From the NCBI RefSeq assembly GCF_001677475.2, contig NZ_CP015229.1: a stretch of 64,000 bases of DNA; one strand, written 5' to 3'. Both the position numbers and the translations under genes were made by a program. The notes under the pieces were generated by a model. The model made no database searches. It saw only the letters and a program-made list of their open reading frames with translations, and was not told where the DNA came from. This document shows positions 1 through 64,000 of this stretch, piece by piece. Each line of letters opens with the position of its first letter. Positions within the stretch are counted from its first letter, which is position 1. The stretch is from Escherichia coli (lineage in GTDB: Bacteria; Pseudomonadota; Gammaproteobacteria; Enterobacterales; Enterobacteriaceae).

Positions 1-1004
1 AGGAAGAAAGGGAGGCTTTTCTTGAGGCCATTCAGGCTGGTGATTGTTTCGATTTCCTTAGCCTTCTGGAATATCCCGTCGCGTTGCAGAACCAGACTGT
101 TGAGTATTACTTCGCGCTGGAACGCTGCTGCCGTTACCATCCCGACTATGTCACTGCGTTTATGGCAATGGAAGGTCCGTGGTTCATTCCTGATGATGTC
201 AAGTTACATCGCAAACTGTTGCGCTGGTACAGCTCGGTGAAAACAGGTATGGCGGAACTCATTCCTGTTGCCCAACAGTGGCAAGCAGAAGAACCAGAAA
301 GCGAAGATGCCCGTTATTACCAGTGTGCGCAACGGTTGTACTGTGGCGAGGGGGAAAGCCTGCTTGCCGATCTCTGCGCATACCGGGAGAGTTACCCATC
401 TACACAAGCCGATAATTTGTTGTTGCAGTGGAGCAAGCGTCATTGCCCGGATTATTTCGCGCTGTTAGTGATGGTTATCGAAGCGCAGAGCATGGTTGAT
501 GCGCAAGGTCAACCGTTGAAATATGTTCCTGGTGAGAGCGCCCGGACGCGGCTGTTATGGGCGGAAATTTTACATAGCGGAAAATTATCGCCGTTAGGTC
601 AATCGTTTATTGAGTCGTTATTCTTCAAGCGCAAAGCATGGGCGTGGTGGAAATCGAGAGTCGGTAGCGAGACAGAACAAGATTCACCGTTACTGGATTT
701 GTATCGGGTAGCGGAACAGGTTGTGCTGGAAGCGTTCCCGAAACAAGAGATGCTGGCCCGTCTTAATACAAGGCTGGAAGGTGGAGATGCTCATCCATTA
801 GAGGCCATTATCACCCGGATGCTGTTGACGAAAGTGAAACTCGAGCCGGAGGATGAAGATGTCGATGAGACAACACCTGAAAACCACGAAGAAATAAATG
901 ATGAGGATGAAAAACCACAGAGCATTACCAGCATTATCAAAATCAGCTTAACGGTGCTGGTGATAGGTTATGCTCTCGGAAAAATCGCGATGTTGTTTAG
1001 CTGA
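1..1004 (+). CDS. djlC: J-domain co-chaperone DjlC-like, 3' portion (5' end outside window)
   Basis: The frame is open from the window edge (codons from nt 3) to the TGA at 1002-1004. An HPD tripeptide lies at 138-146 in a J-domain-like context. An acidic tail is followed by a C-terminal hydrophobic anchor. The gene is convergent with hscC, as remembered for K-12. Confidence 0.75.
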
Positions 1005-1019
1005 GGAAGTGTTTTTTGC

Positions 1020-1043
1020 GCCGATGCCGGATGCAGCGTTTAT
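1020..1043. repeat. Left half of a REP/palindromic unit split by the IS
   Basis: gccgatgccggatgcagcg is complementary to cgccgcatccggc on the far side of the IS (2476-2494). Confidence 0.7.
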
Positions 1044-1570
1044 TGAACTGCACCCCAAATGTTGGACATAATCTGACATCTGAAGGTGCAGTTTATGAAA
1101 CATTCATTTGAAGTAAAACTTGCCGCTGTAAATCATTACCTGGCTGGTCATGCAGGCATCATTTCTACGGCAAAACTCTTTCAACTTTCTCACACCAGCC
1201 TCTCACACTGGATTAATCTTTTTCTTCTTCACGGTCCTCGGGCACTGGATTGCAGACACAAGCGTAGCTATTCTCCTGAAGATAAACTTTGCGTGGTTCT
1301 TTATGCTCTCGGGCATTCTGAGTCTCTACCCCGGGTAGCTGCCCGGTTTAACATTCCCAGCCACAACACGGTTAAAAACTGGATAAAAGGCTACCGCAAA
1401 TCTGGTAATGAGGCCTTTATCAGGCGCAGGAAGGAGAAAAGCATGACCCGTTCTGATGATACCCATGAAAACGAGGCAAACATGACGCCGGAAGAGATGA
1501 AGAATGAGCTGCGTTATCTTCGCGCAGAAAATGCATATCTGAAAGCCATGCAGGAGCATCTCCTGGAAAA

Positions 1571-2494
<924 letters not shown>

Positions 2495-2499
2495 CGTGT

Positions 2500-4170
2500 T
2501 TAAGGGATCTCAATAGCCAAATAATCGCTCGCCCGTCGCCGAACTTCATCGACGCGGGCCATATCGTTTGACTGCAACGCCGCATCAAAATCGGTGATCA
2601 CCCGGCCGATCTCTTCTCGCTCGTCACCCAGCGCCCGCGCCCACAACTCTTCCAGTTTTGCTTTAAAGGTACGGTTGATGAGCATATCGCGCGGATAAAT
2701 TTTCAATGCGGATAACCGCGTCCGACTCTCTTCAATCTGCTGTGCGCTCAATGTTACAGGACTGTGATTAATGACTCTGGACTTAACGCTGCCGTCTTCC
2801 AGAAGCACGTCAACTTCAAGCAACCCGTTGATATCATAACTAAAGCGAATATCAATCGACTGATAAGCCCCGGTTTTCTTCAACGGCACATCGAAGGATT
2901 CCACCAGAATGTTATTTTTAACTTTGTGGTTTTCTCCCTGATAGACGTTAACCGTAATTGAATCCTGTTCCGGGTGCATGGTCGAGTAAGTTTCTACACG
3001 CGACACCGGTACAGTGGTGTTTCGTTCAATAATCGGCGAGAAAATGCCGGAAACGCCCTGGCGGTTAACTTCAACACCCAACGAGTAAGGGCAAATATCA
3101 GTGAGGATCACCTCTTCAATATCTTCACTGCGTAAGCGGCAGGCGGCCTGGATTGCTGCGCCCAGCGCGACAATGGTGCTCGGGTCGTAACTTTGATATG
3201 GTAATTTGCCAAACAGACGTACGGCGATTCGCTGCACCAGCGGCATTTGTGATGCGCCGCCAACCAGCACCAGACTGTCGATTTGACTTGGCTTCAGACG
3301 TGCATCGCGCAACGCCTGTTCAATCGGTACTCGCAAGCGATTGAGCAGCGGCAACCACAAATCTTCCAGTTCGTTTTCGTAAAATTCGCACTTACGCGTT
3401 TCTTCCTGATACTGCCAGCTAATTTGCAGCGGTAATTGATTGCCGCATTTTGCCGCTTCCACGCTGGTGTACAGGGCTGCCAGCTCACTTTCGTTGAGCA
3501 TGTTTTTAGCCACTGCGGCGCGTTTTAAAACTTCATCCACCAGCATATGAGTAAAATCTTCGCCGCCAAGAAAGTTGTCGCCAGCGGAGGCGTGAACTTC
3601 AATCACCGGCGTGGCGTATTCGAGCACCGTGACGTCAAACGTGCCGCCACCGAGATCAAAAACCAGCGAGCGGGTATTTTGTTGCGTATGCAGGCCATAT
3701 GCCATCGCAGCTGCTGTGGGTTCATTAATTAAGCGTACCGCATTTAACCCGGCTAACTCCGCTGCTAAACGGGTATGCTTGCGTTGTTCATCGCTGAAAT
3801 AAGCCGGAACGGAGATCACCACATCTTTAATCGGACGTTGCAGAAATTCTTCGGCATCTTCTTTTAATGAGCGTAATACCAAAGAGGACAGTTCTGGCGC
3901 GTTAAATGTATCGCTGCCTAACCGCCAGTTGGTATTACTGCCCATTGCACGTTTAAATAACGCTGCCGTTTTATCCGGATGCGAAGTGCGCCGTGATACA
4001 GCCGGTTTTCCGACTAAAATATGATTATTTTCATCCATGCTAATTATGGATGGTGTTAAATATTCACCGAACTTATTTGGAATTAATTGCGCGGCACCGT
4101 CTTTCCAGACGGCAATTAAACTATTGGTAGTACCGAGATCGATACCAATGGCGAGTTCTGCATTATCCAT
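2500..4170 (-). CDS. hscC: Hsp70-family chaperone HscC
   Basis: 556-aa ORF with Hsp70 ATPase motifs (IGIDLGTTNS, DLGGGTFD). Synteny with djlC and rihA. Confidence 0.95.
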   Translation of the reverse strand: MDNAELAIGIDLGTTNSLIAVWKDGAAQLIPNKFGEYLTPSIISMDENNHILVGKPAVSRRTSHPDKTAALFKRAMGSNTNWRLGSDTFNAPELSSLVLRSLKEDAEEFLQRPIKDVVISVPAYFSDEQRKHTRLAAELAGLNAVRLINEPTAAAMAYGLHTQQNTRSLVFDLGGGTFDVTVLEYATPVIEVHASAGDNFLGGEDFTHMLVDEVLKRAAVAKNMLNESELAALYTSVEAAKCGNQLPLQISWQYQEETRKCEFYENELEDLWLPLLNRLRVPIEQALRDARLKPSQIDSLVLVGGASQMPLVQRIAVRLFGKLPYQSYDPSTIVALGAAIQAACRLRSEDIEEVILTDICPYSLGVEVNRQGVSGIFSPIIERNTTVPVSRVETYSTMHPEQDSITVNVYQGENHKVKNNILVESFDVPLKKTGAYQSIDIRFSYDINGLLEVDVLLEDGSVKSRVINHSPVTLSAQQIEESRTRLSALKIYPRDMLINRTFKAKLEELWARALGDEREEIGRVITDFDAALQSNDMARVDEVRRRASDYLAIEIP

Positions 4171-4253
4171 TGCATTTATATCTTGAAAGAAAAAGAGATA
4201 AACAGATTAAGACCACCCGGGTAACGCGTGGTGATCTTAATCAATGACGTGTG

Positions 4254-5189
4254 TTAAGCGTAAAATTTCAGACGATCAGCCAGTAAATCAACAAAGCCCT
4301 GACGATCAACATCGACCATTACAGTGGCATTCGGTTTATTGCCGGTCAGATAATAATAATCAACAACCGTCATACCCTGGGTATATTTCCCTTGTGTTTC
4401 CACGCCAACCCAGCGCTCAACAGTGGTAAACAACTCGGGTTTTAACAGCCAGGCGATGGTGCATGGGTCATGTAGCGGTGGGCCGACAAAGCCCCATTTT
4501 TCGTCTTTGTGATATTCGAGGAAGAAATCCAGCAGTTCGGCAACAATGGTTGAAACAGGGTTGCCAATGGCGCGGAAACGCTCGGTGTCCTCAACGTGAA
4601 TTTGTGCTTTGTGAGTAACATCCAGACCGGCCATCACCACCGGGATCCCTGACTGGAAGACAATTTCTGCCGCTTCCGGGTCAACGTAAATATTAAATTC
4701 AGCCGCAGGCGTCCAGTTACCAAGCCCCATTGCGCCGCCCATAATCACGATACGGGCAATTTTGCTATGCAGTTCCGGATGGCTATTGAGCAGCAAGGCA
4801 ACGTTAGTTTGCGGTCCGGTAGACACAATCGTGACAGGTTCCGCACTTTCACGTAGCGTTTTCGCCATCAGCTCCACCGCCGTACACTTTTGCGGTGCAA
4901 ACGTCGGTTCCGGTAATGCCGGGCCGTCGAGACCGCTTTCGCCGTGCACATTGTCCGCGATAATCAACTCACGCATTAACGGTTTTACTGCGCCGCCGGC
5001 TACCGGAATATCGGTGCGATTAAGCAATGTCAGCATACGCAGAACATTGCGTAAGGTTTTTTCTGGAGTCTGGTTTCCGGCGGAAGACGTAATTGCTTTG
5101 ACATCAAGCTCTGGTGAGGCGAGGGCGAGAACTATTGCGATAGCGTCATCATGACCTGGGTCGCAATCTAACAGAATTGGCAGTGCCAT
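4254..5189 (-). CDS. rihA: Pyrimidine-specific ribonucleoside hydrolase RihA
   Basis: The protein starting [15 protein letters not shown] matches remembered RihA (311 aa). ATG at 5187-5189; the ORF-track start at 5222 is an upstream extension. Confidence 0.93.
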
Positions 5190-5306
5190 TGTTGCTCCTT
5201 GTTGTGTGCTTCTTTGCGACAAGGGTACCGCCAGGATGTAACAGATACGAGGAGCGAAACGATAAAGCGTGAGATGGCGCGCACTTGGGTATGCGCGCCA
5301 GAGTGA

Positions 5307-6032
5307 TTAATGCAGGATTTTCGCGAGGAAGTCTTTTGCGCGGTCCGATTTCGGATCATCGAAGAAAGCGTCTTTCGGCGAGTCTTCGACAATTTTACCC
5401 TCGTCCATAAAGATCACCCGATTCGCCACTTTACGGGCAAAGCCCATTTCGTGGGTCACCACCATCATGGTCATTCCTTCATTCGCCAGTTCGACCATTA
5501 CGTCCAGCACTTCGTTGATCATCTCCGGATCCAGCGCCGATGTCGGTTCGTCGAACAGCATCGCGATAGGATCCATGCACAATGCGCGAGCGATCGCCAC
5601 ACGCTGCTGCTGACCGCCGGAAAGCTGCGCCGGAAACTTATTGGCATGTGCGGAAAGCCCGACGCGCTCCAGCAATTTCAATGCTTTTTCACGAGCGGGT
5701 GCTTTATCGCGTTTAAGCACTTTCACCTGCGCCAGGGTCAGGTTTTCAATAATCGACAAATGGGGGAACAACTCGAAATGCTGGAACACCATTCCCACAC
5801 GGGAACGCAGCTTCGCCAGATCGGTTTTCTTATCGTTCACCACGATGCCATCGACGGTGATTTCACCTTGCTGCACCGGTTCGAGGCCGTTAACGGTTTT
5901 AATCAGCGTTGATTTACCGGAGCCAGATGGGCCGCAAACCACCACCACTTCGCCTTTTTTCACTTCCGTTGAGCAGTCGGTCAGCACCTGAAAGTGACCA
6001 TACCATTTTGAAACATTTTTCAGGGTAATCAT
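5307..6032 (-). CDS. gltL: Glutamate/aspartate ABC transporter ATP-binding protein
   Basis: 241 aa with Walker [10 protein letters not shown] and the LSGGQQQR signature. Operon context. Confidence 0.95.
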
Positions 6033-6706
6033 TATGCTGTCCTTCTTTTCAAGTAGCTGACCAACAACGACGCGCTAAGGCTAATAACGAAATAAACAAA
6101 TCCGGCAAACAGGATCATCTCAACCTGCGTACCATCACGCTCACCAATGGTTGAGGCGGTACGGAAGAAATCGGCCAGAGATAACACATACACCAGTGAG
6201 GTATCCTGAAACAGTACGATGCCCTGAGTGAGCAGCAGCGGCACCATCGCGCGGAACGCCTGCGGCAGAATAATCAGTTTCATCGACTGCCAGTGGGTCA
6301 TCCCCAACGCCAGCGCGGCGCTCGACTGACCACGAGAAATACTTTGAATACCGGCACGGATAATCTCTGAATAGTAGGCCGCTTCAAACATCGAAAACGC
6401 CACCATCGCCGAAATTAAACGGATATCATTTTTTGGTGATAATCCCAGCACGTTTTGCAGAAAACCCGGCACGATCAGGTAAAACCACAGCAAAACCATA
6501 ACTAAAGGAATCGAGCGGAATACGTTAACGTAGGCTTTGGCAAACCACGCTACGGGCGCAAAGCTGGACAAGCGCATCACCGCCAGCATGGTGCCCCACA
6601 AAATACCAATCACGACTGCCGTGACGGTGATTTTCAGGGTGATCACCAGCCCGTCGAGCAGATATGGCAGGGAAGGAACAATGGAACTCCAGTCAAACTC
6701 GTACAT
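6032..6706 (-). CDS. gltK: Glutamate/aspartate ABC transporter permease
   Basis: 224-aa polytopic membrane protein. Its start/stop overlaps its neighbours. Confidence 0.93.
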
Positions 6707-7446
6707 TATTTGCCCCCCATGTTGCCGGGCAGGCGAACTTTACGTTCAACCAGCGTCATCACCAGCATGATAAAAGCGTTAATCAATACATACGCCAGCG
6801 TAATCGCGGTAAACGACTCCCAGGCGTGAGCCGAGTAGTCGAGCAATTTACCCGCCTGCGCTGCCATATCTACCAGACCGATGGTCGAGGCGATGGCGGA
6901 GTTTTTCACCAGGTTCATCATCTCTGAGGTCATCGGCGGGACGATAACGCGATAAGCATTAGGCAGCAGTACGTAGCGGTAAGCCTGCGGTAGCGTCAGA
7001 CCCATCGCCAGCGCGGCATTCTTCTGCCCACGCGGCAGCGACTGAATAGCGGCGCGTACCTGTTCGCAAACACGGGCGGCGGTAAACAGTCCAAGGCAGA
7101 GCATGGATGAAAGGAAAAACTGAATATTGGGATCCAGCTCGGCCTTAAACCACATGCCGATTTTCTCTGGCAGCAACTCCGGGATCACCAGATACCAGGT
7201 AAAGAATTGCACAATCAACGGCACGTTGCGGAACAGTTCGACATACAACGTACCCAGACCGGAGAGAAAACGGTTTGGAACGGTACGTAAAATGCCGAAA
7301 AATGAACCGACGAGGAAAGCGATAATCCAGGCGCAGATCGACAAAGCGATCGTCACCTGAAAACCACTCCAGATCCAACCAAGATAGGTGGTGTTGCCGA
7401 ACGGGGCTTGTTGTAAAAAAATACCCCAGTTCCAGTCTATAGACAT
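6706..7446 (-). CDS. gltJ: Glutamate/aspartate ABC transporter permease
   Basis: 246-aa membrane protein in the operon context. Confidence 0.93.
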
Positions 7447-7457
7447 AAATCTACTCC

Positions 7458-7620
7458 AGAAAAAAGAGGGTAGCAGCGTTAACTGCTACCCTCGAAGATT
7501 GTTACCCAGCGTATTGCGGTTTTCAGGCCCGATGGGGAACGACCATCAGGCGTATAGTCTGTCCGTGCTACGTAACAATCGAGAGGGCTGGAATTTCCGC
7601 CCCTGGTTCTTGTAATTAGT
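7458..7620 (-). ncRNA. sroC: SroC sRNA (processed from the gltI-gltJ spacer; GcvB sponge)
   Basis: It occupies the gltI-gltJ intergenic region. On the minus strand it ends at the hairpin gagggtagcag..ctgctaccctc (7467-7493) followed by a U-run. Placement uses remembered K-12 offsets, which also reproduce the gltI stop position. Confidence 0.55.
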
Positions 7621-8524
7621 TCAGTGCCTTGTCATTCGGTTCTTTGAACAGAGCTTTCATTTCGTCTGACAGTTCGAAATTCATGTTCAGGTTTTTCGGC
7701 GGAATTGGATTTTTGAACCACTTATCAAACCATTTTTCCGCTTCGCCGGAGGTCTGCACCTGCGCGATGGTGTCATCCATCAGCTTTTTGAACTGCGGAT
7801 CATCTTTACGCAACATACAACCGTAGGCTTCCTGAGACTGCGGCTTGCCGACGATTTCCCAGTTGTCTGGTTTCTTCGCTTTCGCACGTTCACCGGCCAG
7901 CAGAGCGTCATCCATCATAAAGGCAACGGCACGACCGCTTTCCAGGGTGCGGAAAGAGTCACCGTGATCTTTGGCGCTGATGATGCGCATATTCATTTTT
8001 TGCTCTTCATTCAATTTGTTGAGCAAAACTTCAGAGGTAGTGCCGGAAGTGACGACTACGGCTTTGCCTTTCAGGTCGGCAAAATCTTTGATATCGCCGC
8101 CCTTTTTAGTCAGAAGGCGCGTACCGACCACGAAAATAGTGTCAGAGAAAGCCGCCTGTTTCTGGCGTTCGACGTTATTGGTGGTAGAACCACATTCAAA
8201 ATCGAAAGTGCCGTTTTGCAGCAGAGGAATACGGTTTTGTGAGGTGATCGGAATCAGTTTCACCTGCAAGTCCGGTTTGTTGAGTTTCTTTTTCACTGCT
8301 TCAACAATGGCGTTGGAGTAATCCTGCGAGTAACCCACCACTTTTTGCTGATTGTCGTAATAAGAGAAAGGTACTGAAGATTCACGGTGACCGACGACAA
8401 TCACACCGTTTTTGGCGATTTTGTCCAGCGTACTGCCCGCTGCCGGGGCGGCGTCATCTGCCTGTGCCAGTCCTGCGGAAAGCGCCAGGGCCAGGATTGC
8501 TGTGGCAGGTTTACGTAATTGCAT
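7616..8524 (-). CDS. gltI: Glutamate/aspartate periplasmic binding protein
   Basis: The protein starting MQLRKPATAILALALSAGLAQA (signal peptide) matches remembered GltI (302 aa). ATG at 8522-8524. Confidence 0.93.
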   Translation of the reverse strand: MQLRKPATAILALALSAGLAQADDAAPAAGSTLDKIAKNGVIVVGHRESSVPFSYYDNQQKVVGYSQDYSNAIVEAVKKKLNKPDLQVKLIPITSQNRIPLLQNGTFDFECGSTTNNVERQKQAAFSDTIFVVGTRLLTKKGGDIKDFADLKGKAVVVTSGTTSEVLLNKLNEEQKMNMRIISAKDHGDSFRTLESGRAVAFMMDDALLAGERAKAKKPDNWEIVGKPQSQEAYGCMLRKDDPQFKKLMDDTIAQVQTSGEAEKWFDKWFKNPIPPKNLNMNFELSDEMKALFKEPNDKALN

Positions 8525-8920
8525 ATCCAACTCCTTTATCTTCTGCGTTAAGAACGCATGGATACCTGTTGTGAGTGTTTGTGTTGTTATCATCTGCAAC
8601 TTTATTGTGCAGTGTTGTGCCTGTTAGGTAACATTTAGTTTGGCTAAATGTAAAGATATTGCTGTTTTATTGTTTGTTTTTGCGAGTTGCGCCGCACCAT
8701 TCCGAAGCAAAATTCTTAAAATGCACTCTTTTGGTGCTACCCGTGGATTGCTGTGGTGCAACCGGGTTGTACTGATGCTGGTTCACGCTTTGCCTTGTAT
8801 AACAAAGCAATAGATGTGCCAAAGTTGGATAGGGGAATTTTGTTATCCGGATAACGCACTGATGCCGCATCCGGTGAGCGTGCCGAAATACGGGATGTAT
8901 TCCGGCACGATAAGAAGGGA

Positions 8921-10459
8921 TTATTTACGTCGTTGACGCAGACTCATCAGCACAGCAGCAAAACCAAACAGCGCCGTAAGCACCCACAGCGGCCAGTTGC
9001 CGGTACGTGCGTACGGTGTGAGTCCGGTGGTCGGCGTCACGTTAGTGGTTAACACCTCGCGGGTGAACTGCGGGATCATCGCCTGAATCTCACCCTGCGG
9101 ACCAATCACCGCCGTAATGCCGTTGTTGGTGCTACGCAGCAGTGGGCGCGCCAGCTCCAGCGCACGCATTCGCGCCATCTGGAAGTGTTGCCATGGACCA
9201 ATAGATTTACCAAACCACGCATCGTTGGAGATAGTCAGCAGGTAGTCGGTATCCGGGCGGAAGTTATCACGCACTTGCTCGCCGAGAATGATCTCGTAGC
9301 AAATAGCCGCAGTAAGCTCAATACCGTTTACCGACAGCGGCGGCTGGATATATGGCCCACGGCTGAACGACGACATCGGTAGATCAAAGAACGGTGCTAA
9401 CGGACGCAGAATCGACTCCAGCGGGACAAACTCGCCAAACGGCACCAGATGGTTTTTGTTATAGCGATCGGCTGATTCGTAGCTGTACGGCGCACCTTTA
9501 CCCAGCGTGATGATGGTGTTGTAGGTATCGTAGCGGTTCTGCTTATTGAGACGTGCGTCAACAATCCCGGTTACCAGCGAGCTACCTTTATCGCGCAACT
9601 CACCGTCCAGTGCTTTGAGGAACGGTTGCTGATTAATTTCCAGATCGGTTATCGCCGACTCCGGCCAGATAATCAACGATGATTTGCCCATCAGCGGTGC
9701 CGTTGCGTTGTAGTAAATCTTCAGCGTATTAAGAAGCTGGTCTCCGTCCCATTTCAGTGATTGCGGAATATCGCCCTGAACCATCGAAACCTGAATGGTT
9801 TTCTCCGGTTGCGGGGTAAACCACTGGATGTAACGCAGCGGGAAGGGAAGGGCGAACAGCACGACGGCCACCACCATCGGACGCCAGTTGCGTTTGACCA
9901 ACGCCAGTGCCAGCAGGCCGCTAACCATCATTAGCAGGAAGTTAATGGCTTCCACGCCCATTATCGGTGCCAGCCCTTTTAACGGGCCATCAATCTGGCT
10001 ATAGCCGAACTGTAACCACGGGAAACCAGTCAGCACCCAACCGCGCAGAAACTCGGTCACTTGCCAGAGAGCAGGGGCGGCAATCGCCACGCGCAGCCAG
10101 GTGGTTTTCGGCCACAGACGCGACAGCACGCCAGCAAACAGTCCGGTATACAGCGACAAATACGCCGCCAGCAGCACCACCAGGAAGATGTTAACCGGGC
10201 CAGGCATTCCGCCAAAGGTCGCGATGCTGACATAGACCCAGTTAATACCGCTGCCAAAGAGGCCAAATCCCCAGCAAAAGCCAATAGCGGCAGACTGGAG
10301 TGGACGGCGGTTAAAGGTCAGCGCCTGAAGCCCCATCAGCGAAATAATCGCCGCAGGCCAGACGTCGTAAGGAGAGAAGGCCAGCGTTCCGCAGGCACCG
10401 AATAATAACGCCAGCAGCAGGCGAATGCGCTGGCGTTCAATTAATGAGGCAAAAGCCAT
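8921..10459 (-). CDS. lnt: Apolipoprotein N-acyltransferase
   Basis: 512 aa, with a multi-TM N-terminal half and a nitrilase-like C-terminal half. Synteny. Confidence 0.95.
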
Positions 10460-10483
10460 GTAGTTATCTATCCAGTTTCGGTT

Positions 10484-11362
10484 TTATTCATCCAGCTTCG
10501 GCTGGGGTGAGTCATCCGGGATTTTGACATGAACCTGAATAATACGCCGACTGTCGGCCATCGCCACTTTGAACTGGTAACCGTCGATGTCGATGGTTTC
10601 GCCACGCGCCGGAAGATGCCCAAATGCCTGCATCACCAGACCACCGATAGTGTCAACCTCTTCATCGCTAAAGTGGGTGCCGAACGCTTCGTTGAAGTCT
10701 TCAATGGAAGCCAGTGCGCGCACGGTCCAGGTATGACGGCTCAGCTGACGGAAGTCGATATCATCTTCTTCGTCATACTCGTCTTCAATCTCACCAACAA
10801 TCAGTTCCAGGATGTCTTCAATGGTCACCAGACCGGAAACCCCACCGAATTCGTCAATGACGATCGCCATGTGGTAACGCTGAGAGCGAAACTCTTTCAG
10901 CATCCGGTCTACGCGCTTACTTTCAGGAACGACAACCGCCTGACGTAACACTTTGTCCATGCTGAAGGCTTCAGCATCGCTGCGCATAAACGGCAGCAAG
11001 TCTTTCGCCATCAGAATCCCTTCAATGTGATCTTTGTCTTCGCTAATCACCGGGAAACGTGAGTGGGCGGACTCGATGATGACATCAAGGCATTCGTCCA
11101 GCGTCTGGTTGCGTTTCAGGGTAATCATCTGGGAGCGGGGGATCATGATGTCGCGGACGCGTTGGTCTGCGATGTCCATCACCCCTTCGAGCATATCGCG
11201 CGTATCTTCGTCGATAAGGTCGTTCTGCCCGGAATCACGGATCAGCGCCAGCAGTTCGTCACGGTTTTTCGGTTCACCGTGGAAAAGTTGGCTGAGTAAC
11301 AGGGAGAAAAATCCCTTCTTGTTGCTTATCGTGTCACTACTGTGTGAATTGTCGTCGCTCAT
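10484..11362 (-). CDS. corC: CBS-domain Mg/Co efflux-related protein CorC (YbeX)
   Basis: 292 aa with CBS pair and CorC_HlyC-like regions. Synteny. Confidence 0.93.
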
Positions 11363-11451
11363 GGCGTCGTATGGGTTCTCATGTTAGTTAATCAAAACGC
11401 CGTCGTTAATCACCAACGGCGGGGACATCTGCCAGTCAAATGCCTGGCAAA

Positions 11452-11919
11452 TTATTCTTTCTCGGCAATGTACGGATCCTCATAGCCCAGAGCAAGCATA
11501 ATCTCTGTTTCGAGGGCTTCCATTTCTTCTGCTTCGTCATCTTCGATGTGATCGTAACCTAACAAATGCAGACTGCCGTGCACCACCATATGCGCCCAGT
11601 GCGCCTCCAGTGGTTTGCCTTGCTCCTGTGCTTCCTTCTCAACCACCTGACGGCAGATAACCAGATCGCCCAGTAGCGACATTTCCATGCCAGGCGGTAC
11701 TTCAAACGGGAAGGAGAGCACGTTGGTCGGCTTATCCTTACCGCGATAGGTCAGATTCAGACTGTGGCTTTCGGCGGTATCGACCACGCGAATCGTCACT
11801 TCCGATTCTTCCTGAAACTGCGGGATCACCGCATTCAGCCATGTCTGAAACTGGCTCTCTTCCGGTAACCCGGAATTATCTTCACATGCCAGTTGTAAAT
11901 CGAGGATCACCTGACTCAT
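11452..11919 (-). CDS. ybeY: Endoribonuclease YbeY (16S rRNA maturation)
   Basis: 155 aa with the HxxxHxxGxxH metal motif ([11 protein letters not shown]). Confidence 0.95.
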
Positions 11920-12956
11920 TTTTGTTCCTGTTCTTCGCGCTTGCGTTCTGCTGCCAGCGCCGCTTTACGTTTTTGTTCGGCTTCTTCCCAGGCTTCATAA
12001 GCGTTAACGATACGCGCCACCACCGGGTGACGAACCACGTCTTCGCTGTGGAAGAAGTTAAAGCTGATCTCTTCGACATCGGCCAGCACTTCGATGGCAT
12101 GACGCAAACCTGATTTAGTATTACGCGGCAGGTCGATCTGTGTGACGTCGCCGGTGATAACCGCTTTTGAGTTAAAACCGATACGGGTCAGGAACATCTT
12201 CATCTGTTCGATGGTAGTGTTCTGGCTCTCATCGAGAATGATAAATGCGTCGTTCAGCGTACGACCACGCATATAGGCCAGCGGTGCGACTTCAATAACG
12301 TTGCGCTCAATCAGTTTCTCAACTTTCTCAAAGCCCAGCATTTCAAACAGCGCGTCGTACAGCGGGCGCAAATACGGGTCTACTTTCTGGCTTAAATCGC
12401 CAGGCAGGAAGCCCAGTTTCTCACCGGCTTCTACCGCCGGACGAGTCAGCAGAATACGGCGAATTTCCTGACGCTCCAGGGCATCAACTGCCGCAGCCAC
12501 TGCCAGGTAGGTTTTACCCGTACCCGCCGGGCCAACGCCGAAGGTGATGTCATGGTCGAGAATATTGGCGATGTACTGCGCCTGGTTTGGCGTGCGCGGC
12601 TTGATTACGCCGCGTTTGGTTTTGATATTGACCGCTTTACCATACTCCGGCACGCTCTCCGCGCTTTGCTCCAGTACCCGCGCTTCTTTAATCGCAAGGT
12701 GGATCTGTTCCGGTTCGATATCCTGAATCTGACCGCGCATCGGGGCTGTATCGACATACAGGCTACGCAGAATGTCTGCCGCAGCGGTGACGCAAATCGG
12801 ACGGCCGGTCAGTTTAAAGTGGTTATCGCGGCGATTGATCTCGATGCCGAGACGGCGTTCGAGTTGTTTGATGTTGTCATCAAACGGGCCGCACAGGCTC
12901 AACAGACGCGCATTGTCTGCTGGCTCCAGGGTGATTTCGCGAGTGTCTATGTTCAA
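11916..12956 (-). CDS. ybeZ: PhoH-like ATPase YbeZ
   Basis: Walker A motif GPAGTGKT. The TTG at 12954-12956 gives the remembered 346-aa product; the ORF stays open to the ATG at 12995 (359 aa). Overlaps the ybeY start. Confidence 0.9.
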
Positions 12957-13108
12957 ACCGTTCCTCTTATCTGTATGCCGCCGGAAGCTGAACATTCACC
13001 GGCCTATAAGGAAATTATTCACGCCACAGGAAAAAGGCGCAAGCATTGCGATAAAGATGGGGATAAAGAGAGAAAAAACAAGGCCCACCGGAACGGCGGG
13101 CCTGAGAA

Positions 13109-14533
13109 TTACGGCTGATAATAACCCACGCCAAGGTCGTTTTCTTTGCGGGTACGGGCAATGACTGATTCCGGTGTTTCTGCCACGCGCAGACCCATTT
13201 CATCTTCAGTTCGCACCACTTTACCGCGCAGAGAGTTCGGGTAGACGTCGGTAATTTCTACATCGACGAATTTACCGATCATATCCGGTGTGCCCTCGAA
13301 GTTGACCACGCGGTTATTTTCAGTGCGACCGGAAAGCTCCATGATGCTCTTACGCGATGTACCTTCTACCAGAATACGCTGGGTGGTGCCGAGCATCCGG
13401 CGGCTCCATGCCATCGCTTGCTGATTAATACGTTCTTGTAGAATATACAGACGCTGCTTCTTCTCTTCTTCCGGAACATCATCAACCATGTCGGCGGCTG
13501 GTGTACCCGGACGTGCAGAGAAGATAAAGCTGTAGCTCATGTCGAAATTGACGTCGGCAATCAGCTTCATCGTTTTCTCGAAGTCTTCGGTGGTTTCGCC
13601 AGGGAAGCCGACGATGAAGTCAGAACTGATCTGAATATCCGGACGCGCCGCACGCAGTTTACGGATGATCGCTTTGTACTCCAGCGCCGTGTGGGTACGC
13701 CCCATCAGGTTCAGAATGCGATCGGAACCGCTCTGTACCGGCAGGTGCAGGAAACTCACTAGCTCCGGCGTGTCGCGGTACACTTCGATGATATCGTCGG
13801 TGAATTCGATCGGATGGCTGGTGGTAAAGCGAATACGATCGATCCCGTCGATCGCAGCAACCAGACGCAGCAGATCGGCAAACGATCCGGTGGTGCCGTC
13901 GTAGTTTTCACCACGCCAGGCGTTCACGTTCTGACCGAGCAGGTTGACTTCACGCACGCCCTGAGCCGCAAGCTGGGCGATCTCAAACAGAATATCGTCG
14001 GACGGACGGCTTACCTCTTCACCACGGGTGTAAGGCACTACGCAGTAGGTGCAATATTTATTGCAGCCTTCCATGATGGAGACAAACGCGGTCGGCCCTT
14101 CGGCACGTGGTTCCGGCAGACGGTCAAACTTCTCGATTTCCGGGAAGCTGATATCTACAACCGGGCTGCGGTCGCCGCGCACGGAGTTGATCATCTCCGG
14201 CAGACGGTGCAGCGTTTGCGGCCCAAAAATAATATCGACATAGTGGGCGCGCTGGCGAATGTGCTCGCCTTCTTGCGATGCCACGCAGCCGCCGACGCCG
14301 ATAATCAGGTCTGGATTCTTCTCTTTTAACAGTTTCCAGCGACCCAACTGATGGAAGACTTTTTCCTGAGCCTTCTCGCGGATTGAGCAGGTGTTCAGCA
14401 GCAGCACATCCGCTTCTTCCGCCACGTCGGTCAGTTGATAGCCGTGGGTGGCATCCAGCAGATCGGCCATCTTCGATGAATCGTACTCGTTCATCTGACA
14501 GCCCCAGGTTTTAATATGGAGTTTTTTGGTCAT
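13109..14533 (-). CDS. miaB: tRNA-i6A37 methylthiotransferase MiaB
   Basis: 474 aa with the radical-SAM CxxxCxxC motif (CNKYCTYC). Confidence 0.96.
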
Positions 14534-14678
14534 CGACTTGCTCTTGCGAAATAGTAGCCAGGAATGCAGGGCGCATAGTGTAATGCTTTGCTGCCGTTGT
14601 GACCAGTATGAGCGTTATCAGCCCTTGGGGGTAAAAATCCTGTAAACTTAAAGCATATTGCTAACAGGATGATTGACC

Positions 14679-15854
14679 ATGACAAATCAACCAACGGAAA
14701 TTGCCATTGTCGGCGGAGGAATGGTCGGCGGCGCACTGGCGCTGGGACTGGCTCAGCACGGATTTTCGGTAATGGTTATCGAACATGCCCAACCTGCACC
14801 GTTTGTCGCTGACAGCCAGCCGGACGTGCGGATCTCGGCGATTAGTGCGGCTTCGGTATCATTGCTTAAAGGGTTAGGGGTCTGGGATGCAGTACAGGCT
14901 ATGCGTTGCCATCCTTACCGCAGACTGGAAACGTGGGAGTGGGAAACGGCGCATGTGGTGTTTGACGCCGCTGAACTTAAGCTACCGTTGCTTGGCTACA
15001 TGGTGGAAAACACTGTCCTGCAACAGGCGCTGTGGCAGGCGCTGGAAGCGCATCCGAAAGTAACGTTACGTGTGCCAGGCTCGCTGATTGCGCTGCATCG
15101 CCATAATGATCTTCAGGAGCTGGAACTGAAGGGCGGTGAAACGATCCGCGCGAAGCTGGTGATTGGTGCCGACGGCGCAAATTCGCAGGTGCGGCAGATG
15201 GCGGGAATTGGCGTTCATGCCTGGCAGTATGCACAGTCGTGTATGTTGATTAGCGTACAGTGTGAGAACGATCCCGGCGACAGCACCTGGCAGCAATTTA
15301 CCCCGGATGGACCTCGTGCGTTTCTGCCGTTGTTTGATAACTGGGCATCGCTGGTGTGGTATGACTCTCCGGCACGCATTCGCCAGTTGCAGAATATGAA
15401 TATGGCGCAGTTACAGGCGGAAATCGCGAAGCATTTCCCGTCGCGTCTGGGTTACGTGACGCCACTCGCCGCGGGGGCGTTTCCGCTGACGCGCCGCCAT
15501 GCGTTGCAGTATGTGCAACCGGGGCTTGCGCTGGTGGGCGATGCGGCGCACACCATTCATCCGCTGGCGGGGCAGGGGGTGAATCTTGGTTATCGTGATG
15601 TCGATGCCCTGATTGACGTTCTGGTCAACGCTCGCAGCTATGGCGAAGCGTGGGCCAGTTATCCGATCCTCAAGCGTTACCAGATGCGGCGCATGGCGGA
15701 TAACTTCATTATGCAGAGCGGTATGGATCTGTTTTATGCCGGATTCAGCAATAATCTGCCGCCGCTGCGTTTTGTGCGTAATCTTGGTTTGATGGCGGCG
15801 GAGCGTGCTGGCGTGTTGAAACGTCAGGCACTGAAATATGCGTTAGGGTTGTAG
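14679..15854 (+). CDS. ubiF: 2-octaprenyl-3-methyl-6-methoxy-1,4-benzoquinol hydroxylase UbiF
   Basis: 391 aa from the ATG at 14679, with the FAD-binding motif GGGMVGGA. The track start at 14673 is a TTG two codons upstream. Confidence 0.94.
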   Translation: MTNQPTEIAIVGGGMVGGALALGLAQHGFSVMVIEHAQPAPFVADSQPDVRISAISAASVSLLKGLGVWDAVQAMRCHPYRRLETWEWETAHVVFDAAELKLPLLGYMVENTVLQQALWQALEAHPKVTLRVPGSLIALHRHNDLQELELKGGETIRAKLVIGADGANSQVRQMAGIGVHAWQYAQSCMLISVQCENDPGDSTWQQFTPDGPRAFLPLFDNWASLVWYDSPARIRQLQNMNMAQLQAEIAKHFPSRLGYVTPLAAGAFPLTRRHALQYVQPGLALVGDAAHTIHPLAGQGVNLGYRDVDALIDVLVNARSYGEAWASYPILKRYQMRRMADNFIMQSGMDLFYAGFSNNLPPLRFVRNLGLMAAERAGVLKRQALKYALGL

Positions 15855-15856
15855 CC

Positions 15857-15965
15857 TTACAACATTGCCGGATACATGCCAACCGTAGGTCGGATAAGAC
15901 GCGTCAGCGTCGCATCCGACTTTGAAGGATAAGACGTGTCAACATCGCATTCGACATTGAATATA
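15857..15965. repeat. REP/BIME cluster
   Basis: Contains REP-type palindromes, for example taggtcggataagacgcgtcagcgtcgcatccgac. Confidence 0.6.
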
Positions 15966-15970
15966 CGCAG

Positions 15971-16004
15971 AAAAGCAAAAAGCTCGCCGAAGCGAGCTTT
16001 TTTA
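15971..16004. terminator. Bidirectional intrinsic terminator (end of the tRNA operon; also faces ubiF)
   Basis: Stem agctcgc/gcgagct with loop cgaa. T-runs lie on both strands. Confidence 0.75.
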
Positions 16005-16007
16005 ATG

Positions 16008-16082
16008 TGGCTGGGGTACGAGGATTCGAACCTCGGAATGCCGGAATCAGAATCCGGTGCCTTACCGCTTGGCGATACCCCA
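16008..16082 (-). tRNA. glnX: tRNA-Gln (anticodon CUG)
   Basis: Reverse complement reads TGGGGTATCGCCAAGCGGTAAGGCACCGGATTCTGATTCCGG...CCAGCCA. 75 nt with encoded CCA. Confidence 0.97.
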
Positions 16083-16119
16083 ACTGGGTGCACTTACGAT
16101 GTAAGCGTCTTGAATAAAT

Positions 16120-16194
16120 TGGCTGGGGTACGAGGATTCGAACCTCGGAATGCCGGAATCAGAATCCGGTGCCTTACCGCTTGGCGATACCCCA
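16120..16194 (-). tRNA. glnV: tRNA-Gln (anticodon CUG)
   Basis: Identical 75-nt copy of the CUG isoacceptor. Confidence 0.97.
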
Positions 16195-16242
16195 ACAAAT
16201 TGGTTTGTGAATTTGCCGAACTTATTCGACACATTCAGAATT

Positions 16243-16319
16243 TGGTGGCTACGACGGGATTCGAACCTGTGACCCCATCATTATGAGTGATGTGCTCTAA
16301 CCAACTGAGCTACGTAGCC
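16243..16319 (-). tRNA. metU: tRNA-Met elongator (anticodon CAU)
   Basis: Reverse complement reads GGCTACGTAGCTCAGTTGGTTAGAGCACATCACTCATAATGATGGGG...CCACCA. 77 nt. Confidence 0.97.
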
Positions 16320-16334
16320 AGATTGTTTCTTCGA

Positions 16335-16409
16335 TGGCTGGGGTACCTGGATTCGAACCAGGGAATGCCGGTATCAAAAACCGGTGCCTTACCGCTTGGC
16401 GATACCCCA
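16335..16409 (-). tRNA. glnW: tRNA-Gln (anticodon UUG)
   Basis: 75 nt. Anticodon loop reads ccggtttttgataccgg on the minus strand. Confidence 0.97.
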
Positions 16410-16443
16410 ATAACCGGGCGGTGAACCGCTTACTCGAAGAAGA

Positions 16444-16518
16444 TGGCTGGGGTACCTGGATTCGAACCAGGGAATGCCGGTATCAAAAACCGGTGCCTTA
16501 CCGCTTGGCGATACCCCA
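16444..16518 (-). tRNA. glnU: tRNA-Gln (anticodon UUG)
   Basis: Second 75-nt UUG copy. Confidence 0.97.
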
Positions 16519-16541
16519 TCCGTACAACGCTTTCTGGTGAA

Positions 16542-16626
16542 TGGTGCGGGAGGCGAGACTTGAACTCGCACACCTTGCGGCGCCAGAACCTAAATCTGGT
16601 GCGTCTACCAATTTCGCCACTCCCGC
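16542..16626 (-). tRNA. leuW: tRNA-Leu (anticodon UAG), long variable arm
   Basis: Reverse complement reads GCGGGAGTGGCGAAATTGGTAGACGCACCAGATTTAGGTTCTGG...CCGCACCA. 85 nt. Confidence 0.97.
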
Positions 16627-16634
16627 AAAAAAGA

Positions 16635-16711
16635 TGGTGGCTACGACGGGATTCGAACCTGTGACCCCATCATTATGAGTGATGTGCTCTAACCAACTGA
16701 GCTACGTAGCC
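16635..16711 (-). tRNA. metT: tRNA-Met elongator (anticodon CAU)
   Basis: 77-nt copy identical to metU. Confidence 0.97.
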
Positions 16712-16750
16712 ATCTTTTTTTCGCGATACCTTATCGGCGTTGCGGGGCGC

Positions 16751-16779
16751 ATTATGCGTATAGAGCCTTGCAGCGTCAA
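16751..16779 (-). promoter_or_regulatory. Sigma70 promoter of the metT tRNA operon
   Basis: On the minus strand: TTGACG (16774-16779), a 17-nt spacer, then CATAAT (16751-16756). A GC-rich discriminator GCGCCCCGC follows, and A/T-rich UP-like sequence lies upstream. Confidence 0.7.
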
Positions 16780-17090
16780 CCTCTTTTTCAAGGAAAATTG
16801 CTCGAAAGTGACTGTTTGGTTAGGTTGCGAACAGCGTGGCGCTATATTCGTCAATTATTGTTTACTTTGTGTTTTTTCCCCACCCTACAGCCATTCTTTT
16901 GTCATACAGGATGAAATTCGGAATTCAACAATAGTGGTGGGAAATTAATCTATGAAGTACTGGCCTACAGTGATGAATTGTCAAACAGTGATGTGGCAAA
17001 CCCTGAACATTTCCTTACTGCATATCAGAATCAACAAGCAGCTCAATAACTAAAACAGCCCCGGATTTCTCCGGGGCAGTACCGCATTTC

Positions 17091-18755
17091 TTACTTATAC
17101 GCCGACTGGTGAACACCAACCGCACGACCAGACGGATCGTCCATTTTCTTGAACGCTTCATCCCACTCAATCGCTTTAGCGGAAGAACACGCGACGGAAG
17201 GACCGCCCGGTACGCACTCTGCGGCGCTCGGAAGCGGGAACAGTTCTTCAAAGATCTCCCGGTACAGATACGCTTCTTTGGACGTCGGCGTGTTGTACGG
17301 GAAGCGGAAGCGGGCAGTTTCCAGCTGTTGATCAGAAACCTGCTGCGCCGCCACTTCTTTCAGGGTATCGATCCAACTGTAACCGACGCCATCGGAGAAC
17401 TGCTCTTTCTGCCGCCAGGCCACGCTTGCAGGCAGATACGCTTCAAAACATTCACGCAGGATGTGTTTTTCCATTTTGCCGTTACCGCACATTTTATCCT
17501 GTGGGTTAATGCGCATCGCCACATCAAGGAATTTTTTGTCGAGGAACGGAACGCGTGCTTCCACGCCCCAGGCTGACATCGCTTTGTTGGCACGCGCGCA
17601 GTCATACATATGCAGGGCCAGCAGTTTACGCACCGTCTCTTCATGCAGTTCTTTGGCATTCGGTGCTTTGTGGAAGTAAAGATAACCGCCAAACACTTCA
17701 TCAGAACCTTCACCGGACAGCACCATTTTAATGCCCATCGCTTTGATCTTACGCGACATTAAATACATCGGTGTTGAAGCGCGAATAGTGGTCACATCAT
17801 AGGTTTCGATGTGGTAAATCACGTCGCGGATGGCGTCCAGACCTTCCTGTACAGTGAAGTGAATTTCATGATGCACAGTGCCCAGATGGTTTGCCACTTC
17901 CTGGGCTGCCTTCAGATCCGGTGAACCCGGCAGACCTACAGCAAAGGAGTGCAGCTGCGGCCACCAGGCTTCAGAGCGTTCCTGATCTTCCACGCGACGG
18001 GCGGCGTATTTCTTGGTGATAGCGGAAATGATTGAGGAATCCAGGCCACCAGATAGCAGCACACCGTAAGGCACATCAGACATCAGATGGCTTTTAACGG
18101 AATCTTCCAGTGCCTGACGCAGCTCGTTTTTGTCGGTCACGTTATCTTTCACTGCATCGTAGTCGAACCAGTCGCGGTGATAATAAGAACGGATTTCGCC
18201 GTCCTGACTCCACAAATAGCTCCCCGCCGGGAACTCTTTAATCGTGCGGCATACCGGCACCAGGGCTTTCATTTCTGAGGCCACATACAGCTGACCATGT
18301 TCGTCATAGCCCATATACAGTGGGATGATCCCCAGATGGTCGCGACCAATCAGATACGCATCTTTTTCGCTGTCGTACAGGGCAAAAGCGAACATGCCCT
18401 GCAAATCGTCCAGAAATTCCGGCCCTTTTTCCTGATACAGCGCGAGGATCACTTCACAGTCAGACCCGGTCTGGAACTGGTAACGATCGCCATATTCAGC
18501 GCGCAATGCCTGGTGGTTGTAGATTTCACCGTTTACTGCCAGCACGTGGGTTTTTTGTTGGTTGTAGAGAGGTTGCGCCCCCGCGTTAACGTCAACAATG
18601 GACAGACGTTCGTGGGCGAGAATGGCGTTATCGCTGGCATAAATACCGGACCAGTCCGGGCCACGATGACGCATCAGGCGTGACAGCTCGAGTGCTTTCT
18701 TGCGCAGCTCAACTGCGTCTGTTTTGATATCGAATACGCCAAAAATTGAACACAT
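17091..18755 (-). CDS. asnB: Asparagine synthetase B (glutamine-hydrolysing)
   Basis: The protein starting MCSIFGVFD (N-terminal Cys nucleophile) is 554 aa with the SGGLDSS PP-loop. The track ORF extends 27 codons upstream. Confidence 0.96.
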   Translation of the reverse strand: MCSIFGVFDIKTDAVELRKKALELSRLMRHRGPDWSGIYASDNAILAHERLSIVDVNAGAQPLYNQQKTHVLAVNGEIYNHQALRAEYGDRYQFQTGSDCEVILALYQEKGPEFLDDLQGMFAFALYDSEKDAYLIGRDHLGIIPLYMGYDEHGQLYVASEMKALVPVCRTIKEFPAGSYLWSQDGEIRSYYHRDWFDYDAVKDNVTDKNELRQALEDSVKSHLMSDVPYGVLLSGGLDSSIISAITKKYAARRVEDQERSEAWWPQLHSFAVGLPGSPDLKAAQEVANHLGTVHHEIHFTVQEGLDAIRDVIYHIETYDVTTIRASTPMYLMSRKIKAMGIKMVLSGEGSDEVFGGYLYFHKAPNAKELHEETVRKLLALHMYDCARANKAMSAWGVEARVPFLDKKFLDVAMRINPQDKMCGNGKMEKHILRECFEAYLPASVAWRQKEQFSDGVGYSWIDTLKEVAAQQVSDQQLETARFRFPYNTPTSKEAYLYREIFEELFPLPSAAECVPGGPSVACSSAKAIEWDEAFKKMDDPSGRAVGVHQSAYK

Positions 18756-19011
18756 AACCTTCTCCGTTAACCTGGTATTTGTTGCTTGTTGTGTTTGCTT
18801 GTTTAAAAAAATGCCGCAAAGCAGCACTGTGCGCAAGCGATTTGGCAGGGGGTAAATAAAAAACGTAATGGTGATTGCTGATTAATGAAAAAGGGTAGGG
18901 TGTGGAGGTGTATTTATTGATGAATCGATAATTTTTGGCGGGTTTTATTGAATGGGTGAATTTTAATGATGGGTAAAAATAAGAAACCACGCCCTGAGGC
19001 GTGGTTGCTAT

Positions 19012-19764
19012 TCAGATAACGTCGATTTCAGCGACTGACGGGTAAATCCAGCTTGGGCGGAACGGCATACTGTCGATATCGTCAAGCGACGAAACACCAG
19101 AGAGCACAAGAATCGTCTCCAGACCGGCCTGGAAGCCCGCCAGAATATCGGTACGCAAGTTATCGCCGACAATCACCGTTTCTTCCGAATGCGCCTGCAT
19201 TTTGTTTAATGCCGCGCGGATGATCCACGGACTCGGCTTTCCAACATAGAACGGTTTGCGCCCGGAGATTTTCTCGATCCCTGCACACAACGCGCCACAG
19301 GCGGGATAAAAACCGCGCCCGTGGGTGTCCGGGTTGGTGGCGATAAAGCGTGCACCGTTAGCGACGAAATAGGCTGCTTTATGCATCATGTCCCAGTTGT
19401 AGGAACGCGTTTCGCCAACAATCACAAAATCAGGGTTCACATCGGTAATAGTGAAACCGGCTTTGTACAGTTCATGAATCAGTGCGCCTTCGCCCACCAC
19501 ATACGCTTTCTTGCCTTCCTGGCGACGCAGGAAATCGGCGGTCGCCATCGCGGAGGTATAAAACACGCTATCCGGTACATCGACACCAGCAGTGGCAAAG
19601 CGGTTCGCCAGATCTTGCCCGGTCTGCGAAGGATAGTTGGTCAGCAACACCAGCGGCAGGCCTTTATCCATAATCCCGTGCAAAAATTCCGCTGCACCCG
19701 GTACGGCGACGTTATCGTGCATCAGCACGCCGTCGATATCGCAAATTACATTTTTAATGGTCAT
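19012..19764 (-). CDS. nagD: HAD-family UMP phosphatase NagD (UmpH)
   Basis: 250 aa with the DxDG motif (ICDIDGVL). Last gene of the nag operon. Confidence 0.94.
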   Translation of the reverse strand: MTIKNVICDIDGVLMHDNVAVPGAAEFLHGIMDKGLPLVLLTNYPSQTGQDLANRFATAGVDVPDSVFYTSAMATADFLRRQEGKKAYVVGEGALIHELYKAGFTITDVNPDFVIVGETRSYNWDMMHKAAYFVANGARFIATNPDTHGRGFYPACGALCAGIEKISGRKPFYVGKPSPWIIRAALNKMQAHSEETVIVGDNLRTDILAGFQAGLETILVLSGVSSLDDIDSMPFRPSWIYPSVAEIDVI

Positions 19765-19811
19765 GGACTACCCAGAATATTGACAACAATAAGCGCCACT
19801 ATAAAAGCATA

Positions 19812-21032
19812 TCAATTTTCCAGCAAATGCTGGAGCAAAATACCGTTGAGCATGGCGCGTTTTACCAGCGCAAAAGCGCCGATTGCCGAGCGGTGATCCA
19901 ACTCAGAACGTACCACCGGTAGATTAGTACGAAACGCCTTCAGCGCCTGGGTATTAATGCAGCTTTCAATAGCAGGGAGCAGCACTTTATCGGCTTCGGT
20001 GATTTCTCCAGCAATAACAATTTTTTGCGGATTAAATAAGTTGATAGCAATGGCGATGGTTTTACCCAGATGACGACCGACATATTCAATCACTTCCGAG
20101 GCCAGGCTATCGCCTTTGTTCGCGGCTTTGCAGATAGTTTTGATGGTGCAGTCGTCCAGTGGCACACGGCTCTGGTAGCCCTGCTTTAATAAATTCAACA
20201 CCCGTTGTTCAATGGCAGCGTTGGCAGCGATAGTTTCCAGGCAGCCGAAGTTGCCACAGTGGCAGCGTTCTCCCAGCGGTTCAACCTGAATATGACCAAT
20301 TTCACCGACGTTGCCGTTGCGGCCGATAAAAATGCGCCCGTTAGAGATGATTCCAGCCCCCGTTCCGCGATGCACGCGCACCAGAATGGAGTCTTCGCAA
20401 TCCTGACTTGCACCGAAGTAGTGCTCTGCCAGCGCCAGACTGCGGATATCGTGGCCGACAAAACAGGTCACTTTAAAACGCTCTTCCAATGCTTCTACCA
20501 GCCCCCAGTTTTCTACCTGAATATGCGGCATGTAATGAATTTTGCCGCTGTCCGGGTCAACAAGTCCTGGCAGGATCACGGAAATGGCGATCAGCTCGCG
20601 CAGCTTGCGCTGGTAGCTATCAATAAACTGAGCAATGGCGTTAAGCAGGGCATGTTCCAGCGTCTGCTGGGTACGTTCCGGCAGCGGGTAATGTTCTTCT
20701 GCCAGCACTTTGCTACTGAGATCAAACAAGGTGATGGTGGCGTCGTGACGACCAAGCCGTACGCCGATTGCGTGGAAATTGCGGGTTTCGGTGACGATGG
20801 AGATAGCGCGGCGGCCCCCGGTGGAGGCCTGCTGATCAACTTCTTTGATCAGCCCGCGTTCGATAAGCTGACGCGTAATTTTGGTTACGCTGGCGGGGGC
20901 AAGCTGACTTTGCTCGGCAATCTGAATCCGCGAGATTGGCCCATACTGGTCAATCAGGCGATAAACCGCCGCGCTGTTAAGCTGTTTTACGAGATCAACA
21001 TTACCTATCTGAGCTTGTCCGCCTGGTGTCAT
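19812..21032 (-). CDS. nagC: ROK-family repressor NagC
   Basis: 406 aa with an N-terminal wHTH and a ROK domain carrying the CHCGNFGC zinc motif. Confidence 0.96.
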   Translation of the reverse strand: MTPGGQAQIGNVDLVKQLNSAAVYRLIDQYGPISRIQIAEQSQLAPASVTKITRQLIERGLIKEVDQQASTGGRRAISIVTETRNFHAIGVRLGRHDATITLFDLSSKVLAEEHYPLPERTQQTLEHALLNAIAQFIDSYQRKLRELIAISVILPGLVDPDSGKIHYMPHIQVENWGLVEALEERFKVTCFVGHDIRSLALAEHYFGASQDCEDSILVRVHRGTGAGIISNGRIFIGRNGNVGEIGHIQVEPLGERCHCGNFGCLETIAANAAIEQRVLNLLKQGYQSRVPLDDCTIKTICKAANKGDSLASEVIEYVGRHLGKTIAIAINLFNPQKIVIAGEITEADKVLLPAIESCINTQALKAFRTNLPVVRSELDHRSAIGAFALVKRAMLNGILLQHLLEN

Positions 21033-21040
21033 ACTTTCTC

Positions 21041-23049
<2,009 letters not shown>

Positions 23050-23138
23050 TATTCACCTCAATAAGTAAAATGTAAGCCGTTGGCGGATTAGGCATCTTTA
23101 AGCGTAACCTAGATTTGCGCAGACAGGCGTCAATCCGA

Positions 23139-23164
23139 CCTGATTTTTTGAATGATAAAATAAG
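23139..23164. promoter_or_regulatory. Putative NagC operator (nagB-proximal)
   Basis: cctgattttttgaatgataaaataag is an AT-rich pseudo-palindrome in the divergent nagB/nagE control region. It matches my memory of the nagB box. Confidence 0.5.
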
Positions 23165-23208
23165 TTTTCTGGTTTAGCCAGTAAAAGGGAGTGATGATAA
23201 CGATATTT

Positions 23209-23224
23209 GGTGACAAAACTCACA
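23209..23224. promoter_or_regulatory. CRP (CAP) binding site between nagB and nagE
   Basis: GGTGAcaaaacTCACA compared with the consensus TGTGA-N6-TCACA. Confidence 0.6.
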
Positions 23225-23235
23225 AAAGACACGCG

Positions 23236-23262
23236 TTTAATTTGCGATACGAATTAAATTTT
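23236..23262. promoter_or_regulatory. Putative NagC operator (nagE-proximal)
   Basis: tttaatttgcgatacgaattaaatttt contains the inverted repeat TTAATT..AATTAA. Confidence 0.5.
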
Positions 23263-23381
23263 CACACACTCTGTAGCAGATGATCTAACAATCTGATTAC
23301 AGAACATCGGCAGTACAATTTGCAGCAAAATAAAAATACGGCTTTAAACGAGCCAAATAGGGTTCTCGTAGGGGGAATAAG

Positions 23382-25328
23382 ATGAATATTTTAGGTTTTT
23401 TCCAGCGACTCGGTAGGGCGTTACAGCTCCCTATCGCGGTGCTGCCGGTGGCGGCGCTGTTGCTGCGATTCGGTCAGCCAGATTTACTTAACGTTGCGTT
23501 TATTGCCCAGGCGGGCGGTGCGATTTTTGATAACCTCGCATTAATCTTCGCCATCGGTGTGGCATCCAGCTGGTCGAAAGACAGCGCAGGTGCGGCGGCG
23601 CTGGCGGGTGCGGTAGGTTACTTTGTGTTAACCAAAGCGATGGTGACCATCAACCCAGAAATTAACATGGGTGTACTGGCGGGTATCATTACCGGTCTGG
23701 TTGGTGGCGCAGCTTATAACCGTTGGTCCGATATTAAACTGCCGGACTTCCTGAGTTTCTTCGGCGGCAAACGCTTTGTGCCGATTGCCACCGGCTTCTT
23801 CTGCCTGGTGCTGGCGGCCATTTTTGGTTACGTCTGGCCGCCGGTACAGCACGCTATCCATGCAGGCGGCGAGTGGATCGTTTCTGCGGGCGCGCTGGGT
23901 TCCGGTATCTTTGGTTTCATCAACCGTCTGCTTATCCCAACCGGTCTGCATCAGGTACTGAACACCATCGCCTGGTTCCAGATTGGTGAATTCACCAACG
24001 CGGCGGGTACGGTTTTCCACGGTGACATCAACCGCTTCTATGCCGGTGACGGCACCGCGGGGATGTTCATGTCCGGCTTCTTCCCGATCATGATGTTCGG
24101 TCTGCCGGGTGCGGCGCTGGCGATGTACTTTGCAGCACCGAAAGAGCGTCGTCCGATGGTTGGCGGTATGCTGCTTTCTGTTGCTGTTACTGCGTTCCTG
24201 ACCGGTGTGACTGAGCCGCTGGAATTCCTGTTCATGTTCCTTGCGCCGCTGCTGTACCTCCTGCACGCACTGCTGACCGGTATCAGCCTGTTTGTGGCAA
24301 CGCTGCTGGGTATCCACGCGGGCTTCTCCTTCTCTGCGGGGGCTATCGACTACGCGTTGATGTATAACCTGCCGGCCGCCAGCCAGAACGTCTGGATGCT
24401 GCTGGTGATGGGGGTTGTCTTCTTCGCTATCTACTTCGTGGTGTTCAGTTTGGTTATCCGCATGTTCAACCTGAAAACGCCGGGTCGTGAAGATAAAGAA
24501 GACGAGATCGTTACTGAAGAGGCTAACAGCAATACTGAAGAAGGTCTCAATCAACTGGCAACCAACTATATTGCTGCGGTTGGCGGTACTGACAACCTGA
24601 AAGCAATTGACGCCTGTATTACTCGTCTGCGCCTGACCGTGGTTGACTCGGCTCGCGTCAACGATGCGATGTGTAAACGGCTGGGTGCTTCTGGGGTAGT
24701 GAAACTGAACAAACAGACTATTCAGGTGATTGTTGGCGCGAAAGCGGAATCCATTGGCGATGCAATGAAGAAAGTTGTTGCCCGTGGTCCGGTAGCCGCT
24801 GCGTCAGCTGAAACTGCGCCTGCAACTGCCGCGCCTGTAGCAAAACCGCAGGCTGTACCAAACGCGGTGTCTATCGCGGAGCTGGTATCGCCGATTACCG
24901 GTGATGTTGTGGCACTGGATCAGGTTCCTGACGAAGCATTCGCCAGCAAAGCGGTGGGTGACGGTGTGGCGGTGAAACCGACAGATAAAATCGTCGTATC
25001 ACCAGCCGCAGGGACAATCGTGAAAATCTTCAATACCAACCACGCGTTCTGCCTGGAAACCGAAAAAGGCGCGGAGATCGTCGTCCATATGGGTATCGAC
25101 ACCGTAGCGCTGGAAGGTAAAGGCTTTAAACGTCTGGTGGAAGAGGGCGCGCAAGTAAGCGCAGGGCAACCGATTCTGGAAATGGATCTGGATTATCTGA
25201 ACGAAAACGCCCGCTCGATGATTAGCCCGGTGGTTTGCAGCAATATCGACGATTTCAGCGGCTTGATCATTAAAGCTCAGGGCCATGTCGTGGCGGGTCA
25301 AACGCCGCTGTATGAAATCAAAAAGTAA
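23382..25328 (+). CDS. nagE: PTS N-acetylglucosamine transporter EIICBA
   Basis: 648 aa with a membrane EIIC domain, EIIB (ITRLR), an Ala/Pro linker and EIIA. Confidence 0.96.
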   Translation: MNILGFFQRLGRALQLPIAVLPVAALLLRFGQPDLLNVAFIAQAGGAIFDNLALIFAIGVASSWSKDSAGAAALAGAVGYFVLTKAMVTINPEINMGVLAGIITGLVGGAAYNRWSDIKLPDFLSFFGGKRFVPIATGFFCLVLAAIFGYVWPPVQHAIHAGGEWIVSAGALGSGIFGFINRLLIPTGLHQVLNTIAWFQIGEFTNAAGTVFHGDINRFYAGDGTAGMFMSGFFPIMMFGLPGAALAMYFAAPKERRPMVGGMLLSVAVTAFLTGVTEPLEFLFMFLAPLLYLLHALLTGISLFVATLLGIHAGFSFSAGAIDYALMYNLPAASQNVWMLLVMGVVFFAIYFVVFSLVIRMFNLKTPGREDKEDEIVTEEANSNTEEGLNQLATNYIAAVGGTDNLKAIDACITRLRLTVVDSARVNDAMCKRLGASGVVKLNKQTIQVIVGAKAESIGDAMKKVVARGPVAAASAETAPATAAPVAKPQAVPNAVSIAELVSPITGDVVALDQVPDEAFASKAVGDGVAVKPTDKIVVSPAAGTIVKIFNTNHAFCLETEKGAEIVVHMGIDTVALEGKGFKRLVEEGAQVSAGQPILEMDLDYLNENARSMISPVVCSNIDDFSGLIIKAQGHVVAGQTPLYEIKK

Positions 25329-25376
25329 TCTGCTTTATGCCTGATGCGACGCTTGAGCGTCGCATCCAACAATGAC

Positions 25377-25410
25377 AAGCGGTGGAGATCTTCTCTGCCG
25401 CTTTTTTTTT
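25377..25410 (+). terminator. nagE intrinsic terminator (preceded by a REP hairpin at 25343-25366)
   Basis: Stem aagcgg/ccgctt followed by a T9 run. Confidence 0.6.
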
Positions 25411-25530
25411 CATCAATCATCCCCATAATCTCAGTGAGATTTTCGATTTTCACTAACTAACAGTTGTCAGCCTGTCCCGCTTATAAGATCATACGCCGTT
25501 ATACGTTGTTTACGCTTTGAGGAATCCACG

Positions 25531-27195
25531 ATGAGTGAGGCAGAAGCCCGCCCGACTAACTTTATTCGTCAGATCATCGATGAAGATCTGGCCAGTGGTA
25601 AGCACACCACAGTACACACCCGTTTCCCGCCGGAGCCGAATGGCTATCTGCATATTGGCCATGCGAAATCTATCTGCCTGAACTTCGGGATCGCCCAGGA
25701 CTATAAAGGCCAGTGCAACCTGCGTTTCGACGACACTAACCCGGTAAAAGAAGATATCGAGTATGTTGAGTCGATCAAAAACGACGTTGAGTGGTTAGGT
25801 TTTCACTGGTCTGGTAACGTCCGTTACTCCTCCGATTATTTTGATCAGCTCCACGCCTATGCGATCGAACTGATCAATAAAGGCCTGGCGTACGTTGATG
25901 AACTGACACCGGAACAGATCCGCGAATACCGCGGCACCCTGACGCAGCCGGGTAAAAACAGCCCGTACCGCGACCGCAGCGTTGAAGAGAACCTGGCGCT
26001 GTTCGAAAAAATGCGTACCGGTGGTTTTGAAGAAGGTAAAGCCTGCCTGCGTGCGAAAATCGACATGGCGTCGCCATTTATCGTAATGCGCGATCCGGTG
26101 CTGTACCGCATTAAATTTGCTGAACACCACCAGACTGGCAACAAGTGGTGCATCTACCCGATGTACGACTTCACCCATTGCATCAGCGATGCGCTGGAAG
26201 GTATTACGCACTCTCTGTGTACGCTTGAGTTCCAGGACAACCGTCGCCTGTACGATTGGGTGCTGGACAACATCACCATTCCTGTTCACCCGCGCCAGTA
26301 CGAATTCTCGCGCCTGAATCTGGAATACACTGTGATGTCCAAGCGTAAGCTGAACCTGCTGGTGACCGACAAGCACGTTGAAGGCTGGGATGACCCGCGT
26401 ATGCCGACCATTTCCGGTCTGCGTCGTCGTGGTTACACTGCGGCTTCTATTCGTGAGTTCTGCAAACGCATCGGCGTGACCAAGCAGGACAACACCATTG
26501 AAATGGCGTCGCTGGAATCCTGCATCCGTGAAGATCTCAACGAAAACGCCCCGCGCGCAATGGCGGTTATCGATCCGGTGAAACTGGTTATCGAAAACTA
26601 TCAGGGCGAAGGCGAAATGGTCACCATGCCGAACCATCCGAACAAACCGGAAATGGGGAGCCGTCAGGTGCCGTTTAGCGGTGAGATTTGGATCGATCGC
26701 GCCGATTTCCGCGAAGAAGCTAACAAGCAGTACAAACGTCTGGTGCTGGGTAAAGAAGTGCGTCTGCGTAATGCTTACGTCATTAAGGCTGAACGCGTGG
26801 AGAAAGATGCCGAAGGCAATATCACCACCATCTTCTGTACTTATGACGCCGACACCTTAAGCAAAGATCCGGCAGATGGTCGTAAAGTGAAAGGCGTTAT
26901 TCACTGGGTGAGCGCGGCACATGCGCTGCCGGTTGAAATCCGTTTGTATGATCGTCTGTTCAGCGTGCCTAACCCAGGTGCTGCGGATGATTTCCTGTCG
27001 GTGATTAACCCGGAATCGCTGGTGATCAAACAGGGCTTTGCTGAACCGTCGCTGAAAGATGCGGTTGCGGGTAAAGCATTCCAGTTTGAGCGTGAAGGTT
27101 ACTTCTGCCTCGACAGCCGCCATTCCACTGCCGAAAAACCGGTATTTAACCGCACCGTTGGGCTGCGTGATACCTGGGCGAAAGTAGGCGAGTAA
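25531..27195 (+). CDS. glnS: Glutaminyl-tRNA synthetase
   Basis: 554 aa with the class I motifs HIGH (LHIGHAKS) and VMSKR. Confidence 0.97.
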
Positions 27196-27261
27196 TTTTA
27201 AGTTCTACCAGGCCGGGTGAGGCGTTTACGCCGCATCCGGCATGAAACATGCAAACAATCC

Positions 27262-27289
27262 AAAACGCCGCGCTCTGCGGCGTTTTTTT
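27262..27289 (+). terminator. glnS intrinsic terminator (REP at 27211-27241 upstream)
   Basis: Stem acgccgc/gcggcgt followed by a T7 run. Confidence 0.7.
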
Positions 27290-27643
27290 CTGCTTTTCTT
27301 CGCGAATTAATTCCGCTTCGCAATTTATCCATAAAACAAATTTAAAATCACAAGCCATAATTAAATAAAATGTAACCGCTTTCATCTTGCTGGAATTTCA
27401 CGCTTTTATTCTTCTGCAAGCCTTTCAACTGCAAACTTAAGCCTTGTAACAAAAATCATCAAAATATGTGCGGTTGCTCATGTTCTTACATTCTGGTTAC
27501 AGAAAGAGATTGATAATTCGCGTCGCGAAAAATAGTCTGTTCCTGTAGTCAGCGAGACTTTTCTCAACGCTACTTTTTTAATTTTTATTTTTTTCGCTGT
27601 TCACCTTTGGTGCAGCAATTTATACGTCAAAGAGGATTAACCC

Positions 27644-29050
27644 ATGCGTACGTTTAGTGGCAAACGTAGTACGCTGGCGCTGGCTATCGCCGGTGTTACA
27701 GCAATGTCGGGCTTTATGGCAATGCCGGAGGCTCGCGCCGAAGGATTCATCGACGATTCAACCTTAACCGGCGGTATCTATTACTGGCAGCGTGAACGCG
27801 ACCGTAAAGATGTTACCGACGGCGACAAATACAAAACCAACCTTTCTCACTCCACCTGGAACGCCAACCTCGATTTTCAGTCTGGTTATGCTGCTGATAT
27901 GTTCGGCCTTGATATTGCTGCGTTTACGGCGATTGAAATGGCGGAAAACGGTGACAGCTCTCACCCGAACGAAATCGCGTTTTCAAAAAGCAATAAAGCC
28001 TATGACGAAGACTGGTCCGGCGACAAAAGCGGTATAAGCCTGTATAAAGCAGCGGCCAAATTTAAATACGGTCCGGTGTGGGCGAGGGCAGGTTACATTC
28101 AGCCAACTGGTCAGACGCTGTTAGCGCCGCACTGGAGCTTCATGCCGGGTACTTATCAGGGGGCGGAAGCCGGGGCGAATTTTGATTACGGCGATGCTGG
28201 TGCGTTGAGTTTCTCCTACATGTGGACCAACGAATACAAAGCACCGTGGCATCTGGAAATGGATGAGTTTTATCAGAACGATAAAACCACCAAAGTTGAT
28301 TATCTGCACTCCCTTGGGGCGAAATACGACTTCAAAAATAACTTCGTACTGGAAGCGGCATTTGGTCAGGCGGAAGGGTATATCGATCAATATTTTGCCA
28401 AAGCCAGCTACAAATTTGATATCGCCGGTAGCCCGTTAACCACCAGCTACCAGTTCTATGGTACGCGCGATAAAGTTGACGATCGCAGCGTCAACGATCT
28501 TTATGACGGCACCGCCTGGCTGCAAGCGTTGACCTTTGGTTACCGGGCGGCTGACGTAGTGGATTTGCGCCTCGAAGGCACCTGGGTTAAGGCTGACGGT
28601 CAGCAGGGATACTTCCTGCAACGTATGACTCCAACCTACGCTTCCTCGAACGGTCGCCTGGATATCTGGTGGGATAACCGTTCCGACTTCAACGCTAACG
28701 GCGAAAAAGCGGTCTTCTTCGGTGCGATGTATGACCTGAAAAACTGGAATCTTCCAGGCTTCGCCATCGGCGCTTCCTACGTTTACGCATGGGATGCTAA
28801 ACCTGCGACCTGGCAGAGCAATCCGGATGCGTACTACGACAAAAACCGGACTATTGAAGAGTCTGCCTACAGCCTGGATGCGGTGTACACCATTCAGGAC
28901 GGTCGCGCCAAAGGCACGATGTTCAAACTGCACTTCACCGAATACGACAACCACTCCGACATCCCAAGCTGGGGCGGTGGTTACGGCAACATCTTCCAGG
29001 ATGAGCGTGACGTGAAATTTATGGTAATCGCACCATTCACCATCTTCTGA
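27644..29050 (+). CDS. chiP: Chitooligosaccharide porin ChiP (YbfM)
   Basis: 468 aa with a signal peptide and OprD-like beta-barrel ending in F. Followed by chiQ. Confidence 0.93.
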
Positions 29051-29099
29051 TGCCCGACGCGGCAGGTTTTGTGCCTGCCGCACGTTTGAGGAATTTGCT

Positions 29100-29426
29100 A
29101 TGAAAAAACTGATTCTCATCGCCATAATGGCATCGGGGCTGGTAGCTTGTGCGCAATCAACCGCGCCACAGGAAGACAGTCGTCTGAAAGAGGCATACAG
29201 CGCCTGTATCAACACCGCACAAGGTTCGCCAGAAAAAATTGAAGCCTGCCAGAGCGTGTTAAACGTGCTGAAGAAAGAGAAACAACATCAGCAGTTTGCC
29301 GACCAGGAAAGTGTCCGCGTACTGGATTATCAGCAGTGTCTGCGCGCAACGCAAACCGGAAATGATCAGGCGGTGAAAGCCGATTGTGATAAGGTCTGGC
29401 AGGAAATTCGCAGTAATAACAAATAA
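29100..29426 (+). CDS. chiQ: Lipoprotein ChiQ (YbfN)
   Basis: 108 aa with lipobox LVAC. Confidence 0.9.
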   Translation: MKKLILIAIMASGLVACAQSTAPQEDSRLKEAYSACINTAQGSPEKIEACQSVLNVLKKEKQHQQFADQESVRVLDYQQCLRATQTGNDQAVKADCDKVWQEIRSNNK

Positions 29427-29466
29427 GTGAGAGCTGTAACTCTCGCTTTTCTTATTTCCCTTATAT

Positions 29467-29496
29467 AAAAAAGCCAACCCGCAGGTTGGCTTTTCT
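29467..29496. terminator. Bidirectional terminator between chiQ and fur
   Basis: Stem agccaacc/ggttggct. It is flanked by an A-run and a T-run. Confidence 0.7.
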
Positions 29497-29509
29497 CGTT
29501 CAGGCTGGC

Positions 29510-29956
29510 TTATTTGCCTTCGTGCGCGTGCTCATCTTCGCGGCAATCGCCTTCGGCACAGTGACCGTAAAGATAGAGACTGTGGTTAGTCAGGCGAATG
29601 CCATGTTTTGCGGCAATTTCACGCTGACGCGCTTCGATGGAATCATCACTAAATTCGATTACCTTGCCGCAGTCGAGGCAGATCAGGTGATCGTGGTGAT
29701 GTTGCTGTGTCAGTTCAAATACGGATTTACCGCCTTCAAAATTGTGGCGGGTGACGATACCAGCGTCGTCAAACTGGTTCAGTACGCGATATACCGTAGC
29801 CAGACCAATTTCTTCACCCATATCGATCAGACGTTTGTATAAATCTTCCGCACTGACGTGATGGTTGTCCGGCTCCTGAAGAACTTCCAGGATTTTCAAG
29901 CGAGGAAGCGTTACTTTCAGGCCAGCTTTCTTTAGGGCGGTATTGTTATCAGTCAT
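29510..29956 (-). CDS. fur: Ferric uptake regulator
   Basis: 148 aa, starting MTDNNTALKKAGLKVTLPRLKILEVL, with HHHDH and CxxC metal sites. Confidence 0.97.
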   Translation of the reverse strand: MTDNNTALKKAGLKVTLPRLKILEVLQEPDNHHVSAEDLYKRLIDMGEEIGLATVYRVLNQFDDAGIVTRHNFEGGKSVFELTQQHHHDHLICLDCGKVIEFSDDSIEARQREIAAKHGIRLTNHSLYLYGHCAEGDCREDEHAHEGK

Positions 29957-30035
29957 GCGGAATCTGTCCTGTTACTAAGCGGTTCACTTCATTAGAAGAA
30001 GTGACAGAATTTGCTCTTGAGATAATGCGTATCAT
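29949..30035 (-). CDS. uof: uof, 28-codon upstream ORF translationally coupled to fur
   Basis: MIRIISRANSVTSSNEVNRLVTGQIPHD. ATG at 30033-30035. The stop overlaps the fur ATG (CATGACTGA). Below the ORF-track size cut-off as a stand-alone ORF. Confidence 0.65.
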   Translation of the reverse strand: MIRIISRANSVTSSNEVNRLVTGQIPHD

Positions 30036-30039
30036 TATA
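30021..30039. promoter_or_regulatory. Fur box (fur autoregulation)
   Basis: GATAATGCGTATCATTATA matches the consensus GATAATGATAATCATTATC at 15/19 positions. Confidence 0.6.
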
Positions 30040-30244
30040 GAATTGCCACGCCTAAATGAAAACCACAAGTCCCTGGCAAATATTGTTAATAAAAACGTGG
30101 CACAGCTTACATTTACAACGGCAAGGCCACTTGAACACCGGGACATTGTACAGGTACAACAGCAAAAGTTACAAATTTGTAGCAATTATTTTGATTGGCA
30201 TTATCTATTAATACGGCGTAGACATGAGTCTACGCCGCATCACA

Positions 30245-30775
30245 TCAGGCATTGAGAATTTCGTCGAGATGCAGCTCTTCAGAAATTTGTTTAACCCATT
30301 TTTCTACACGTTCAGCGGTCAGTTCCGGCTGACGATCTTCGTCGATAGCCAGACCGACAAAGTGGTCATCATCAGCCAGACCTTTTGACGCTTCGAAGTG
30401 GTAGCCCGCGGTTGGCCAGTGACCAACGATGGTTGCACCGCGCGGTTCAATGATGTCGCGGATGGTGCCCAATGCATCGCAGAAGTATTCTGCGTAATCT
30501 TCCTGGTCGCCACAACCAAACAGCGCAACCAGTTTGCCATTGAAATCAATCTCTTCGAGAGTCGGGAAGAAGTCATCCCAGTCACACTGCGCTTCGCCGT
30601 AATACCAGGTTGGGATGCCCAGCAGCAGAATGTCATATGCTTCCAGATCTTCTTTGCTGCTTTTTGCAATGTCATGGACATCGGCAACGTCTTTACCAAG
30701 CTGTTTTTGAATCATTTTTGCGATATTTTCGGTATTACCGGTGTCGCTGCCGAAAAAGATGCCAGTGATAGCCAT
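30245..30775 (-). CDS. fldA: Flavodoxin 1
   Basis: 176 aa from the ATG at 30773-30775 ([16 protein letters not shown]). The track ORF is an upstream extension. Confidence 0.95.
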
Positions 30776-30914
30776 GAGTGAAATAACCTCTTGAAACTTA
30801 TTGAAATGGGGGTGGAAAATTGCCCACGGATAAAGGCAATCATAGCAGAACAGGCAGTCTTGCGGAATCAGCAAACGAGCAGGACTGCACACTGTGCTAC
30901 ATGAAAGTGGAAAT

Positions 30915-31208
30915 TTAAACGATGCCCTGACTACGCAGCGCCGCCAGTTGCTGCATTAACATCTCTTCGATCAGTTCGCTACGGCTCATATTGCGCGATT
31001 CCGCCAGCTCGTTCAGCGCCTCGACAGCTTCCGCGTTCAGCTTCAGTTCGACACGCTTAAGGCCACGTACTTTGTCGCGTTTTAGCTGGTTGCGTTTATT
31101 AATACGCAGCTGTTCATCGCGCGAAAGCGGATTAGTTTTCGGTCGTCCCGGTCGACGCTCGTGCGCGAACAGATCTAATGTCGTACGGTCCGTTTGTTCT
31201 TTGGCCAT
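30915..31208 (-). CDS. ybfE: YbfE, small CopG/RHH-like protein
   Basis: 97 aa from the ATG at 31206-31208 ([14 protein letters not shown]). Matches remembered YbfE. Confidence 0.85.
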
Positions 31209-31347
31209 GATCTTGGTGACTTCGGGGGAAACAATCAGCCAGGCCTCTGCCCGGATGGATAGCGCGCCATAATACATCAGCGCGATGAGTCACGCCAACG
31301 CCCACGCGCGGAAAGCGACGCGGACGCTGGGTTTTTAATCAGTTGCG

Positions 31348-32112
31348 TTAATCATTGAGATAGCGACGGATAGCGCGTAATACCGCATCCGGTTTTTCAG
31401 CATGGACCCAGTGACCCGCGCCTGCAATCACATGCGCCCGTGCCTGTGGAAATTGTGCCAGTAAATCATCACGGTACTGCTCGCTAACATACGGAGAATT
31501 GCCGCCAGGGATAAACAGGGCAGGGTGATCCCATGCCGGGATTTTCTCCCAACCCACAATATGCGGATACTGATCCCACAATACCGGCACGTTAAAGCGC
31601 CACTCCCCGTCAACAAAAGATTTCAACAGAAACTGAATCACCCCTTCTTCATTAAGATGCTGGCGCATTATTGCTGCTGCTTGCTGGCGAGTTTGTGCGT
31701 CCGATTCACTGACCGCGTTGATGGCCGCAAAAATCTCATCATGACGGCGTACGTGATAGTCGACCGGTGCGATATCGATCGCTACCAGCTTATCGATGCG
31801 ATCGGGGGCCAGTGCAGTAAGAGCCATTACCGCTTTACCGCCCATGGAGTGACCGATAAATGTTGCTTTGTCGATCTGCTGTGCATCCAGGGTATCAACA
31901 AGATCCTGCGCCATCGCCGGGTAATTCATTACCGGATCTCTCGGTGAAAGACCGTGGTTACGCATATCAACCTGGATGATATTGTGATCGTTTACCAAAT
32001 CGCGAGCCAGTACGCCAAGGTTGTCGAGACTGCCAAACAGACCATGGACAAGAACGATGGGAGAATTATTGTGCTGGTTTTGTGCAGTTTGCGCGCGGAT
32101 ATTCAATTTCAT
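31348..32112 (-). CDS. ybfF: Alpha/beta-hydrolase esterase YbfF
   Basis: 254 aa with the nucleophile elbow GHSMGG. Confidence 0.93.
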   Translation of the reverse strand: MKLNIRAQTAQNQHNNSPIVLVHGLFGSLDNLGVLARDLVNDHNIIQVDMRNHGLSPRDPVMNYPAMAQDLVDTLDAQQIDKATFIGHSMGGKAVMALTALAPDRIDKLVAIDIAPVDYHVRRHDEIFAAINAVSESDAQTRQQAAAIMRQHLNEEGVIQFLLKSFVDGEWRFNVPVLWDQYPHIVGWEKIPAWDHPALFIPGGNSPYVSEQYRDDLLAQFPQARAHVIAGAGHWVHAEKPDAVLRAIRRYLND

Positions 32113-32296
32113 GGCAAAGTTCTTTTTTTCGCGTTGTCGGGTTAGGGTATTATGTTGACCATTGTGCCACAGGGCTGCAACAAATAAGGTTTATTCCGAG
32201 TTTTTCTGCAAGCCAGGCTTGACGCTATCCGCTGCCGGGATTTATTCATATACTCCTGGCGACTTGTATTCAGCTAAGACACTGCACTGGATTAAG

Positions 32297-32842
32297 ATGA
32301 AAACGATTGAAGTTGATGATGAACTCTACAGCTATATTGCCAGCCACACTAAGCATATCGGCGAGAGCGCATCCGACATTTTACGGCGTATGTTGAAATT
32401 TTCCGCCGCATCACAGCCTGCTGCTCCGGTGACGAAAGAGGTTCGCGTTGCGTCACCTGCTATCGTCGAAGCGAAGCCGGTCAAAACGATTAAAGACAAG
32501 GTTCGCGCAATGCGTGAACTTCTGCTTTCGGACGAATACGCAGAGCAAAAGCGAGCGGTCAATCGCTTTATGCTGCTGTTGTCTACACTATATTCTCTTG
32601 ACGCTCAGGCGTTTGCTGAGGCAACGGAATCGTTGCATGGCCGCACGCGCGTTTACTTTGCGGCAGATGAACAAACGCTGCTGAAAAATGGTAATCAGAC
32701 CAAGCCGAAACATGTGCCTGGTACGCCGTATTGGGTGATCACCAACACCAACACCGGCCGTAAATGCAGCATGATCGAACACATCATGCAGTCGATGCAA
32801 TTCCCGGCGGAATTGATTGAGAAGGTTTGCGGAACTATCTAA
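32297..32842 (+). CDS. seqA: SeqA, hemimethylated oriC sequestration protein
   Basis: 181 aa from the ATG at 32297 ([17 protein letters not shown]). The track ORF is an upstream extension. Confidence 0.95.
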
Positions 32843-32867
32843 AACGTTGCAGACAAAGGACAAAGCA

Positions 32868-34508
32868 ATGGCAATCCACAATCGTGCAGGCCAACCTGCA
32901 CAACAGAGTGATTTGATTAACGTCGCCCAACTGACGGCGCAATATTATGTACTGAAACCAGAAGCAGGGAATGCGGAGCACGCGGTGAAATTCGGTACTT
33001 CCGGTCACCGTGGCAGTGCAGCGCGCCACAGCTTTAACGAGCCGCACATTCTGGCGATCGCTCAGGCAATTGCTGAAGAACGTGCGAAAAACGGCATCAC
33101 TGGCCCTTGCTATGTGGGTAAAGATACTCACGCCCTGTCCGAGCCTGCGTTCATTTCCGTACTGGAAGTGCTGGCAGCGAACGGTGTTGATGTCATTGTG
33201 CAGGAAAACAATGGCTTCACTCCGACGCCTGCTGTTTCCAATGCCATCCTGGTTCACAATAAAAAAGGTGGCCCGCTGGCAGACGGTATCGTGATTACAC
33301 CGTCCCATAACCCGCCGGAAGATGGTGGTATCAAGTACAATCCGCCAAATGGTGGCCCGGCTGATACCAACGTCACTAAAGTGGTGGAAGATCGTGCCAA
33401 CGCACTGCTGGCCGACGGCCTGAAAGGCGTGAAGCGTATCTCCCTCGACGAAGCGATGGCATCCGGTCATGTGAAAGAGCAGGATCTGGTGCAGCCGTTT
33501 GTGGAAGGTCTGGCCGATATCGTTGATATGGCGGCGATTCAGAAAGCGGGCCTGACGCTGGGCGTTGATCCGCTGGGTGGTTCCGGTATCGAATACTGGA
33601 AGCGCATTGGCGAGTATTACAATCTCAACCTGACCATCGTTAACGATCAGGTCGATCAAACCTTCCGCTTTATGCACCTCGATAAAGACGGCGCGATCCG
33701 TATGGACTGCTCCTCCGAGTGTGCGATGGCGGGCCTGCTGGCACTGCGTGATAAGTTCGATCTGGCGTTTGCTAACGACCCGGATTATGACCGTCACGGT
33801 ATCGTCACTCCGGCAGGTTTGATGAATCCGAACCACTACCTGGCGGTGGCGATCAACTACCTGTTCCAGCATCGTCCGCAGTGGGGCAAAGATGTTGCTG
33901 TCGGTAAAACGCTGGTTTCTTCTGCGATGATCGACCGTGTGGTCAATGACTTGGGCCGTAAGCTGGTAGAAGTCCCGGTAGGTTTCAAATGGTTTGTTGA
34001 TGGTCTGTTCGACGGCAGCTTCGGCTTTGGCGGCGAAGAGAGCGCAGGGGCTTCCTTCCTGCGTTTCGACGGCACGCCGTGGTCCACCGATAAAGACGGC
34101 ATCATTATGTGTCTGCTGGCGGCGGAAATCACTGCCGTTACCGGTAAGAACCCGCAAGAACACTACAACGAACTGGCAAAACGCTTTGGTGCGCCGAGCT
34201 ACAACCGTTTGCAGGCAGCCGCGACTTCCGCACAAAAAGCGGCGCTGTCTAAACTGTCTCCGGAAATGGTGAGCGCCAGCACCCTGGCAGGTGACCCGAT
34301 CACCGCGCGCCTGACCGCTGCGCCTGGCAACGGTGCTTCTATCGGCGGTCTGAAAGTGATGACTGACAACGGCTGGTTCGCCGCGCGTCCGTCAGGCACG
34401 GAAGACGCCTATAAGATCTATTGTGAAAGCTTCCTCGGGGAAGAACATCGCAAGCAGATTGAGAAAGAAGCGGTTGAGATTGTTAGCGAAGTTCTAAAAA
34501 ACGCGTAA
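32868..34508 (+). CDS. pgm: Phosphoglucomutase
   Basis: 546 aa from the ATG at 32868 ([11 protein letters not shown]) with the active-site motif TPSHNP. Confidence 0.96.
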
Positions 34509-34522
34509 ACACATTTAATAAG

Positions 34523-34553
34523 AAAAAGGGCGGTCAGAAGATCGCCCTTTTTT
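34523..34553. terminator. Bidirectional terminator between pgm and potE
   Basis: Stem gggcg/cgccc. It is flanked by A5 and T6 runs. Confidence 0.65.
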
Positions 34554-34564
34554 ACTTTGCTTTA

Positions 34565-35884
34565 TTAACCGTGTTTATTTTTCAGTTCAAAGCGTGGTGA
34601 GACCAGACCATACAGTGTCCAACCGAGGAAGGTCACGATGGAACCGTATAGCATGGCTTCTTCCCCGGATGAGTACAGCGCATAAAAGCTGTACATCGCG
34701 CCAACAAAAGCAACAAAGTTTGCAACTTTCGCTTTTGAGGGGGGCACATTAGCGACCTTCTGAATAATGACTAATGCCGCCATTGACAGAATATACGGAA
34801 TGATATTGGTCACCACGGCCAGGTTAACCAGCACGTTGAACTGACTGTTTAGCGACGGGCTAATCGTCATCAGCGCCAACCCGCTCTGGATAATCACAAT
34901 GGTCAACATTCCCTGCACCGGTGCATCCACTTTGGTTACACGGGAGAAAATTTTAGGGAAGTAGCCTTCATCAGATGAAGATTTAAACACCTGGGCAATG
35001 GTGAACTGCCAGCCAAGCAGCGAACCGCAGCAGGACATCACCATCAGCGCCATAATGACTTTACCCACTTCTGGCGTGAACATCTGTGCGAAGGCCAGGC
35101 CAAATGGTGCCGTTGAATTTGCCAGCTCCATATTAGGCACAATCCCTGCAATCACGTTGGTGGAGACGATATAAATCACCGCCGCACCTAACGTACCGCC
35201 GAGTACCGCGATTGGCACATTACGTTCCGGGTTTTCCACTACATCAGTATTCGCACACGCAGACTCCAGACCAAGAAAAGCCCACAGCGTCATAGCGATG
35301 GAAGAACCTACCGCACTGAAGAACGGTGCATGATGCGGATTCCAGGAATCAACGTAAAGCGTCGGGCTAAACCAGAACCAGCCGATAACGCACAGGCCTA
35401 CCACCGGAATAATGACCCCCCACACGGTAATGCTACTGATTTGCCCGGTAATGCGCGCACCACCAAAGTTAGCCACGGTACAAATCCACAGCACCCCGAT
35501 GGTCGCAAGACCAATCTGCACTGGCGACAAACTCGCGCCGAGCAGTTCGGTGCCGTAACCAACCGCCGAAATAGCAATCGCGACGTTAGCAATCAGCAGT
35601 GAGACGCCGTAGGTATAGTTCGCCATAAAGTTACCGGATTTACCGAAAGCATACTCGGCATAACCGCCCATACCACCTGATTTACGGCTGAACATACCGC
35701 ATTTTGCGAATGCCCATGCCAGTGCCATTGAGCCTACGGCTGTCACCAGCCAGGAAATAATTGAGATTGTCCCGACTTCGGCAAGCTTTGTCGGCAGCAT
35801 GATGATACCGGAGCCCATCATGTTGACCATCGTCAGTATGGTTAACTGAACGACGCCCATCTTATTCGATTTAGCCTGACTCAT
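34565..35884 (-). CDS. potE: Putrescine-ornithine antiporter
   Basis: 439-aa APC-family membrane protein that overlaps the speF stop. Confidence 0.95.
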   Translation of the reverse strand: MSQAKSNKMGVVQLTILTMVNMMGSGIIMLPTKLAEVGTISIISWLVTAVGSMALAWAFAKCGMFSRKSGGMGGYAEYAFGKSGNFMANYTYGVSLLIANVAIAISAVGYGTELLGASLSPVQIGLATIGVLWICTVANFGGARITGQISSITVWGVIIPVVGLCVIGWFWFSPTLYVDSWNPHHAPFFSAVGSSIAMTLWAFLGLESACANTDVVENPERNVPIAVLGGTLGAAVIYIVSTNVIAGIVPNMELANSTAPFGLAFAQMFTPEVGKVIMALMVMSCCGSLLGWQFTIAQVFKSSSDEGYFPKIFSRVTKVDAPVQGMLTIVIIQSGLALMTISPSLNSQFNVLVNLAVVTNIIPYILSMAALVIIQKVANVPPSKAKVANFVAFVGAMYSFYALYSSGEEAMLYGSIVTFLGWTLYGLVSPRFELKNKHG

Positions 35885-38079
35885 AATTTTTCCCCTTTCA
35901 ACAGGGTGCTTTGCGCATCACGAGGCTTGATGACATAGCACCAAACTTGCTTACGACCATCATGTTCTTCGATATAGACACCCTGCAGCTCTGGTGCAAA
36001 ACCTGGCAGCAGGTTGATCCCTTCTTCCAGAGCGCTGAAGTAACGCAGAACAGCACCACCCCAGATTTCACCCGGAACAACACACAGCACACCCGGAGGA
36101 TAAGGAAGCGCACCTTCGGCAGCGATACGGCCTTCTGCATCCGGCAGACGAACCAGCTCCACTTCACCGCGTAAGTAGGCGTAGTTGGCTTCTTGCGGAT
36201 TCATGCTGACGCGTGGGAAGTGTTCCTTACGGAACATCTCTTTTTGCAGTTGTTTCACGTTGTGACGGGCATACAAATCATGCATTTCCTGGCACAACTG
36301 ACGCAGGGTATAACCGGCGTAGCGCTCTTCATGCTGTTTGTAGATGGAAGGCAGTACTTCCGCCAGAGGCGCATCAGCTTCCAGTAGTTTTTCGAAGCGT
36401 ACCAGCAGGGCAACAAGTTGCTGCAGTTTGGCCATATCTTCTGCCGGAGTCAGCAGGAAGAGGATGGAGTTAAGATCGCATTTTTCCGGCACTACGCCAT
36501 TTTCGCGCAGGAAGTTAGCAAGAATCGTTGCGGGTACACCGAACGCTTCATATTCGCCGTTACGTGCATCAATACCTGGAGTTGTCAGCAACAGTTTGCA
36601 CGGATCGACAAAGTATTGGTTCTCTGCGTAGCCTTCAAAAGAATGCCAGTGCTCACCGGGTACAAATTTAAAGAAGCGTAGATCAACCGCAATTTGCGCT
36701 GTTTCATACGACTGCCAGGGTTTACCATCCACCAGTTCAGGAACGAACGGGCGAATGTGCTGGCAGTTATCGAGGATCAATTTGCGGGCATTAATACCGT
36801 TAACCACACAATCCATCCACATATTACGACCGCTGACACCTTCATGCATTTTAGCGTTGATATCCAGTGCGGCAAACAGCGGATAGAACGGGCTGGTGGA
36901 GGCGTGCATCATAAAGGCGTTGTTCATGCGTTTGTGCGGTACATAACGCTGTTGCCCTTTGATATGGCTGTCTTTTTTATGAATTTGTGAAGTCTGAGAA
37001 AAACCAGCCTGTTGTTTATGCACAGATTGCGTAACCAGAATACCCGGATCGTTCTCATTAAGCTCCAGTAGCAGCGGCGAACAGTCCGCCATCATCGGAA
37101 TAAACTGTTCATAGCCGACCCATGCTGAGTCAAACAGGATGTAGTCACACAGATGACCGATTTTATCCACCACCTGGCGGGCGTTATAAATAGTACCGTC
37201 GTAGGTGCCTAACTGAATCACAGCGAGGCGGAACGGACGCGCCTCTTTTGCCCGTTGCGGTGCAACTTCTGTAATCAGTTCACGCAGATAACTTTCTTCG
37301 AAGCAGTGCGCATCAATGCCACCGATAAAACCATACGGGTTACGTGCTGTTTCCAGATAAACCGGTGTTGCACCAGCCTGTAGCAAGGCCCCGTGGTGGT
37401 TAGACTTATGGTTATTGCGGTCAAACAGCACCAGATCACCCGGTGTCAGCAGGGCGTTTAAAACCACTTTGTTGGAAGAGGAGGTGCCGTTTAAAACAAA
37501 GTACGTTTTATCGGCATTAAACACTTTAGCCGCATGTTGCTGTGCAATGCATGGCGCACCTTCATGAATCAGTAGATCGCCCATTGCAACGTCGGCATTA
37601 CACAAGTCGGAGCGGAAGAGCATTTCGCCAAAATATTCCACGAACTGATTGCCTGCCGGATGGCGACGGAAAAACTCACCTCCCTGATGACCCGGGCAGT
37701 CAAAAGCGCTATTGCCCTGATTGACATAATCGACCAGTGCGCGGAAGAAGGGCGGGCGCAGTTGCGTTTCATAATGGCTGGCAGCGGTTTCTAACTGACG
37801 TCCATAAAACTCTTTCCGTGATTCGCAATGCTCGAAGACACCCGAAATACGGGGCAAATACTCTGCGGGTACACGTTCTTCATTTTCCGTTGCAATAAAA
37901 ACAGGAATGCCATAGCCAGTAGCGTCTATTTCATCGAGTTTTCCACGTTCAACATCACTGACTGATAAAATAATGGCGGCAACGTCAATATAATTACTTT
38001 TGTCAATATTCACGCATTCACGATGAGTGGAAAAACAATCCGGGCAAGAACGGCTAACGGCAATTTTTAATTCTGACAT
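35881..38079 (-). CDS. speF: Inducible ornithine decarboxylase
   Basis: 732 aa from the ATG at 38077-38079 (MSELKIAVSR). Fold-III PLP decarboxylase. Confidence 0.95.
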   Translation of the reverse strand: MSELKIAVSRSCPDCFSTHRECVNIDKSNYIDVAAIILSVSDVERGKLDEIDATGYGIPVFIATENEERVPAEYLPRISGVFEHCESRKEFYGRQLETAASHYETQLRPPFFRALVDYVNQGNSAFDCPGHQGGEFFRRHPAGNQFVEYFGEMLFRSDLCNADVAMGDLLIHEGAPCIAQQHAAKVFNADKTYFVLNGTSSSNKVVLNALLTPGDLVLFDRNNHKSNHHGALLQAGATPVYLETARNPYGFIGGIDAHCFEESYLRELITEVAPQRAKEARPFRLAVIQLGTYDGTIYNARQVVDKIGHLCDYILFDSAWVGYEQFIPMMADCSPLLLELNENDPGILVTQSVHKQQAGFSQTSQIHKKDSHIKGQQRYVPHKRMNNAFMMHASTSPFYPLFAALDINAKMHEGVSGRNMWMDCVVNGINARKLILDNCQHIRPFVPELVDGKPWQSYETAQIAVDLRFFKFVPGEHWHSFEGYAENQYFVDPCKLLLTTPGIDARNGEYEAFGVPATILANFLRENGVVPEKCDLNSILFLLTPAEDMAKLQQLVALLVRFEKLLEADAPLAEVLPSIYKQHEERYAGYTLRQLCQEMHDLYARHNVKQLQKEMFRKEHFPRVSMNPQEANYAYLRGEVELVRLPDAEGRIAAEGALPYPPGVLCVVPGEIWGGAVLRYFSALEEGINLLPGFAPELQGVYIEEHDGRKQVWCYVIKPRDAQSTLLKGEKL

Positions 38080-38388
38080 TTTGTTCATCTCTTTATTTCA
38101 GGTAATAGCAGGTCCTCAATTTCTCAAAGGAGAAATTGATCACGCCGGAAAAAAAGCAAAACCCACCGCTGATAAATAAATCAGTAGTTTGCTTTTTGCA
38201 GATGCAATAACCCAGACCAGCCCGGTAACTGGCTATACTCGTCATACTTCAAGTTGCATGTGCTGCGACTCGAATTATTTAGAGTTTAAAAGGGTTAGCA
38301 GTATATGAGCACCGAGGGATACAGGTATTAACCTGTAATGCTTAAAGTCAGGGAGACCTGTACGCTGAGGTGCCCTTTAGTCAGAAGA

Positions 38389-38493
38389 CTAGCGGGCATT
38401 AAAGAAATGAAAGTCAAAACTATTACGATGTGCAAACTTCATGATATGGGTTGTCCGCCTTATATGAGGCATTAAGCGGTTATTATTTTCCAT
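38389..38493 (-). CDS. speFL: SpeFL ornithine-sensing leader peptide (34 codons)
   Basis: The minus strand reads ATG GAA AAT AAT AAC CGC ... GCC CGC TAG, giving MENNNRLMPHIRRTTHIMKFAHRNSFDFHFFNAR. Too short for the ORF track. Located upstream of speF. Confidence 0.85.
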   Translation of the reverse strand: MENNNRLMPHIRRTTHIMKFAHRNSFDFHFFNAR

Positions 38494-38767
38494 TTACCTT
38501 TACCTTTTTCTGTGTCAGTTGAAGGTAGAGTTATTCTATCCATGAAATGGCTATAATCTGTGAAGAAGATCAACAAAAAACGATCATATCCCAAATAATA
38601 AATCATTAATGATGAATAGCGCCATATTAGATGCTGTTTTGTTGTTTAAATGTTGCAATTTTGTGGGTTGTATTTTCATTAAGAAATTAAACCTGCCAAA
38701 TAATAATTTTCGGGGCAGGTTTAATAATAAATTAATAATTATTTAAGCGTATTTATTGAATAATAAT

Positions 38768-39445
38768 TCATGGCATAAACCGATACCCAATACCGGTTTC
38801 AGTAATAAAATGGCGGGGGCGGGCGGGATCTTGCTCCAGTTTTTGTCGCAGATGCCCCATATAAATACGCAAATAATGACTGTGTTCGACCGCGTTTGGC
38901 CCCCACACCTGGTTAAGGAGCTGGCGCTGGGTGAGCACTTTTCCCGCATTATTAAGCAACACTGCCAGCAGGCGGAACTCAATCGGGGTAAGATGCACCT
39001 CTTCCTCGCCCCGATGGATCACACGAGCTGCTAAATCGACGGTAACATCGGAAAATTTCACCAGCGGATCGGGCGCGGTGGTGGCAGAGTGGCGGCGTAA
39101 AGCGACGCGCAGACGGGCCTGCAATTCGCCAATGCCAAATGGTTTACTCAGGTAATCATCCGCTCCGGCATCCAGCGCGGCGATTTTGTCGCTCTCTTCG
39201 CTACGTGCGGAAAGCACAATCACCGGCACTGCGCTCCACTGGCGCAGGTCGCGGATAAACTCAATCCCATCACCGTCGGGCAGGCCGAGATCGAGAATAA
39301 TCAAATCTGGCTTACGGGTTGCCGCTTCCAGCAAGCCGCGTTGCAGCGTTTCGGCCTCAAAGACGCGCATACCGTCGCCCTCCAGCGCCGTGCGCAGAAA
39401 GCGACGAATAGCCTGTTCATCTTCAACAATCAGAACGTTTGTCAC
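38768..39445 (-). CDS. kdpE: OmpR-family response regulator KdpE
   Basis: 225 aa with receiver and winged-helix domains. Confidence 0.96.
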   Translation of the reverse strand: MTNVLIVEDEQAIRRFLRTALEGDGMRVFEAETLQRGLLEAATRKPDLIILDLGLPDGDGIEFIRDLRQWSAVPVIVLSARSEESDKIAALDAGADDYLSKPFGIGELQARLRVALRRHSATTAPDPLVKFSDVTVDLAARVIHRGEEEVHLTPIEFRLLAVLLNNAGKVLTQRQLLNQVWGPNAVEHSHYLRIYMGHLRQKLEQDPARPRHFITETGIGYRFMP

Positions 39446-42126
39446 ATATCCTCATGAAATTCTTCAAGTTCAGGAGCTGTTTGCTGGGGAAGTGTAACAC
39501 GAAAACAGGCACCACCTTCCGGTCGGTTGAATGCGGTAATGGTGCCGCCGTGTACATCCACTATCGCCCGACAAATTGCCAACCCAAGCCCTACACCCGG
39601 TACCGCCGACTCTTTATTCCCGCGAGCAAACTTATCAAATATCGTCTGCTCCTGGCCTGGTGGAAGACCGGGGCCATTATCCCAGACATCCAGTTGTAGA
39701 TTTTCGCCCTCAACGTGGGCATCGATACCAATTTCGGCCTGCGCACCCGCGTATTTCACCGCGTTCTCCAGCAGATTAATCAGCACCCGTTCAAACAGTG
39801 GCCCGTCAACGTGGATTAAGGTCAGCGGTTCTGGCAGAGAAAGATTGATGGGCGACGATAAACCCGGTTCCAGCATTTGCAGCGCGCTGCCGACCACTTC
39901 TTCCAGCGTTAACCACTCTTTCTTCAAATTAAAGCCGCCGGACTGAATTCGCGCCATATCCAGTAGATTATTCACCAGTCGGGTCGTGTTCAGCACATGC
40001 TGACGAATCTCGCTGGCCTGGCGGGCGTGGGGCGATCCTTCGCTTGCCAGATCGAGCGTTAAGATTTCTGCCTGACCGAATAACACCGTGAGCGGAGTGC
40101 GTAAATCATGCGAAAGTGCCGCCAGCAGGGCGTTGCGGATCTGTTCACGTTCGCTTGCCATCCGCGCCTGTTCTTCGCTGGCGGTCAGTGTCAGCCGCTC
40201 AAGGGCATTGGCGACTAACAGCGTAAACGTCTCCAGCAGGCGCTGCTGTTCCGGGATCATCAACTGGCGCAGATTCCCCGGTTCCACCACCACCAGTCCG
40301 TAGGTTTTCTCGCCGCTTTTTAGCGGCAAAATCTGGTACGGTACACCGGGTAACGTGTCGGTGCCCGCGCCCGCAGGCAGGCCTTTATCAAAACTCCACT
40401 GCGCGATGGCATCGTCCCACGGCGTCATTCCTTGCGGATGTGTTAAAGGCTGCAATTTACCGTTGTCATCAGGCAGCAACACCTGGCTACGGGCATGAAA
40501 CGTGGAGGCAATAAACTGTTCGCTGGTGGCGGCGATATCCTGCGAACTACGGCCCACAGCCAGAGCTTTCGACATTTCATATAAGTGCCGTGTGCGTTGT
40601 TCGCGGTAACGGGCTACCCGCGCCTGATAACGCACGCCAGCAGTAAGGTTCCCGATCACCAGCCCGACGGTTAACATCACCGCGAAGGTCAGCAGATATT
40701 GCACATCAGAGACGGCGAGCGTGCCGCGTGGGGCGATAAAAAAGAGATCGAAACTCACCACATTAATGACGGTGGCAACCACCGAAGGCCAGCGTCCGTA
40801 AAATAGTGCCACCACCACGACGCCAAGCAGATACAGCATCACCAGGTTGGCGGCATCAAACGCCATCAGCCACTGCATGGCAATTAAGGTGATAACGGCG
40901 CATAACGCGGCGGCAACCACGCATCCCTGAATCTGTACCCGCCACTTGTCTTTAAAAGAGCGGCTATCCGGCGCGTTGTTAAGCGTGCGGGCGGGTGGTT
41001 CATCAAGCGCGACCAGCACCTGATCGAGATCGGGGGCGATGCGCGCCAGCCGGTCAGCAAACGTTTCCCGACGCCACCAGCGGCGCGAGGCTGGGCGACC
41101 GAGAATAATCTTGCCGAGATTATGTTCACGGGCATAACGCACTACCGCTTTCTCTTCCGCTGGATCAGAAAGTGTTGCCGTCTCTGCGCCCAGTTCCTGC
41201 GCCAGACGTAAGGCGCTGAGAATTGCCCGACGTTTTTTCTCCGGTAAACGGTGCAAGGCAGGGGTTTCAACATACACCGCGTGCCAGACGCTCCCCAGCC
41301 GTGACGCCAGCCGCGCCGCTGCGCGGACCAGTTTTTCGCTGCCCGTGTTATGCCCGATGCATAAAAGGATCGCGTCGCGCGTGTGCCAGACTTTCTCTTC
41401 GCCAGGATGCCCCCGCCAGGCGCGCATTTGCTCATCTACGCGATCGGCAGTACGGCGCAGTGCCAGTTCGCGCAGGGCGATCAGATTGCCTTTGCGGAAA
41501 AAATGTTCAATGGCGCGCTCCGCCTGCCCGGTAATATAGACTTTGCCTTCTTTCAGTCGCTGGCGCAGATCGTCCGGGGGCAAGTCCACCAGTACTACGT
41601 CGTCGGCGGCATCAAAAAAAGGATCGGGCACGGTTTCCCGTACCTGAATTCCGGTGACGCCGCTGACCACATCATTCAGACTTTCCAGATGCTGAACGTT
41701 GACGGTTGTGAAAACATCAATGCCAGCTTCCAGCAGTTCTTCGATATCCTGCCAGCGTTTAGGATGACGAGAACCTGGCGCATTACTGTGCGCCAGTTCG
41801 TCCATTAAGATCAGCGCCGGACGGCGGGCGAGGGCGGCATCGAGATCAAACTTGCTGATATGCCGCCCACGGTACGCCTGGCGTTTCAGCGGCAGAACAG
41901 CCAGCCCTTCCAGCATGGCGGCGGTATCTTTCCGACCATGGGTTTCTACCACGCCAACCACAATATCCAGCCCTTGTGCCCGCAGTCGCTGGGCTTCTGC
42001 CAGCATCGCCCAGGTCTTCCCGACGCCTGCACAGGCACCGAAAAAAACTTTCAGCTTCCCCCGATGCGGCGCGGCAGTTTGTTCCAGCAGACGATCGGGG
42101 TCGGGACGTAAGGGTTCGTTATTCAT
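39442..42126 (-). CDS. kdpD: Sensor histidine kinase KdpD
   Basis: 894 aa from the ATG at 42124-42126 ([14 protein letters not shown]). Contains KdpD N-terminal/Usp, 4 TM, GAF and HisKA/HATPase regions. Confidence 0.95.
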
Positions 42127-42691
42127 CAAGCTTATCCAGCGCCAGATTGAGTTCGACAATGTTGACGACCGGCTGGCCGATATATTTCACCAGCGGTTGT
42201 TGGCTGTATTTTGCGATCAGTTGCGTGAGTTGTTCAACGCTGAGATTACGCGCTTTCGCCACGCGTGGGATCTGCCAGGCTGCCGCTTGCGGGGTGATGT
42301 TATTGTCCAGCCCGCTTGCCGATGCCGTCACCAGTTCAACCGGAACGCTCGCGCTGGCATCCGGGTTAGCGGCCCGTAATGCAGCAACGCGTGCGGCTAT
42401 TAGTTTATCCAGCTCAGGGTTACTGACCGCCAGATTGCTCCCGCCAGAAGCCTGTGGATTATAGGGTATTTCTGCCGTTGCCGACGGGCGACCATGAAAA
42501 TAGCCGTTGCCGGTAAAATTCTGCCCGATTAATGCTGAACCCCGCACCGTATCACCTTCACGAATCAACGAACCGTTGGCCTGCCAGGGAAACCACCATT
42601 GCCCCAGCGCGGTGGTCAGCAGCGGGTAAACGCCGCCAGTAATCAATAACAGAAAGATAAATGTTGATAATGCCGGACGTAATCCACTCAT
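42119..42691 (-). CDS. kdpC: K+-transporting ATPase subunit C
   Basis: 190 aa from the ATG at 42689-42691 ([11 protein letters not shown]). Confidence 0.94.
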
Positions 42692-42699
42692 GGTAAACC

Positions 42700-44748
42700 T
42701 CACACCAGACCGCAAACGGTCAGCAGTAAATCAATGACTTTGATACCAATAAACGGCACCAGCAGCCCACCCAGACCGTAAATCCATAAGTTACGGCGCA
42801 ACATGGCAGAAGCGGTAAGCGGTTTATAACTCACGCCTTTTAACGCCAGGGGAATCAAAAAGACGATAATCAAGGCGTTGAAAATGACCGCACTGAGAAT
42901 GGCGGAGTCGGGCGAATGCAGGCGCATGATGTTCAGCGCATTTAACTGTGGATACGTTGCCGCGAATGCCGCCGGAATAATGGCGAAGTATTTCGCCACA
43001 TCGTTGGCAATGCTGAAGGTGGTCAGCGAGCCACGGGTCATCAGCATCTGTTTGCCAATGTGCACCACCTCGATCAACTTGGTCGGGTTAGAGTCGAGAT
43101 CCACCATATTGCCCGCTTCTTTCGCCGCCTGAGTACCGGAGTTCATCGCTACCGCGACATCTGCCTGCGCCAGCGCCGGAGCATCGTTGGTGCCATCGCC
43201 GGTCATCGCCACTAAACGGCCTTCCGCCTGATACTGACGAATCAATGCCAGCTTGGCCTCCGGTGTCGCTTCGGCGAGAAAATCATCGACACCCGCTTCC
43301 GCAGCAATCGCGGCGGCAGTCAGACGGTTATCGCCGGTAATCATCACCGTTTTAATGCCCATTTTACGCAACTGCGCGAAGCGTTCTTTAATGCCGCCTT
43401 TGACGATATCTTTCAGCGCAATAACGCCCAGCACACGGGAACCTTCCACCACCACCAGCGGCGTGGCTCCCTGACGCGCAATCTGATCGACTTTTTGATC
43501 AACATCGGCTGGGAAGTGACCACCATTAGCCTCAACATGGCGGCGAATGGCATCGACAGAACCTTTACGGATCATGCGGTTGTCGATGTTGATCCCGCTC
43601 ATCCGGCTTTGCGCAGTAAACGGTACAAAGGTGGCATGGAGCGACTGCACATCGCGCTCGCGCAGGTTAAAACGCTGCTTGGCGAGGATCACAATACTGC
43701 GGCCTTCCGGCGTTTCATCAGCCAGCGAAGCCAGTTGTGCGGCGTCAGCCAGCGTTTTTTCATCCACGCCCTGCGCGGGGATAAACTCCGACGCCTGACG
43801 GTTACCGAGTGTGATGGTGCCGGTTTTATCCAGTAGCAGAACGTCAACGTCACCTGCCGCTTCAACTGCACGTCCGCTGGTGGCAATCACATTCGCGCCC
43901 AGCATCCGACTCATCCCGGCGACGCCGATCGCTGACAACAGGCCGCCAATAGTGGTTGGGATCAGACAGACCAGCAGCGCCACCAGTACCGTTACACTCA
44001 CTGCATTACCGCCCCACGCGGAAAACGGCCACAGCGTGGCGGTTGCCAGTAAAAAGACGATAGTCAGGGCAATCAGGAGAATGGTCAGGGCAATCTCGTT
44101 CGGCGTTTTGCGTCGCTGTGCGCCTTCCACCATCGCGATCATCCTATCCAGAAATGTCTCGCCGGGGTTAACGCTGCACTCAATCACCAGCCAGTCAGAA
44201 AGAATACGCGTGCCGCCAGTGACGGAGGCAAAATCGCCGCCGGATTCACGGATCACCGGTGCCGATTCCCCGGTGATGGCGCTTTCATCGACCGATGCCC
44301 CCCCTTCAATAACTTCACCATCGCAGGGGATAATATCGCCAGCTTCTACCAGTACGATATCGCCTTTACGCAGTTGATCGGCAGGTACTTTGTCCGCCGC
44401 AGCGCCATATTTCGGCTCACGCAGCTTGCGGGCAAAGGCAGTTTTTTTCACCCCTTTCAGACTGTTGGCCTGCGCTTTACTGCGGCCTTCTGCCAGCGCC
44501 TCGGCGAAATTAGCGAACAGTACGGTGACCCACAGCCAGCCGCTAATTGCCGCGCTAAACAGCGCATTGCCAGGCATCGCACCGCTTGCCATCGCGATGC
44601 TAATACAGGTGGTCAGCAGACTGCCGATCCAGACGATAAACATCACCGGATTGCGCCATTGCGCCTGCGGGTTTAATTTTTTCACCGCTTCTTTCAGCGC
44701 CTGAACGACAAGTGTTGGTTCGAATAGCGCCAGTTGTTTACGACTCAT
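42700..44748 (-). CDS. kdpB: K+-transporting P-type ATPase subunit B
   Basis: 682 aa with the DKTGTIT phosphorylation motif and the [11 protein letters not shown] hinge. Confidence 0.97.
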
Positions 44749-44770
44749 ATTCAGTGCTCACTCAATATCA

Positions 44771-46444
44771 TCAGGAGAGATATTCCGCCACCGGACCAAG
44801 CGCCAGGGCAGGGATAAAGGTCAGTGCGCCAACCAGCAATACGGTGCCGATTAACAGGCCAACAAACAGCGGGCCGTGCGTTGGCAGCGTGCCGGAGCTG
44901 GCGGGTTGGCTCTTTTTACTCACCAGCGAACCGGCAATTGCCATCACCGGGATAATCACCCCGAAGCGACCGACAAACATGCAGAACGCCAGTAAACAGT
45001 TCCAGAACGGAGAGTTGGCGCTTAATCCGGCAAAGGCGCTGCCGTTGTTGTTAGCGGCGGACGACACGGCGTACAGCACTTCGCTAAAACCATGCGGGCC
45101 AGGGTTGAGCATGGCGCTACGTCCGGCGTCGGTCATCATTGCCAGCGCCGCGCCCATCAGCACCAGCGTCGGGGTGACCAGAATCGCCAGCGCGGTCAAT
45201 TTCATCTCGCGTACGTCGATTTTTTTACCCAGATATTCCGGTGTACGACCAATCATCAGCCCGGCAATAAACACCGCCAGCAGGACGAACAGCATCATGC
45301 CGTAAAGACCAGAACCGACACCGCCGAATACCACTTCACCAATTTGCATCAGCCACATCGGCACCATGCCACCAAGAGCGGTAAACGAATCATGCATCGC
45401 AATCACCGCGCCGCAGGAAGCCGCCGTAGTCACGACCGCAAACAGGCTACTGACCAGCACGCCGAAACGACTCTCTTTACCTTCCATATTGATGCTGCTG
45501 TCCGCGCCCAGTGCCAGCAGATGCGGATTACCCTGAACTTCTGCCCACATCACCACGCCTGTGCAGATGATAAAAATCACTGACATCGCCCACAGCAACA
45601 TGCGCCCCTGGCGGCGATCGCCCGCCACTTCACCAAAGGCAAAGCACAGCGCTGTTGGGATCAAGAAGATCGCCAGCATCTGCACGAAGTTGGTCAGTGC
45701 GGTTGGGTTTTCAAACGGATGCGACGAGTTGGCATTAAAGAAGCCACCACCGTTAGTGCCGAGCATCTTGATCGCTTCCTGAGAAGCCACCGGACCCATT
45801 GGTAACAGCTGTTTCGCTCCTTCAACGGTATTCACCGCCTGATAGGGCAGAAAGTTTTGCAGTGCACCTTGTTGAATAAAAAACAGTGCGATCAACAACG
45901 CCACAGGGACTAGCACCCATAACGTGATGCGTAGCAGATCGACCCAGGCATTCCCGAGTGTGCTCATGCTCTGGCGGGTAAATGCACGGATGAGGGCAAA
46001 AATCACCGCAATCCCGCTGGCGGCAGAAAGAAAGTTTTGCACCGTTAAGCCCGCCATCTGGCTGAAATAGCTCAACGTGGTTTCACCGCTGTAAGATTGC
46101 CAGTTGGTATTCGTGACAAAGCTGACGGCGGTATTCAGCGCCAGATCCCATGACAGTCCCGGCAACTGCTGCGGATTAAGCGGCAGATAGTGCTGACCGA
46201 GCAACATAAAAAACAGCACCGCCAGCCCCAGCATATTCAGGCCAAGAATGGCTGAGAGATACTGCTTCCAGTTCATCTCGCGGTCAGAGACGCCAAGCGC
46301 GCTAAAGAGTACGCGTTCAACGCCCGTCGTACCAGGAAGAGGAATATCATTAATCAGCCGCGCCAGCCCGCTGCCTAAAGGACGTGCCAGTACCATTAAC
46401 ACCAGTAAAAACGTGGCGATCAGTAAGAACCCTTGCGCAGCCAT
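44771..46444 (-). CDS. kdpA: K+-transporting ATPase subunit A
   Basis: 557 aa from the ATG at 46442-46444 ([12 protein letters not shown]). ATGA overlap with the kdpF stop. Confidence 0.95.
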
Positions 46445-46533
46445 CAGAACGCCTCCGCATTGATCAGGGCATAAACCAGATAACCCAGTAATAAAAACAC
46501 CAGCAACACGCCGGCTATCACGCCTGCACTCAC
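46444..46533 (-). CDS. kdpF: KdpF, 29-aa membrane subunit
   Basis: GTG at 46531-46533 preceded by a GGAGG SD. The product is (M)[28 protein letters not shown]. Confidence 0.85.
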
Positions 46534-46616
46534 AGTGCACCTCCAGTGGCCTAAAAGTGATACCGGAAGGGTAGAATTCTGGCTGCAAAGATTTCGCAAA
46601 AATCTTCGGGCGGGAT

Positions 46617-46634
46617 GTAAAAAAAGTATAAAAA
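46617..46634 (-). promoter_or_regulatory. Putative KdpE binding site in the kdpFABC promoter
   Basis: The minus strand reads TTTTTATACTTTTTTTACA (direct TTTATA / TTTACA half-sites) about 85 nt upstream of kdpF. Confidence 0.5.
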
Positions 46635-46845
46635 TGGCAAAAGCCATGATTTAACTGATGGTTAGTATTAATTTAACTTTTGTGTAACTTAATTACAGTG
46701 TGAATGTAAATAAACCATCAATAAGCAAAAATAAGTGGTCGGATGAGTAGTAAAATTACACAAAAGGCGGTACTATTTTCATCAGATAAACAAATTCATT
46801 TTTCCGGTGCCATTCACCGGGTAGATACAAAAGGGGGAGAAAAGT

Positions 46846-47052
46846 ATGGAACTCTACAGAGAATATCCTGCATGGCTTATCTTTTTACGCCGTACTTATG
46901 CGGTTGTAGCGGGCGTCCTGGCGCTGCCTTTCATGCTTTTCTGGAAAGACCGCGCCCGCTTTTACAGCTACCTGCATCGCGTCTGGTCGAAAACCAGCGA
47001 TAAACCGGTGTGGATGGATCAGGCCGAAAAGGCAACTGGTGATTTTTACTGA
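46846..47052 (+). CDS. ybfA: Small membrane protein YbfA
   Basis: 68 aa, starting [30 protein letters not shown] hairpin lies at 47067-47095. Confidence 0.88.
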
Positions 47053-47806
47053 TTGCCTGCGCGTTTAAGCCAGCCTCGTATCAGGGGGCTGGTTTAGGCG
47101 TTTTGAATCAACGGGTTCCATGGTGTTGTTCATTTAATCACTGTTTTAGTATCAATTTTCAATAGTATCCTTTCATAGGACTACTCTGGATGCGTTCACC
47201 TTCATTGTCGCTCTAAGCAACTAGATCCTCAGAAATCTCCAGTTAGGTTGCATCCTTCCTTACACACTTTCCTGAAACTTCAGGGTAAGGTGAGAAAGCC
47301 GCCATCACTTTTTCTTATTCCAGCATCTAAATAAATTCCGAATTTTGCTATTAATATCGCTACCGCAATAAAAACAGATAGTAAAGAGAGTAATATATAC
47401 TTTAGTGATATGTTAAGAATAATTGATTGTTAACATATCTAATGGGATAAGATGTGTTTCTGTTAATGAAAATATTCAAGATTTATAGTTGATAATTAAA
47501 ATACACTCGATATCTCAGCCCTTTCTATGCAAGATGCAATTTTATAAGCTGTCCATTTTTTATATGGAGGCGGTAGCGTGTTTGTTACTCGTGATTTTAT
47601 TGGTATGGTGAATATGTTGGGATTGTTAAATACATAACGGCATATCAGTTCCGGTCATTGTAAATATGGGTAATTGCTTAATGTTATTAGTGATTACCGT
47701 TTGAAAGATAAAGAGTGCTGTAAAGCGGTGATAGACATTACATTCATGATTAAAAAACAGAACCTGTCAATAAATAATTCATTTATTAAAAAGGACGACT
47801 TCTATT

Positions 47807-48036
47807 ATGACGGAATATTATCTCAATGAGACGGTTTGCAAATACAGAGCCAGTTTCTCCGGGGTAACGAGCAGGTGTACCAGTGTCAGGTGGCATTTGT
47901 ATTGCCGGGTGAGCGGGTCATGATGGCCTTCACCTACGCCCGAACCACACCGCTGACCCCGGCAGATATGACGCGCTGGGCTGAAATTAAAAAGAATCTG
48001 CGCTTCAGGATGCGGCAGGAAGCCGGGACGAATTAA
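47807..48036 (+). pseudogene. Eag-family (DUF1795) T6SS effector chaperone, internally deleted and frameshifted
   Basis: The ATG at 47807 encodes MTEYYLNE, a typical Eag N-terminus. It runs into another frame and stops after 38 codons. The C-terminal roughly 64 codons (QVYQCQVAFVLPGERVMMAFTYARTTPL...) are in a different frame (47836-48036). The total span of 230 bp compares with about 450 bp expected. Confidence 0.7.
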
Positions 48037-48054
48037 TCACACAGGGAACGGGAC

Positions 48055-51000
48055 ATGGAAGAGGCATTCTGGGCGGCAAGGCAGGGTGATGCCCTGCTGC
48101 ATACGTCGTTTATGGCAGATGTGCTGGGGGCAGTTGTAGAGGTTGCCGCCACAGCCCTGGTGGATGTTCTGGTTGTCGGAACCATGGCGGCGCTGGGCGG
48201 AGTTGAAGTGGCAACGCTGGGCTGCTCAACCATTTTAGCGATCGGTATAGCAACAGCGGTATTTATGTCGTATCAGGGCTGGAATGACCGAATCAGTAGG
48301 GAAAGTGAGCAACTGGCGAACTGGCTTTTCCCGCCTCAGATTGAAGGTTACATCCTCACCGGCTCTGGCGACACATGGATCAACAGCAAACCTGCCGCGC
48401 GGGCCGCGGCGACTGCGGCATCGCGGCAGGACATTGAGGCGCAGGAGGCGCAGGCGAAGGCGGAACAGGAAGAAGCGCAGCGTCAGGAGGATGCCAGAAC
48501 GTTCCTGGATGTGGCCGGGGAATATCTGGAAATGGCGGGGGCCATAGCCCTGGCGGTTAACCCGGTGACAGGGCCTGTGCTGATGTCCCGGGCGCTGCAC
48601 GACCAGCTCAGTACGGAAGAAGGGCGTTCTGAAATGGTGGATGGCGTGACACATTTTGTGTCGGAACTATGGCAGCCCACCGTGGCCAGTGCGGCCCCGG
48701 GCTCCACCCCGACCCCTGACGATAAAATCGACTGCCATAAACATCCCTCCTCACTGACGCAGTTTCTCGCACAAAAAAAAGCCGCCTTTCTGGATGACCC
48801 CCTGGGAACGGCCCTTAACCTGCTGAGTCCGGGCGGTATGCTGGAAACCGCCTTTCAGGGAGTGAATGCGGTTATTGGCAGCATCAGTAATCTGTTCAAA
48901 GGCGATGATGAACCGCCCGCAGCGGAATATATCGCGGAAGGCGCGCGGGATGTGCGTATCAACAGCCAGCCGGCGGCACGCAGCGGGGCACGCTGCACCT
49001 GCGAGGCCAGGGTGGTGAATGAGCCGGGGAACGGGGCGTTTGTGTCACCGGATGTCCGCATTGGCGGTCCGTTACTGGTGGTCAGGGATATCAGAAGCGG
49101 CAGGTCGCAGATAACCCTGGTGGCAACCGTGGCGCTGATGTTTCTTCGCCCGGGCAAAATGCTTTCTAAAATCGCCTGTTTTGCTGCCAGTGTCGGGATG
49201 GGGGTGATGACGCAGAAGGCCATCAGTGCCCTTCCGCATCCGGTCAATGCCGCCACCGGAGCCAAATATCTGGCCGATGACGATGATTTTGACTTCAGTC
49301 TGCCGGGCCACTTTCCGCTGGACTGGCAGCGCGTGTACAGCAGTCGTGACGACCGCACGGAAGGGATGTTCGGGCAGGGCTGGAGTGTAATGTATGAAGT
49401 CAGCCTCGAGCGCACGCCGGGTACTGCTGACGAAAACTGTATGACCTTTGTGTCGGGCATGGGACGACGTCTGGATATGGAGGCCGTGCTGCCGGGGAGC
49501 GGGTTTTACAGCCCCGGCGAAGGACTGGCAGTACGGCGGGGTGAGCAGGGGCACTGGCTTATCAGCAGCGATGACGGGCAGTTTTTTCTGTTTGAGGCCG
49601 ACCCGCGTCACCCGCAGCGCCAGCGGCTGAAAATGCTGGGCGACCGCAACAGCAACTGTCTGAATCTGTACTACGACGAGCTGGGGCGCATCACGCAAAT
49701 CAGCGGTGAACAGCAGCGTCCGTGCATCCGTCTGCATTATGAACTGGCGGCGCATCCCCGGCGGGTGACACAGATTTATCAGCATTTCCCTGAGATGGCT
49801 CCTTTACTGCTGCGTCGTTACCGCTATGACGAGGCCGGCGACCTGAACGGCGTGTACGACAGCACGGGGCACCTGCTGCGCGAGTTTGCTTACGACGAAA
49901 ACCACTGCATGACCCTGCACCGCCAGCCGGGCGGCGAAGGGTATTATTACCAGTGGGGCTGGTATGAAGGCCCGGATGACGCAGCGTGGCGGGTGACGGG
50001 GCACCACACGGACAGCGGTGAACAGTACCGGCTGGCGTGGAGCCTGGCGGCACGCAGGCTGTGCGTGACGGACGGGCTGGGGCGCACGCGTTATCATCAG
50101 TGGGACGCGCAAAATCAGGTGACGGCGTACCAGGACGAAGCCGGGCAGGTGACGACGTTCCGCTGGAGCGACGAAGAACGGCTGTTACTGGGAATGACCG
50201 ATGCGCAGGGCGGCAAATGGCGCTATGTGTATGACCGGCAGGGGCATATCACGGAGACGCACGACCCGCTGGGGCGGGTGGCACAGACACAGTGGCACCC
50301 GGTGTGGCACCAGCCGGAAACGGAGGTGGACGCGGCGGGGAACAGCTGGTGCTGTGAGTACGATGAACGCGGCAATCTTCTTGCGGTGACCGACCCGCTG
50401 CAGCAGAACACCCGGTATCAGTATGACCGCCACGGCCAGGTGGTGCAGATAACGGATGCGCGCGGGGGGAATAAATACCTTCAGTGGAACGAAGACGGGC
50501 AGCTCATGCGGCACACGGACTGTTCCGGCTCGCAGACGGCCTGGTTCTACGACGAACGCACGCGGCTGATACGGATGACAGACGCGCAGAGCCACAGCAC
50601 GCGCTACGGGTATGACGACAGCGGCCACCTGACGGAGGTGATACTGGCGGACGGCCGCACGGTGAATTACCAGTCGGACGCGGCGGGCAGGCTGGTGAAG
50701 TACACCAGCCCGATGGGGAGGATAACGCGCTGGCAGCGGGACGGGCAGGGCCGGGTGCGCAGCCGGACAGACGCGACGGGGCGCAGGACGGCGTTCGGGT
50801 ACGATGCCTACGGGCGTCTGGTCACGCTCACGAACGAGAACGGAGAAAGCTACCGGTTCCGCCATGACGTGCTGGACCGTCTGGCGGAGCAGATAAATCC
50901 GGACGGCTGCCGCCAGACGTACCGCTACAACGCGCTGAACGCGGTCACGGAAGTGGTGTTCACCGGGGACCGGGGCGGTGAAATCCGCCACCGGCTGGCA

Positions 51001-52737
51001 CGTGATGCGGCGGGCCGGCTCACGGCAAAGGAGACAGCCGATGGCCATACGGAATACGTCCATGATGCGGCAGACCAGCTACTGGAAATCCGCCGCCGAC
51101 GGTCGGATGCCGGGGAAACAGACGCACCGGAGATTATCCGTTTCAGTTACGACAGACTGGGGCGGATGCTGACCGAGGAGACGGCGCAGGGCGTCCTGAC
51201 CCATCAGTACGATGAACTCAGCAACCGGACAGCCACCACCTTTCCGGATGGCAGAACGCAGCGTCATCTGTACTACGGCAGCGGCCATCTCCAGCAGATA
51301 AATCTGGACCGGGAGGTCATCAGCGAGTTCACACGTGACGCCCTGCACCGGGAAGTGCTCAGAAGTCAGGGGCGACTGAGCACGCGGCAGCTTTATGACC
51401 CCGCCGGGCGGCTGAAGCGCAGGGAGACATACAGCGGGATGCGCGGGGTGGTACCGGAGACGTTCACGGACCGGCAGTACAGCTACAGCGGCGAGGATGA
51501 ATTGCTGAAGACGCGGCACAGCCGGCGGGGGGAAACGGATTACTTCTACGACCCCACGGGGCGCATCACGGCGTGCCGCTCGGAGGATGAGAGGTATCTG
51601 GCGAGCTGGCAGTACGACGCGGCGGGAAACCTGCTGGGGAGGCGCGCGGGGGAAAGGGCCACGGCAGAAAACAGCGTGGTGCCGTTCAACCGGCTGATGT
51701 CTTACCGTGGTGTGCACTACCGTTATGACGAATTTGGCCGGACGGTGGAAAAGGAGGGCCGGAGCGGCACGCAGAGTTACCGTTATGATGCGGAACACCG
51801 GATGGTGGAAGTGACGACAGCGCGGGGGACATACCGGTATGTGTACGATGCGCTGGGGAGGCGGACGGAAAAACAGCACATCAGCCCTGACGGTAAACCG
51901 TACAACCGGACGACATTTTTATGGGACGGAATGCGGCTGGCGCAGGAGAGCAGGCCGGAGGGAATAAGCAGCCTGTATATCTACAGCGACCCGGGGAGTT
52001 ATGAACCGCTGGCGCGGGTGGATAAGGCGGGCAAAGAGGGCCCGAACCGGATACTGTATTTTCACACGGATGTGAACGGTGCGCCGGAAGAGATGACGGA
52101 CAGTGACGGGAAAATCGTGTGGGAGACGGGGTATCAGGTCTGGGGTAACACGATACAGGAGAAGGACCACGGCGGGGTGGAGCAGAACCTGCGCTACCAG
52201 GGACAGTACCTCGACAGGGAAACGGGGCTGCATTACAATCTGCACAGGTACTATGATCCGGATGTCGGGCGGTTCATGGTAACGGACCCGATAGGGCTGG
52301 CGGGGGGACTGAATCTTTACCAATACTCACCGAATCCAATAAGTTGGATCGACCCGCTGGGATTAACAGGGGAGTGGGTTAATCCCAAAGATATTAATTT
52401 TTCTCAAAGAACAATATCACCTCATGATTATGCCGATATTATGCGTAATGGTGGTTGGGATTGGGACAGGTCTCCATTAAGAGTAATTGATATTGATGGG
52501 CAATTAGTTTCTTATGATAATAGGCGATTAGACGCAGCTCTAGAGGCCGGATTAGATAAGGTTAAAGTCATTAGAGTTGACCCTAATGCTCCTCATCCTG
52601 ACTCATCTACTGGAAAAACATGGTTACAAAAATTCCGAGAGAGATTTAGAGATCGAAGAAATATAAAGGCCGGTGGAATAGTACCAGATAAAGGATTAAA
52701 TTCTCGACCGGAAAGAACATCAAGAGGTTGCAAATGA
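48055..52737 (+). CDS. Full-length prePAAR/PAAR-Rhs (YD-repeat) polymorphic toxin with C-terminal ParB/Srx-like toxin tip
   Basis: 1560 aa. The AARQGDALLH prePAAR motif lies at 48073-48102. Two hydrophobic TM regions flank PAAR-like segments. A long GC-rich YD-repeat core follows. The core-end motif PNPISWIDPLGL has DPLGL at 52351-52365. An AT-rich 123-aa tip follows. Confidence 0.93.
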   Translation: MEEAFWAARQGDALLHTSFMADVLGAVVEVAATALVDVLVVGTMAALGGVEVATLGCSTILAIGIATAVFMSYQGWNDRISRESEQLANWLFPPQIEGYILTGSGDTWINSKPAARAAATAASRQDIEAQEAQAKAEQEEAQRQEDARTFLDVAGEYLEMAGAIALAVNPVTGPVLMSRALHDQLSTEEGRSEMVDGVTHFVSELWQPTVASAAPGSTPTPDDKIDCHKHPSSLTQFLAQKKAAFLDDPLGTALNLLSPGGMLETAFQGVNAVIGSISNLFKGDDEPPAAEYIAEGARDVRINSQPAARSGARCTCEARVVNEPGNGAFVSPDVRIGGPLLVVRDIRSGRSQITLVATVALMFLRPGKMLSKIACFAASVGMGVMTQKAISALPHPVNAATGAKYLADDDDFDFSLPGHFPLDWQRVYSSRDDRTEGMFGQGWSVMYEVSLERTPGTADENCMTFVSGMGRRLDMEAVLPGSGFYSPGEGLAVRRGEQGHWLISSDDGQFFLFEADPRHPQRQRLKMLGDRNSNCLNLYYDELGRITQISGEQQRPCIRLHYELAAHPRRVTQIYQHFPEMAPLLLRRYRYDEAGDLNGVYDSTGHLLREFAYDENHCMTLHRQPGGEGYYYQWGWYEGPDDAAWRVTGHHTDSGEQYRLAWSLAARRLCVTDGLGRTRYHQWDAQNQVTAYQDEAGQVTTFRWSDEERLLLGMTDAQGGKWRYVYDRQGHITETHDPLGRVAQTQWHPVWHQPETEVDAAGNSWCCEYDERGNLLAVTDPLQQNTRYQYDRHGQVVQITDARGGNKYLQWNEDGQLMRHTDCSGSQTAWFYDERTRLIRMTDAQSHSTRYGYDDSGHLTEVILADGRTVNYQSDAAGRLVKYTSPMGRITRWQRDGQGRVRSRTDATGRRTAFGYDAYGRLVTLTNENGESYRFRHDVLDRLAEQINPDGCRQTYRYNALNAVTEVVFTGDRGGEIRHRLARDAAGRLTAKETADGHTEYVHDAADQLLEIRRRRSDAGETDAPEIIRFSYDRLGRMLTEETAQGVLTHQYDELSNRTATTFPDGRTQRHLYYGSGHLQQINLDREVISEFTRDALHREVLRSQGRLSTRQLYDPAGRLKRRETYSGMRGVVPETFTDRQYSYSGEDELLKTRHSRRGETDYFYDPTGRITACRSEDERYLASWQYDAAGNLLGRRAGERATAENSVVPFNRLMSYRGVHYRYDEFGRTVEKEGRSGTQSYRYDAEHRMVEVTTARGTYRYVYDALGRRTEKQHISPDGKPYNRTTFLWDGMRLAQESRPEGISSLYIYSDPGSYEPLARVDKAGKEGPNRILYFHTDVNGAPEEMTDSDGKIVWETGYQVWGNTIQEKDHGGVEQNLRYQGQYLDRETGLHYNLHRYYDPDVGRFMVTDPIGLAGGLNLYQYSPNPISWIDPLGLTGEWVNPKDINFSQRTISPHDYADIMRNGGWDWDRSPLRVIDIDGQLVSYDNRRLDAALEAGLDKVKVIRVDPNAPHPDSSTGKTWLQKFRERFRDRRNIKAGGIVPDKGLNSRPERTSRGCK
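50912..52299 (+). repeat. 1388-bp direct repeat, copy A (rhs core 3' part)
   Basis: Aligns without indels to 60705-62092 at a constant offset of 9793 nt. Only four amino-acid differences separate the translated copies. Confidence 0.9.
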
Positions 52738-53168
52738 AAAATATTATTCAGTTATGGGAAGATGGTTTATTACCGATAAAAGATGCTATTTACTTTTCTA
52801 ACGGTGAATCTTTCCTTTGTAAAATAACATCTTACCCTACTCCTTGTATTGAGAAAAATGGTGAGTTTGATTTCTCTGCCTTTTATGAAAAAAATAAAGA
52901 TGAAGTTACTGATATTGATAAGTCTAGAGAAGTTAAATTAGCGAATAATTGCTATTGTTGCATTGGAGAAGGTAGTTATGGTTCTGAAGGATTTATCGCA
53001 TATCTCGATGAAAATAAAAACTTAGTTTGGGTTCTTTATTCCGAAGAATCTAATCCATTTATTAATATAACTGAATATACATCTGATATTATTATAGTAG
53101 AATCAAGTTCTAATATTAGACTAAGAATAAATATAAACAATCCAGTGGATTTAGAATTGGCATTTTAA
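52734..53168 (+). CDS. Cognate Rhs immunity protein (RhsI), family unknown
   Basis: 144 aa. Its ATG overlaps the rhs stop (ATGA at 52734-52737) and an SD aagagg lies upstream. AT-rich like the toxin tip. Confidence 0.75.
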   Translation: MKNIIQLWEDGLLPIKDAIYFSNGESFLCKITSYPTPCIEKNGEFDFSAFYEKNKDEVTDIDKSREVKLANNCYCCIGEGSYGSEGFIAYLDENKNLVWVLYSEESNPFINITEYTSDIIIVESSSNIRLRININNPVDLELAF

Positions 53169-53170
53169 AT

Positions 53171-53208
53171 AAAAAGCCGGGTGAAATTAAATCTTCCCGG
53201 CTTTTTTA
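53171..53208. terminator. Cassette hairpin H1 (bidirectional terminator shared by rhsI and the symE-like gene)
   Basis: aaaaaGCCGGGtgaaattaaatcttCCCGGCtttttt. Confidence 0.75.
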
Positions 53209-53212
53209 TTAT

Positions 53213-53542
53213 TTAACTCTCGTTCAGCACACTAAACATCCCGTTCCGCATCCCCTTAACCACCTGTTTAACCTGATAAAGTTCTTCCCGCAGCTCCTGC
53301 ACCTCGTCACTGTCAGCGATGATGGTCAGGTACCCCTCCGAAATCTTCACCGTGACACCCCGCCCGGTATCAAATCCCGCCTCAGCCAGCCAGTCGCCCT
53401 TGAGGTGCAGGCTGGGATGTTGTGAATAATACCGGGCTATACCTGTTGTGCGGTCCTGGTGGCGGGTTCTGACATAGCCGACTTTATAGCGGCGCTGGGT
53501 TTTGGAAATGGTGACTTCTGGCGTAATATCGTGTTCAGCCAT
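53213..53542 (-). CDS. SymE-family (AbrB/SpoVT-fold, type I toxin-like) protein, intact copy
   Basis: 109 aa. The segment HLKGDWLAEAGFDTGRGVTVKISEGYLTII aligns with remembered K-12 SymE [32 protein letters not shown]. An SD aggag lies 7 nt before the ATG. Confidence 0.75.
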   Translation of the reverse strand: MAEHDITPEVTISKTQRRYKVGYVRTRHQDRTTGIARYYSQHPSLHLKGDWLAEAGFDTGRGVTVKISEGYLTIIADSDEVQELREELYQVKQVVKGMRNGMFSVLNES

Positions 53543-53616
53543 GATTAACTACTCCTGTTAGTTGCTTGTGGTGAGCGGCTGTTACAGGCGGCAACCTGTA
53601 GCAGTCGCGTTAAATA

Positions 53617-53760
53617 TCAACGCATTACCTTCATTACCTGCTTCATCTTCTCCTGGGTGATCGCCATATCCAGAATACGGCAGATCACTTCCTGATCGTC
53701 TGCTTTAAGCTCATCAACCTGCTTACACAGTTCTTTTAACCGCTTGTTTTTTATATCGAA
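53617..53760 (-). pseudogene. 3' fragment of an unknown gene upstream of symE-like copy 1, apparently cut by the GC-rich fragment
   Basis: The minus frame reads ..DIKNKRLKELCKQVDELKADDQEVICRILDMAITQEKMKQVMKVMR* (stop at 53617-53619). There is no start codon. AT-rich sequence ends abruptly at about 53760. Confidence 0.3.
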
Positions 53761-54861
53761 AACATCGCGGAAGAAGAAGGTGTGCGCCAGGCGGCCTACG
53801 CGCTCAAGCTGTTGCAGTCGGACGGGGAACTGACCATCGCCAGTACGGGCAAGGATGACGCCAGCGGTAACCTGGTCACCAAACAGTATACGGTGAAAGG
53901 CCCGGTGATGCTGATGCTGACCACCACCGCCATCGATGTTGACGAGGAGTTACTCAACCGCTGTCTGGTGCTGACGGTGAACGAATCGCGGGAACAGACG
54001 GAAGCTATCCACGCGGCGCAGCGTTACGCGCAGACGCTGGAAGGACTGCTGGCGGCTAACGAAAAAAGTTACATCACGCAGCTTCACCAGAACGCGCAGC
54101 GGCTGCTGCGCCCGCTCAACGTGGTGAACCCGTTCGCCTCGCAGCTCACGTTCATGAGCGACAAAACCCGCACCCGGCGCGACCACATGAAATACCTGAC
54201 GCTGATCCAGGCGATCGCCCTGCTGCACCAGTACCAGCGGGAGATCAAGCGCGTGGAGCATCGCGGGCAGGTGGTGGAGTACATCGAGGTCACGCGGGAG
54301 GACATCGCCCTGGCGAACCGCCTGGCACATGAAATACTCGGGCGCACCCTGGATGAAATGCCGCCGCAGACGCGCAAACTGTTAACCCTGATCCAGCAAT
54401 GGGTGAGCGACAGCGGTCAGGCGCGTGAGGCGATGCGGTTCACCCGTAAACAACTGCGTGACGCGGTACAGTGGGGCGACACGCAGCTCAAGATCCACCT
54501 GGCGCGGCTGGTCGAAATGGAATATCTGCTGGTCCACCGTCTCGGGCTGACGTTCTGCTATGAACTGCTGTTCGACGGGGACGGCAGCGCAGACACCGCG
54601 CACCTGTGCGGGCTGATCGACGTACCGGAACCACCGTATGACGTCGCCCGGTCGGGGGAAACGGTGAAGCAGCTGGCCTCTGGTCGGGCAGTGGTCGGCG
54701 GTCAGTCGGGTAAGGAAAAAACCGCCTCAGACCAGACACCACGAGGCTTACAGGCCGGAGCGGTCGGGGCAGAGGAAAAAGCCCTGTTCCGGCAGAACGC
54801 AAAAAAACCGTCCCGCAATCATACTGCGGCCCGTCCGGGCCGGAGCAACACGGAAGCATAA
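53761..54861 (+). pseudogene. 5'-truncated gene of a GC-rich mobile element (large conserved protein, function not assignable here)
   Basis: The ORF reading ..IAEEEGVRQAAYALKLLQSDGELTIASTGKD... has no plausible native start. Composition changes sharply at about 53760. It is followed by a tyrosine recombinase gene. Confidence 0.55.
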
Positions 54862-54895
54862 GTACGACTTCATCCGGTCGGGGCAACGGCTGCAA

Positions 54896-54939
54896 TAGTC
54901 GGCCCCTGGTCGGCAGTCAGTCGGCGGGTAGTCGGGGTG
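54896..54939. repeat. Four tandem 11-bp iteron-like repeats containing GTCGG
   Basis: tagtcggcccc / tggtcggcagt / cagtcggcggg / tagtcggggtg. A fifth GTCGG lies at 54877-54881. The repeats lie between the truncated gene and the recombinase gene. Confidence 0.7.
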
Positions 54940-55065
54940 CGTAAAACCCCCGCAGGCCGCGCCCGGCAAGGTTCAGGCCATGAAGCGGTCGGCCTGCCTG
55001 AAAATCACTGTTCCATCCTCTGTTCTTCTCTCTGTCGTACCGTAATCTCAATCAGGACAATCATC

Positions 55066-56095
55066 ATGACAAAACCCATCCCTCCGGGGCCGGAGGAACT
55101 TTACCTCAGCCGCCAGAACCTGACGCAGCGCCAGTATGTGGTGGTGTGGCTGGAATACCTGACGGCACAGAACTACAGCGCGATCAGCGTAAGCGACTAT
55201 CGCGAACGGGTGTTACCGTTCGTGACATGGTGTGAGGAGCGCGGGCTGATGTACGCGCCGCAGGTCAGCCAGCCGCAGCTTGAAAGCTATCAGCGCCACC
55301 TTCACGGCTACCGTAAGGCGGACGGCCATCCGCTGGCGGTCAGCGGTCAGGTGGGCCGGATAAGCGCGATAAAAATCTTTTACCGCTGGCTGCTGAAGCG
55401 GCATGTGATCCTGTACAACCCCGCCGATCTGCTGGAACTGCCAAAGCCGGACAAACGGCTTCCGGCGCAGGTGTTCAGTAAGGGCGAGACGCGGCAGGTG
55501 TTACAGAGCCTTGATATCAACACGCCCGTTGGCCTGCGCAACCGGACAATCCTTGAGGTGCTGTGGAGTACCGGGATCAGGCGGATGGAGCTGGCCAGCC
55601 TGATGTTGTGGGATGTTGACACCGGGCGCGGTGTGGTTAACGTGCGGCAGGGTAAGGGGCGTAAGGATCGGGTGGTTCCGGTGGGCCATGTGGCGCTGGG
55701 ATGGCTGGCAAGACGTGCGACCACAGATGACGCGCCAGCGCGACAGTGGTCATCTGTTCGTGACGAAATACGGCAGCGGGATGAAACGCAACACGCTGAC
55801 GGCGATGGCAGGCACCGCGATCCGGGAAACGGCACGGATCGACAAACCGGGCGCGTGCCATATCTTCCGGCACTCGATGGCGACGCAGATGCTGGACAAT
55901 GGCGCAGACACGCGGCATATCCAGGCGATCCTCGGCCATGAGAAGCTGGAGACGACGCAGATCTACACGAAGGTGGCCATAAAGCCGTTGCAGAAGGTTC
56001 ATGCGCGGACGCACCCGGCAGAGAAGCGGCGAAGGGAAAAGCGCGTGCAGCAGCCGGACGAGGCCACCGTATCGCCGGACAGCCTGAAAAGTTAG
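55066..56095 (+). pseudogene. Tyrosine recombinase (XerC/D-like integrase), frameshifted
   Basis: MTKPIPPG...TGIRRMELASL...[12 protein letters not shown] is in one frame. After about 55710 the homology continues in the +1 frame ([36 protein letters not shown]). The catalytic Arg is therefore separated from the HxxR and Tyr residues. Confidence 0.8.
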
Positions 56096-56260
56096 GTGGC
56101 GATCCCTGTAAGGCCGTGGGGTGCGGTGCAGGGCAGACAACCGCCTTCCCTGGCGGTTGACTGCCCCCTGCCAGCGGCGTGCGCGGGGGTAAATGCCGTC
56201 CGCCCCGTGGAGGCAGCCGCGCCCCATGCGACCATGCAGCACGGGGCAAACGTCATTCAA

Positions 56261-56352
56261 CATAATGCGGATTATGCGCACTCTCGCCGGTCGGCAATGA
56301 CGGCGAACCCGATCCGCTGTGCGCGGCTCGTGTTCGCACAATCCGCATTATG
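56261..56352. repeat. Imperfect 20-bp inverted repeat with a 52-bp spacer
   Basis: cataatgcggattatgcgca (56261-56280) against the reverse complement of ttcgcacaatccgcattatg (56333-56352). 18/20 positions match, including 13 contiguous. Confidence 0.7.
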
Positions 56353-57005
56353 TCTGACGCCCCCGCGTTCAGCCCCGTGGTCCGTGCAGCGCAAAGCTTC
56401 GCTGGCGCTCCGCTCTGCTGCCGGGTGCGGTGTTCTTCTGTGGCCCCGCAGTCGCCGCCATCCCTGGCGGCTCCGGTGCCGTTCTGCGGCAGCGTCATCG
56501 TGTGGCAGTCAGTCAGAAAAGGGTGTCGGCCTGGCGGCCTCCGCTTGTAAGGGCTTTATGCCCGCCCGGCGTCGTCTGGCTGCGGCGGCTCGTGCCGCGC
56601 AAAAAGGCCGCGCGTCACTCGTTCCCGCCTCGCCAGCTTCCGCTGCCCGCCCCGGTCAGGTGTGGTCATGCAAAGGCAACCCCCGGTCAGGCAGCGGTGC
56701 CACAGAGCGCCGTTCCGTCGCTTGCGGACTCTCTGCCGCCCGCACCCGCAGACCCCGCGCCGTGGCCCCGCCATGCCGCCGGAGGCGTCCTGGCGGCCCC
56801 CCGTCACGGGGTGCCGGAAACGGACTTAGTGGAAAGCGGAATGACAGGCGGTGGTGGTGGTGCTATGGTGAGCGGGCGTGAAAATGCGCGTCGGGAAAGT
56901 CGGGTTAACGTGCTGTTAAATAAGTAAAAGGTGATAGCCGGGAAGCCAGAAACGGCGCGGGCGGTAGCGTGTTAAAAAGTGTGACCTGCACCGGATCGTT
57001 CCGAT

Positions 57006-57515
57006 GACCCGATAGGACTGCGGGGTGGATTAAATCTCTATCAATATGCGCCGAATCCGTTGAGCTATATTGATCCTCTTGGCCTTTGTAAATTAAGGGG
57101 AAGTAATGGGCGCTTCAGAAGTGCTCAGAATATTCAGGAAGAAATAGGCGGACTACCTAATTTTTCAGGGAAGACTCCAGGGCAAATACGACAAACTTTG
57201 CGTAATCGAGTTTATTCGTCGGTACAAGCGCATAGTGGTGGAGAGGTCTGGACAAAAGCATTACCTGACGGAAATACTGTTGCTGTGAGAATTGACCCGG
57301 CAAATCCTCGCTCACCTTCACATTATGCTGATGCTGTGCCTCATGCTCATATTGAAACAGTTCCAACGTCCAGTGTTTCTAATGGGAATTATCGCCCACG
57401 AGACGTGACTGGCAGGCATACTGCCACTGGTGGGATTTCTGACCGAGGAACGAATCCGAATCATAATGCTGATGTTCACATTCCAATGTCTCCGGGACGA
57501 TTCCCATATAATTAA
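57006..57515 (+). CDS. Orphan Rhs C-terminal toxin 1 (core stub + CT domain of unknown family); no own start codon
   Basis: [27 protein letters not shown] is followed by a 143-aa AT-rich CT. The frame opens just after a TGA, with only an internal TTG at 57060. Confidence 0.75.
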   Translation, partial: DPIGLRGGLNLYQYAPNPLSYIDPLGLCKLRGSNGRFRSAQNIQEEIGGLPNFSGKTPGQIRQTLRNRVYSSVQAHSGGEVWTKALPDGNTVAVRIDPANPRSPSHYADAVPHAHIETVPTSSVSNGNYRPRDVTGRHTATGGISDRGTNPNHNADVHIPMSPGRFPYN

Positions 57516-57526
57516 TGTGAGGTTTT

Positions 57527-57790
57527 ATGAATATCCGAAATCAATATAATGAAGCCTTAAATAAATTAGAAGTTGATGTTAATGATGGTTTAAGAGATTT
57601 AATAAACATATATTGTGTAGCTATTGATTCTTTTGAAAATGATATCGTTGACTCGATTGCTTTATACGTGATTGATATGGGAAATAAAGATACTTGTCGA
57701 TATCTACAAGAAATATTATCAGAGAATGAAGATCCTTATTTAGTAAAAGAATTTAATGCATGGATGAAAGAAATTAAGAAAAAATATTAA
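57527..57790 (+). CDS. Orphan immunity protein 1
   Basis: 87 aa. It begins 11 nt after the toxin stop with an SD gagg. AT-rich. Confidence 0.7.
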   Translation: MNIRNQYNEALNKLEVDVNDGLRDLINIYCVAIDSFENDIVDSIALYVIDMGNKDTCRYLQEILSENEDPYLVKEFNAWMKEIKKKY

Positions 57791-57793
57791 AAT

Positions 57794-57831
57794 AAAAGCC
57801 GGGACGGTTATTAAATCTTCCCGGCTTTTTT
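57794..57831. terminator. Cassette hairpin H2
   Basis: aaaaGCCGGGacggttattaaatcttCCCGGCtttttt. Confidence 0.75.
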
Positions 57832-57836
57832 ATTAC

Positions 57837-58070
57837 TTAACTTTCGTTCAGCACACTAAACATCCCGTCACGCATTCCCTTAACCGCCTGTTTAACCAGA
57901 TAAAGTTCCCTGCGCAGTTCCTGTACTTCGTTGTTATCCGCAAGCAGGATCAGACATCCTTCCGAGATCTTCACGGTGACGCCCGTGCCGATCTCAAATC
58001 CCGCTTCTCTCAGCCATTTTGCGCTGATTTTGATTACCGGCGTGTCGCTGCGGTTGGGCAGATAACCCAC
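57837..58070 (-). CDS. SymE-family ORF, copy 2, lacking a canonical start upstream of the conserved N-terminal segment
   Basis: 77 aa from an in-frame GTG. The frame stays open upstream to 58154 and encodes the conserved ISKTQRHCTVGY segment, but contains no ATG/GTG/TTG or SD there. Confidence 0.5.
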   Translation of the reverse strand: MGYLPNRSDTPVIKISAKWLREAGFEIGTGVTVKISEGCLILLADNNEVQELRRELYLVKQAVKGMRDGMFSVLNES

Positions 58071-58376
58071 GGTACAGTGGCGCTGTGTTTTGGAAATGAT
58101 ATTCTTATATTTAATCTGCTGATTAGATAGTAAAATTAACTTCGTGCAGATAGCTTACTTTATCAGGGTGCGGCGGTAGTGTATGAACTATGACGTGATG
58201 GTTTTAGTGATTTATATACGAAAATGACAGTACGATCCGGACTTCGAATAGATTGCGCGATTTGACCCGATAGGGCTGGCGGGGGGATTAAATCTCTATC
58301 AATATGCGCCTAATCCGTTAAGTTATATTGATCCACTTGGATTGTGTCCTAAAACTGACTTTAAATGGGGAAATCC

Positions 58377-59667
58377 CAGGGAAAGATCACGTAATGCTGC
58401 TTTTTTGTACTAAACAATTCGCATTTTATGTTTAAAAATTGAGATATTCCTCATTACATAAAGCTGTTTTTTATTGCTTATACATGATCAAATACTCCTT
58501 ACATAATTAAGGAGAACAAAATGGAACTTAAAAAATTGATGGAACATATTTCTATTATCCCCGATTACAGACAAGCCTGGAAAGTGGAACATAAATTATC
58601 GGATATTCTACTGTTGACTATTTGTGCCGTTATTTCGGGTGCAGAAGGCTGGGAAGATATAGAGGATTTTGGGGAAACACATCTCGATTTTTTGAAGCAA
58701 TATGGTGATTTTGATAATGGTATTCCTGTTCACGATACCATTGCCAGAGTTGTATCCTGTATCAGTCCTGCAAAATTTCACGAGTGCTTTATTAACTGGA
58801 TGCGTGACTGCCATTCTTCAGATGATAAAGACGTCATCGCAATTGATGGAAAAACGCTCCGGCATTCTTATGACAAGAGTCGCCGCAGGGGAGCGATTCA
58901 TGTCATTAGTGCGTTCTCAACAATGCACAGTCTGGTCATCGGACAGATCAGGACGGATGAGAAATCAAATGAAATTACAGCTATCCCTGAACTTCTTAAC
59001 ATGCTGGATATTAAAGGAAAAATCATCACAACTGATGCGATGGGTTGCCAGAAAGATATTGCAGAGAAGATACAAAAACAGGGAGGTGATTATTTATTCG
59101 CTGTAAAAGGAAACCAGGGGCGGCTAAATAAAGCCTTTGAGGAAAAATTCCCACTGAAAGAATTAAATAATCCAGAGCATGACAGTTACGCAATTAGTGA
59201 AAAGAGTCACGGCAGAGAAGAAATCCGTCTTCACATTGTTTGCGATGTCCCTGATGAACTTATTGATTTCACGTTTGAATGGAAAGGACTGAAGAAATTA
59301 TGCGTGGCAGTCTCCTTTCGGTCAATAATAGCAGAACAAAAGAAAGAGCCAGAAATGACGGTCAGATATTATATCAGTTCTGCTGATTTAACCGCAGAGA
59401 AGTTCGCCACAGCAATCCGAAACCACTGGCACGTGGAGAATAAGCTGCACTGGCGTCTGGACGTGGTAATGAATGAAGACGACTGCAAAATAAGAAGAGG
59501 AAACGCCGCAGAATTATTTTCAGGGATACGGCACATCGCTATTAATATTTTAACGAATGATAAGGTATTCAAGGCAGGGTTAAGACGTAAGATGCGAAAA
59601 GCAGCCATGGACAGAAACTATCTCGCGTCAGTCCTTGCGGGGAGCGGGCTTTCGTAATCTTGCCCTG
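58377..59667 (+). mobile_element. ISAs1-family element (Rhs-associated H-repeat), 1291 bp
   Basis: Terminal IRs are CAGGGAAAGATCACGTAA and TTACGAAAGCCC..(rc CAGGGCAAGATTACGAAA). A perfect 10-bp target duplication GGGGAAATCC lies at 58367-58376 and 59668-59677. Confidence 0.9.
58521..59657 (+). CDS. ISAs1-family (H-repeat-associated) transposase
   Basis: 378 aa, starting [51 protein letters not shown]. Matches remembered YbfL/YhhI-type proteins. Confidence 0.92.
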
Positions 59668-60010
59668 GGGGAAATCCAAAAAGTAAGCCTACATACGGTC
59701 ACACATTTTCTGAACACGGACAGAAAATGAAACCAAGTCAGTTAATTGATCGTGCCAGAAATAAAGGTCATCAAGTAGGACAATATCTCGATGATAATTC
59801 TGCTGCTGATTTTATTGCTTCTGTTGCCAAAAAAGGTCCGGGTGTGCATGATGTGCCATTGCCTACAAATATAAAAGGTCGAGGTTATTTGCCTGATGGG
59901 ACAGAGGTCGTTCCAGATATGGCAAGGGTTGTTGTAAAACCCGATGGTTCTGTACGAACATCGTTCCCATTCAATTCATCACACACCAACTAAAGTAATG
60001 AAGGGTATAT

Positions 60011-60391
60011 ATGAATGAAATAGATAAGATCTGTAGTGAACTTGGCGTACCAGTTGGTGATAAGTTTACACAAGATTGGGCTTATGAACTGCCTGAAAAA
60101 TATCGAACTAAAGAGTGGCTAAGTAAATACATTGCTGCATACTTAAACAATGGCTACTCCCAAAAAGGGAAGACTGAATTAATGACTTTAGCCCTTGATG
60201 TCTGTAATGATTTATTATCTTCTGGAGTACCCCCATCAGATGAGGTTATTATAAAAGTACTCAACGCCCTGCGTGATAATTACAAAAATCATATAGATCT
60301 TATTAATTATTGGTCCTTGGATGATGAATCTTTAGATGACAGTTTTGCATTAACTCCTGAAATAAGGGAGCTAAAAAGAAGATTGATTTAG
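60011..60391 (+). CDS. Orphan immunity protein 2
   Basis: 126 aa. It begins 17 nt after the toxin-2 stop with an SD aaggg. Confidence 0.7.
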   Translation: MNEIDKICSELGVPVGDKFTQDWAYELPEKYRTKEWLSKYIAAYLNNGYSQKGKTELMTLALDVCNDLLSSGVPPSDEVIIKVLNALRDNYKNHIDLINYWSLDDESLDDSFALTPEIRELKRRLI

Positions 60392-60413
60392 GATTATAAT
60401 ATTATTAAGTTAT

Positions 60414-60447
60414 AAAAAGCCGGGAATATAATCTTCCCGGCTTTTTT
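60414..60447. terminator. Cassette hairpin H3
   Basis: aaaaaGCCGGGaatataatcttCCCGGCtttttt. Confidence 0.75.
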
Positions 60448-60452
60448 ATTAT

Positions 60453-60677
60453 TTAACTCTCGTTCAGCACACTAAACATCCCGTCACGCATCCCCTTAAC
60501 CGCCTGTTTAACCTGATAAAGTTCCCTGCGCAGTTCCTGTACTTCGTTGTTATCCGCGAGCAGGATCAGGCAACCTTCCGAGATCTTCACGGTAACGCCC
60601 GTACCGATCTCAAATCCCGCTTCTCTCAGCCATTTGGCGCTGATTTTGATCACCGGCGTGTCGCTGCGGTTGGGCAG
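60453..60677 (-). pseudogene. SymE-family gene, copy 3, 5'-truncated at the junction with an rhs core fragment
   Basis: Identical to copy 2 apart from one residue, back to ..LPNRSDTP. Homology stops at about 60677, where rhs-core-like sequence begins. Confidence 0.75.
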
Positions 60678-60704
60678 ATGCTGCGCTGGCAGCACGACGG
60701 CAGA

Positions 60705-62518
60705 GCCAGACGTACCGTTACAACGCGCTGAACGCGGTCACGGAAGTGGTGTTCACCGGGGACCGGGGCGGTGAAATCCGCCACCGGCTGGCACGTGATG
60801 CGGCGGGCCGGCTCACGGCAAAGGAGACAGCCGATAGCCGAACGGAATACGTCCATGATGCGGCAGACCAGCTACTGGAAATCCGCCGCCGACGGTCGGA
60901 TGCCGGGGAAATGGACGCACCGGAGATTATCCGTTTCAGTTACGACAGACTGGGGCGGATGCTGACTGAGGAGACGGCGCAGGGCGTCCTGACCCATCAG
61001 TACGATGAACTCAGCAACCGGACAGCCACCACCTTTCCGGACGGCAGAACGCAGCGTCATCTGTACTACGGCAGCGGCCATCTCCAGCAGATAAATCTGG
61101 ACCGGGAGGTCATCAGCGAGTTCACACGTGACGCCCTGCACCGGGAAGTGCTCAGAAGTCAGGGGCGACTGAGCACGCGGCAGCTTTATGACCCCGCCGG
61201 GCGGCTGAAGCGCAGGGAGACATACAGCGGGATGCGCGGGGTGGTACCGGAGACGTTCACGGACCGGCAGTACAGCTACAGCGGCGAGGATGAACTGCTG
61301 AAGACGCGGCACAGCCGGCGGGGGGAAACGGATTACTTCTACGACCCCACGGGGCGCATCACGGCGTGCCGCTCGGAGGATGAGGGGTATCTGGCGAGCT
61401 GGCAGTACGACGCGGCGGGAAACCTGCTGGGGAGGCGCGCGGGGGAAAGGGCCACGGCAGAAAACAGCGTGGTGCCGTTCAACCGGCTGATGTCTTACCG
61501 TGGTGTGCACTACCGTTATGACGAATTTGGCCGGACGGTGGAAAAGGAGGGCCGGAGCGGCACGCAGAGTTACCGTTATGATGCGGAACACCGGATGGTG
61601 GAAGTGACGACAGCGCGGGGGACATACCGGTATGTGTACGATGCGCTGGGGAGGCGGACGGAAAAACAGCACATCAGCCCTGACGGTAAAGCGTACAACC
61701 GGACGACATTTTTATGGGACGGAATGCGGCTGGCGCAGGAGAGCAGGCCGGAGGGAATAAGTAGCCTGTATATCTACAGCGACCCGGGGAGTTATGAACC
61801 GCTGGCGCGGGTGGATAAGGCGGGCAAAGAGGGCCCGAACCGGATACTGTATTTTCACACGGATGTGAACGGTGCGCCGGAAGAGATGACGGACAGTGAC
61901 GGGAAAATCGTGTGGGAGACGGGGTATCAGGTCTGGGGTAACACGATACAGGAGAAGGACCACGGCGGGGTGGAGCAGAACCTGCGCTACCAGGGACAGT
62001 ACCTCGACAGGGAAACGGGGCTGCACTACAATCTGCACAGGTACTATGATCCGGATGTCGGGCGGTTCATGGTAACGGACCCGATAGGGCTGAGAGGCGG
62101 ATTAAACTTATACCAATACGCGCCTAATCCGTTAAGCTGGATCGATCCTCTTGGATTAAGTGCCGCCTCTGATTTACCTCAATTAAAAGGAAGATCCCCA
62201 GGGGCAATAGGTTCTATTCTTACTGATAATGGATTCAATTTAGATAAACAAACAAGTACCGGGAATCAGACTTGGAGCCACGCCGATGGTTCTAAAGTTC
62301 GTGTCGATCCCTATGGAAACCAAAGTATGACTATGAAAAACGGTGATCCATTACCGAAATCAGGAGCTAACGCACATGTGCATAAATATGATCCCGGTGA
62401 GATACCGCTGAATGACAGAGGCATTCCGAGTACAAATCCAAATGAAACACATATAGGGATCAGGAATCCAAATGATTATTCTACAAAACGAGGGCGGGCC
62501 CATGGGTGCGGCGTATAA
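60705..62518 (+). CDS. Orphan Rhs fragment 3: 1.39-kb core 3' segment (direct repeat copy B, 60705-62092) plus a distinct CT toxin
   Basis: The translation is near-identical to main Rhs residues from QTYRYNALNAVTEVVFT to VTDPIGL. It then diverges: [22 protein letters not shown] followed by a 119-aa CT from 62159. The 5' side (60678-60704) is a scrambled YD fragment in another frame. The only start is an internal GTG at 60746. Confidence 0.85.
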
Positions 62519-62530
62519 GGTAAGAAATTA

Positions 62531-62815
62531 ATGAGTGTTGAATATGTTATACATGTCGATGATAAAGTAGATAATTTACTTTCTTTTATTGTCGAGAGAA
62601 TAAAGGAAAATCAACCATCCTCTCGAATTAATACTGACGGTTCACTTTGGATTCCATCTAGCTATTCAAATTGGATTGATTTTTCAATAGAAGACCATGA
62701 GGATGGTTTTTTTATTGTAAATAATTTAAATGGAAGTGATAGAGATAAATTATTTTCACTGATATTTACTGCCTTTCATGAATTATCTATAAAATATGAA
62801 ATAGAAGAAGTCTAA
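62531..62815 (+). CDS. Orphan immunity protein 3
   Basis: 94 aa. It begins 12 nt after the toxin-3 stop with an SD aagg. Confidence 0.7.
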   Translation: MSVEYVIHVDDKVDNLLSFIVERIKENQPSSRINTDGSLWIPSSYSNWIDFSIEDHEDGFFIVNNLNGSDRDKLFSLIFTAFHELSIKYEIEEV

Positions 62816-62817
62816 TG

Positions 62818-62897
62818 AAAGCCGGGTTTTTGGACTGACCCCATAAAGTTGGACACCCAACTGATTAAGGTGCAGTCCAACATATTCCCGGCTTTTT
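62818..62897. terminator. Cassette hairpin H4, with its loop expanded by a 49-bp insertion
   Basis: aaaGCCGGGtttt[49 bp]acatattCCCGGCttttt. Confidence 0.6.
62831..62879. mobile_element. Miniature IS150-group/IS1397-like element (49 bp)
   Basis: TGGACTGACCCCATAAAGTTGGACACCCAACTGATTAAGGTGCAGTCCA has termini TGGACTG / CAGTCCA. It aligns with the first roughly 50 nt of the IS at 1044-1094 (TGAACTGCACCCCAAATGTTGGACA...GAAGGTGCAGTT). Confidence 0.6.
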
Positions 62898-62902
62898 ATT
62901 AT

Positions 62903-63136
62903 TTAACTCTCGTTCAGTACACTAAATATCCCGTCACGCATACCCTTAACCACCTGTTTAACCTGATAAAGTTCCCTGCGCAGTTCCTGTACTTCGTTGT
63001 TATCTGCAAGCAGGATCTGGCAGCCTTCCGAGATCTTCACGGTAACGCCCGTGCCGATCTCAAATCCCGCTTCTCTCAGCCATTTTGCGCTGATTTTGAT
63101 TACCGGCGTGTCGCTGCGGTTGGGCAGATAACCCAC
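62903..63136 (-). CDS. SymE-family ORF, copy 4, lacking a canonical start upstream of the conserved N-terminal segment
   Basis: 77 aa, differing from copy 2 at 4 residues. The upstream conserved but start-less segment is the same as in copy 2. Confidence 0.5.
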   Translation of the reverse strand: MGYLPNRSDTPVIKISAKWLREAGFEIGTGVTVKISEGCQILLADNNEVQELRRELYQVKQVVKGMRDGIFSVLNES

Positions 63137-63329
63137 GGTACAGTGGCGCTGTGTTTTGGAAATGATATTTTTGTATTTAACCTGCTGATTAGATAGTAAA
63201 ATAAACTTCGTGCAGATAGCTTACTTTATCAGGGTGTGGCGGTAGCGTATGAACTATGATGCGGTGGTTTCAGGAATGTACGTACAAAATCGATAGTACG
63301 ATCCTCCAATCAGGTAGATTTGCTGCCCT

Positions 63330-63734
63330 GATCCGATAGGGCTAAGAGGCGGGCTGAACCTGTATGCTTATGCGCCTAATCCGCTGAAATATATTGATCC
63401 ACTCGGATTAAAAAAAGAGCTCTGTAATGGAACTACTCGTGTGCGGCATTATACTAATCGTAAAGGTTCAAATGCGATTGCTGAAAGTGGGATAATTAAG
63501 GCGCATGATAACGGTCGTGTATATTTGGAACCTGCGAATAAAAAACCACTCAGTCAAGTAGACATAGAGGCGAAATATCAAATAGGTCGTGGGAAAGGTA
63601 GAGATTATGTGGATACAGATGTATCTAACGAGCAATTAGAGTGGGTAACAAACCCTCGATATCATATAGATGAATTGACTGTGAAAGGTGATATTATTCT
63701 TTCTGAAAATGCAAAAATAACTCGGCGTAAATAA
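63330..63734 (+). CDS. Orphan Rhs C-terminal toxin 4 (possible HYD1-type ADP-ribosyltransferase); no own start codon
   Basis: DPIGLRGGLNLYAYAPNPLKYIDPLGL is followed by KKELCNGTTRVRHYTNRKGSNAIAESGII.... The frame opens after the TAG at 63315-63317. Confidence 0.7.
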   Translation, partial: DPIGLRGGLNLYAYAPNPLKYIDPLGLKKELCNGTTRVRHYTNRKGSNAIAESGIIKAHDNGRVYLEPANKKPLSQVDIEAKYQIGRGKGRDYVDTDVSNEQLEWVTNPRYHIDELTVKGDIILSENAKITRRK

Positions 63735-63735
63735 T

Positions 63736-64000
63736 ATGAATAAAAACAATGATGTAATTAATATACCCGGAAAGGATGCCCTTTATATTCTAAGTGAGGT
63801 AGAGTACATATTGATATCACTTAAGAATATTGCAAGGTATTATTTCAATGGTATAGAACAGAACGTTATTGATGATAAATTGTTGAATTCTTACTTTAAA
63901 GAAACCACTAAATTTATTGATGATAAAAATATTACACATCGATTGGCTGAAATAAGAAGGGTTATTACTGAAAATTTTAATACTGATCTTGGAGATGATG
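63736..64000 (+). CDS. Orphan immunity protein 4 (3' end outside window)
   Basis: The ATG at 63736 lies 1 nt after the toxin-4 stop. The frame is open to the window edge (MNKNNDVINIPGKDALYILSEVEY...). Confidence 0.6.
   Translation, partial: MNKNNDVINIPGKDALYILSEVEYILISLKNIARYYFNGIEQNVIDDKLLNSYFKETTKFIDDKNITHRLAEIRRVITENFNTDLGDD

What the first reader, a model, noticed from the sequence alone, without database searches (positions are those of the whole stretch)
53213..53604. Only the SymE-like copy next to the expressed rhs is intact; the three orphan-linked copies lack a start codon
Copy 1 (53213-53542) has an ATG, an AGGAG SD and a 10-bp 5'-UTR hairpin (53579-53588 pairing with 53595-53604).

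Copies 2 and 4 conserve the N-terminal coding segment (..IISKTQRHCTVGYLPNRS..). Their frame opens after a TAA with no ATG/GTG/TTG or SD before an internal GTG. Copy 3 is cut off by the rhs core fragment.

Copies 2-4 are near-identical to each other (at most 4 differences in 77 aa). By eye they are only about 70 percent identical to copy 1.

Two explanations fit. The orphan-linked copies may be decaying. Alternatively, they may be kept translationally silent, as type I toxins often are, possibly by a SymR-like antisense RNA over the 5' end.
Basis: seen in the sequence. Interest (0 to 1): 0.55.

Follow-up and report, generated by a model that had tools for sequence, protein, structure and literature searches.

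The report
Beheaded SymE gene remnants beside Rhs
Three of the four small SymE-family toxin-like genes in this Escherichia Rhs toxin locus are most likely leftovers beheaded by recombination rather than deliberately silenced genes. The one intact copy carries a SymR/IsrA-type antisense RNA locus, so this is ordinary decay with an informative history.

Summary
Copy 1 (53213-53542, minus strand) is an intact 109-aa SymE-family gene. Copies 2 and 4 have no ATG/GTG/TTG before an internal GTG, and copy 3 is cut deeper.

The copies are two paralogue types. Copies 2-4 are 5'-truncated versions of a 97-aa type. That type is intact in other Escherichia, with the same first 17 residues as copy 1 (MAEHDITPEVTISKTQR).

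Copies 2 and 4 break at exactly the same base, after codon 11. The same junction occurs in 2 of 5426 E. coli genomes, in E. ruysiae and in Entomohabitans. Copy 3's junction occurs in 56 E. coli genomes. Protein databases show at least five junction types.

The deleted piece is exactly the part that holds the start codon, the SD and a SymR-like antisense RNA gene. That gene survives only at copy 1 (53537-53611, plus strand).

So silencing of copies 2-4 by a SymR-like RNA is not supported. Their low dN/dS (0.04-0.24) is largely explained by gene conversion, but residual selection is not excluded.

Copy 1 belongs to a decayed integrase-primase-cHTH-SymE element. Its cHTH partner is truncated.

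The parts
53213..53542 (-). Copy 1: an intact 109-aa SymE-family ORF of the '109 type'. ATG at 53542-53540, stop at 53215-53213.
   Evidence: Pfam PF08845 at 71.5 bits. It is 91% identical to the 109-aa gene of E. coli S10.
53552..53556 (-). AGGAG Shine-Dalgarno of copy 1, 9 nt before the ATG.
   Evidence: Sequence.
53537..53611 (+). SymR-like cis-antisense RNA candidate. It overlaps the start codon, SD and 5' leader of copy 1 and forms two hairpins.
   Evidence: Rfam symR RF01809, full model 1-77, 39 bits (gathering score 61), E=1.4e-4. Folding z = -3.9. The stem is stronger on the plus strand. Helix 2 covaries across genera.
53502..53529 (+). Predicted promoter of the SymR-like RNA inside the first codons of copy 1: TTGGAA, 16 nt, TAATAT. 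It puts the transcription start at about 53537.
   Evidence: Read from the sequence. It is conserved in 10 homologues. It falls below the threshold of the promoter scan, so it is an inference.
53343..53471 (+). Match to Rfam isrA (Salmonella island sRNA), antisense to codons about 24-67 of copy 1.
   Evidence: 107.5 bits against a gathering score of 51. The same match lies antisense to every 109/103-aa-type gene tested. IsrA/STM0294.1n show inverse expression in PMC2330248.
53171..53207 (.). Bidirectional terminator-like hairpin (GCCGGG..CCCGGC flanked by an A-run and a T-run) between the immunity gene and copy 1. It recurs after copies 2 and 3.
   Evidence: The copy 3 version was found by the terminator scan.
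53617..53764 (-). Remnant (last 49 codons) of the cHTH (Cro/cI-type) gene that precedes SymE in relatives. Its DNA-binding N-terminus and promoter region are deleted.
   Evidence: 99% identical to the 3' 148 nt of the 132-aa HTH gene of E. coli S10. The deletion corresponds to L001 3086-5277. The deletion junction is found in 0 of 5426 E. coli genomes.
53765..54861 (+). C-terminal remnant of the element's primase gene.
   Evidence: hits are annotated as CHC2 zinc finger/DNA primase.
54937..56095 (+). XerC-like tyrosine integrase, frameshifted into two ORFs (54937-55941 and 55613-56095).
57005..57790 (+). Orphan cassette 1. It comprises a sharply bounded 78-nt rhs tail (DPIGL..DPLGL, 57005-57082), a C-terminal toxin domain (to 57515) and a putative immunity gene (57527-57790).
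57837..58098 (-). Copy 2: 97-type SymE gene lacking codons 1-11, the SD and the upstream region (junction J1).
58099..58227 (.). J1 flank: about 130 nt conserved in every J1 copy, with no homologue elsewhere. Origin unknown.
58228..58376 (+). Degenerate rhs tail ([21 protein letters not shown]) plus a stub of the next orphan toxin domain. It is cut by ISEc1 (58377-59667).
60453..60679 (-). Copy 3: 97-type SymE gene lacking codons 1-22, fused to an rhs core fragment (junction J3).
   Evidence: The J3 junction is present in 56 of 5426 E. coli genomes.
60707..62815 (+). Orphan rhs core fragment with C-terminal toxin domain (ORF 60746-62518) and putative immunity gene (62531-62815).
62903..63164 (-). 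Copy 4: 97-type SymE gene with the same J1 truncation as copy 2. Its terminator stem is split by a 60-nt insertion (62827-62886).
63165..63409 (.). Second J1 flank plus the degenerate rhs tail of the next orphan cassette.

Best explanation
**What the copies are**

The window is the rhsC locus of an Escherichia strain. Each rhs toxin/immunity cassette ends with a convergent SymE-family gene.

Copy 1 is an intact 109-aa paralogue. It keeps its translation signals and a SymR-like antisense RNA gene over its 5' end, and it has an IsrA-family match further in.

Copy 1 belongs to a decayed mobile element: SymE, cHTH, then divergently primase, XerC-like integrase, a 78-nt rhs tail, toxin domain and immunity gene. 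This element probably delivered the current toxin tip of the main rhs.

**How copies 2-4 arose**

Copies 2-4 are remnants of a different, 97-aa paralogue. Recombination or deletion events that stacked older cassettes behind the main gene removed their first 11 codons (copies 2 and 4) or 22 codons (copy 3). The SD, promoter, SymR-like gene and cHTH gene went with them.

These junctions arose rarely. They then spread with the cassettes by homologous exchange between rhs tails and SymE sequences, including between genera.

**Why they look well preserved**

The remnants look well preserved because they are repeatedly overwritten by gene conversion from intact paralogues. They are most likely not translated.

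**Shown and inferred**

Shown: the truncation, the shared junctions, the loss of the SymR-like region, the mosaic variation and the decay of the element.

Inferred: non-expression of copies 2-4, the order of events, and delivery of the toxin tip by the element.
For: **Truncation of an intact type**
- The intact 97-aa type has the same N-terminus as copy 1 and a cHTH gene upstream, in E. coli S10 and E. ruysiae.
- The alignment shows the exact break after codon 11 in copies 2 and 4.

**Distribution of the junctions**
- J1 is also present in E. coli R32_14_1F (two loci), E. coli AR_0077, E. ruysiae (twice), Entomohabitans and two metagenome contigs.
- The whole cassette with its J1 junction is shared with Entomohabitans at 93.7% identity over 1325 nt.
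- J3 is present in 56 E. coli genomes.
- Protein clusters of 86, 83, 80, 79, 77, 74, 71, 70 and 66 aa show at least five different junctions.
- Pectobacterium has the same architecture with another SymE subtype.

**Decay**
- The AR_0077 J1 copy has a premature stop and a replaced 3' end.

**Gene conversion**
- Third-codon-position divergence among J1 copies (0.123) exceeds that of the adjacent non-coding flank (0.064). For Entomohabitans against R32 the figures are 0.105 against 0.014.
- Genome-specific variants are shared by intact and truncated copies of one genome.

**SymR-like RNA only at the intact copy**
-.

**Element decay and recurrence**
-.
Against: - Pairwise dN/dS among truncated copies is low, at 0.04-0.24.
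- Eight of nine J1 copies have no frameshift or stop.
- Changes private to truncated copies run N:S = 20:18 against a neutral expectation of about 3.3:1 (binomial P about 0.001). They do not differ significantly from intact copies (1:4, Fisher P = 0.34). Some continuing selection on the protein is therefore not excluded.
- The 130-nt J1 flank is better conserved (6.4% mean divergence) than the neighbouring rhs tail (21.7%) and is unexplained.
- No expression data exist for this strain.
- This window holds no intact 97-type donor for gene conversion. The array continues beyond base 64000.
Confidence: 0.7

Rival explanations
1. The truncated copies are still functional genes. They would be translated at a low level from the internal GTG (77 aa) or a non-canonical ATT/ATC start (about 86 aa). 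The product would keep the AbrB-like core and stay under purifying selection.
For: - dN/dS is low and the frames are intact in 8 of 9 J1 copies across four species.
- Private changes are still biased towards synonymous ones.
- The Pfam domain is largely retained; the match starts at residue 17 of the 98-aa frame.
- PGAP annotates such copies as genes with ATT or GTG starts, but that is only an annotation choice.
Against: - There is no SD before the GTG or the ATT/ATC codons, and no promoter-like site at the scan threshold.
- At least five different truncation points exist, rather than one conserved design.
- Synonymous divergence exceeds that of the flank, and variants are shared within genomes. 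This points to imported rather than in-situ variation.
- One copy has a stop codon.
- Several truncated cluster representatives carry radical changes at conserved positions, for example SEGC to SERC and LLAD to LPAD.
Confidence: 0.15
2. One reading: copies 2-4 are intact type I toxin genes. They would be held translationally silent by a SymR-like antisense RNA over their 5' ends.
For: - A SymR-like RNA does exist in this family.
- An antisense RNA (IsrA) to a homologous Salmonella gene shows inverse expression.
Against: - Copies 2-4 give no symR match. The deleted segment is exactly the one that carries the RNA body and its -10 box; only the -35-like TTGGAA remains.
- isrA matches to copies 2-4 score only 33-35 bits against a gathering score of 51.
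- These copies have no start codon for an antisense RNA to occlude.
Confidence: 0.04
3. The SymE remnant plus the J1 flank is kept for a role at the DNA or RNA level in the orphan array. One possibility is a homology arm which, together with the rhs tail, lets whole toxin/immunity cassettes be exchanged. Another is a promoter or leader for the next orphan cassette, since the retained TTGGAA is followed 16 nt later by TAATCT/TAACCT.
For: - The J1 flank is conserved at 6.4% mean divergence across species and genera, against 21.7% for the rhs tail.
- Identical junctions flank different cassettes at different loci, rhsC and rhsE.
- A whole cassette bounded by a tail and a SymE remnant is shared with Entomohabitans.
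Against: - The codon-position pattern (positions 1+2 at 0.028, position 3 at 0.123) is that of a protein-coding history, not of a DNA-level constraint.
- The promoter scan reports no site there.
- J1 is rare, found in 2 of 5426 E. coli genomes.
- Use as a homology arm needs no selection; it can be a passive consequence.
Confidence: 0.1

Closest known systems
SymE/SymR type I toxin-antitoxin locus of E. coli K-12 (Kawano et al. 2007, PMC1891008)
   Same: Both have a SymE-family (PF08845, AbrB-like) protein. At copy 1 a two-hairpin antisense RNA sits in the same position, over the start codon and leader, and aligns with the full Rfam symR model.
   Different: The protein is not the K-12 orthologue: the NCBIfam SymE equivalog scores 41-45 bits against a cut-off of 132. 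The symR score is below the gathering score (39-48 bits against 61). No LexA box was found. The gene sits in a mobile element next to rhs cassettes, and in relatives behind a cHTH gene.
cHTH-SymE operons with a primase-helicase gene in mobile islands and RHS neighbourhoods (Kawano et al. 2007, gene-neighbourhood section)
   Same: The gene set and order match: Cro/cI-type HTH, SymE-family gene, divergent large primase, RHS context, and an optional second SymE copy.
   Different: In this window the cHTH gene is reduced to 49 codons and the primase and integrase are pseudogenes. The 5'-truncated copies at orphan junctions were not described in that paper, as far as I read it.
IsrA sRNA / STM0294.1n sense-antisense pair of Salmonella SPI-6 (Padalon-Brauch et al. 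2008, PMC2330248)
   Same: The Rfam isrA model matches the strand opposite copy 1 at 107.5 bits, above the gathering score of 51. The paper reports cis-antisense overlap and inverse expression.
   Different: The paper gave the overlapped gene no functional annotation. That it is a SymE-family gene is my inference from the Rfam match. Transcription has not been shown in Escherichia. Copies 2-4 match only weakly.
Rhs orphan toxin/immunity cassettes formed by C-terminal displacement (Jackson et al. 2009 and Koskiniemi et al. 2014; cited from my own knowledge, not read here)
   Same: There is a main rhs followed by silent cassettes. Each cassette begins with a piece of rhs core ending in the DPxGL motif, followed by a toxin tip and an immunity gene.
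   Different: Here every cassette is additionally closed by a convergent SymE-family gene or remnant. One cassette is still attached to an integrase-primase element.
Recombinase-associated immunity/toxin arrays: XerC/D next to polyimmunity loci (Zhang et al. 2012, PMC3482391) and rAID-1 of Bacteroidales (Ross et al. 2019, from my own knowledge)
   Same: A tyrosine recombinase gene is linked to an array of orphan toxin/immunity cassettes that have repeated boundaries.
   Different: The phylum and the recombinase context differ. The element here also carries a primase, a cHTH gene and SymE, and it ends in a precise 78-nt rhs tail. Recombinase activity at that tail is untested.

Membership tests
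SymE toxin family (Pfam PF08845) | Match to the SymE_toxin domain above the gathering score | tested here: met
   Copies 1-4 score 71.5, 54.9, 43.4 and 50.1 bits against a gathering score of 29.
SymE proper (orthologue of E. coli K-12 SymE, NCBIfam NF010128 equivalog) | Score above the curated equivalog cut-off | tested here: not met
   41-44.6 bits against a cut-off of 132 for all four copies.
SymE/SymR-type type I toxin-antitoxin system | Cis-antisense sRNA overlapping the toxin's ribosome-binding site and start codon | tested here: inconclusive
   Copy 1: full-length symR match at 53537-53611 (+), 39 bits against a gathering score of 61. It has the correct position, a strand-specific structure and covariation. 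Transcription has not been shown. Copies 2-4: no match, because the region is deleted.
SymE/SymR-type type I toxin-antitoxin system | Translatable toxin ORF with a start codon and ribosome-binding site | tested here: not met
   Met for copy 1. Not met for copies 2-4, the subject of the claim.
SymE/SymR-type type I toxin-antitoxin system | SOS (LexA box) control of the toxin promoter, as in K-12 | tested here: not met
   No CTG-N10-CAG site near any copy in the window. The S10 comparison regions gave only one GC-rich match (3 A/T in the 10-nt spacer), inside the cHTH gene.
SymE/SymR-type type I toxin-antitoxin system | Toxicity of the protein and neutralisation by the RNA | not testable with these tools
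   Needs expression experiments.
IsrA sRNA family (Rfam RF01385) | Covariance-model score above the gathering score | tested here: met
   Copy 1 antisense strand, 53343-53471: 107.5 bits against 51. Copies 2-4: 33-35 bits, not met.
cHTH-SymE operon (type II-like arrangement, Kawano 2007) | Intact Cro/cI-type HTH gene directly upstream on the same strand | tested here: not met
   Only the last 49 codons remain at 53617-53764. The gene is intact in E. coli S10, Salmonella and Erwinia.
Rhs orphan cassette array | Fragments of rhs core ending in DPxGL, followed by a variable C-terminal domain and a small downstream gene, behind a full-length rhs | tested here: met
   Tails lie at 57005-57082, 58263-58343, 62078-62157 and 63329-63409. 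RHS Pfam domains occur in ORF 60746-62518.
Pseudogene (non-functional remnant) | Loss of the start, promoter and part of the coding sequence relative to intact homologues | tested here: met
Pseudogene (non-functional remnant) | Neutral pattern of substitution (omega about 1, with frameshifts and stops accumulating) | tested here: inconclusive
   Pairwise omega is 0.04-0.24. Private N:S is 20:18. One of nine J1 copies is disrupted. The result is confounded by gene conversion.

The most novel reading that the evidence does not exclude
The SymE genes here may be the addiction or regulatory module of an undescribed family of integrative elements. The gene order is SymE, cHTH, then divergently DnaG-type primase and XerC-like integrase. 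The elements carry an rhs toxin tip and an immunity gene behind a precisely bounded 78-nt rhs 'tail'.

By recombining at that tail (the conserved DPIGL..DPLGL coding segment found in rhs genes), the element would swap its toxin onto a resident rhs. The old tip would be pushed downstream. This would be the mechanism of Rhs 'C-terminal displacement'. The start-less SymE copies would be the scars of older, decayed insertions.

Support:
- The same gene order is seen downstream of rhs or other toxin cassettes in Escherichia, Salmonella, Erwinia (tandem units) and Xenorhabdus.
- In Escherichia, Erwinia and Xenorhabdus the rhs homology after the integrase starts exactly at DP(I/V)GL. It is preceded by a conserved non-rhs arm of about 35 nt. 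In the Salmonella locus the stored sequence stops just past the integrase, so this could not be checked.
- The element backbone is 58-72% G+C.

I found no description of such an element in the searched literature. This is an absence of hits, not proof of novelty.
Probability: 0.35. Interest if true: 0.65.

Novelty: new member of a known kind. Interest (0 to 1): 0.33.

Why it matters
In itself the finding is ordinary: the start-less copies are truncated leftovers. It still has three uses.

First, public annotation pipelines call these remnants 'SymE family type I addiction module toxin', with ATT or internal GTG starts. This inflates toxin-antitoxin counts.

Second, dN/dS on multi-copy remnants is misleading when gene conversion is active.

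Third, the remnants are datable scars that record how Rhs toxin arrays are built. They point to an integrase-primase-cHTH-SymE element as a possible vehicle for new toxin tips, which can be tested directly in strains that hold an intact element.

Tried and rejected
- **LexA/SOS control.** No CTG-N10-CAG box lies near any copy in the window.
- **Promoters for copies 1-4, or antisense promoters at the J1 junctions.** The consensus scan gives nothing there, and hits over the whole region are at chance level: 17 found against 14.7 expected.
- **Origin of the 130-nt J1 flank.** It has no homologue outside J1 copies in any fetched locus. Its similarity to the rhs core is no better than shuffled sequence upstream of the YDPD codons: score 35 against 34 +/- 5. 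My first guess, that the whole flank is degenerate rhs core, is therefore withdrawn.
- **Empty-site against occupied-site comparison (E. coli S10 against AR_0077) to define the element's insertion point.** The neighbouring immunity genes differ, so the pair is not informative. Two cut points (the SymE 5' block or the rhs tail) give the same linear order. I prefer the tail because.
- **'Hypothetical' ORFs 56096-56881 and 56430-56927.** They match no family and have a Pro/Arg/Ala/Trp-rich composition. They do not resemble the Erwinia ORF in the same position. They are probably not genes.
- **Rfam Ssr1 matches over all four copies.** The scores are far below the gathering score (88-283 bits against 820). 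The Ssr1 model spans a 654-nt Shigella 'intergenic' region whose 3' part aligns with the strand opposite these SymE genes. The mapped ~150-nt Ssr1 RNA lies upstream of that part. The matches are therefore not evidence for antisense transcription here.
- **Metagenome and species-representative scans for the J1 junction.** They returned only 2 and 3 loci. That is too few for a population test.

Full report
**Context**

The left part of the window carries kdpFABCDE and is 96.6-97.6% identical to E. coli. The region studied is therefore the rhsC locus of an Escherichia strain that is not in the E. coli complete-genome set.

The main rhs is 48055-52737 (+). A small overlapping ORF that is presumably the immunity gene follows at 52728-53168. 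Four SymE-family sequences then lie on the minus strand. Each is convergent with a toxin/immunity cassette.

**Checking the observation**

Copy 1 (53213-53542) has ATG, AGGAG 9 nt upstream, and 109 codons.

In copies 2 and 4 the frame opens after a TAA. It contains only ATT/ATC/CTA-type codons before the internal GTG. Copy 3 loses homology at 60679, next to an rhs core fragment. All four match Pfam SymE_toxin above threshold. The description is correct.

Two details need adjusting. Identity to copy 1 is about 64% at protein level, with a 12-residue indel. The hairpin is a 14-bp stem that is stronger on the opposite strand.

**What copies 2-4 are**

E. coli S10 carries two intact SymE-family genes at the same locus:
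- a 109-aa gene next to ybgA, 91% identical to copy 1;
- a 97-aa gene, MAEHDITPEVTISKTQRRCTVGYLPNRS..., directly behind a Cro/cI-type HTH gene.

Copies 2-4 are 94-97% identical in DNA to the 97-aa type. They differ from copy 1 because they are another paralogue, not because they have drifted.

The two types share a nearly identical block of about 87 nt, covering the leader and the first 20 codons.

Copies 2 and 4 end at exactly the same base inside that block (..GTCAC|CATTTCC..). They have lost codons 1-11, the SD and everything upstream. I call this junction J1.

**How the junctions are distributed**

J1 is inherited, not recurrent noise. It is found at the following places:
- two loci of E. 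coli R32_14_1F, where PGAP calls an ATT start at one and a GTG start at the other;
- E. coli AR_0077;
- E. ruysiae, twice;
- Entomohabitans teleogrylli;
- two metagenome contigs.

J1 is rare, present in 2 of 5426 E. coli genomes. The intact 5' end of the 97-aa type is in 59 genomes. Copy 3's junction (J3: codon 23 fused to rhs core) is in 56 genomes.

Protein clusters of 86, 83, 80, 79, 77, 74, 71, 70 and 66 aa show at least five different truncation points in Escherichia and Salmonella. Pectobacterium parmentieri has the same layout with a different SymE subtype: fragments at the internal junctions and an intact gene at the distal end.

In E. coli MEI003 and R32_14_1F the truncated copy is the one next to the main rhs. 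'Intact next to the expressed rhs' is therefore not a rule.

**The antisense RNA idea**

An Rfam scan found a full-length match to SymR on the plus strand at 53537-53611. It scores 39 bits against a gathering score of 61, with E=1.4e-4. This is exactly over the start codon, SD and leader of copy 1. Homologous positions in E. coli MEI003 and Salmonella score 48 bits.

The RNA folds into two hairpins, with z = -3.9.

Several observations favour the plus strand as the functional one:
- Helix 1 contains four G.U pairs. By base-pairing rules these would be A.C mismatches on the mRNA strand.
- Helix 2 is 7.5 kcal/mol more stable on the plus strand.
- Across Escherichia, E. ruysiae, Salmonella, Erwinia and Pectobacterium, helix 2 keeps 14 pairs with four different stem sequences. 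Nine of its 14 pairs change on both sides, and 0 of 500 shuffles reach the observed covariation score.
- A TTGGAA-16-TAATAT promoter-like site inside codons 5-14 puts the transcription start at the first base of the Rfam match. It is conserved; Salmonella and Pectobacterium have TAGAAT. It falls below the scan threshold, so it remains an inference.

Further in, the plus strand at 53343-53471 matches Rfam isrA at 107.5 bits against a gathering score of 51. IsrA is a Salmonella island sRNA. It was reported to overlap STM0294.1n in antisense and to be expressed inversely to it.

A SymR/IsrA-type antisense system is therefore plausible, but at the intact copy. J1 and J3 remove the RNA body and its -10 box. 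Copies 2-4 give no symR match and only sub-threshold isrA matches. No LexA box is present.

**Are the remnants under selection?**

Pairwise dN/dS among copies sharing J1 is 0.04-0.24, and eight of nine have intact frames. This looked like purifying selection after truncation. Three observations weaken that reading:
1. Mean divergence among J1 copies is 0.123 at third codon positions but only 0.064 in the adjacent 140-nt non-coding flank. For Entomohabitans against R32 the figures are 0.105 against 0.014. Much of the synonymous variation cannot have arisen in place since the junction formed.
2. Genome-specific variants are shared by intact and truncated copies of the same genome: sites 33C and 156A in E. 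ruysiae, and 148C on contig L006. This is the signature of gene conversion.
3. One J1 copy (AR_0077) has a stop codon and a replaced 3' end.

Changes private to truncated copies are N:S = 20:18. This is looser than in intact copies (1:4) but still below the neutral ratio (P about 0.001). The two classes are not statistically distinguishable.

I conclude that decay buffered by gene conversion is the best reading. I leave about 15% for continued translation.

**Copy 1 and its element**

Upstream of copy 1 only the last 49 codons of the cHTH gene remain. A 2.2-kb deletion, unique to this genome, removed its HTH domain, the divergent promoter region and the 5' 1.8 kb of the primase gene. The XerC-like integrase is frameshifted. 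Copy 1 therefore has an intact ORF, but its normal operon context is gone. Its expression is unknown.

The unit SymE-cHTH, with divergent primase and integrase, recurs as follows:
- in Salmonella, next to a cassette downstream of VgrG and DcrB genes; the rhs gene expected between them was not called in that locus;
- in Erwinia pyrifoliae, as tandem units carrying a Tox-HNH/SUKH cassette;
- in Xenorhabdus, with a CdiI-family immunity gene and without an adjacent cHTH gene.

This matches the neighbourhoods that Kawano et al. described in 2007.

In Escherichia, Erwinia and Xenorhabdus the integrase is followed by an rhs tail. The tail begins exactly at DP(I/V)GL and is preceded by a conserved non-rhs arm of about 35 nt. 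This suggests that the tail is the element's recombination site. On that view the main rhs tip, its immunity gene and copy 1 arrived together as the newest insertion, which would explain why copy 1 is the intact one here. This part is inference.

**Verdict**

The finding is real. Its most likely explanation is ordinary: recombination scars of a known gene family in a known kind of locus. The antisense-silencing reading fails for the copies it was proposed for. The interest lies in the annotation and dN/dS pitfalls, and in the possible cassette-delivering element.

Noticed in passing
window 53543-57836; also L001 2571-9499, L011, L013/L014, L017: A recurrent element has the order SymE, cHTH, then divergently a DnaG/Toprim-type primase (900-990 aa) and a XerC-like integrase, followed by a short rhs tail, a toxin domain and an immunity gene. 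It occurs in Escherichia, Salmonella, Erwinia (tandem units) and Xenorhabdus. In this window it is decayed: a 2.2-kb deletion and a frameshifted integrase.
   Followed up: partly
window 56970-57082; L001 about 8320-8427; L013; L017: In three genera the rhs homology downstream of the integrase starts exactly at the DP(I/V)GL codons. It is preceded by a conserved non-rhs motif (..AAAGTRYGA..CSGGRTMG..CCKA). This looks like an attachment-site arm abutting the 78-nt rhs tail.
   Followed up: partly
window 58099-58227 and 63165-63293: About 130 nt between the truncated SymE copy and the next rhs tail is conserved across all J1 copies (6.4% mean divergence). It has no homologue elsewhere and no significant similarity to the rhs core. 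Its origin and role are unknown.
   Followed up: partly
window 56100-57000: This stretch is 65-72% G+C and holds several inverted repeats, for example 56260-56289 with 56324-56353 and 56131-56145 with 56152-56166. The only ORFs are implausible ones rich in Pro, Arg and Trp. It may be a non-coding part of the element, such as an origin or recombination region.
   Followed up: no
window 62827-62886: The terminator stem after copy 4 (GCCGGG..CCCGGC) is split by a 60-nt insertion with its own inverted repeats (TTGGACTG..CAGTCCAA). Copies 1-3 have a 7-16-nt loop at this position.
   Followed up: no
window 58377-59667: An ISAs1-family ISEc1 copy (378-aa transposase, 97% identical to that of E. coli S10) is inserted about 33 nt after the rhs tail. 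It cuts off the toxin domain of the second orphan cassette.
   Followed up: partly
window 57760-58100, 60062-60707, 62668-63166, 53105-53512 (+): The Rfam family Ssr1 ('Shigella small RNA 1') matches all four SymE regions at 88-283 bits against a gathering score of 820. The 654-nt model covers a Shigella 'intergenic' region downstream of an Rhs gene. Its 3' 260 nt align with the strand opposite these SymE genes. The Rfam family therefore probably includes the antisense of an unannotated SymE-family gene.
   Followed up: partly
L002 12037-12297; L009 12107-12340; L010 8834-9076: RefSeq/PGAP annotates the truncated remnants as 'SymE family type I addiction module toxin'. It uses an ATT start, an internal GTG, or a GTG inside antisense rhs sequence. 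These are annotation artefacts that inflate toxin counts.
   Followed up: yes
L004 1995-2317 (E. ruysiae): The 109-aa-type copy of E. ruysiae appears frameshifted, aligning as two tblastn segments that overlap by 7 nt. Its 97-aa-type copy next to the intact element is whole. This is the reverse of the situation in this window.
   Followed up: no
window 58010-58027, 60626-60643, 63076-63093 (+): A weak terminator-like hairpin (TCAGCC..GCTGA followed by TTTTGAT) lies on the plus strand inside copies 2-4, antisense to the ..ISAKWL.. codons. It has only 5 pairs and may be chance.
   Followed up: no

Follow-up and report, generated by a model that had tools for sequence, protein, structure and literature searches.

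It has long been known that rhs and cdiA genes can be followed by arrays of orphan toxin/immunity cassettes, which are thought to drive competition and immunity at the strain level. To our knowledge, the only explanation given so far for the arrival of these cassettes is an unspecified horizontal transfer with subsequent homologous recombination. Work of Jackson in 2009 and of Koskiniemi in 2014 is reported to have described homologous recombination as the route by which Rhs C-terminal ends are displaced and orphans are activated. In this classical scheme the core-end of an orphan can recombine with the main rhs gene and new tips push old ones downstream, and no vehicle of the incoming tip is named.

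Further described systems combine recombinases with cassettes or small replicons. In integrons a tyrosine recombinase lies beside promoterless cassettes of the same direction, the array is anchored at attI with a single intI, and each cassette has one attC, an imperfect palindrome with asymmetric unpaired bases in which the pairing is kept rather than the sequence. IMEX such as CTXphi use the host XerCD at chromosomal dif, and their sites share an 11-6-11 dif-like core with the plasmid Xer sites cer and psi. CTXphi integrates as folded single-stranded DNA bearing inverted dif-like sites (PMC3089051). In attP these sites are located tens of bp apart, and the phage replicates with a rolling-circle protein. 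The rAID loci of the Bacteroidales and the polyimmunity loci link XerC/D-like tyrosine recombinases to arrays of interbacterial immunity genes; XerC/D genes beside polyimmunity loci were previously noted by Zhang et al. 2012 (PMC3482391). Small episomes that alternate between free replication and integration, namely integrative plasmids of the actinomycete pSAM2/SLP1 type, archaeal integrated elements with an MCM gene and the P4/PICI satellites, combine a repressor and a tyrosine recombinase with either a primase or an MCM-type helicase. Here we analyze a GC-rich segment at the head of an rhs orphan array of Escherichia coli which is probably the remnant of an element that shares features with several of these systems.

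Results

Composition and layout of the GC-rich segment

The analyzed stretch of 64,000 nucleotides, called the window, contains the main rhs gene at 48055-52737. Between its immunity gene and the GC-rich segment lies symE copy 1 (53213-53542, minus strand), an entry of the ORF list which encodes a 109 aa SymE-family type I toxin. Behind it the composition jumps from AT-rich to GC-rich, as an initial sequence-only reading of this DNA had noted: the GC content is 0.29-0.39 in the region 52600-53400, 0.60-0.73 in 53800-57000 and 0.32-0.46 thereafter. Over 53764-57005 it amounts to about 62-67%. The values by segment are 0.618 for the primase remnant, 0.615 for xerC, 0.669 for the spacer and 0.617 for the rhs core, compared with 33-38% in the cassettes on both sides and 0.516 in the remainder of the window.

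The window copy could be aligned with intact modules of E. coli, for example with those of locus L001. The alignment extends from end to end except for a deletion of 2,189 bp and a deletion of 11 bp in xerC. The first deletion has its junction at 53763/53764: in blastn, window positions 53485-53764 correspond to L001 5254-5533 and positions 53763-54630 to L001 7723-8590, and the 2,189 bp in between (L001 5534-7722) are present in intact E. coli copies. The deletion removed primase codons 1 to about 614 together with the divergent intergenic region and the 5' part of an HTH repressor gene. Upstream of the junction only the final 48 codons of the repressor gene (Cro/CI type, RstR-like; 53617-53763, minus strand) are left, and all 48 of the 48 residues are identical to residues 85-132 of a 132 aa E. 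coli protein. The intact protein matches Pfam HTH_3 and reaches 78.9 bits with the NCBIfam RstR family (cut-off 80). The sequence-only reading had correctly described a truncated small minus-strand gene at this position; its proposed cause, an insertion into this gene, has to be abandoned, as the gene is the HTH gene of the module itself. A single internal deletion in one pre-existing module truncated both genes.

The symE gene is composite. The 5' half moves together with the backbone of the module, the 3' half together with the cassette: positions 53485-53764 are 96% identical to the L001 units, positions 53164-53380 only 74-82%. A homologue of the protein matches Pfam SymE_toxin. An Rfam isrA match lies in antisense orientation inside the gene (53343-53471, 107.5 bits, cut-off 51), and a SymR-like match at 53537-53611 scored 39 bits, which is under the cut-off of 61.

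Replicase and iterons

The ORF downstream of the junction (53764-54861, plus strand, 365 codons), which begins within ..IAEEEGVRQAAYALKLLQSDGELTIASTGKD.., had been read as a gene without its 5' end. Alignment bears this out: it starts at about residue 615 of 910 aa primases, so that the 5' two-thirds are gone and the C-terminal third, consisting of the part past the Walker B region and a variable tail, is retained. In the intact 910 aa protein a DnaG-type primase (Zn ribbon and Toprim) is fused to an MCM-like AAA+ helicase. It contains the domains Pfam Zn_ribbon_DnaG and Toprim_2 and the TIGR01391 dnaG domain, and the Walker A motif AAGKS is invariant among the aligned homologues. At least 5,105 homologues were found at E<=1e-10, with Pfam PF27228. 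The AF2 model is of moderate confidence (pLDDT 69.6), and its best Foldseek matches in the PDB are subunits of MCM/CMG (E about 1e-9). With a Zn ribbon, a Toprim and a P-loop helicase domain, the protein is predicted to be a primase-helicase replicase of the plasmid or viral kind.

The phased 11-bp repeats of the sequence-only reading were recovered as an iteron-like array (54877-54992, plus strand). The motif GGTCGG occurs five times, with GTCGG at 54877, 54898, 54909, 54920 and 54931 (spacing 21, 11, 11 and 11), and a sixth copy is located at 54988, 57 bp beyond the fifth. The spacing is identical in copies from Ralstonia, Pseudomonas, Atopomonas, Erwinia, Budvicia, Dickeya, Xenorhabdus and Photorhabdus. 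In the alignment of gamma- and betaproteobacterial copies the iterons stand out as invariant islands amid diverged spacers, and the array is a putative origin bound by the replicase.

Recombinase and dif-like palindrome

The recombinase gene of the segment, xerC (55066-56095, plus strand), is a pseudogene of a Xer-family tyrosine recombinase. Compared with an intact copy it shows an 11-bp deletion at about 55707, which shifts the frame and accounts for the frameshift noted earlier near 55710, and a further in-frame deletion of 15 bp at about 56052. The HIFRH...LGH...IYT region is kept, but it is split over two frames by the 11-bp deletion, with the sequence of the catalytic region retained in the second frame. 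The intact recombinase of L001 scores 533.2 bits with the Xer-type model NCBIfam NF002331 (cut-off 371), its nearest solved relative is E. coli XerD (1a0p, E 5e-39), and judged by these matches it is a member of the Xer family (NF002331 subfamily). The signature of integron integrases is absent: an intact homologue reaches 119.6 bits with TIGR02249 (cut-off 265) and 65 bits with NF011946 (cut-off 435), and the identification with an integron, to which the sequence-only reading had likened the locus, was given up. In some lineages a RelE-type TA pair accompanies the recombinase.

The region 56096-57005 was confirmed as non-coding; its ORFs are without Pfam match, homologues differ by indels whose lengths are not divisible by three, and the conserved parts are short GC-rich blocks. 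The inverted repeat reported at 56261-56352 is present and could be refined to an imperfect palindrome (56252-56360) composed of two inverted dif-like sites. The left site (56255-56282, minus strand) reads AGTGCGCATAA-TCCGCA-TTATGTTGAAT and has two mismatches to the arms of E. coli dif, a similarity matched by 0 of 100 shuffles; the right site (56332-56358, plus strand) reads GTTCGCACAA-TCCGCA-TTATGTCTGAC. The palindrome folds as DNA with -33.6 kcal/mol (z -5.7). Using a strict pattern, it was located 3' of 53 of the 68 xerC copies, and it is conserved in other genera. Pairing amounts to 96% with compensatory changes, and none of 500 shuffles was higher. A bulge or internal loop is asymmetric and conserved, the apical stem shows three to five pair types per position, and the outer arms pair across 6 bp only. 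There is one complete copy per unit, always beside xerC. No palindrome was found at cassettes 2-4 of the window, and the strict pattern was unmatched in the CdiA-linked units of Enterobacter, Salmonella and Pseudomonas. Compensatory changes in an inverted repeat can also reflect symmetric protein binding without extrusion of a hairpin.

Palindrome classes and spacer types were found in all combinations. When neighbouring segments are compared in their identity, the correlation is lowest across the palindrome (Spearman 0.27 versus 0.54-0.69 elsewhere; a weak test), and recombination breakpoints did not cluster clearly at it. The GCCGGG/CCCGGC hairpin, which had been suggested as one of two sites to be considered for recombination, sits between the convergent immunity and symE genes; the conserved palindrome with its compensatory changes across genera is the likely recombination site of the module.

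Spacer, core-end and cargo

The palindrome is followed by a conserved, GC-rich (0.67), non-coding spacer (56361-57005, plus strand) which abuts the first base of the rhs core-end. It includes at 56960-56971 the motif GGCGGTAGCGTG, reported before as an array leader; this motif occurs also at 47569 and, with one mismatch, at 63238, giving three matches in the window versus 0.37 expected. In most of the units measured, those of low-GC hosts included, palindrome and core-end are separated by 541-706 bp (mostly 650-706) with a GC content of 0.59-0.67; three units have a longer spacer of 1,022-1,382 bp. The spacer has no match to an Rfam family, a tblastn search for rhs core within it gave no match at E 1e-5, and no match longer than 19 nt was obtained when the spacer was compared with the window by blastn-short. 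Candidate roles are accessory sequences of the recombination site or an insulator.

The 81-nt core-end (DPxGL; 57006-57086, plus strand) is one of the five copies which the direct-repeat family D3 has in the window. It is shared with the main rhs gene and represents the only rhs homology on the module. The homology between tandem units begins exactly at the core-end in three loci (L030, L043 and L050), and in CdiA-linked versions a VENN motif replaces it. Downstream follow, according to the ORF list, the orphan toxin-CT (57087-57515, plus strand) and its immunity gene (57527-57790, plus strand), which together have a GC content of 0.378 (57087-57790), and symE copy 2 (57837-58070, minus strand), which the alignment reveals to be 5'-truncated. 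This cassette is an Rhs orphan: it lies behind a full rhs gene and consists of a short core-end (DPxGL...DPxGL), a variable CT and the immunity gene. The region 57087-58070 was either brought in as cargo of the module or displaced by it.

Intact modules and their distribution

Intact units have a size of about 6.5-7.3 kb and an invariant gene order. They start with symE and the RstR-like HTH repressor, both on the minus strand, followed by the DnaG-primase/MCM-like replicase and five iterons plus one; they end with the Xer recombinase, the palindrome, the spacer of about 650 bp, the core-end or VENN motif, the toxin-CT and the immunity gene. Of 35 long loci, 27 have the module behind an Rhs or CdiA gene; among the other eight, seven begin inside an array or offer too little upstream sequence, and one (L070) is without such a match. 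Intact copies arranged in tandem behind Rhs, CdiA/TpsA and other large toxin genes, were found in Escherichia, Pectobacterium, Photorhabdus, Xenorhabdus, Serratia, Erwinia, Pseudomonas, Ralstonia and Paraburkholderia, and species-representative genomes contain at least 543 relatives. The upstream partner differs between hosts: TpsA2 in Pseudomonas, CdiA in plasmids of Salmonella and Enterobacter, Rhs in Ralstonia, a haemagglutinin in Paraburkholderia and an FG-GAP repeat protein in Janthinobacterium. The association of recombinase and array noted by the sequence-only reading is real and no coincidence. We found no description of the module in the literature searched.

Locus L001 consists of two units with backbones that are 98.3% identical and cassettes that differ. 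Repeats in L030, L043, L050 and L058 are 98.7-100% identical, and L030 and L072 contain tandem, 100% identical duplications with the expressed CT. Several diverged copies can be present at separate loci of one genome; their backbones are mosaic with breakpoints in symE, the HTH-primase intergenic region, the spacer and the core-end, and decay is frequent. The E. coli carriers are near-clonal, and therefore no event of gain or loss was caught. The backbone has a GC content of 57-63% even in the units of Photorhabdus and Xenorhabdus, two genera with low-GC genomes. A circular record of 8,758 bp from Shigella corresponds to one unit, and another of 11,289 bp from Lonsdalea contains two cassettes, palindrome and spacer; both could be assembler artefacts of tandem repeats. 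Terminal-overlap tests on short contigs were ambiguous. On a plasmid of Leptospira the same trio of HTH, primase and recombinase adjoins parAB. Neither a relaxase nor an oriT was seen in the module.

Discussion

The segment 53617-57005 is probably the fossil backbone of a plasmid-like integrative element that carried CT/immunity cassettes of polymorphic toxins, and modules of this kind may serve as the vehicle in the assembly of orphan toxin arrays. As the sequence-only reading had proposed, the segment is what decay has left of an integrative element, and its tyrosine recombinase, which is of the Xer type, is disabled; the view of the segment as an accidental passenger does not stand.

In the proposed mechanism the circular element would replicate from the iterons by means of its own primase-helicase under control of the HTH repressor. 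The Xer recombinase would act at the palindrome to resolve multimers and, on tandem chromosomal copies, to cut out single units as circles. Entry into a toxin locus would occur by recombination in one of two short homologies. At the core-end, the incoming toxin-CT would be fused to the resident rhs and the old CT pushed downstream as an orphan; at symE, the incoming cassette would be added as a new orphan. Repeated entries would result in head-to-tail arrays. Against this mechanism stands the fact that 81 nt of imperfect homology are a poor substrate for RecA. The window copy itself is dead, with the regulatory region and the 5' parts of HTH and replicase removed by the 2,189-bp deletion and with xerC frameshifted. 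The remnant would be the scar that marks the arrival of the neighbouring cassette.

Each of the known systems covers a part of these properties. The module resembles integrons in its recombinase beside same-direction promoterless cassettes and in the character of its palindromic site, but the recombinase is of the Xer type without IntI signature, there is one palindrome per unit of 6.5-7 kb instead of one per cassette, each unit has its own recombinase and replicase, and its cassettes consist of toxin-CT fragments, which have to be fused to a resident gene. With IMEX and cer/psi it shares the 11-6-11 core, with CTXphi attP the two inverted sites, and with cer and psi multimer resolution as the likely role of the site; it differs in encoding its own Xer-family recombinase, in being integrated at rhs/cdiA rather than at chromosomal dif and, from CTXphi-type IMEX, in having a primase-helicase as replicase. 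The comparison with rAID, also made by the sequence-only reading, does not hold for rAID as described: the module cassettes retain toxin-CT ORFs after the DPxGL core-end or VENN motif, aligned for fusion to Rhs/CdiA, the hosts are Proteobacteria, replicase, iterons, repressor and a TA module accompany the recombinase, and the units are tandem repeats of the entire element. In contrast to the small episomes of the pSAM2/SLP1, archaeal MCM and P4/PICI types, with which it shares the gene set and presumably the life style, the module targets the 3' motif of a toxin gene and not a tRNA, carries a toxin-CT/immunity cassette, has a dif-like palindrome as site and lacks genes for conjugation or packaging. 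From classical Rhs displacement it differs in that the tip would ride on a defined replicon whose rhs homology is limited to the core-end.

Among the alternatives, an integron-like capture, in which Xer recombines the folded single-stranded palindrome in the manner of attC or CTXphi attP and arrays grow mainly site-specifically and not by homologous recombination, accommodates many properties of the site: the inverted dif-like sites, the asymmetric bulge, the 96% pairing with compensatory changes, the single complete palindrome of each unit, comparable to attC in arrays, the free combination of palindrome classes with spacer types and the low correlation of segment identity across it, together with the precedent of CTXphi. 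We nevertheless consider it unlikely, since the arrays start at the core-end and end past symE without a visible half-site at either end, the replicase is a primase-helicase and not a rolling-circle Rep supplying single-stranded DNA, pairing of the outer arms is limited to 6 bp, the recombinase does not belong to the IntI type and the window cassettes 2-4 have no palindrome.

Even less probable is a domesticated, non-mobile component, kept by the host in order to amplify, rearrange or regulate the rhs/cdi array, for instance by local over-replication or cassette switching, with the circular records as artefacts. The strict tie to toxin loci, the identical tandem duplications with expressed CT in L030 and L072 and the lack of detected transfer functions would fit such a role. 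Diverged copies at different loci of one genome, mosaic backbones, the foreign composition even in low-GC hosts, the frequent decay, homologous trios on bona fide plasmids with parAB and the presence of TA and SymE modules typical of selfish replicons argue against it. There is little room for a P4- or PICI-like element, a phage satellite or the remnant of a cryptic prophage, mobilized by a helper phage: the tyrosine recombinase and the divergent pair of repressor and primase-helicase resemble the gene set of satellites, and the proteins match PHROG families of primases, integrases and repressors, but the unit of 6.5-7.3 kb has no genes for capsid redirection, packaging or helper interference, integrates at toxin genes and not at a tRNA or other typical att site, and combines a Xer-type recombinase with a dif-like site; megablast of the module against PLSDB gave 9 records only. 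A random decayed fragment of an ICE, transposon or prophage, lying between symE and orphan 1 without relation to the array, would agree with the non-functional window copy and with a GC content unlike that of host and cassettes, but it can hardly be upheld with a module that in many genera and dozens of species keeps its orientation and relative position behind toxin genes (Rhs, CdiA and others), often in tandem, that ends precisely at the core-end or VENN motif, and that itself includes the supposedly truncated neighbouring gene.

Beyond the reading as a fossil plasmid-like element, we tentatively advance a broader view, which goes further than we would assert with confidence: a self-replicating episome might dock on DPxGL/VENN motifs across the Gamma- and Betaproteobacteria, swap or stack cassettes and depart with a cassette via Xer at the folded palindrome. 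It would then be the long-sought vehicle of orphan cassettes, an integron-like exchanger in which a replicon and a recombinase come with each cassette.

The conserved palindrome is a candidate for a new Xer-type site with constraints at the level of structure, which is relevant to the mechanisms of tyrosine recombinases. The module would explain GC-rich non-core DNA at Rhs loci of AT-rich or mid-GC hosts, the breaks of draft assemblies in such regions and the recurring annotations 'DNA primase', 'XerC' and 'SymE' beside toxin genes. Taken together, the finding points to a defined and widespread element with a replicase, origin-like iterons, a recombinase, a recombination site and addiction genes, whose only similarity to its target gene is the exact motif where toxin tips are exchanged. 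The question of how orphan cassettes arrive thereby becomes testable in replication, excision and integration assays on a 7-kb unit.

Identity and decay of the GC-rich fragment

To judge from its sequence, the window is a segment of an Escherichia chromosome; its kdp operon shows a best identity of 97.8% against 5,423 E. coli genomes. The full rhs gene (48055-52737) occupies the rhsC position, with kdp/ybfA on one side and ybgA-phrB on the other. Downstream of the immunity gene and the minus-strand symE the GC content rises from about 0.3-0.4 to 0.60-0.73 over approximately 53.8-57.0 kb and drops again afterwards, as the sequence-only reading had noticed. Within this region the primase remnant (0.618), xerC (0.615) and the spacer (0.669) can be compared with the rhs core (0.617), the cassettes (0.33-0.38) and the remaining window (0.516). 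The other features described for the fragment were also found: a gene without its 5' end (53764-54861), which corresponds to the final third of a replicase, phased GTCGG repeats at 54877, 54898, 54909, 54920, 54931 and 54988, an Xer-like recombinase gene (55066-56095) whose frame is shifted by an 11-bp deletion at about 55707, approximately 0.9 kb of GC-rich DNA in which no ORF is credible, an inverted repeat at about 56255-56358 and the 12-mer GGCGGTAGCGTG at 56960.

Among 5,426 complete E. coli genomes megablast matched the fragment in 62, in which the median number of places was four. Intact copies exist at the same position of a related rhs array: in E. coli CUWW11 (locus L001) the same chromosomal rhs site carries two head-to-tail units after the rhs gene. 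The order of a unit is toxin C-terminal region (CT), immunity gene, symE (minus strand), HTH gene (minus strand), a gene for a 910-aa 'DNA primase' (plus strand), xerC (plus strand), about 0.9 kb of non-coding DNA and the next cassette. The two backbones, that is the parts outside the cassettes, are 98.3% identical across 5.8 kb, and the cassettes are different. The window aligns with L001 in two pieces, 53485-54630 at 96% and 54874-57076 at 88-89% identity. Since the alignment is broken at 53763/53764, with the loss of 2,189 bp relative to the intact unit, and the last 48 codons of the truncated minus-strand gene next to symE are identical (48/48) to the E. coli HTH copy, this small gene is the module's own HTH gene. 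It had been described correctly as truncated but wrongly as cut by an insertion; the alignment indicates instead one internal deletion that trimmed both the HTH and the replicase gene, with no insertion into either.

The alignment to the intact E. coli units bears out the proposal of a decayed integrative element, and the fragment is almost certainly a decayed copy of a conserved module. The window copy, in which repressor and replicase are left as 3' stubs, the divergent regulatory region is gone and xerC is frameshifted, is dead on these sequence features. Decay of the module is common outside the window too: xerC is frameshifted in unit 1 of L001, the replicase is cut by IS66 in Pseudomonas, and fragments are present at loci L033, L056 and L057.

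Proteins and iteron-like repeats of the module

Primase domains were recognised in the 910-aa protein, namely a zinc ribbon of DnaG type, Toprim and the dnaG catalytic core. The C-terminal half is strongly conserved, its Walker A motif being invariant, and had no match among the families of the Pfam copy searched; at least 5,105 homologues were found at E<=1e-10, and the recent Pfam family PF27228 occurs in these. For an AlphaFold model of the C-terminal half (pLDDT 69.6) the nearest structures were MCM/CMG helicase subunits with a Foldseek E of about 1e-9, a likeness that is only fold-level and partial because the TM-scores are just 0.35-0.43. With the help of this model we read the protein as a putative primase-helicase replicase.

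The recombinase reaches 533 bits with NCBIfam NF002331, an Xer-type subfamily (cut-off 371), and its closest solved relative is XerD of E. coli; its scores with the integron-integrase models are far under the cut-offs. The HTH protein is Cro/CI-like and scores slightly under the RstR-family cut-off. Four loci from Photorhabdus and Xenorhabdus (L022, L030, L054 and L057) contain about 340 additional nt between primase and xerC, which resemble the N-terminal domain of XerC (residues 19-131, 42-44% identity) and may represent an ORF for a duplicated SAM-like domain. In some lineages VbhA is found in place of SymE; on plasmids of Pseudomonas and Janthinobacterium (L006 and L081) a minus-strand gene of the 'antitoxin VbhA family' is located in the slot of symE in enterobacterial units. 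This slot seems to need a small addiction-type gene, not specifically SymE.

The spacing of the GGTCGG repeats (21, 11, 11, 11, then about 57) is identical in the copies from Ralstonia, Pseudomonas, Atopomonas, Erwinia, Budvicia, Dickeya, Xenorhabdus and Photorhabdus, and in the alignment the repeats are invariant islands amid diverged spacers. By this pattern they appear to behave like iterons, and we infer that they would form an origin bound by the replicase.

The dif-like palindrome

In Rhs-type units an imperfect palindrome is located 160-250 bp past xerC, or past a RelE-type TA pair where present. A strict pattern detected it after 53 of 68 xerC copies, but neither in CdiA-linked units (Enterobacter, Salmonella, Pseudomonas) nor in the Leptospira plasmid. 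The palindrome consists of two inverted dif-like sites. In the window (56252-56360) the left site reads AGTGCGCATAA-TCCGCA-TTATGTTGAAT on the minus strand, with two mismatches to the arms of E. coli dif and 0 matches in 100 shuffles, and the right site reads GTTCGCACAA-TCCGCA-TTATGTCTGAC. The left site (56255-56282) has its canonical 6-nt centre solely through the absence of a GGG(G) bulge seen in the closest relatives (3368-3479 of L002, a circular Shigella record, and 14459-14570 of L008); the bulge may have been lost as the copy decayed, or its absence may be natural variation.

The palindromes fall into two size classes, and in both of them 96% of the cells were paired, with many compensatory changes. 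None of 500 shuffles reached the observed covariation, and in slid controls at most 51% of the cells were paired. In the short class, three positions of the apical stem each have 3-5 types of base pair, and the left arm carries extra unpaired bases in every case. Folded as DNA, the window palindrome gives -33.6 kcal/mol (z -5.7); it is not an intrinsic terminator, because no T run follows. The covariation shows clear selection for inverted symmetry, which could act via formation of a hairpin or cruciform or via symmetric protein binding.

When pairwise identities of adjacent segments were correlated, the lowest correlation (0.27) was obtained across the palindrome; with 22 units, coding sequence on one side and non-coding sequence on the other, this is suggestive only of a recombination hot spot. 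Block boundaries in tandem units lie at symE, the HTH-primase intergenic region, the spacer and the core-end, and not specifically at the palindrome. A different, related dif-like palindrome (CCAGACATAACGC...GCATAATGTCTGG) is present on an Enterobacter asburiae plasmid (L004, 3630-3700) directly past the CdiI gene and upstream of the HTH gene, on the opposite side of the module compared with the Rhs-type units. A likeness of core-end DNA (YxYxxNP codons) to the palindrome arms, spotted by eye, was dropped as evidence, since that motif is protein-constrained.

The spacer and the 12-mer

After the palindrome, most measured units contain a non-coding spacer (56361-57005 in the window) of about 650-700 bp with a GC content of 0.59-0.67, low-GC hosts included; in a few units it has about 540 bp or is longer, up to 1,382 bp. 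It runs exactly to the first codon of the rhs core-end DPxGL...DPxGL (57006-57086), and in a CdiA-linked Erwinia unit to VENN. As a degenerate rhs core the spacer was rejected: tblastn with the core gave no match in it at E 1e-5, and blastn-short of the spacer against the window gave only matches of up to 19 nt (the arms of the palindrome and chance, including 14 nt at the motif). A protein-coding spacer was likewise rejected as improbable, as there were no Pfam matches, indels were not multiples of three and the ORF composition resembled GC-rich noise. Rfam contained no family for palindrome or spacer; the sole matches were symE-antisense sRNA families.

The 12-mer GGCGGTAGCGTG is located at 47569-47580, 486 bp upstream of the main rhs start, at 56960-56971 in the spacer and, with one mismatch, at 63238-63249 in the leader of an orphan without backbone. 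It is kept within the GC-rich spacer of other genera, namely Lonsdalea (L003), Pectobacterium (L028 and L039) and Erwinia (L067), and in two places it resembles an SD sequence with the start codon of a tiny ORF.

Distribution and possible free forms

A degenerate-pattern scan with one genome per species showed that the replicase has at least 543 relatives, and the 69 best of these loci belong to Escherichia, Citrobacter, Scandinavium, Dickeya, Pectobacterium, Brenneria, Samsonia, Serratia, Photorhabdus, Xenorhabdus, Erwinia, Budvicia, Acerihabitans, Atopomonas and Pseudomonas. A tblastn map of 35 long loci showed one order throughout, Rhs or CdiA, symE, HTH, primase, xerC and the next symE. 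This series commonly recurs 2-3 times, every 6.5-8 kb. Intact units stand in tandem in E. coli CUWW11, D6 and D7, Pectobacterium sp. PL152 and Xenorhabdus bakwenae SF857. Annotated plasmid records place the module after TpsA2 (Pseudomonas) and Rhs (Ralstonia) and after or adjoining CdiA genes (Enterobacter and Salmonella). In Paraburkholderia it follows a haemagglutinin as tandem copies with an ADP-ribosyltransferase cassette, and in Janthinobacterium it comes after an FG-GAP repeat protein and is accompanied by Imm26. The idea of an accidental passenger is contradicted; the module is a dedicated companion of toxin arrays. The module interrupts many draft assemblies, as multi-copy repeats typically do. 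The CT/immunity cassette between the two CUWW11 units (L001, 10860-11640) has a counterpart in unrelated strains, where it matches the end (3') of a DUF4150 (PAAR-like) gene together with the adjacent gene at 80% identity, so the same cassettes circulate between Rhs and other T6SS effector scaffolds.

A circular record of Shigella flexneri SWHIN_104 (NZ_CP055112.1; 8,758 bp) corresponds to one complete unit, in which the replicase is without annotation because the gene runs over the record origin. The circular record of Lonsdalea populi N-5-1 (NZ_CP072857.1; 11,289 bp) contains one intact backbone with DinJ/RelE, a second, decayed backbone, two toxin/immunity cassettes both starting at DPIG, a short-class palindrome and the GC-rich spacer. 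On a 63-kb Leptospira plasmid the trio of HTH gene (minus strand), primase and tyrosine recombinase is directly followed by parA and parB. The two circles and the Leptospira trio fit a replicon backbone. Both small circular records could be assembly artefacts; a terminal-overlap test for circular short contigs, which cannot separate a circle from a tandem repeat, gave 38-nt overlaps in 2 of 41, one in the core-end repeat and one in the rhs core.

Proposed joining of the locus and building of the arrays

At four loci (L030, L043, L050 and L058) neighbouring units are 98.7-100% identical including the cassette. The repeat starts exactly at the first core-end base of the main rhs gene in the first three and within about 5 nt of it in L058. 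Because the tandem repeats start there, the core-end is where the element meets the chromosome on its left side. Within L001 and L008, homology between units begins inside symE, and the terminal symE before ybgA is common to the unit copies in its 5' part only. Element and resident locus share two short homologies, the 81-nt core-end and about 300 nt of symE. A single crossover in either of them would reproduce the observed architectures: in the core-end it would lead to C-terminal displacement, and in symE it would add an orphan, that is a CT/immunity cassette downstream of the full rhs gene. Recombination between the palindromes of adjacent units would excise one replication-competent unit. 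No half-palindromes were found at the array ends, which argues against the palindrome as the chromosomal integration point. We propose this specific mechanism tentatively, giving it a little less than an even chance. The E. coli carriers compared for gain or loss of units do not differ in array or cassettes (100% identity), and EC77 also has these two units; for this reason the strain comparison gave no crossover points.

The other orphans of the window (58.2-64 kb) are without backbone and follow 5'-truncated symE copies and an AT-rich leader of about 170 nt with a degenerate, longer core remnant. The symE copies 2 and 4 (57990-58264 and 63085-63330) are cut at the same 5' coding point, each joined to the shared leader (remnant ..YDPD..RF..DPIGL). 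The shared truncation and leader suggest a second, backbone-free route of orphan stacking. A 300-nt stretch that closes the main rhs core on its 3' side (52000-52299) recurs at 61793-62092 inside an internal rhs fragment (60746-62518); the 100% identity suggests that a duplication or gene conversion took place recently within the array.

Orphan 2 is interrupted by an ISEc1 (H-repeat) transposase gene (58521-59657), and the same junction is present in the 8.8-kb circular Shigella record (L002, 4390-5526; 96.8% identity over 1.29 kb). The Rfam family isrA matches antisense inside symE copy 1 (53343-53471, plus strand; 107.5 bits, above the cut-off). Partial matches to the 654-nt model of the Shigella sRNA 'Ssr1' at 57760-58100, 60062-60707 and 62668-63166 each stretch from an immunity-gene end across symE. 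It seems that these curated 'sRNA' families correspond to symE-antisense segments of rhs arrays.

Relation to known systems

XerC/D genes adjoining polyimmunity loci have been reported, and their role was speculated upon (Zhang et al. 2012, PMC3482391). A search of full-text literature, with much subscription literature outside it, brought up no account of the primase/xerC/palindrome module or of a connection between it and Rhs/CDI arrays; an earlier description may exist.

The observations of the sequence-only reading are confirmed and its interpretation is partly supported. The resemblance to integrons and rAID is functional, not familial. The module is not an integron, not an IMEX and not rAID as described. 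In contrast to integrons, its recombinase is not IntI and there is no attC per cassette, with one recombinase per unit; unlike IMEX, it encodes a recombinase itself and its place of integration is not dif. Whereas rAID has been described otherwise, the cassettes of the module keep their toxins, a replicase accompanies the recombinase and the hosts are Proteobacteria. In its working it most resembles integrative plasmids whose Xer site is of the cer or CTX kind. The module is probably a mobile carrier of cassettes, with its cargo and its docking sequence fitted to polymorphic-toxin genes.

Follow-up and report, generated by a model that had tools for sequence, protein, structure and literature searches.

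A 49-bp chimeric unit from the ends of an ISKpn1-like insertion sequence in a terminator hairpin of Escherichia coli, a probable relic of collapse in place

Transposition of IS3-family elements runs through a double-stranded circle, and ISs are known to sequester their ribosome-binding site in read-through transcripts. Nearly precise excision of Tn10 reportedly leaves at the donor site a palindromic remnant of ~50 bp that consists of the two extremities of the element. In a secondary account, remnants of this kind are credited to Ross 1979 and Foster 1981 (cited in bioRxiv 10.1101/2023.06.07.543989), and the same preprint models the excision of copy-out-paste-in ISs as strand switching at microhomologies of 2–4 bp. 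IS1397 and ISKpn1 have been shown to be specific for palindromic units (PMC1525189, PMC3184786). The only Enterobacteriaceae MITEs in ISfinder are MITEKpn1, MITESen1 and MITEEc1 (PMC13367494).

Here we analyze a 64,000-nt stretch of DNA from E. coli (contig NZ_CP015229.1; hereinafter, the window), in which a 49-bp sequence, TGGACTGACCCCATAAAGTTGGACACCCAACTGATTAAGGTGCAGTCCA, occurs once, at 62831–62879 (0 matches expected by chance), within the loop of a hairpin. A search of the literature for this sequence, or for MITEs associated with the IS3 family or IS1397, yielded no description of the unit. The window also contains the sroC sRNA (7458–7620, − strand) and a cluster of seven tRNA genes (16011–16711, − strand), which are usual for E. 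coli and show that the stretch is chromosomal.

The cassette locus and its terminator hairpins

Between positions 53173 and 63180, the window carries four tandem modules, each consisting of an Rhs toxin tip, a small ORF, a terminator hairpin and a converging symE gene. The 9-nt arms of the hairpins, AAAGCCGGG and CCCGGCTTT, are identical in all four (window scan; 0 expected by chance), and behind each hairpin comes the same symE 3' end, in converging orientation. Three of the hairpins have loops of 11–16 nt, and in the fourth the 49 bp are inserted between the same arms (Table 1), just as the original prediction described it. The homology between the modules begins at the left arm of the hairpin, which indicates that the hairpin and symE behave as a shuffled unit; in other strains, a different immunity gene is linked to the module that bears the insert. 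In the window, this module is preceded by an orphan Rhs C-terminal toxin fragment (60746–62518), in which Rhs domains were found by Pfam search, and by a 94-aa ORF that is presumed to be the immunity gene and has no match in Pfam. The first hairpin-symE module, and only this one, lies next to a member of the Hfq-binding sRNA family isrA (Rfam, 107.5 bits; 53343–53471, + strand); at the other three symE modules, no isrA match was found at the Rfam gathering score.

Located between the immunity ORF and symE, the segment 62818–62900 combines a 9-bp GC-rich stem with UUUUU, and is predicted to be a Rho-independent-type terminator serving the convergent genes. A simple terminator scan misses this hairpin, the loop being longer than 8 nt. 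With the insert included, 62812–62905 folds into one coaxial hairpin (−40.8 kcal/mol, z −7.3).

Table 1. Features of the locus (window positions) and insertion sites of full-length relatives of the parent IS
Feature	Position	Strand	Description
IS1397 copy in REP stem-loop	1044..2475	+	99% identity with copies that RefSeq annotates as 'IS3-like element IS1397 family transposase'; left TTAT, right TTAT
Sister hairpin without insert	53173..53204	+	14-nt loop; −16.6 kcal/mol
Sister hairpin without insert	57795..57828	+	16-nt loop; −20.4 kcal/mol
Sister hairpin without insert	60416..60444	+	11-nt loop; −19.0 kcal/mol
94-aa ORF 5' of the hairpin, presumed immunity gene of orphan Rhs toxin	62531..62815	+	ORF list
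Left arm of terminator hairpin, AAAGCCGGG	62818..62826	+	Perfect complement of 62887–62895; arm common to three other cassette hairpins
Old loop remnant left of the insert, TTTT	62827..62830	+	No repeat of the right remnant, hence no visible target duplication
25-nt segment TGGACTGACCCCATAAAGTTGGACA	62831..62855	+	Right inverted repeat, read inward, of ISKpn1-like IS; 25/25 to reverse complement of right ends of L034, L035, L036
Leader segment CCCAACTGATTAA	62856..62868	+	Positions 26–38 of parent IS left end; part of 21/21 match to L034:1226–1246
GGTGCAGT	62869..62876	+	Inverted copy of the tip inside the left end of the parent (positions 39–46); pairs with the tip in folds
CCA	62877..62879	+	Completes full IS tip GGTGCAGTCCA; TTT here in ISKpn1-like parents
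Old loop remnant right of the insert, ACATATT	62880..62886	+	TCATATG in four E. coli genomes with the unit
Right arm CCCGGCTTT (62887–62895), then T-run TTTTT	62887..62900	+	Pairing and fold
symE toxin gene, converging on the hairpin	62903..63136	−	Pfam SymE_toxin, E 8.8e-10; RefSeq annotation of homologues
Full-length IS, L034			Left flank with duplication gcccggCAT; right CATaccgggcttttttt; duplication CAT
Full-length IS, L035			Left agcctcagacTAA; right TAAttctgaggcttttttt; duplication TAA
Full-length IS, L036			Left agcccgtaTTT; right TTTagcgggcttttt; duplication TTT
ISEcB1			Left ccgccgagCATG; right CATGtcggcgg; duplication CATG

Make-up of the unit and its ISKpn1-like parent

In a BLAST search of 5,426 complete E. 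coli genomes, several elements of the IS3 family match positions 1–46 of the unit with their left ends, and the matches run from the terminal TG of the IS to just before the start codon of orfA. The closest E. coli copy, in strain SFE8, is an internally deleted remnant. Intact 1447-bp relatives that are 95% identical to the SFE8 remnant and about 74% identical to ISKpn1, and that encode an HTH orfA and an rve (DDE) orfB, were identified on plasmids of Pantoea ananatis, Citrobacter braakii and Rahnella sikkimica. The 1447-bp element has TGGACTGCACCCCAAAAGTTGGACA-CCCAACTGATTAAGGTGCAGT-TTTTTATG at its left end and, read inward, TGGACTGACCCCATAAAGTTGGACA-GTTCATG at its right end.

The unit combines these two ends. 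Its positions 1–25 are an exact copy of the right inverted repeat and are two indels apart from the left repeat of the same elements (L034, L035 and L036), and its positions 26–46 are identical (21/21) to the left-end leader, the internal copy of the tip included. Only the two extremities of one 1447-bp IS remain, in the correct outward orientation, and the terminal inverted repeats of the unit match the ends of an autonomous IS along the whole right repeat on one side and an 11-nt tip on the opposite side. Both ends of the unit have TG...CA tips with 7 complementary bases (10 with one bulged base) and retain the AGTTGG motif at a nearly equal distance from the tip. The 49 bp hold no transposase gene, and the 1.1 kb that separate them from the right edge of the window show no transposase similarity. 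Judged from these sequence matches, the unit is an IS-derived, non-coding chimera of a right repeat and a left leader. The original prediction depicted it as a segment bounded by the left inverted repeat and an internal pseudo-right end; the derivation from IS ends and the inverted tip stand, but the supposed left repeat is the right repeat of the parent.

We attach next to no weight to an origin of the 49 bp unrelated to ISs, be it as original loop sequence, as a palindrome formed by chance, or as a regulatory RNA dedicated to symE or the immunity gene. The good fold of the unit (z −4.7 as DNA) and its location in the 3' region of two genes would be compatible with such an origin, but the exact identity to IS ends contradicts it, only four of the E. 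coli genomes with related hairpins have the unit, the three sister hairpins lack it, and a search of the whole window detected no Rfam family at the gathering score at this site.

Scarcely more credible is the derivation of the unit from the IS1397 copy of this genome or its family, which the original prediction had favored. An IS1397 copy is indeed present in the window, within a TTAT duplication (1040–1043 and 2476–2479), and, as had been claimed, its left end contains an internal inverted copy of the terminus. The alignment of the unit with this end (1044–1094) exists, but includes only 39 matches in 55 columns, compared to the exact 25/25 and 21/21 matches to the ISKpn1-like element. Furthermore, the end sequence of IS1397 is TGAACTGCACCCCAAATGTTGGACA... 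and its tips are TGA...TCA, as opposed to TGG...CCA in the unit, and the tips co-vary strictly with the lineage (all 24 aligned sequences have either TGG..CCA or TGA..TCA; a pair of them, of the latter type, are left ends of full ISs). An origin from IS1397 would call for a variant with TGGACTG tips and the CCCAACTGATTAAGG leader. By this comparison, IS1397 is a relative of the parent of the unit, not the parent itself. The orfB of the window copy has a premature TAG (...KLMQ*; 1721–1849 / 1868–2443), and this copy is probably non-functional.

In both the ISKpn1-like IS and IS1397, the first ~50 nt form a hairpin in which the tip ACTGCACC pairs with GGTGCAGT, the latter overlapping the orfA ribosome-binding site AAGGTG. 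The predicted folding energies are −26.5 kcal/mol for the ISKpn1-like IS and −23.9 kcal/mol for IS1397 (z −5.6), with z about −5.5 overall. The internal repeat of ISKpn1-like parents, ISEcB1 and IS1397 reads GGTGCAGTTT.., without the terminal CA, and the unit has GGTGCAGTCCA; thus, contrary to the notion of a pre-existing miniature element of the IS1397 type, the unit was not a ready-made transposable unit of any of these elements. A different arrangement is found in an IS3-family lineage of Erwinia and Pantoea, in which a complete internal tip, GGTGCAGTTCA, abuts the GTG start of orfA (L060:1601–1660, L061:1601–1660, L013, L026, L046), so that the first 49 bp of that IS already amount to a double-tipped unit. 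A right end of the ISKpn1-like IS that stands alone, TGGACTGACCCCATAAAGCTGGACAGTTCATG, without an IS body, adjoins an nleG effector gene on the E. coli plasmid pMFDS1001074 (L007:2501–2545).

The full-length relatives of the parent sit in stem-loops followed by T-runs, either terminators or REPs, and are flanked by 3–4-bp duplications (Table 1). The preference of the IS1397/ISKpn1/ISEcB1 clade for hairpin loops is real and extends beyond REP/BIME to ordinary terminators. This agrees with the original prediction in that both insertions in the window occupy hairpin loops, IS1397 that of a REP and the 49-bp unit that of a terminator, and that hairpins such as those of the cassettes are additional targets.

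Related mini-elements and the inheritance of the unit

The right-junction pattern CAACTGANTAAGGNGCAGTYCA was used to scan species-representative genomes and metagenomes. It matched 22 loci in the former and 19 in the latter, one per genome, in a scan that required an exact 20-nt right half and that diverged copies within a genome would escape. Five matches (L010, L017, L023, L042, L045) were removed as chance matches, six (L024, L025, L029, L043, L055, L059) because, on the opposite strand, they are left ends of full ISs, and five (L013, L026, L046, L060, L061) as left ends of the Erwinia/Pantoea IS, in which the internal repeat ends in TCA and is followed by orfA. After this filtering, the search for further copies that had been suggested at the outset leaves about 21 other distinct sites with minis of 45–54 bp, many of them in hairpin loops and some with duplications, so that comparable remnants are present, singly, in terminator hairpins of many further Gammaproteobacteria. 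The hosts include Yersinia, Lelliottia, Limnobaculum, E. ruysiae, Scandinavium, Rahnella, Pseudenterobacter, Xenorhabdus, Serratia, Cellvibrio and a soil proteobacterium, among others. On plasmids, the mini search detected only left ends of full ISs, and in viral contigs the right-junction pattern had no match.

Most of the minis consist of IS positions 1–46 followed by YCA, their left end being the left repeat of the parent, and several are exactly positions 1–46 plus CCA. In the window copy and in one soil lineage, the left end is the right repeat. No derived character was found, other than the YCA tip, that would be common to the minis and absent from full ISs. Perfect flanking stems of at least 6 bp were present in 8/18 first-pass matches, compared to 7% of random positions, and the reconstructed empty sites fold at or below the 5th percentile of random positions in 9 of the 27 listed sites; both lists still held entries that were later removed, including left ends of full ISs. 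Exact duplications of 3–4 bp (TTG, GTT, TAAT, TAAT) flank four or five of the about 21 mini sites.

The mini of E. ruysiae (L012:513–561) is located at the loop position of the phoH terminator, as seen from comparison with the phoH-pgaD region of E. coli K-12 (L062). Other DNA takes the place of the right arm of the terminator and of the pgaD side beyond it, and the mini thus coincides with a synteny breakpoint, which suggests a rearrangement caused by a full-length predecessor IS.

The complete 49-mer was found in 4/5,426 E. coli genomes, always in the order immunity gene, hairpin with the mini, symE. Within E. coli genomes, no mini with TGA tips or with the alternative make-up was detected. 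The scans, which needed an exact 20-nt match, found no second copy of the unit in any genome, of E. coli or otherwise, and no sign of amplification. The window copy and that of the four genomes are identical at 46/49 positions, and the adjacent arm and symE at 242/261 positions, with unrelated upstream gene and DNA. Given that the unit has diverged about as much as its flank, within the same symE module, the insert is old and travels with this module. The loop remnants differ at 2/7 positions between the two alleles and thus decay fast, which bears on the target duplication. Such a duplication is absent both from the window copy (TTTT before and ACATATT after the unit) and from the four E. coli genomes (TTTT and TCATATG). 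The E. coli genomes yielded neither a full-length IS at this hairpin site nor, with the reconstructed empty site as the query, an exact allele of the loop without insert; related empty hairpins are common, with 1,271 places in 828 E. coli genomes matching the reconstructed empty hairpin and symE end. The unit is a real and old insert and, as we infer, probably immobile; against movement as a unit of its own, it is single in each genome, belongs in E. coli to one inherited module and has no target duplication.

It is conceivable, albeit doubtful, that the 49-bp unit was mobilized in trans by a transposase of the ISKpn1/IS1397 type and inserted in the loop as such. The complementary TG...CA tips and the AGTTGG motifs kept at both ends would suit such a process, and so would the dispersal of minis of the same 48–49-bp length over about 21 sites in many genera, the exact duplications at some of these sites, the enrichment in hairpin loops that the minis share with their parents, and the pre-existence of a 49-bp unit at the left end of the Erwinia/Pantoea IS. 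However, relics of full-length insertions should show the duplications and the hairpin context just as well. Moreover, there is one copy per genome everywhere and no within-genome family, and the window copy lacks a duplication and has diverged along with its flank. In addition, the duplex circle of the IS3-family pathway would be only ~52 bp long in this case, far below the limit for duplex DNA, so that the 49 bp presumably could not form one.

Proposed collapse in place and comparison with known systems

The reading that we favor, with a probability of roughly 60%, is that the unit is a relic of a full-length ISKpn1-like IS that collapsed in situ, in a nearly precise excision, at its own fold-back repeats. 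We propose that such an IS inserted in the loop of the terminator hairpin shared by the Rhs immunity gene and symE, and then lost its interior in place, with the right inverted repeat, the 21-nt left leader and a complete tip being retained. The collapse would have proceeded by strand switching at short repeats of the element itself, the left-end fold-back that covers the orfA ribosome-binding site being the likely point, during an event of the nearly precise excision type or an abortive copy-out. The relic would since have been inherited passively with the hairpin-symE module, the lengthened terminator stem being its only likely effect.

For the minis with the left repeat, positions 1–46 plus CCA would result from a single slip that joins the internal GGTGCAGT to ...TCAGTCCA, the right tip. 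These minis, the majority, fit one slip at the 4-nt CAGT, or at the 7-nt CAGTTCA where the internal tip is complete. The window copy, with the right repeat at its left end, needs two switches between inverted repeats, at an 11-nt core common to both repeats and at the 8-nt tip copy: copying inward along the right repeat, a strand would pass at the core, AAAGTTGGACA, into the left leader, and then at GGTGCAGT onto the left tip, so that the original flanks would enclose the right repeat, followed by the leader and the tip. Another possible route leads through an IS with swapped ends, followed by deletion between 8-nt direct repeats; the end-swapped intermediate was not observed. A single deletion, autointegration into the leader loop, circle-junction products, and a second insertion into a mini were each considered for the window copy and rejected because they yield the wrong order of segments.

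Strand switching at the left-end hairpin does occur, as follows from two copies of the IS at the same chromosomal site. In E. coli SFE8 (L002:1501–1550), the left end is the normal CCAAAAGTTGGACA, whereas in a relative from a metagenome (L043:6826–6900) it is TTAATCAGTTGGATA, an inverted copy of the element's own leader that makes a perfected palindrome. The difference looks like a quasi-palindrome template-switch mutation in which part of the transposase-binding repeat would have been lost.

Collapse in place is favored over mobilization of the unit because of the single copy per genome, the co-divergence with the flank, the restriction of the plasmid matches to left ends of full ISs, the lack of a derived character common to the minis apart from the YCA tip, the limit on duplex circles, and the rearrangement in E. 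ruysiae. Several observations speak against it. Neither a full-length IS nor an exact empty allele was found at the site in E. coli genomes; a simple in-situ deletion should keep the target duplication, and the window copy and most other minis are without one; the chimeric make-up cannot be reached from the known parent by one deletion between direct repeats; and the 49-bp architecture is found repeatedly, in two tip lineages and with either make-up, which could point to a transposase-driven process.

Two bolder generalizations can be envisaged, both of which we consider quite unlikely. The fold-back leader of the IS1397/ISKpn1 clade might be a built-in collapse point at which full-length copies in hairpin loops recurrently and independently turn into the same 49-bp double-tip hairpin via strand switching in abortive copy-out or replication, leaving a family of footprints across Gammaproteobacteria, or else the unit might be the smallest transposase-mobilized element known, moving as a DNA hairpin without a circle.

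Under the collapse reading, the unit would offer a natural example of a copy-out-paste-in IS that erases itself at its own regulatory fold-back, and a sequence footprint by which the past activity of a hairpin-targeting IS clade can be traced. The effect at the locus is small, namely the lengthening of the stem between the Rhs immunity gene and symE, from about −19 to about −41 kcal/mol. Termination is probably retained because the base stem and the U-run are intact, and no function of the unit beyond the lengthening of the stem is indicated. For genome annotation, the 49 bp should be regarded as neither a gene nor a novel RNA.

With respect to known systems, the unit has the same end sequences as the ISKpn1/IS1397 clade, and by sitting in a hairpin loop it conforms to the published specificity of both elements for palindromic units and to the full-length copies of Table 1. 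It differs from these elements in that they are about 1.43–1.45 kb long and encode a transposase, whereas the unit has 49 bp and no transposase genes, as well as in its host structure, an ordinary Rho-independent-type terminator rather than a REP/BIME target, and in the lack of a target duplication. Like the scars left by excision of Tn10 and those of the IEE model, it retains both extremities of the element, with the junction at short repeats inside the ends. Unlike them, it has an IS3-family parent rather than IS10 of the IS4 family, its repeat is the fold-back of the element's own leader, its chimeric structure cannot be accounted for by a single slip between direct repeats, and its excision is a proposed one. 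The unit further resembles bacterial MITEs (MITEEc1/ERIC, MITEKpn1, MITESen1, Correia, RUP), which are also short, non-coding, intergenic and hairpin-forming, with inverted repeats derived from ISs, but it is much shorter and single-copy; the Enterobacteriaceae MITEs of ISfinder are unrelated to it, among them MITEKpn1 (109 bp), which was compared in sequence. Altogether, the unit belongs with kinds of sequences that are already known, namely IS remnants and MITE-like elements.
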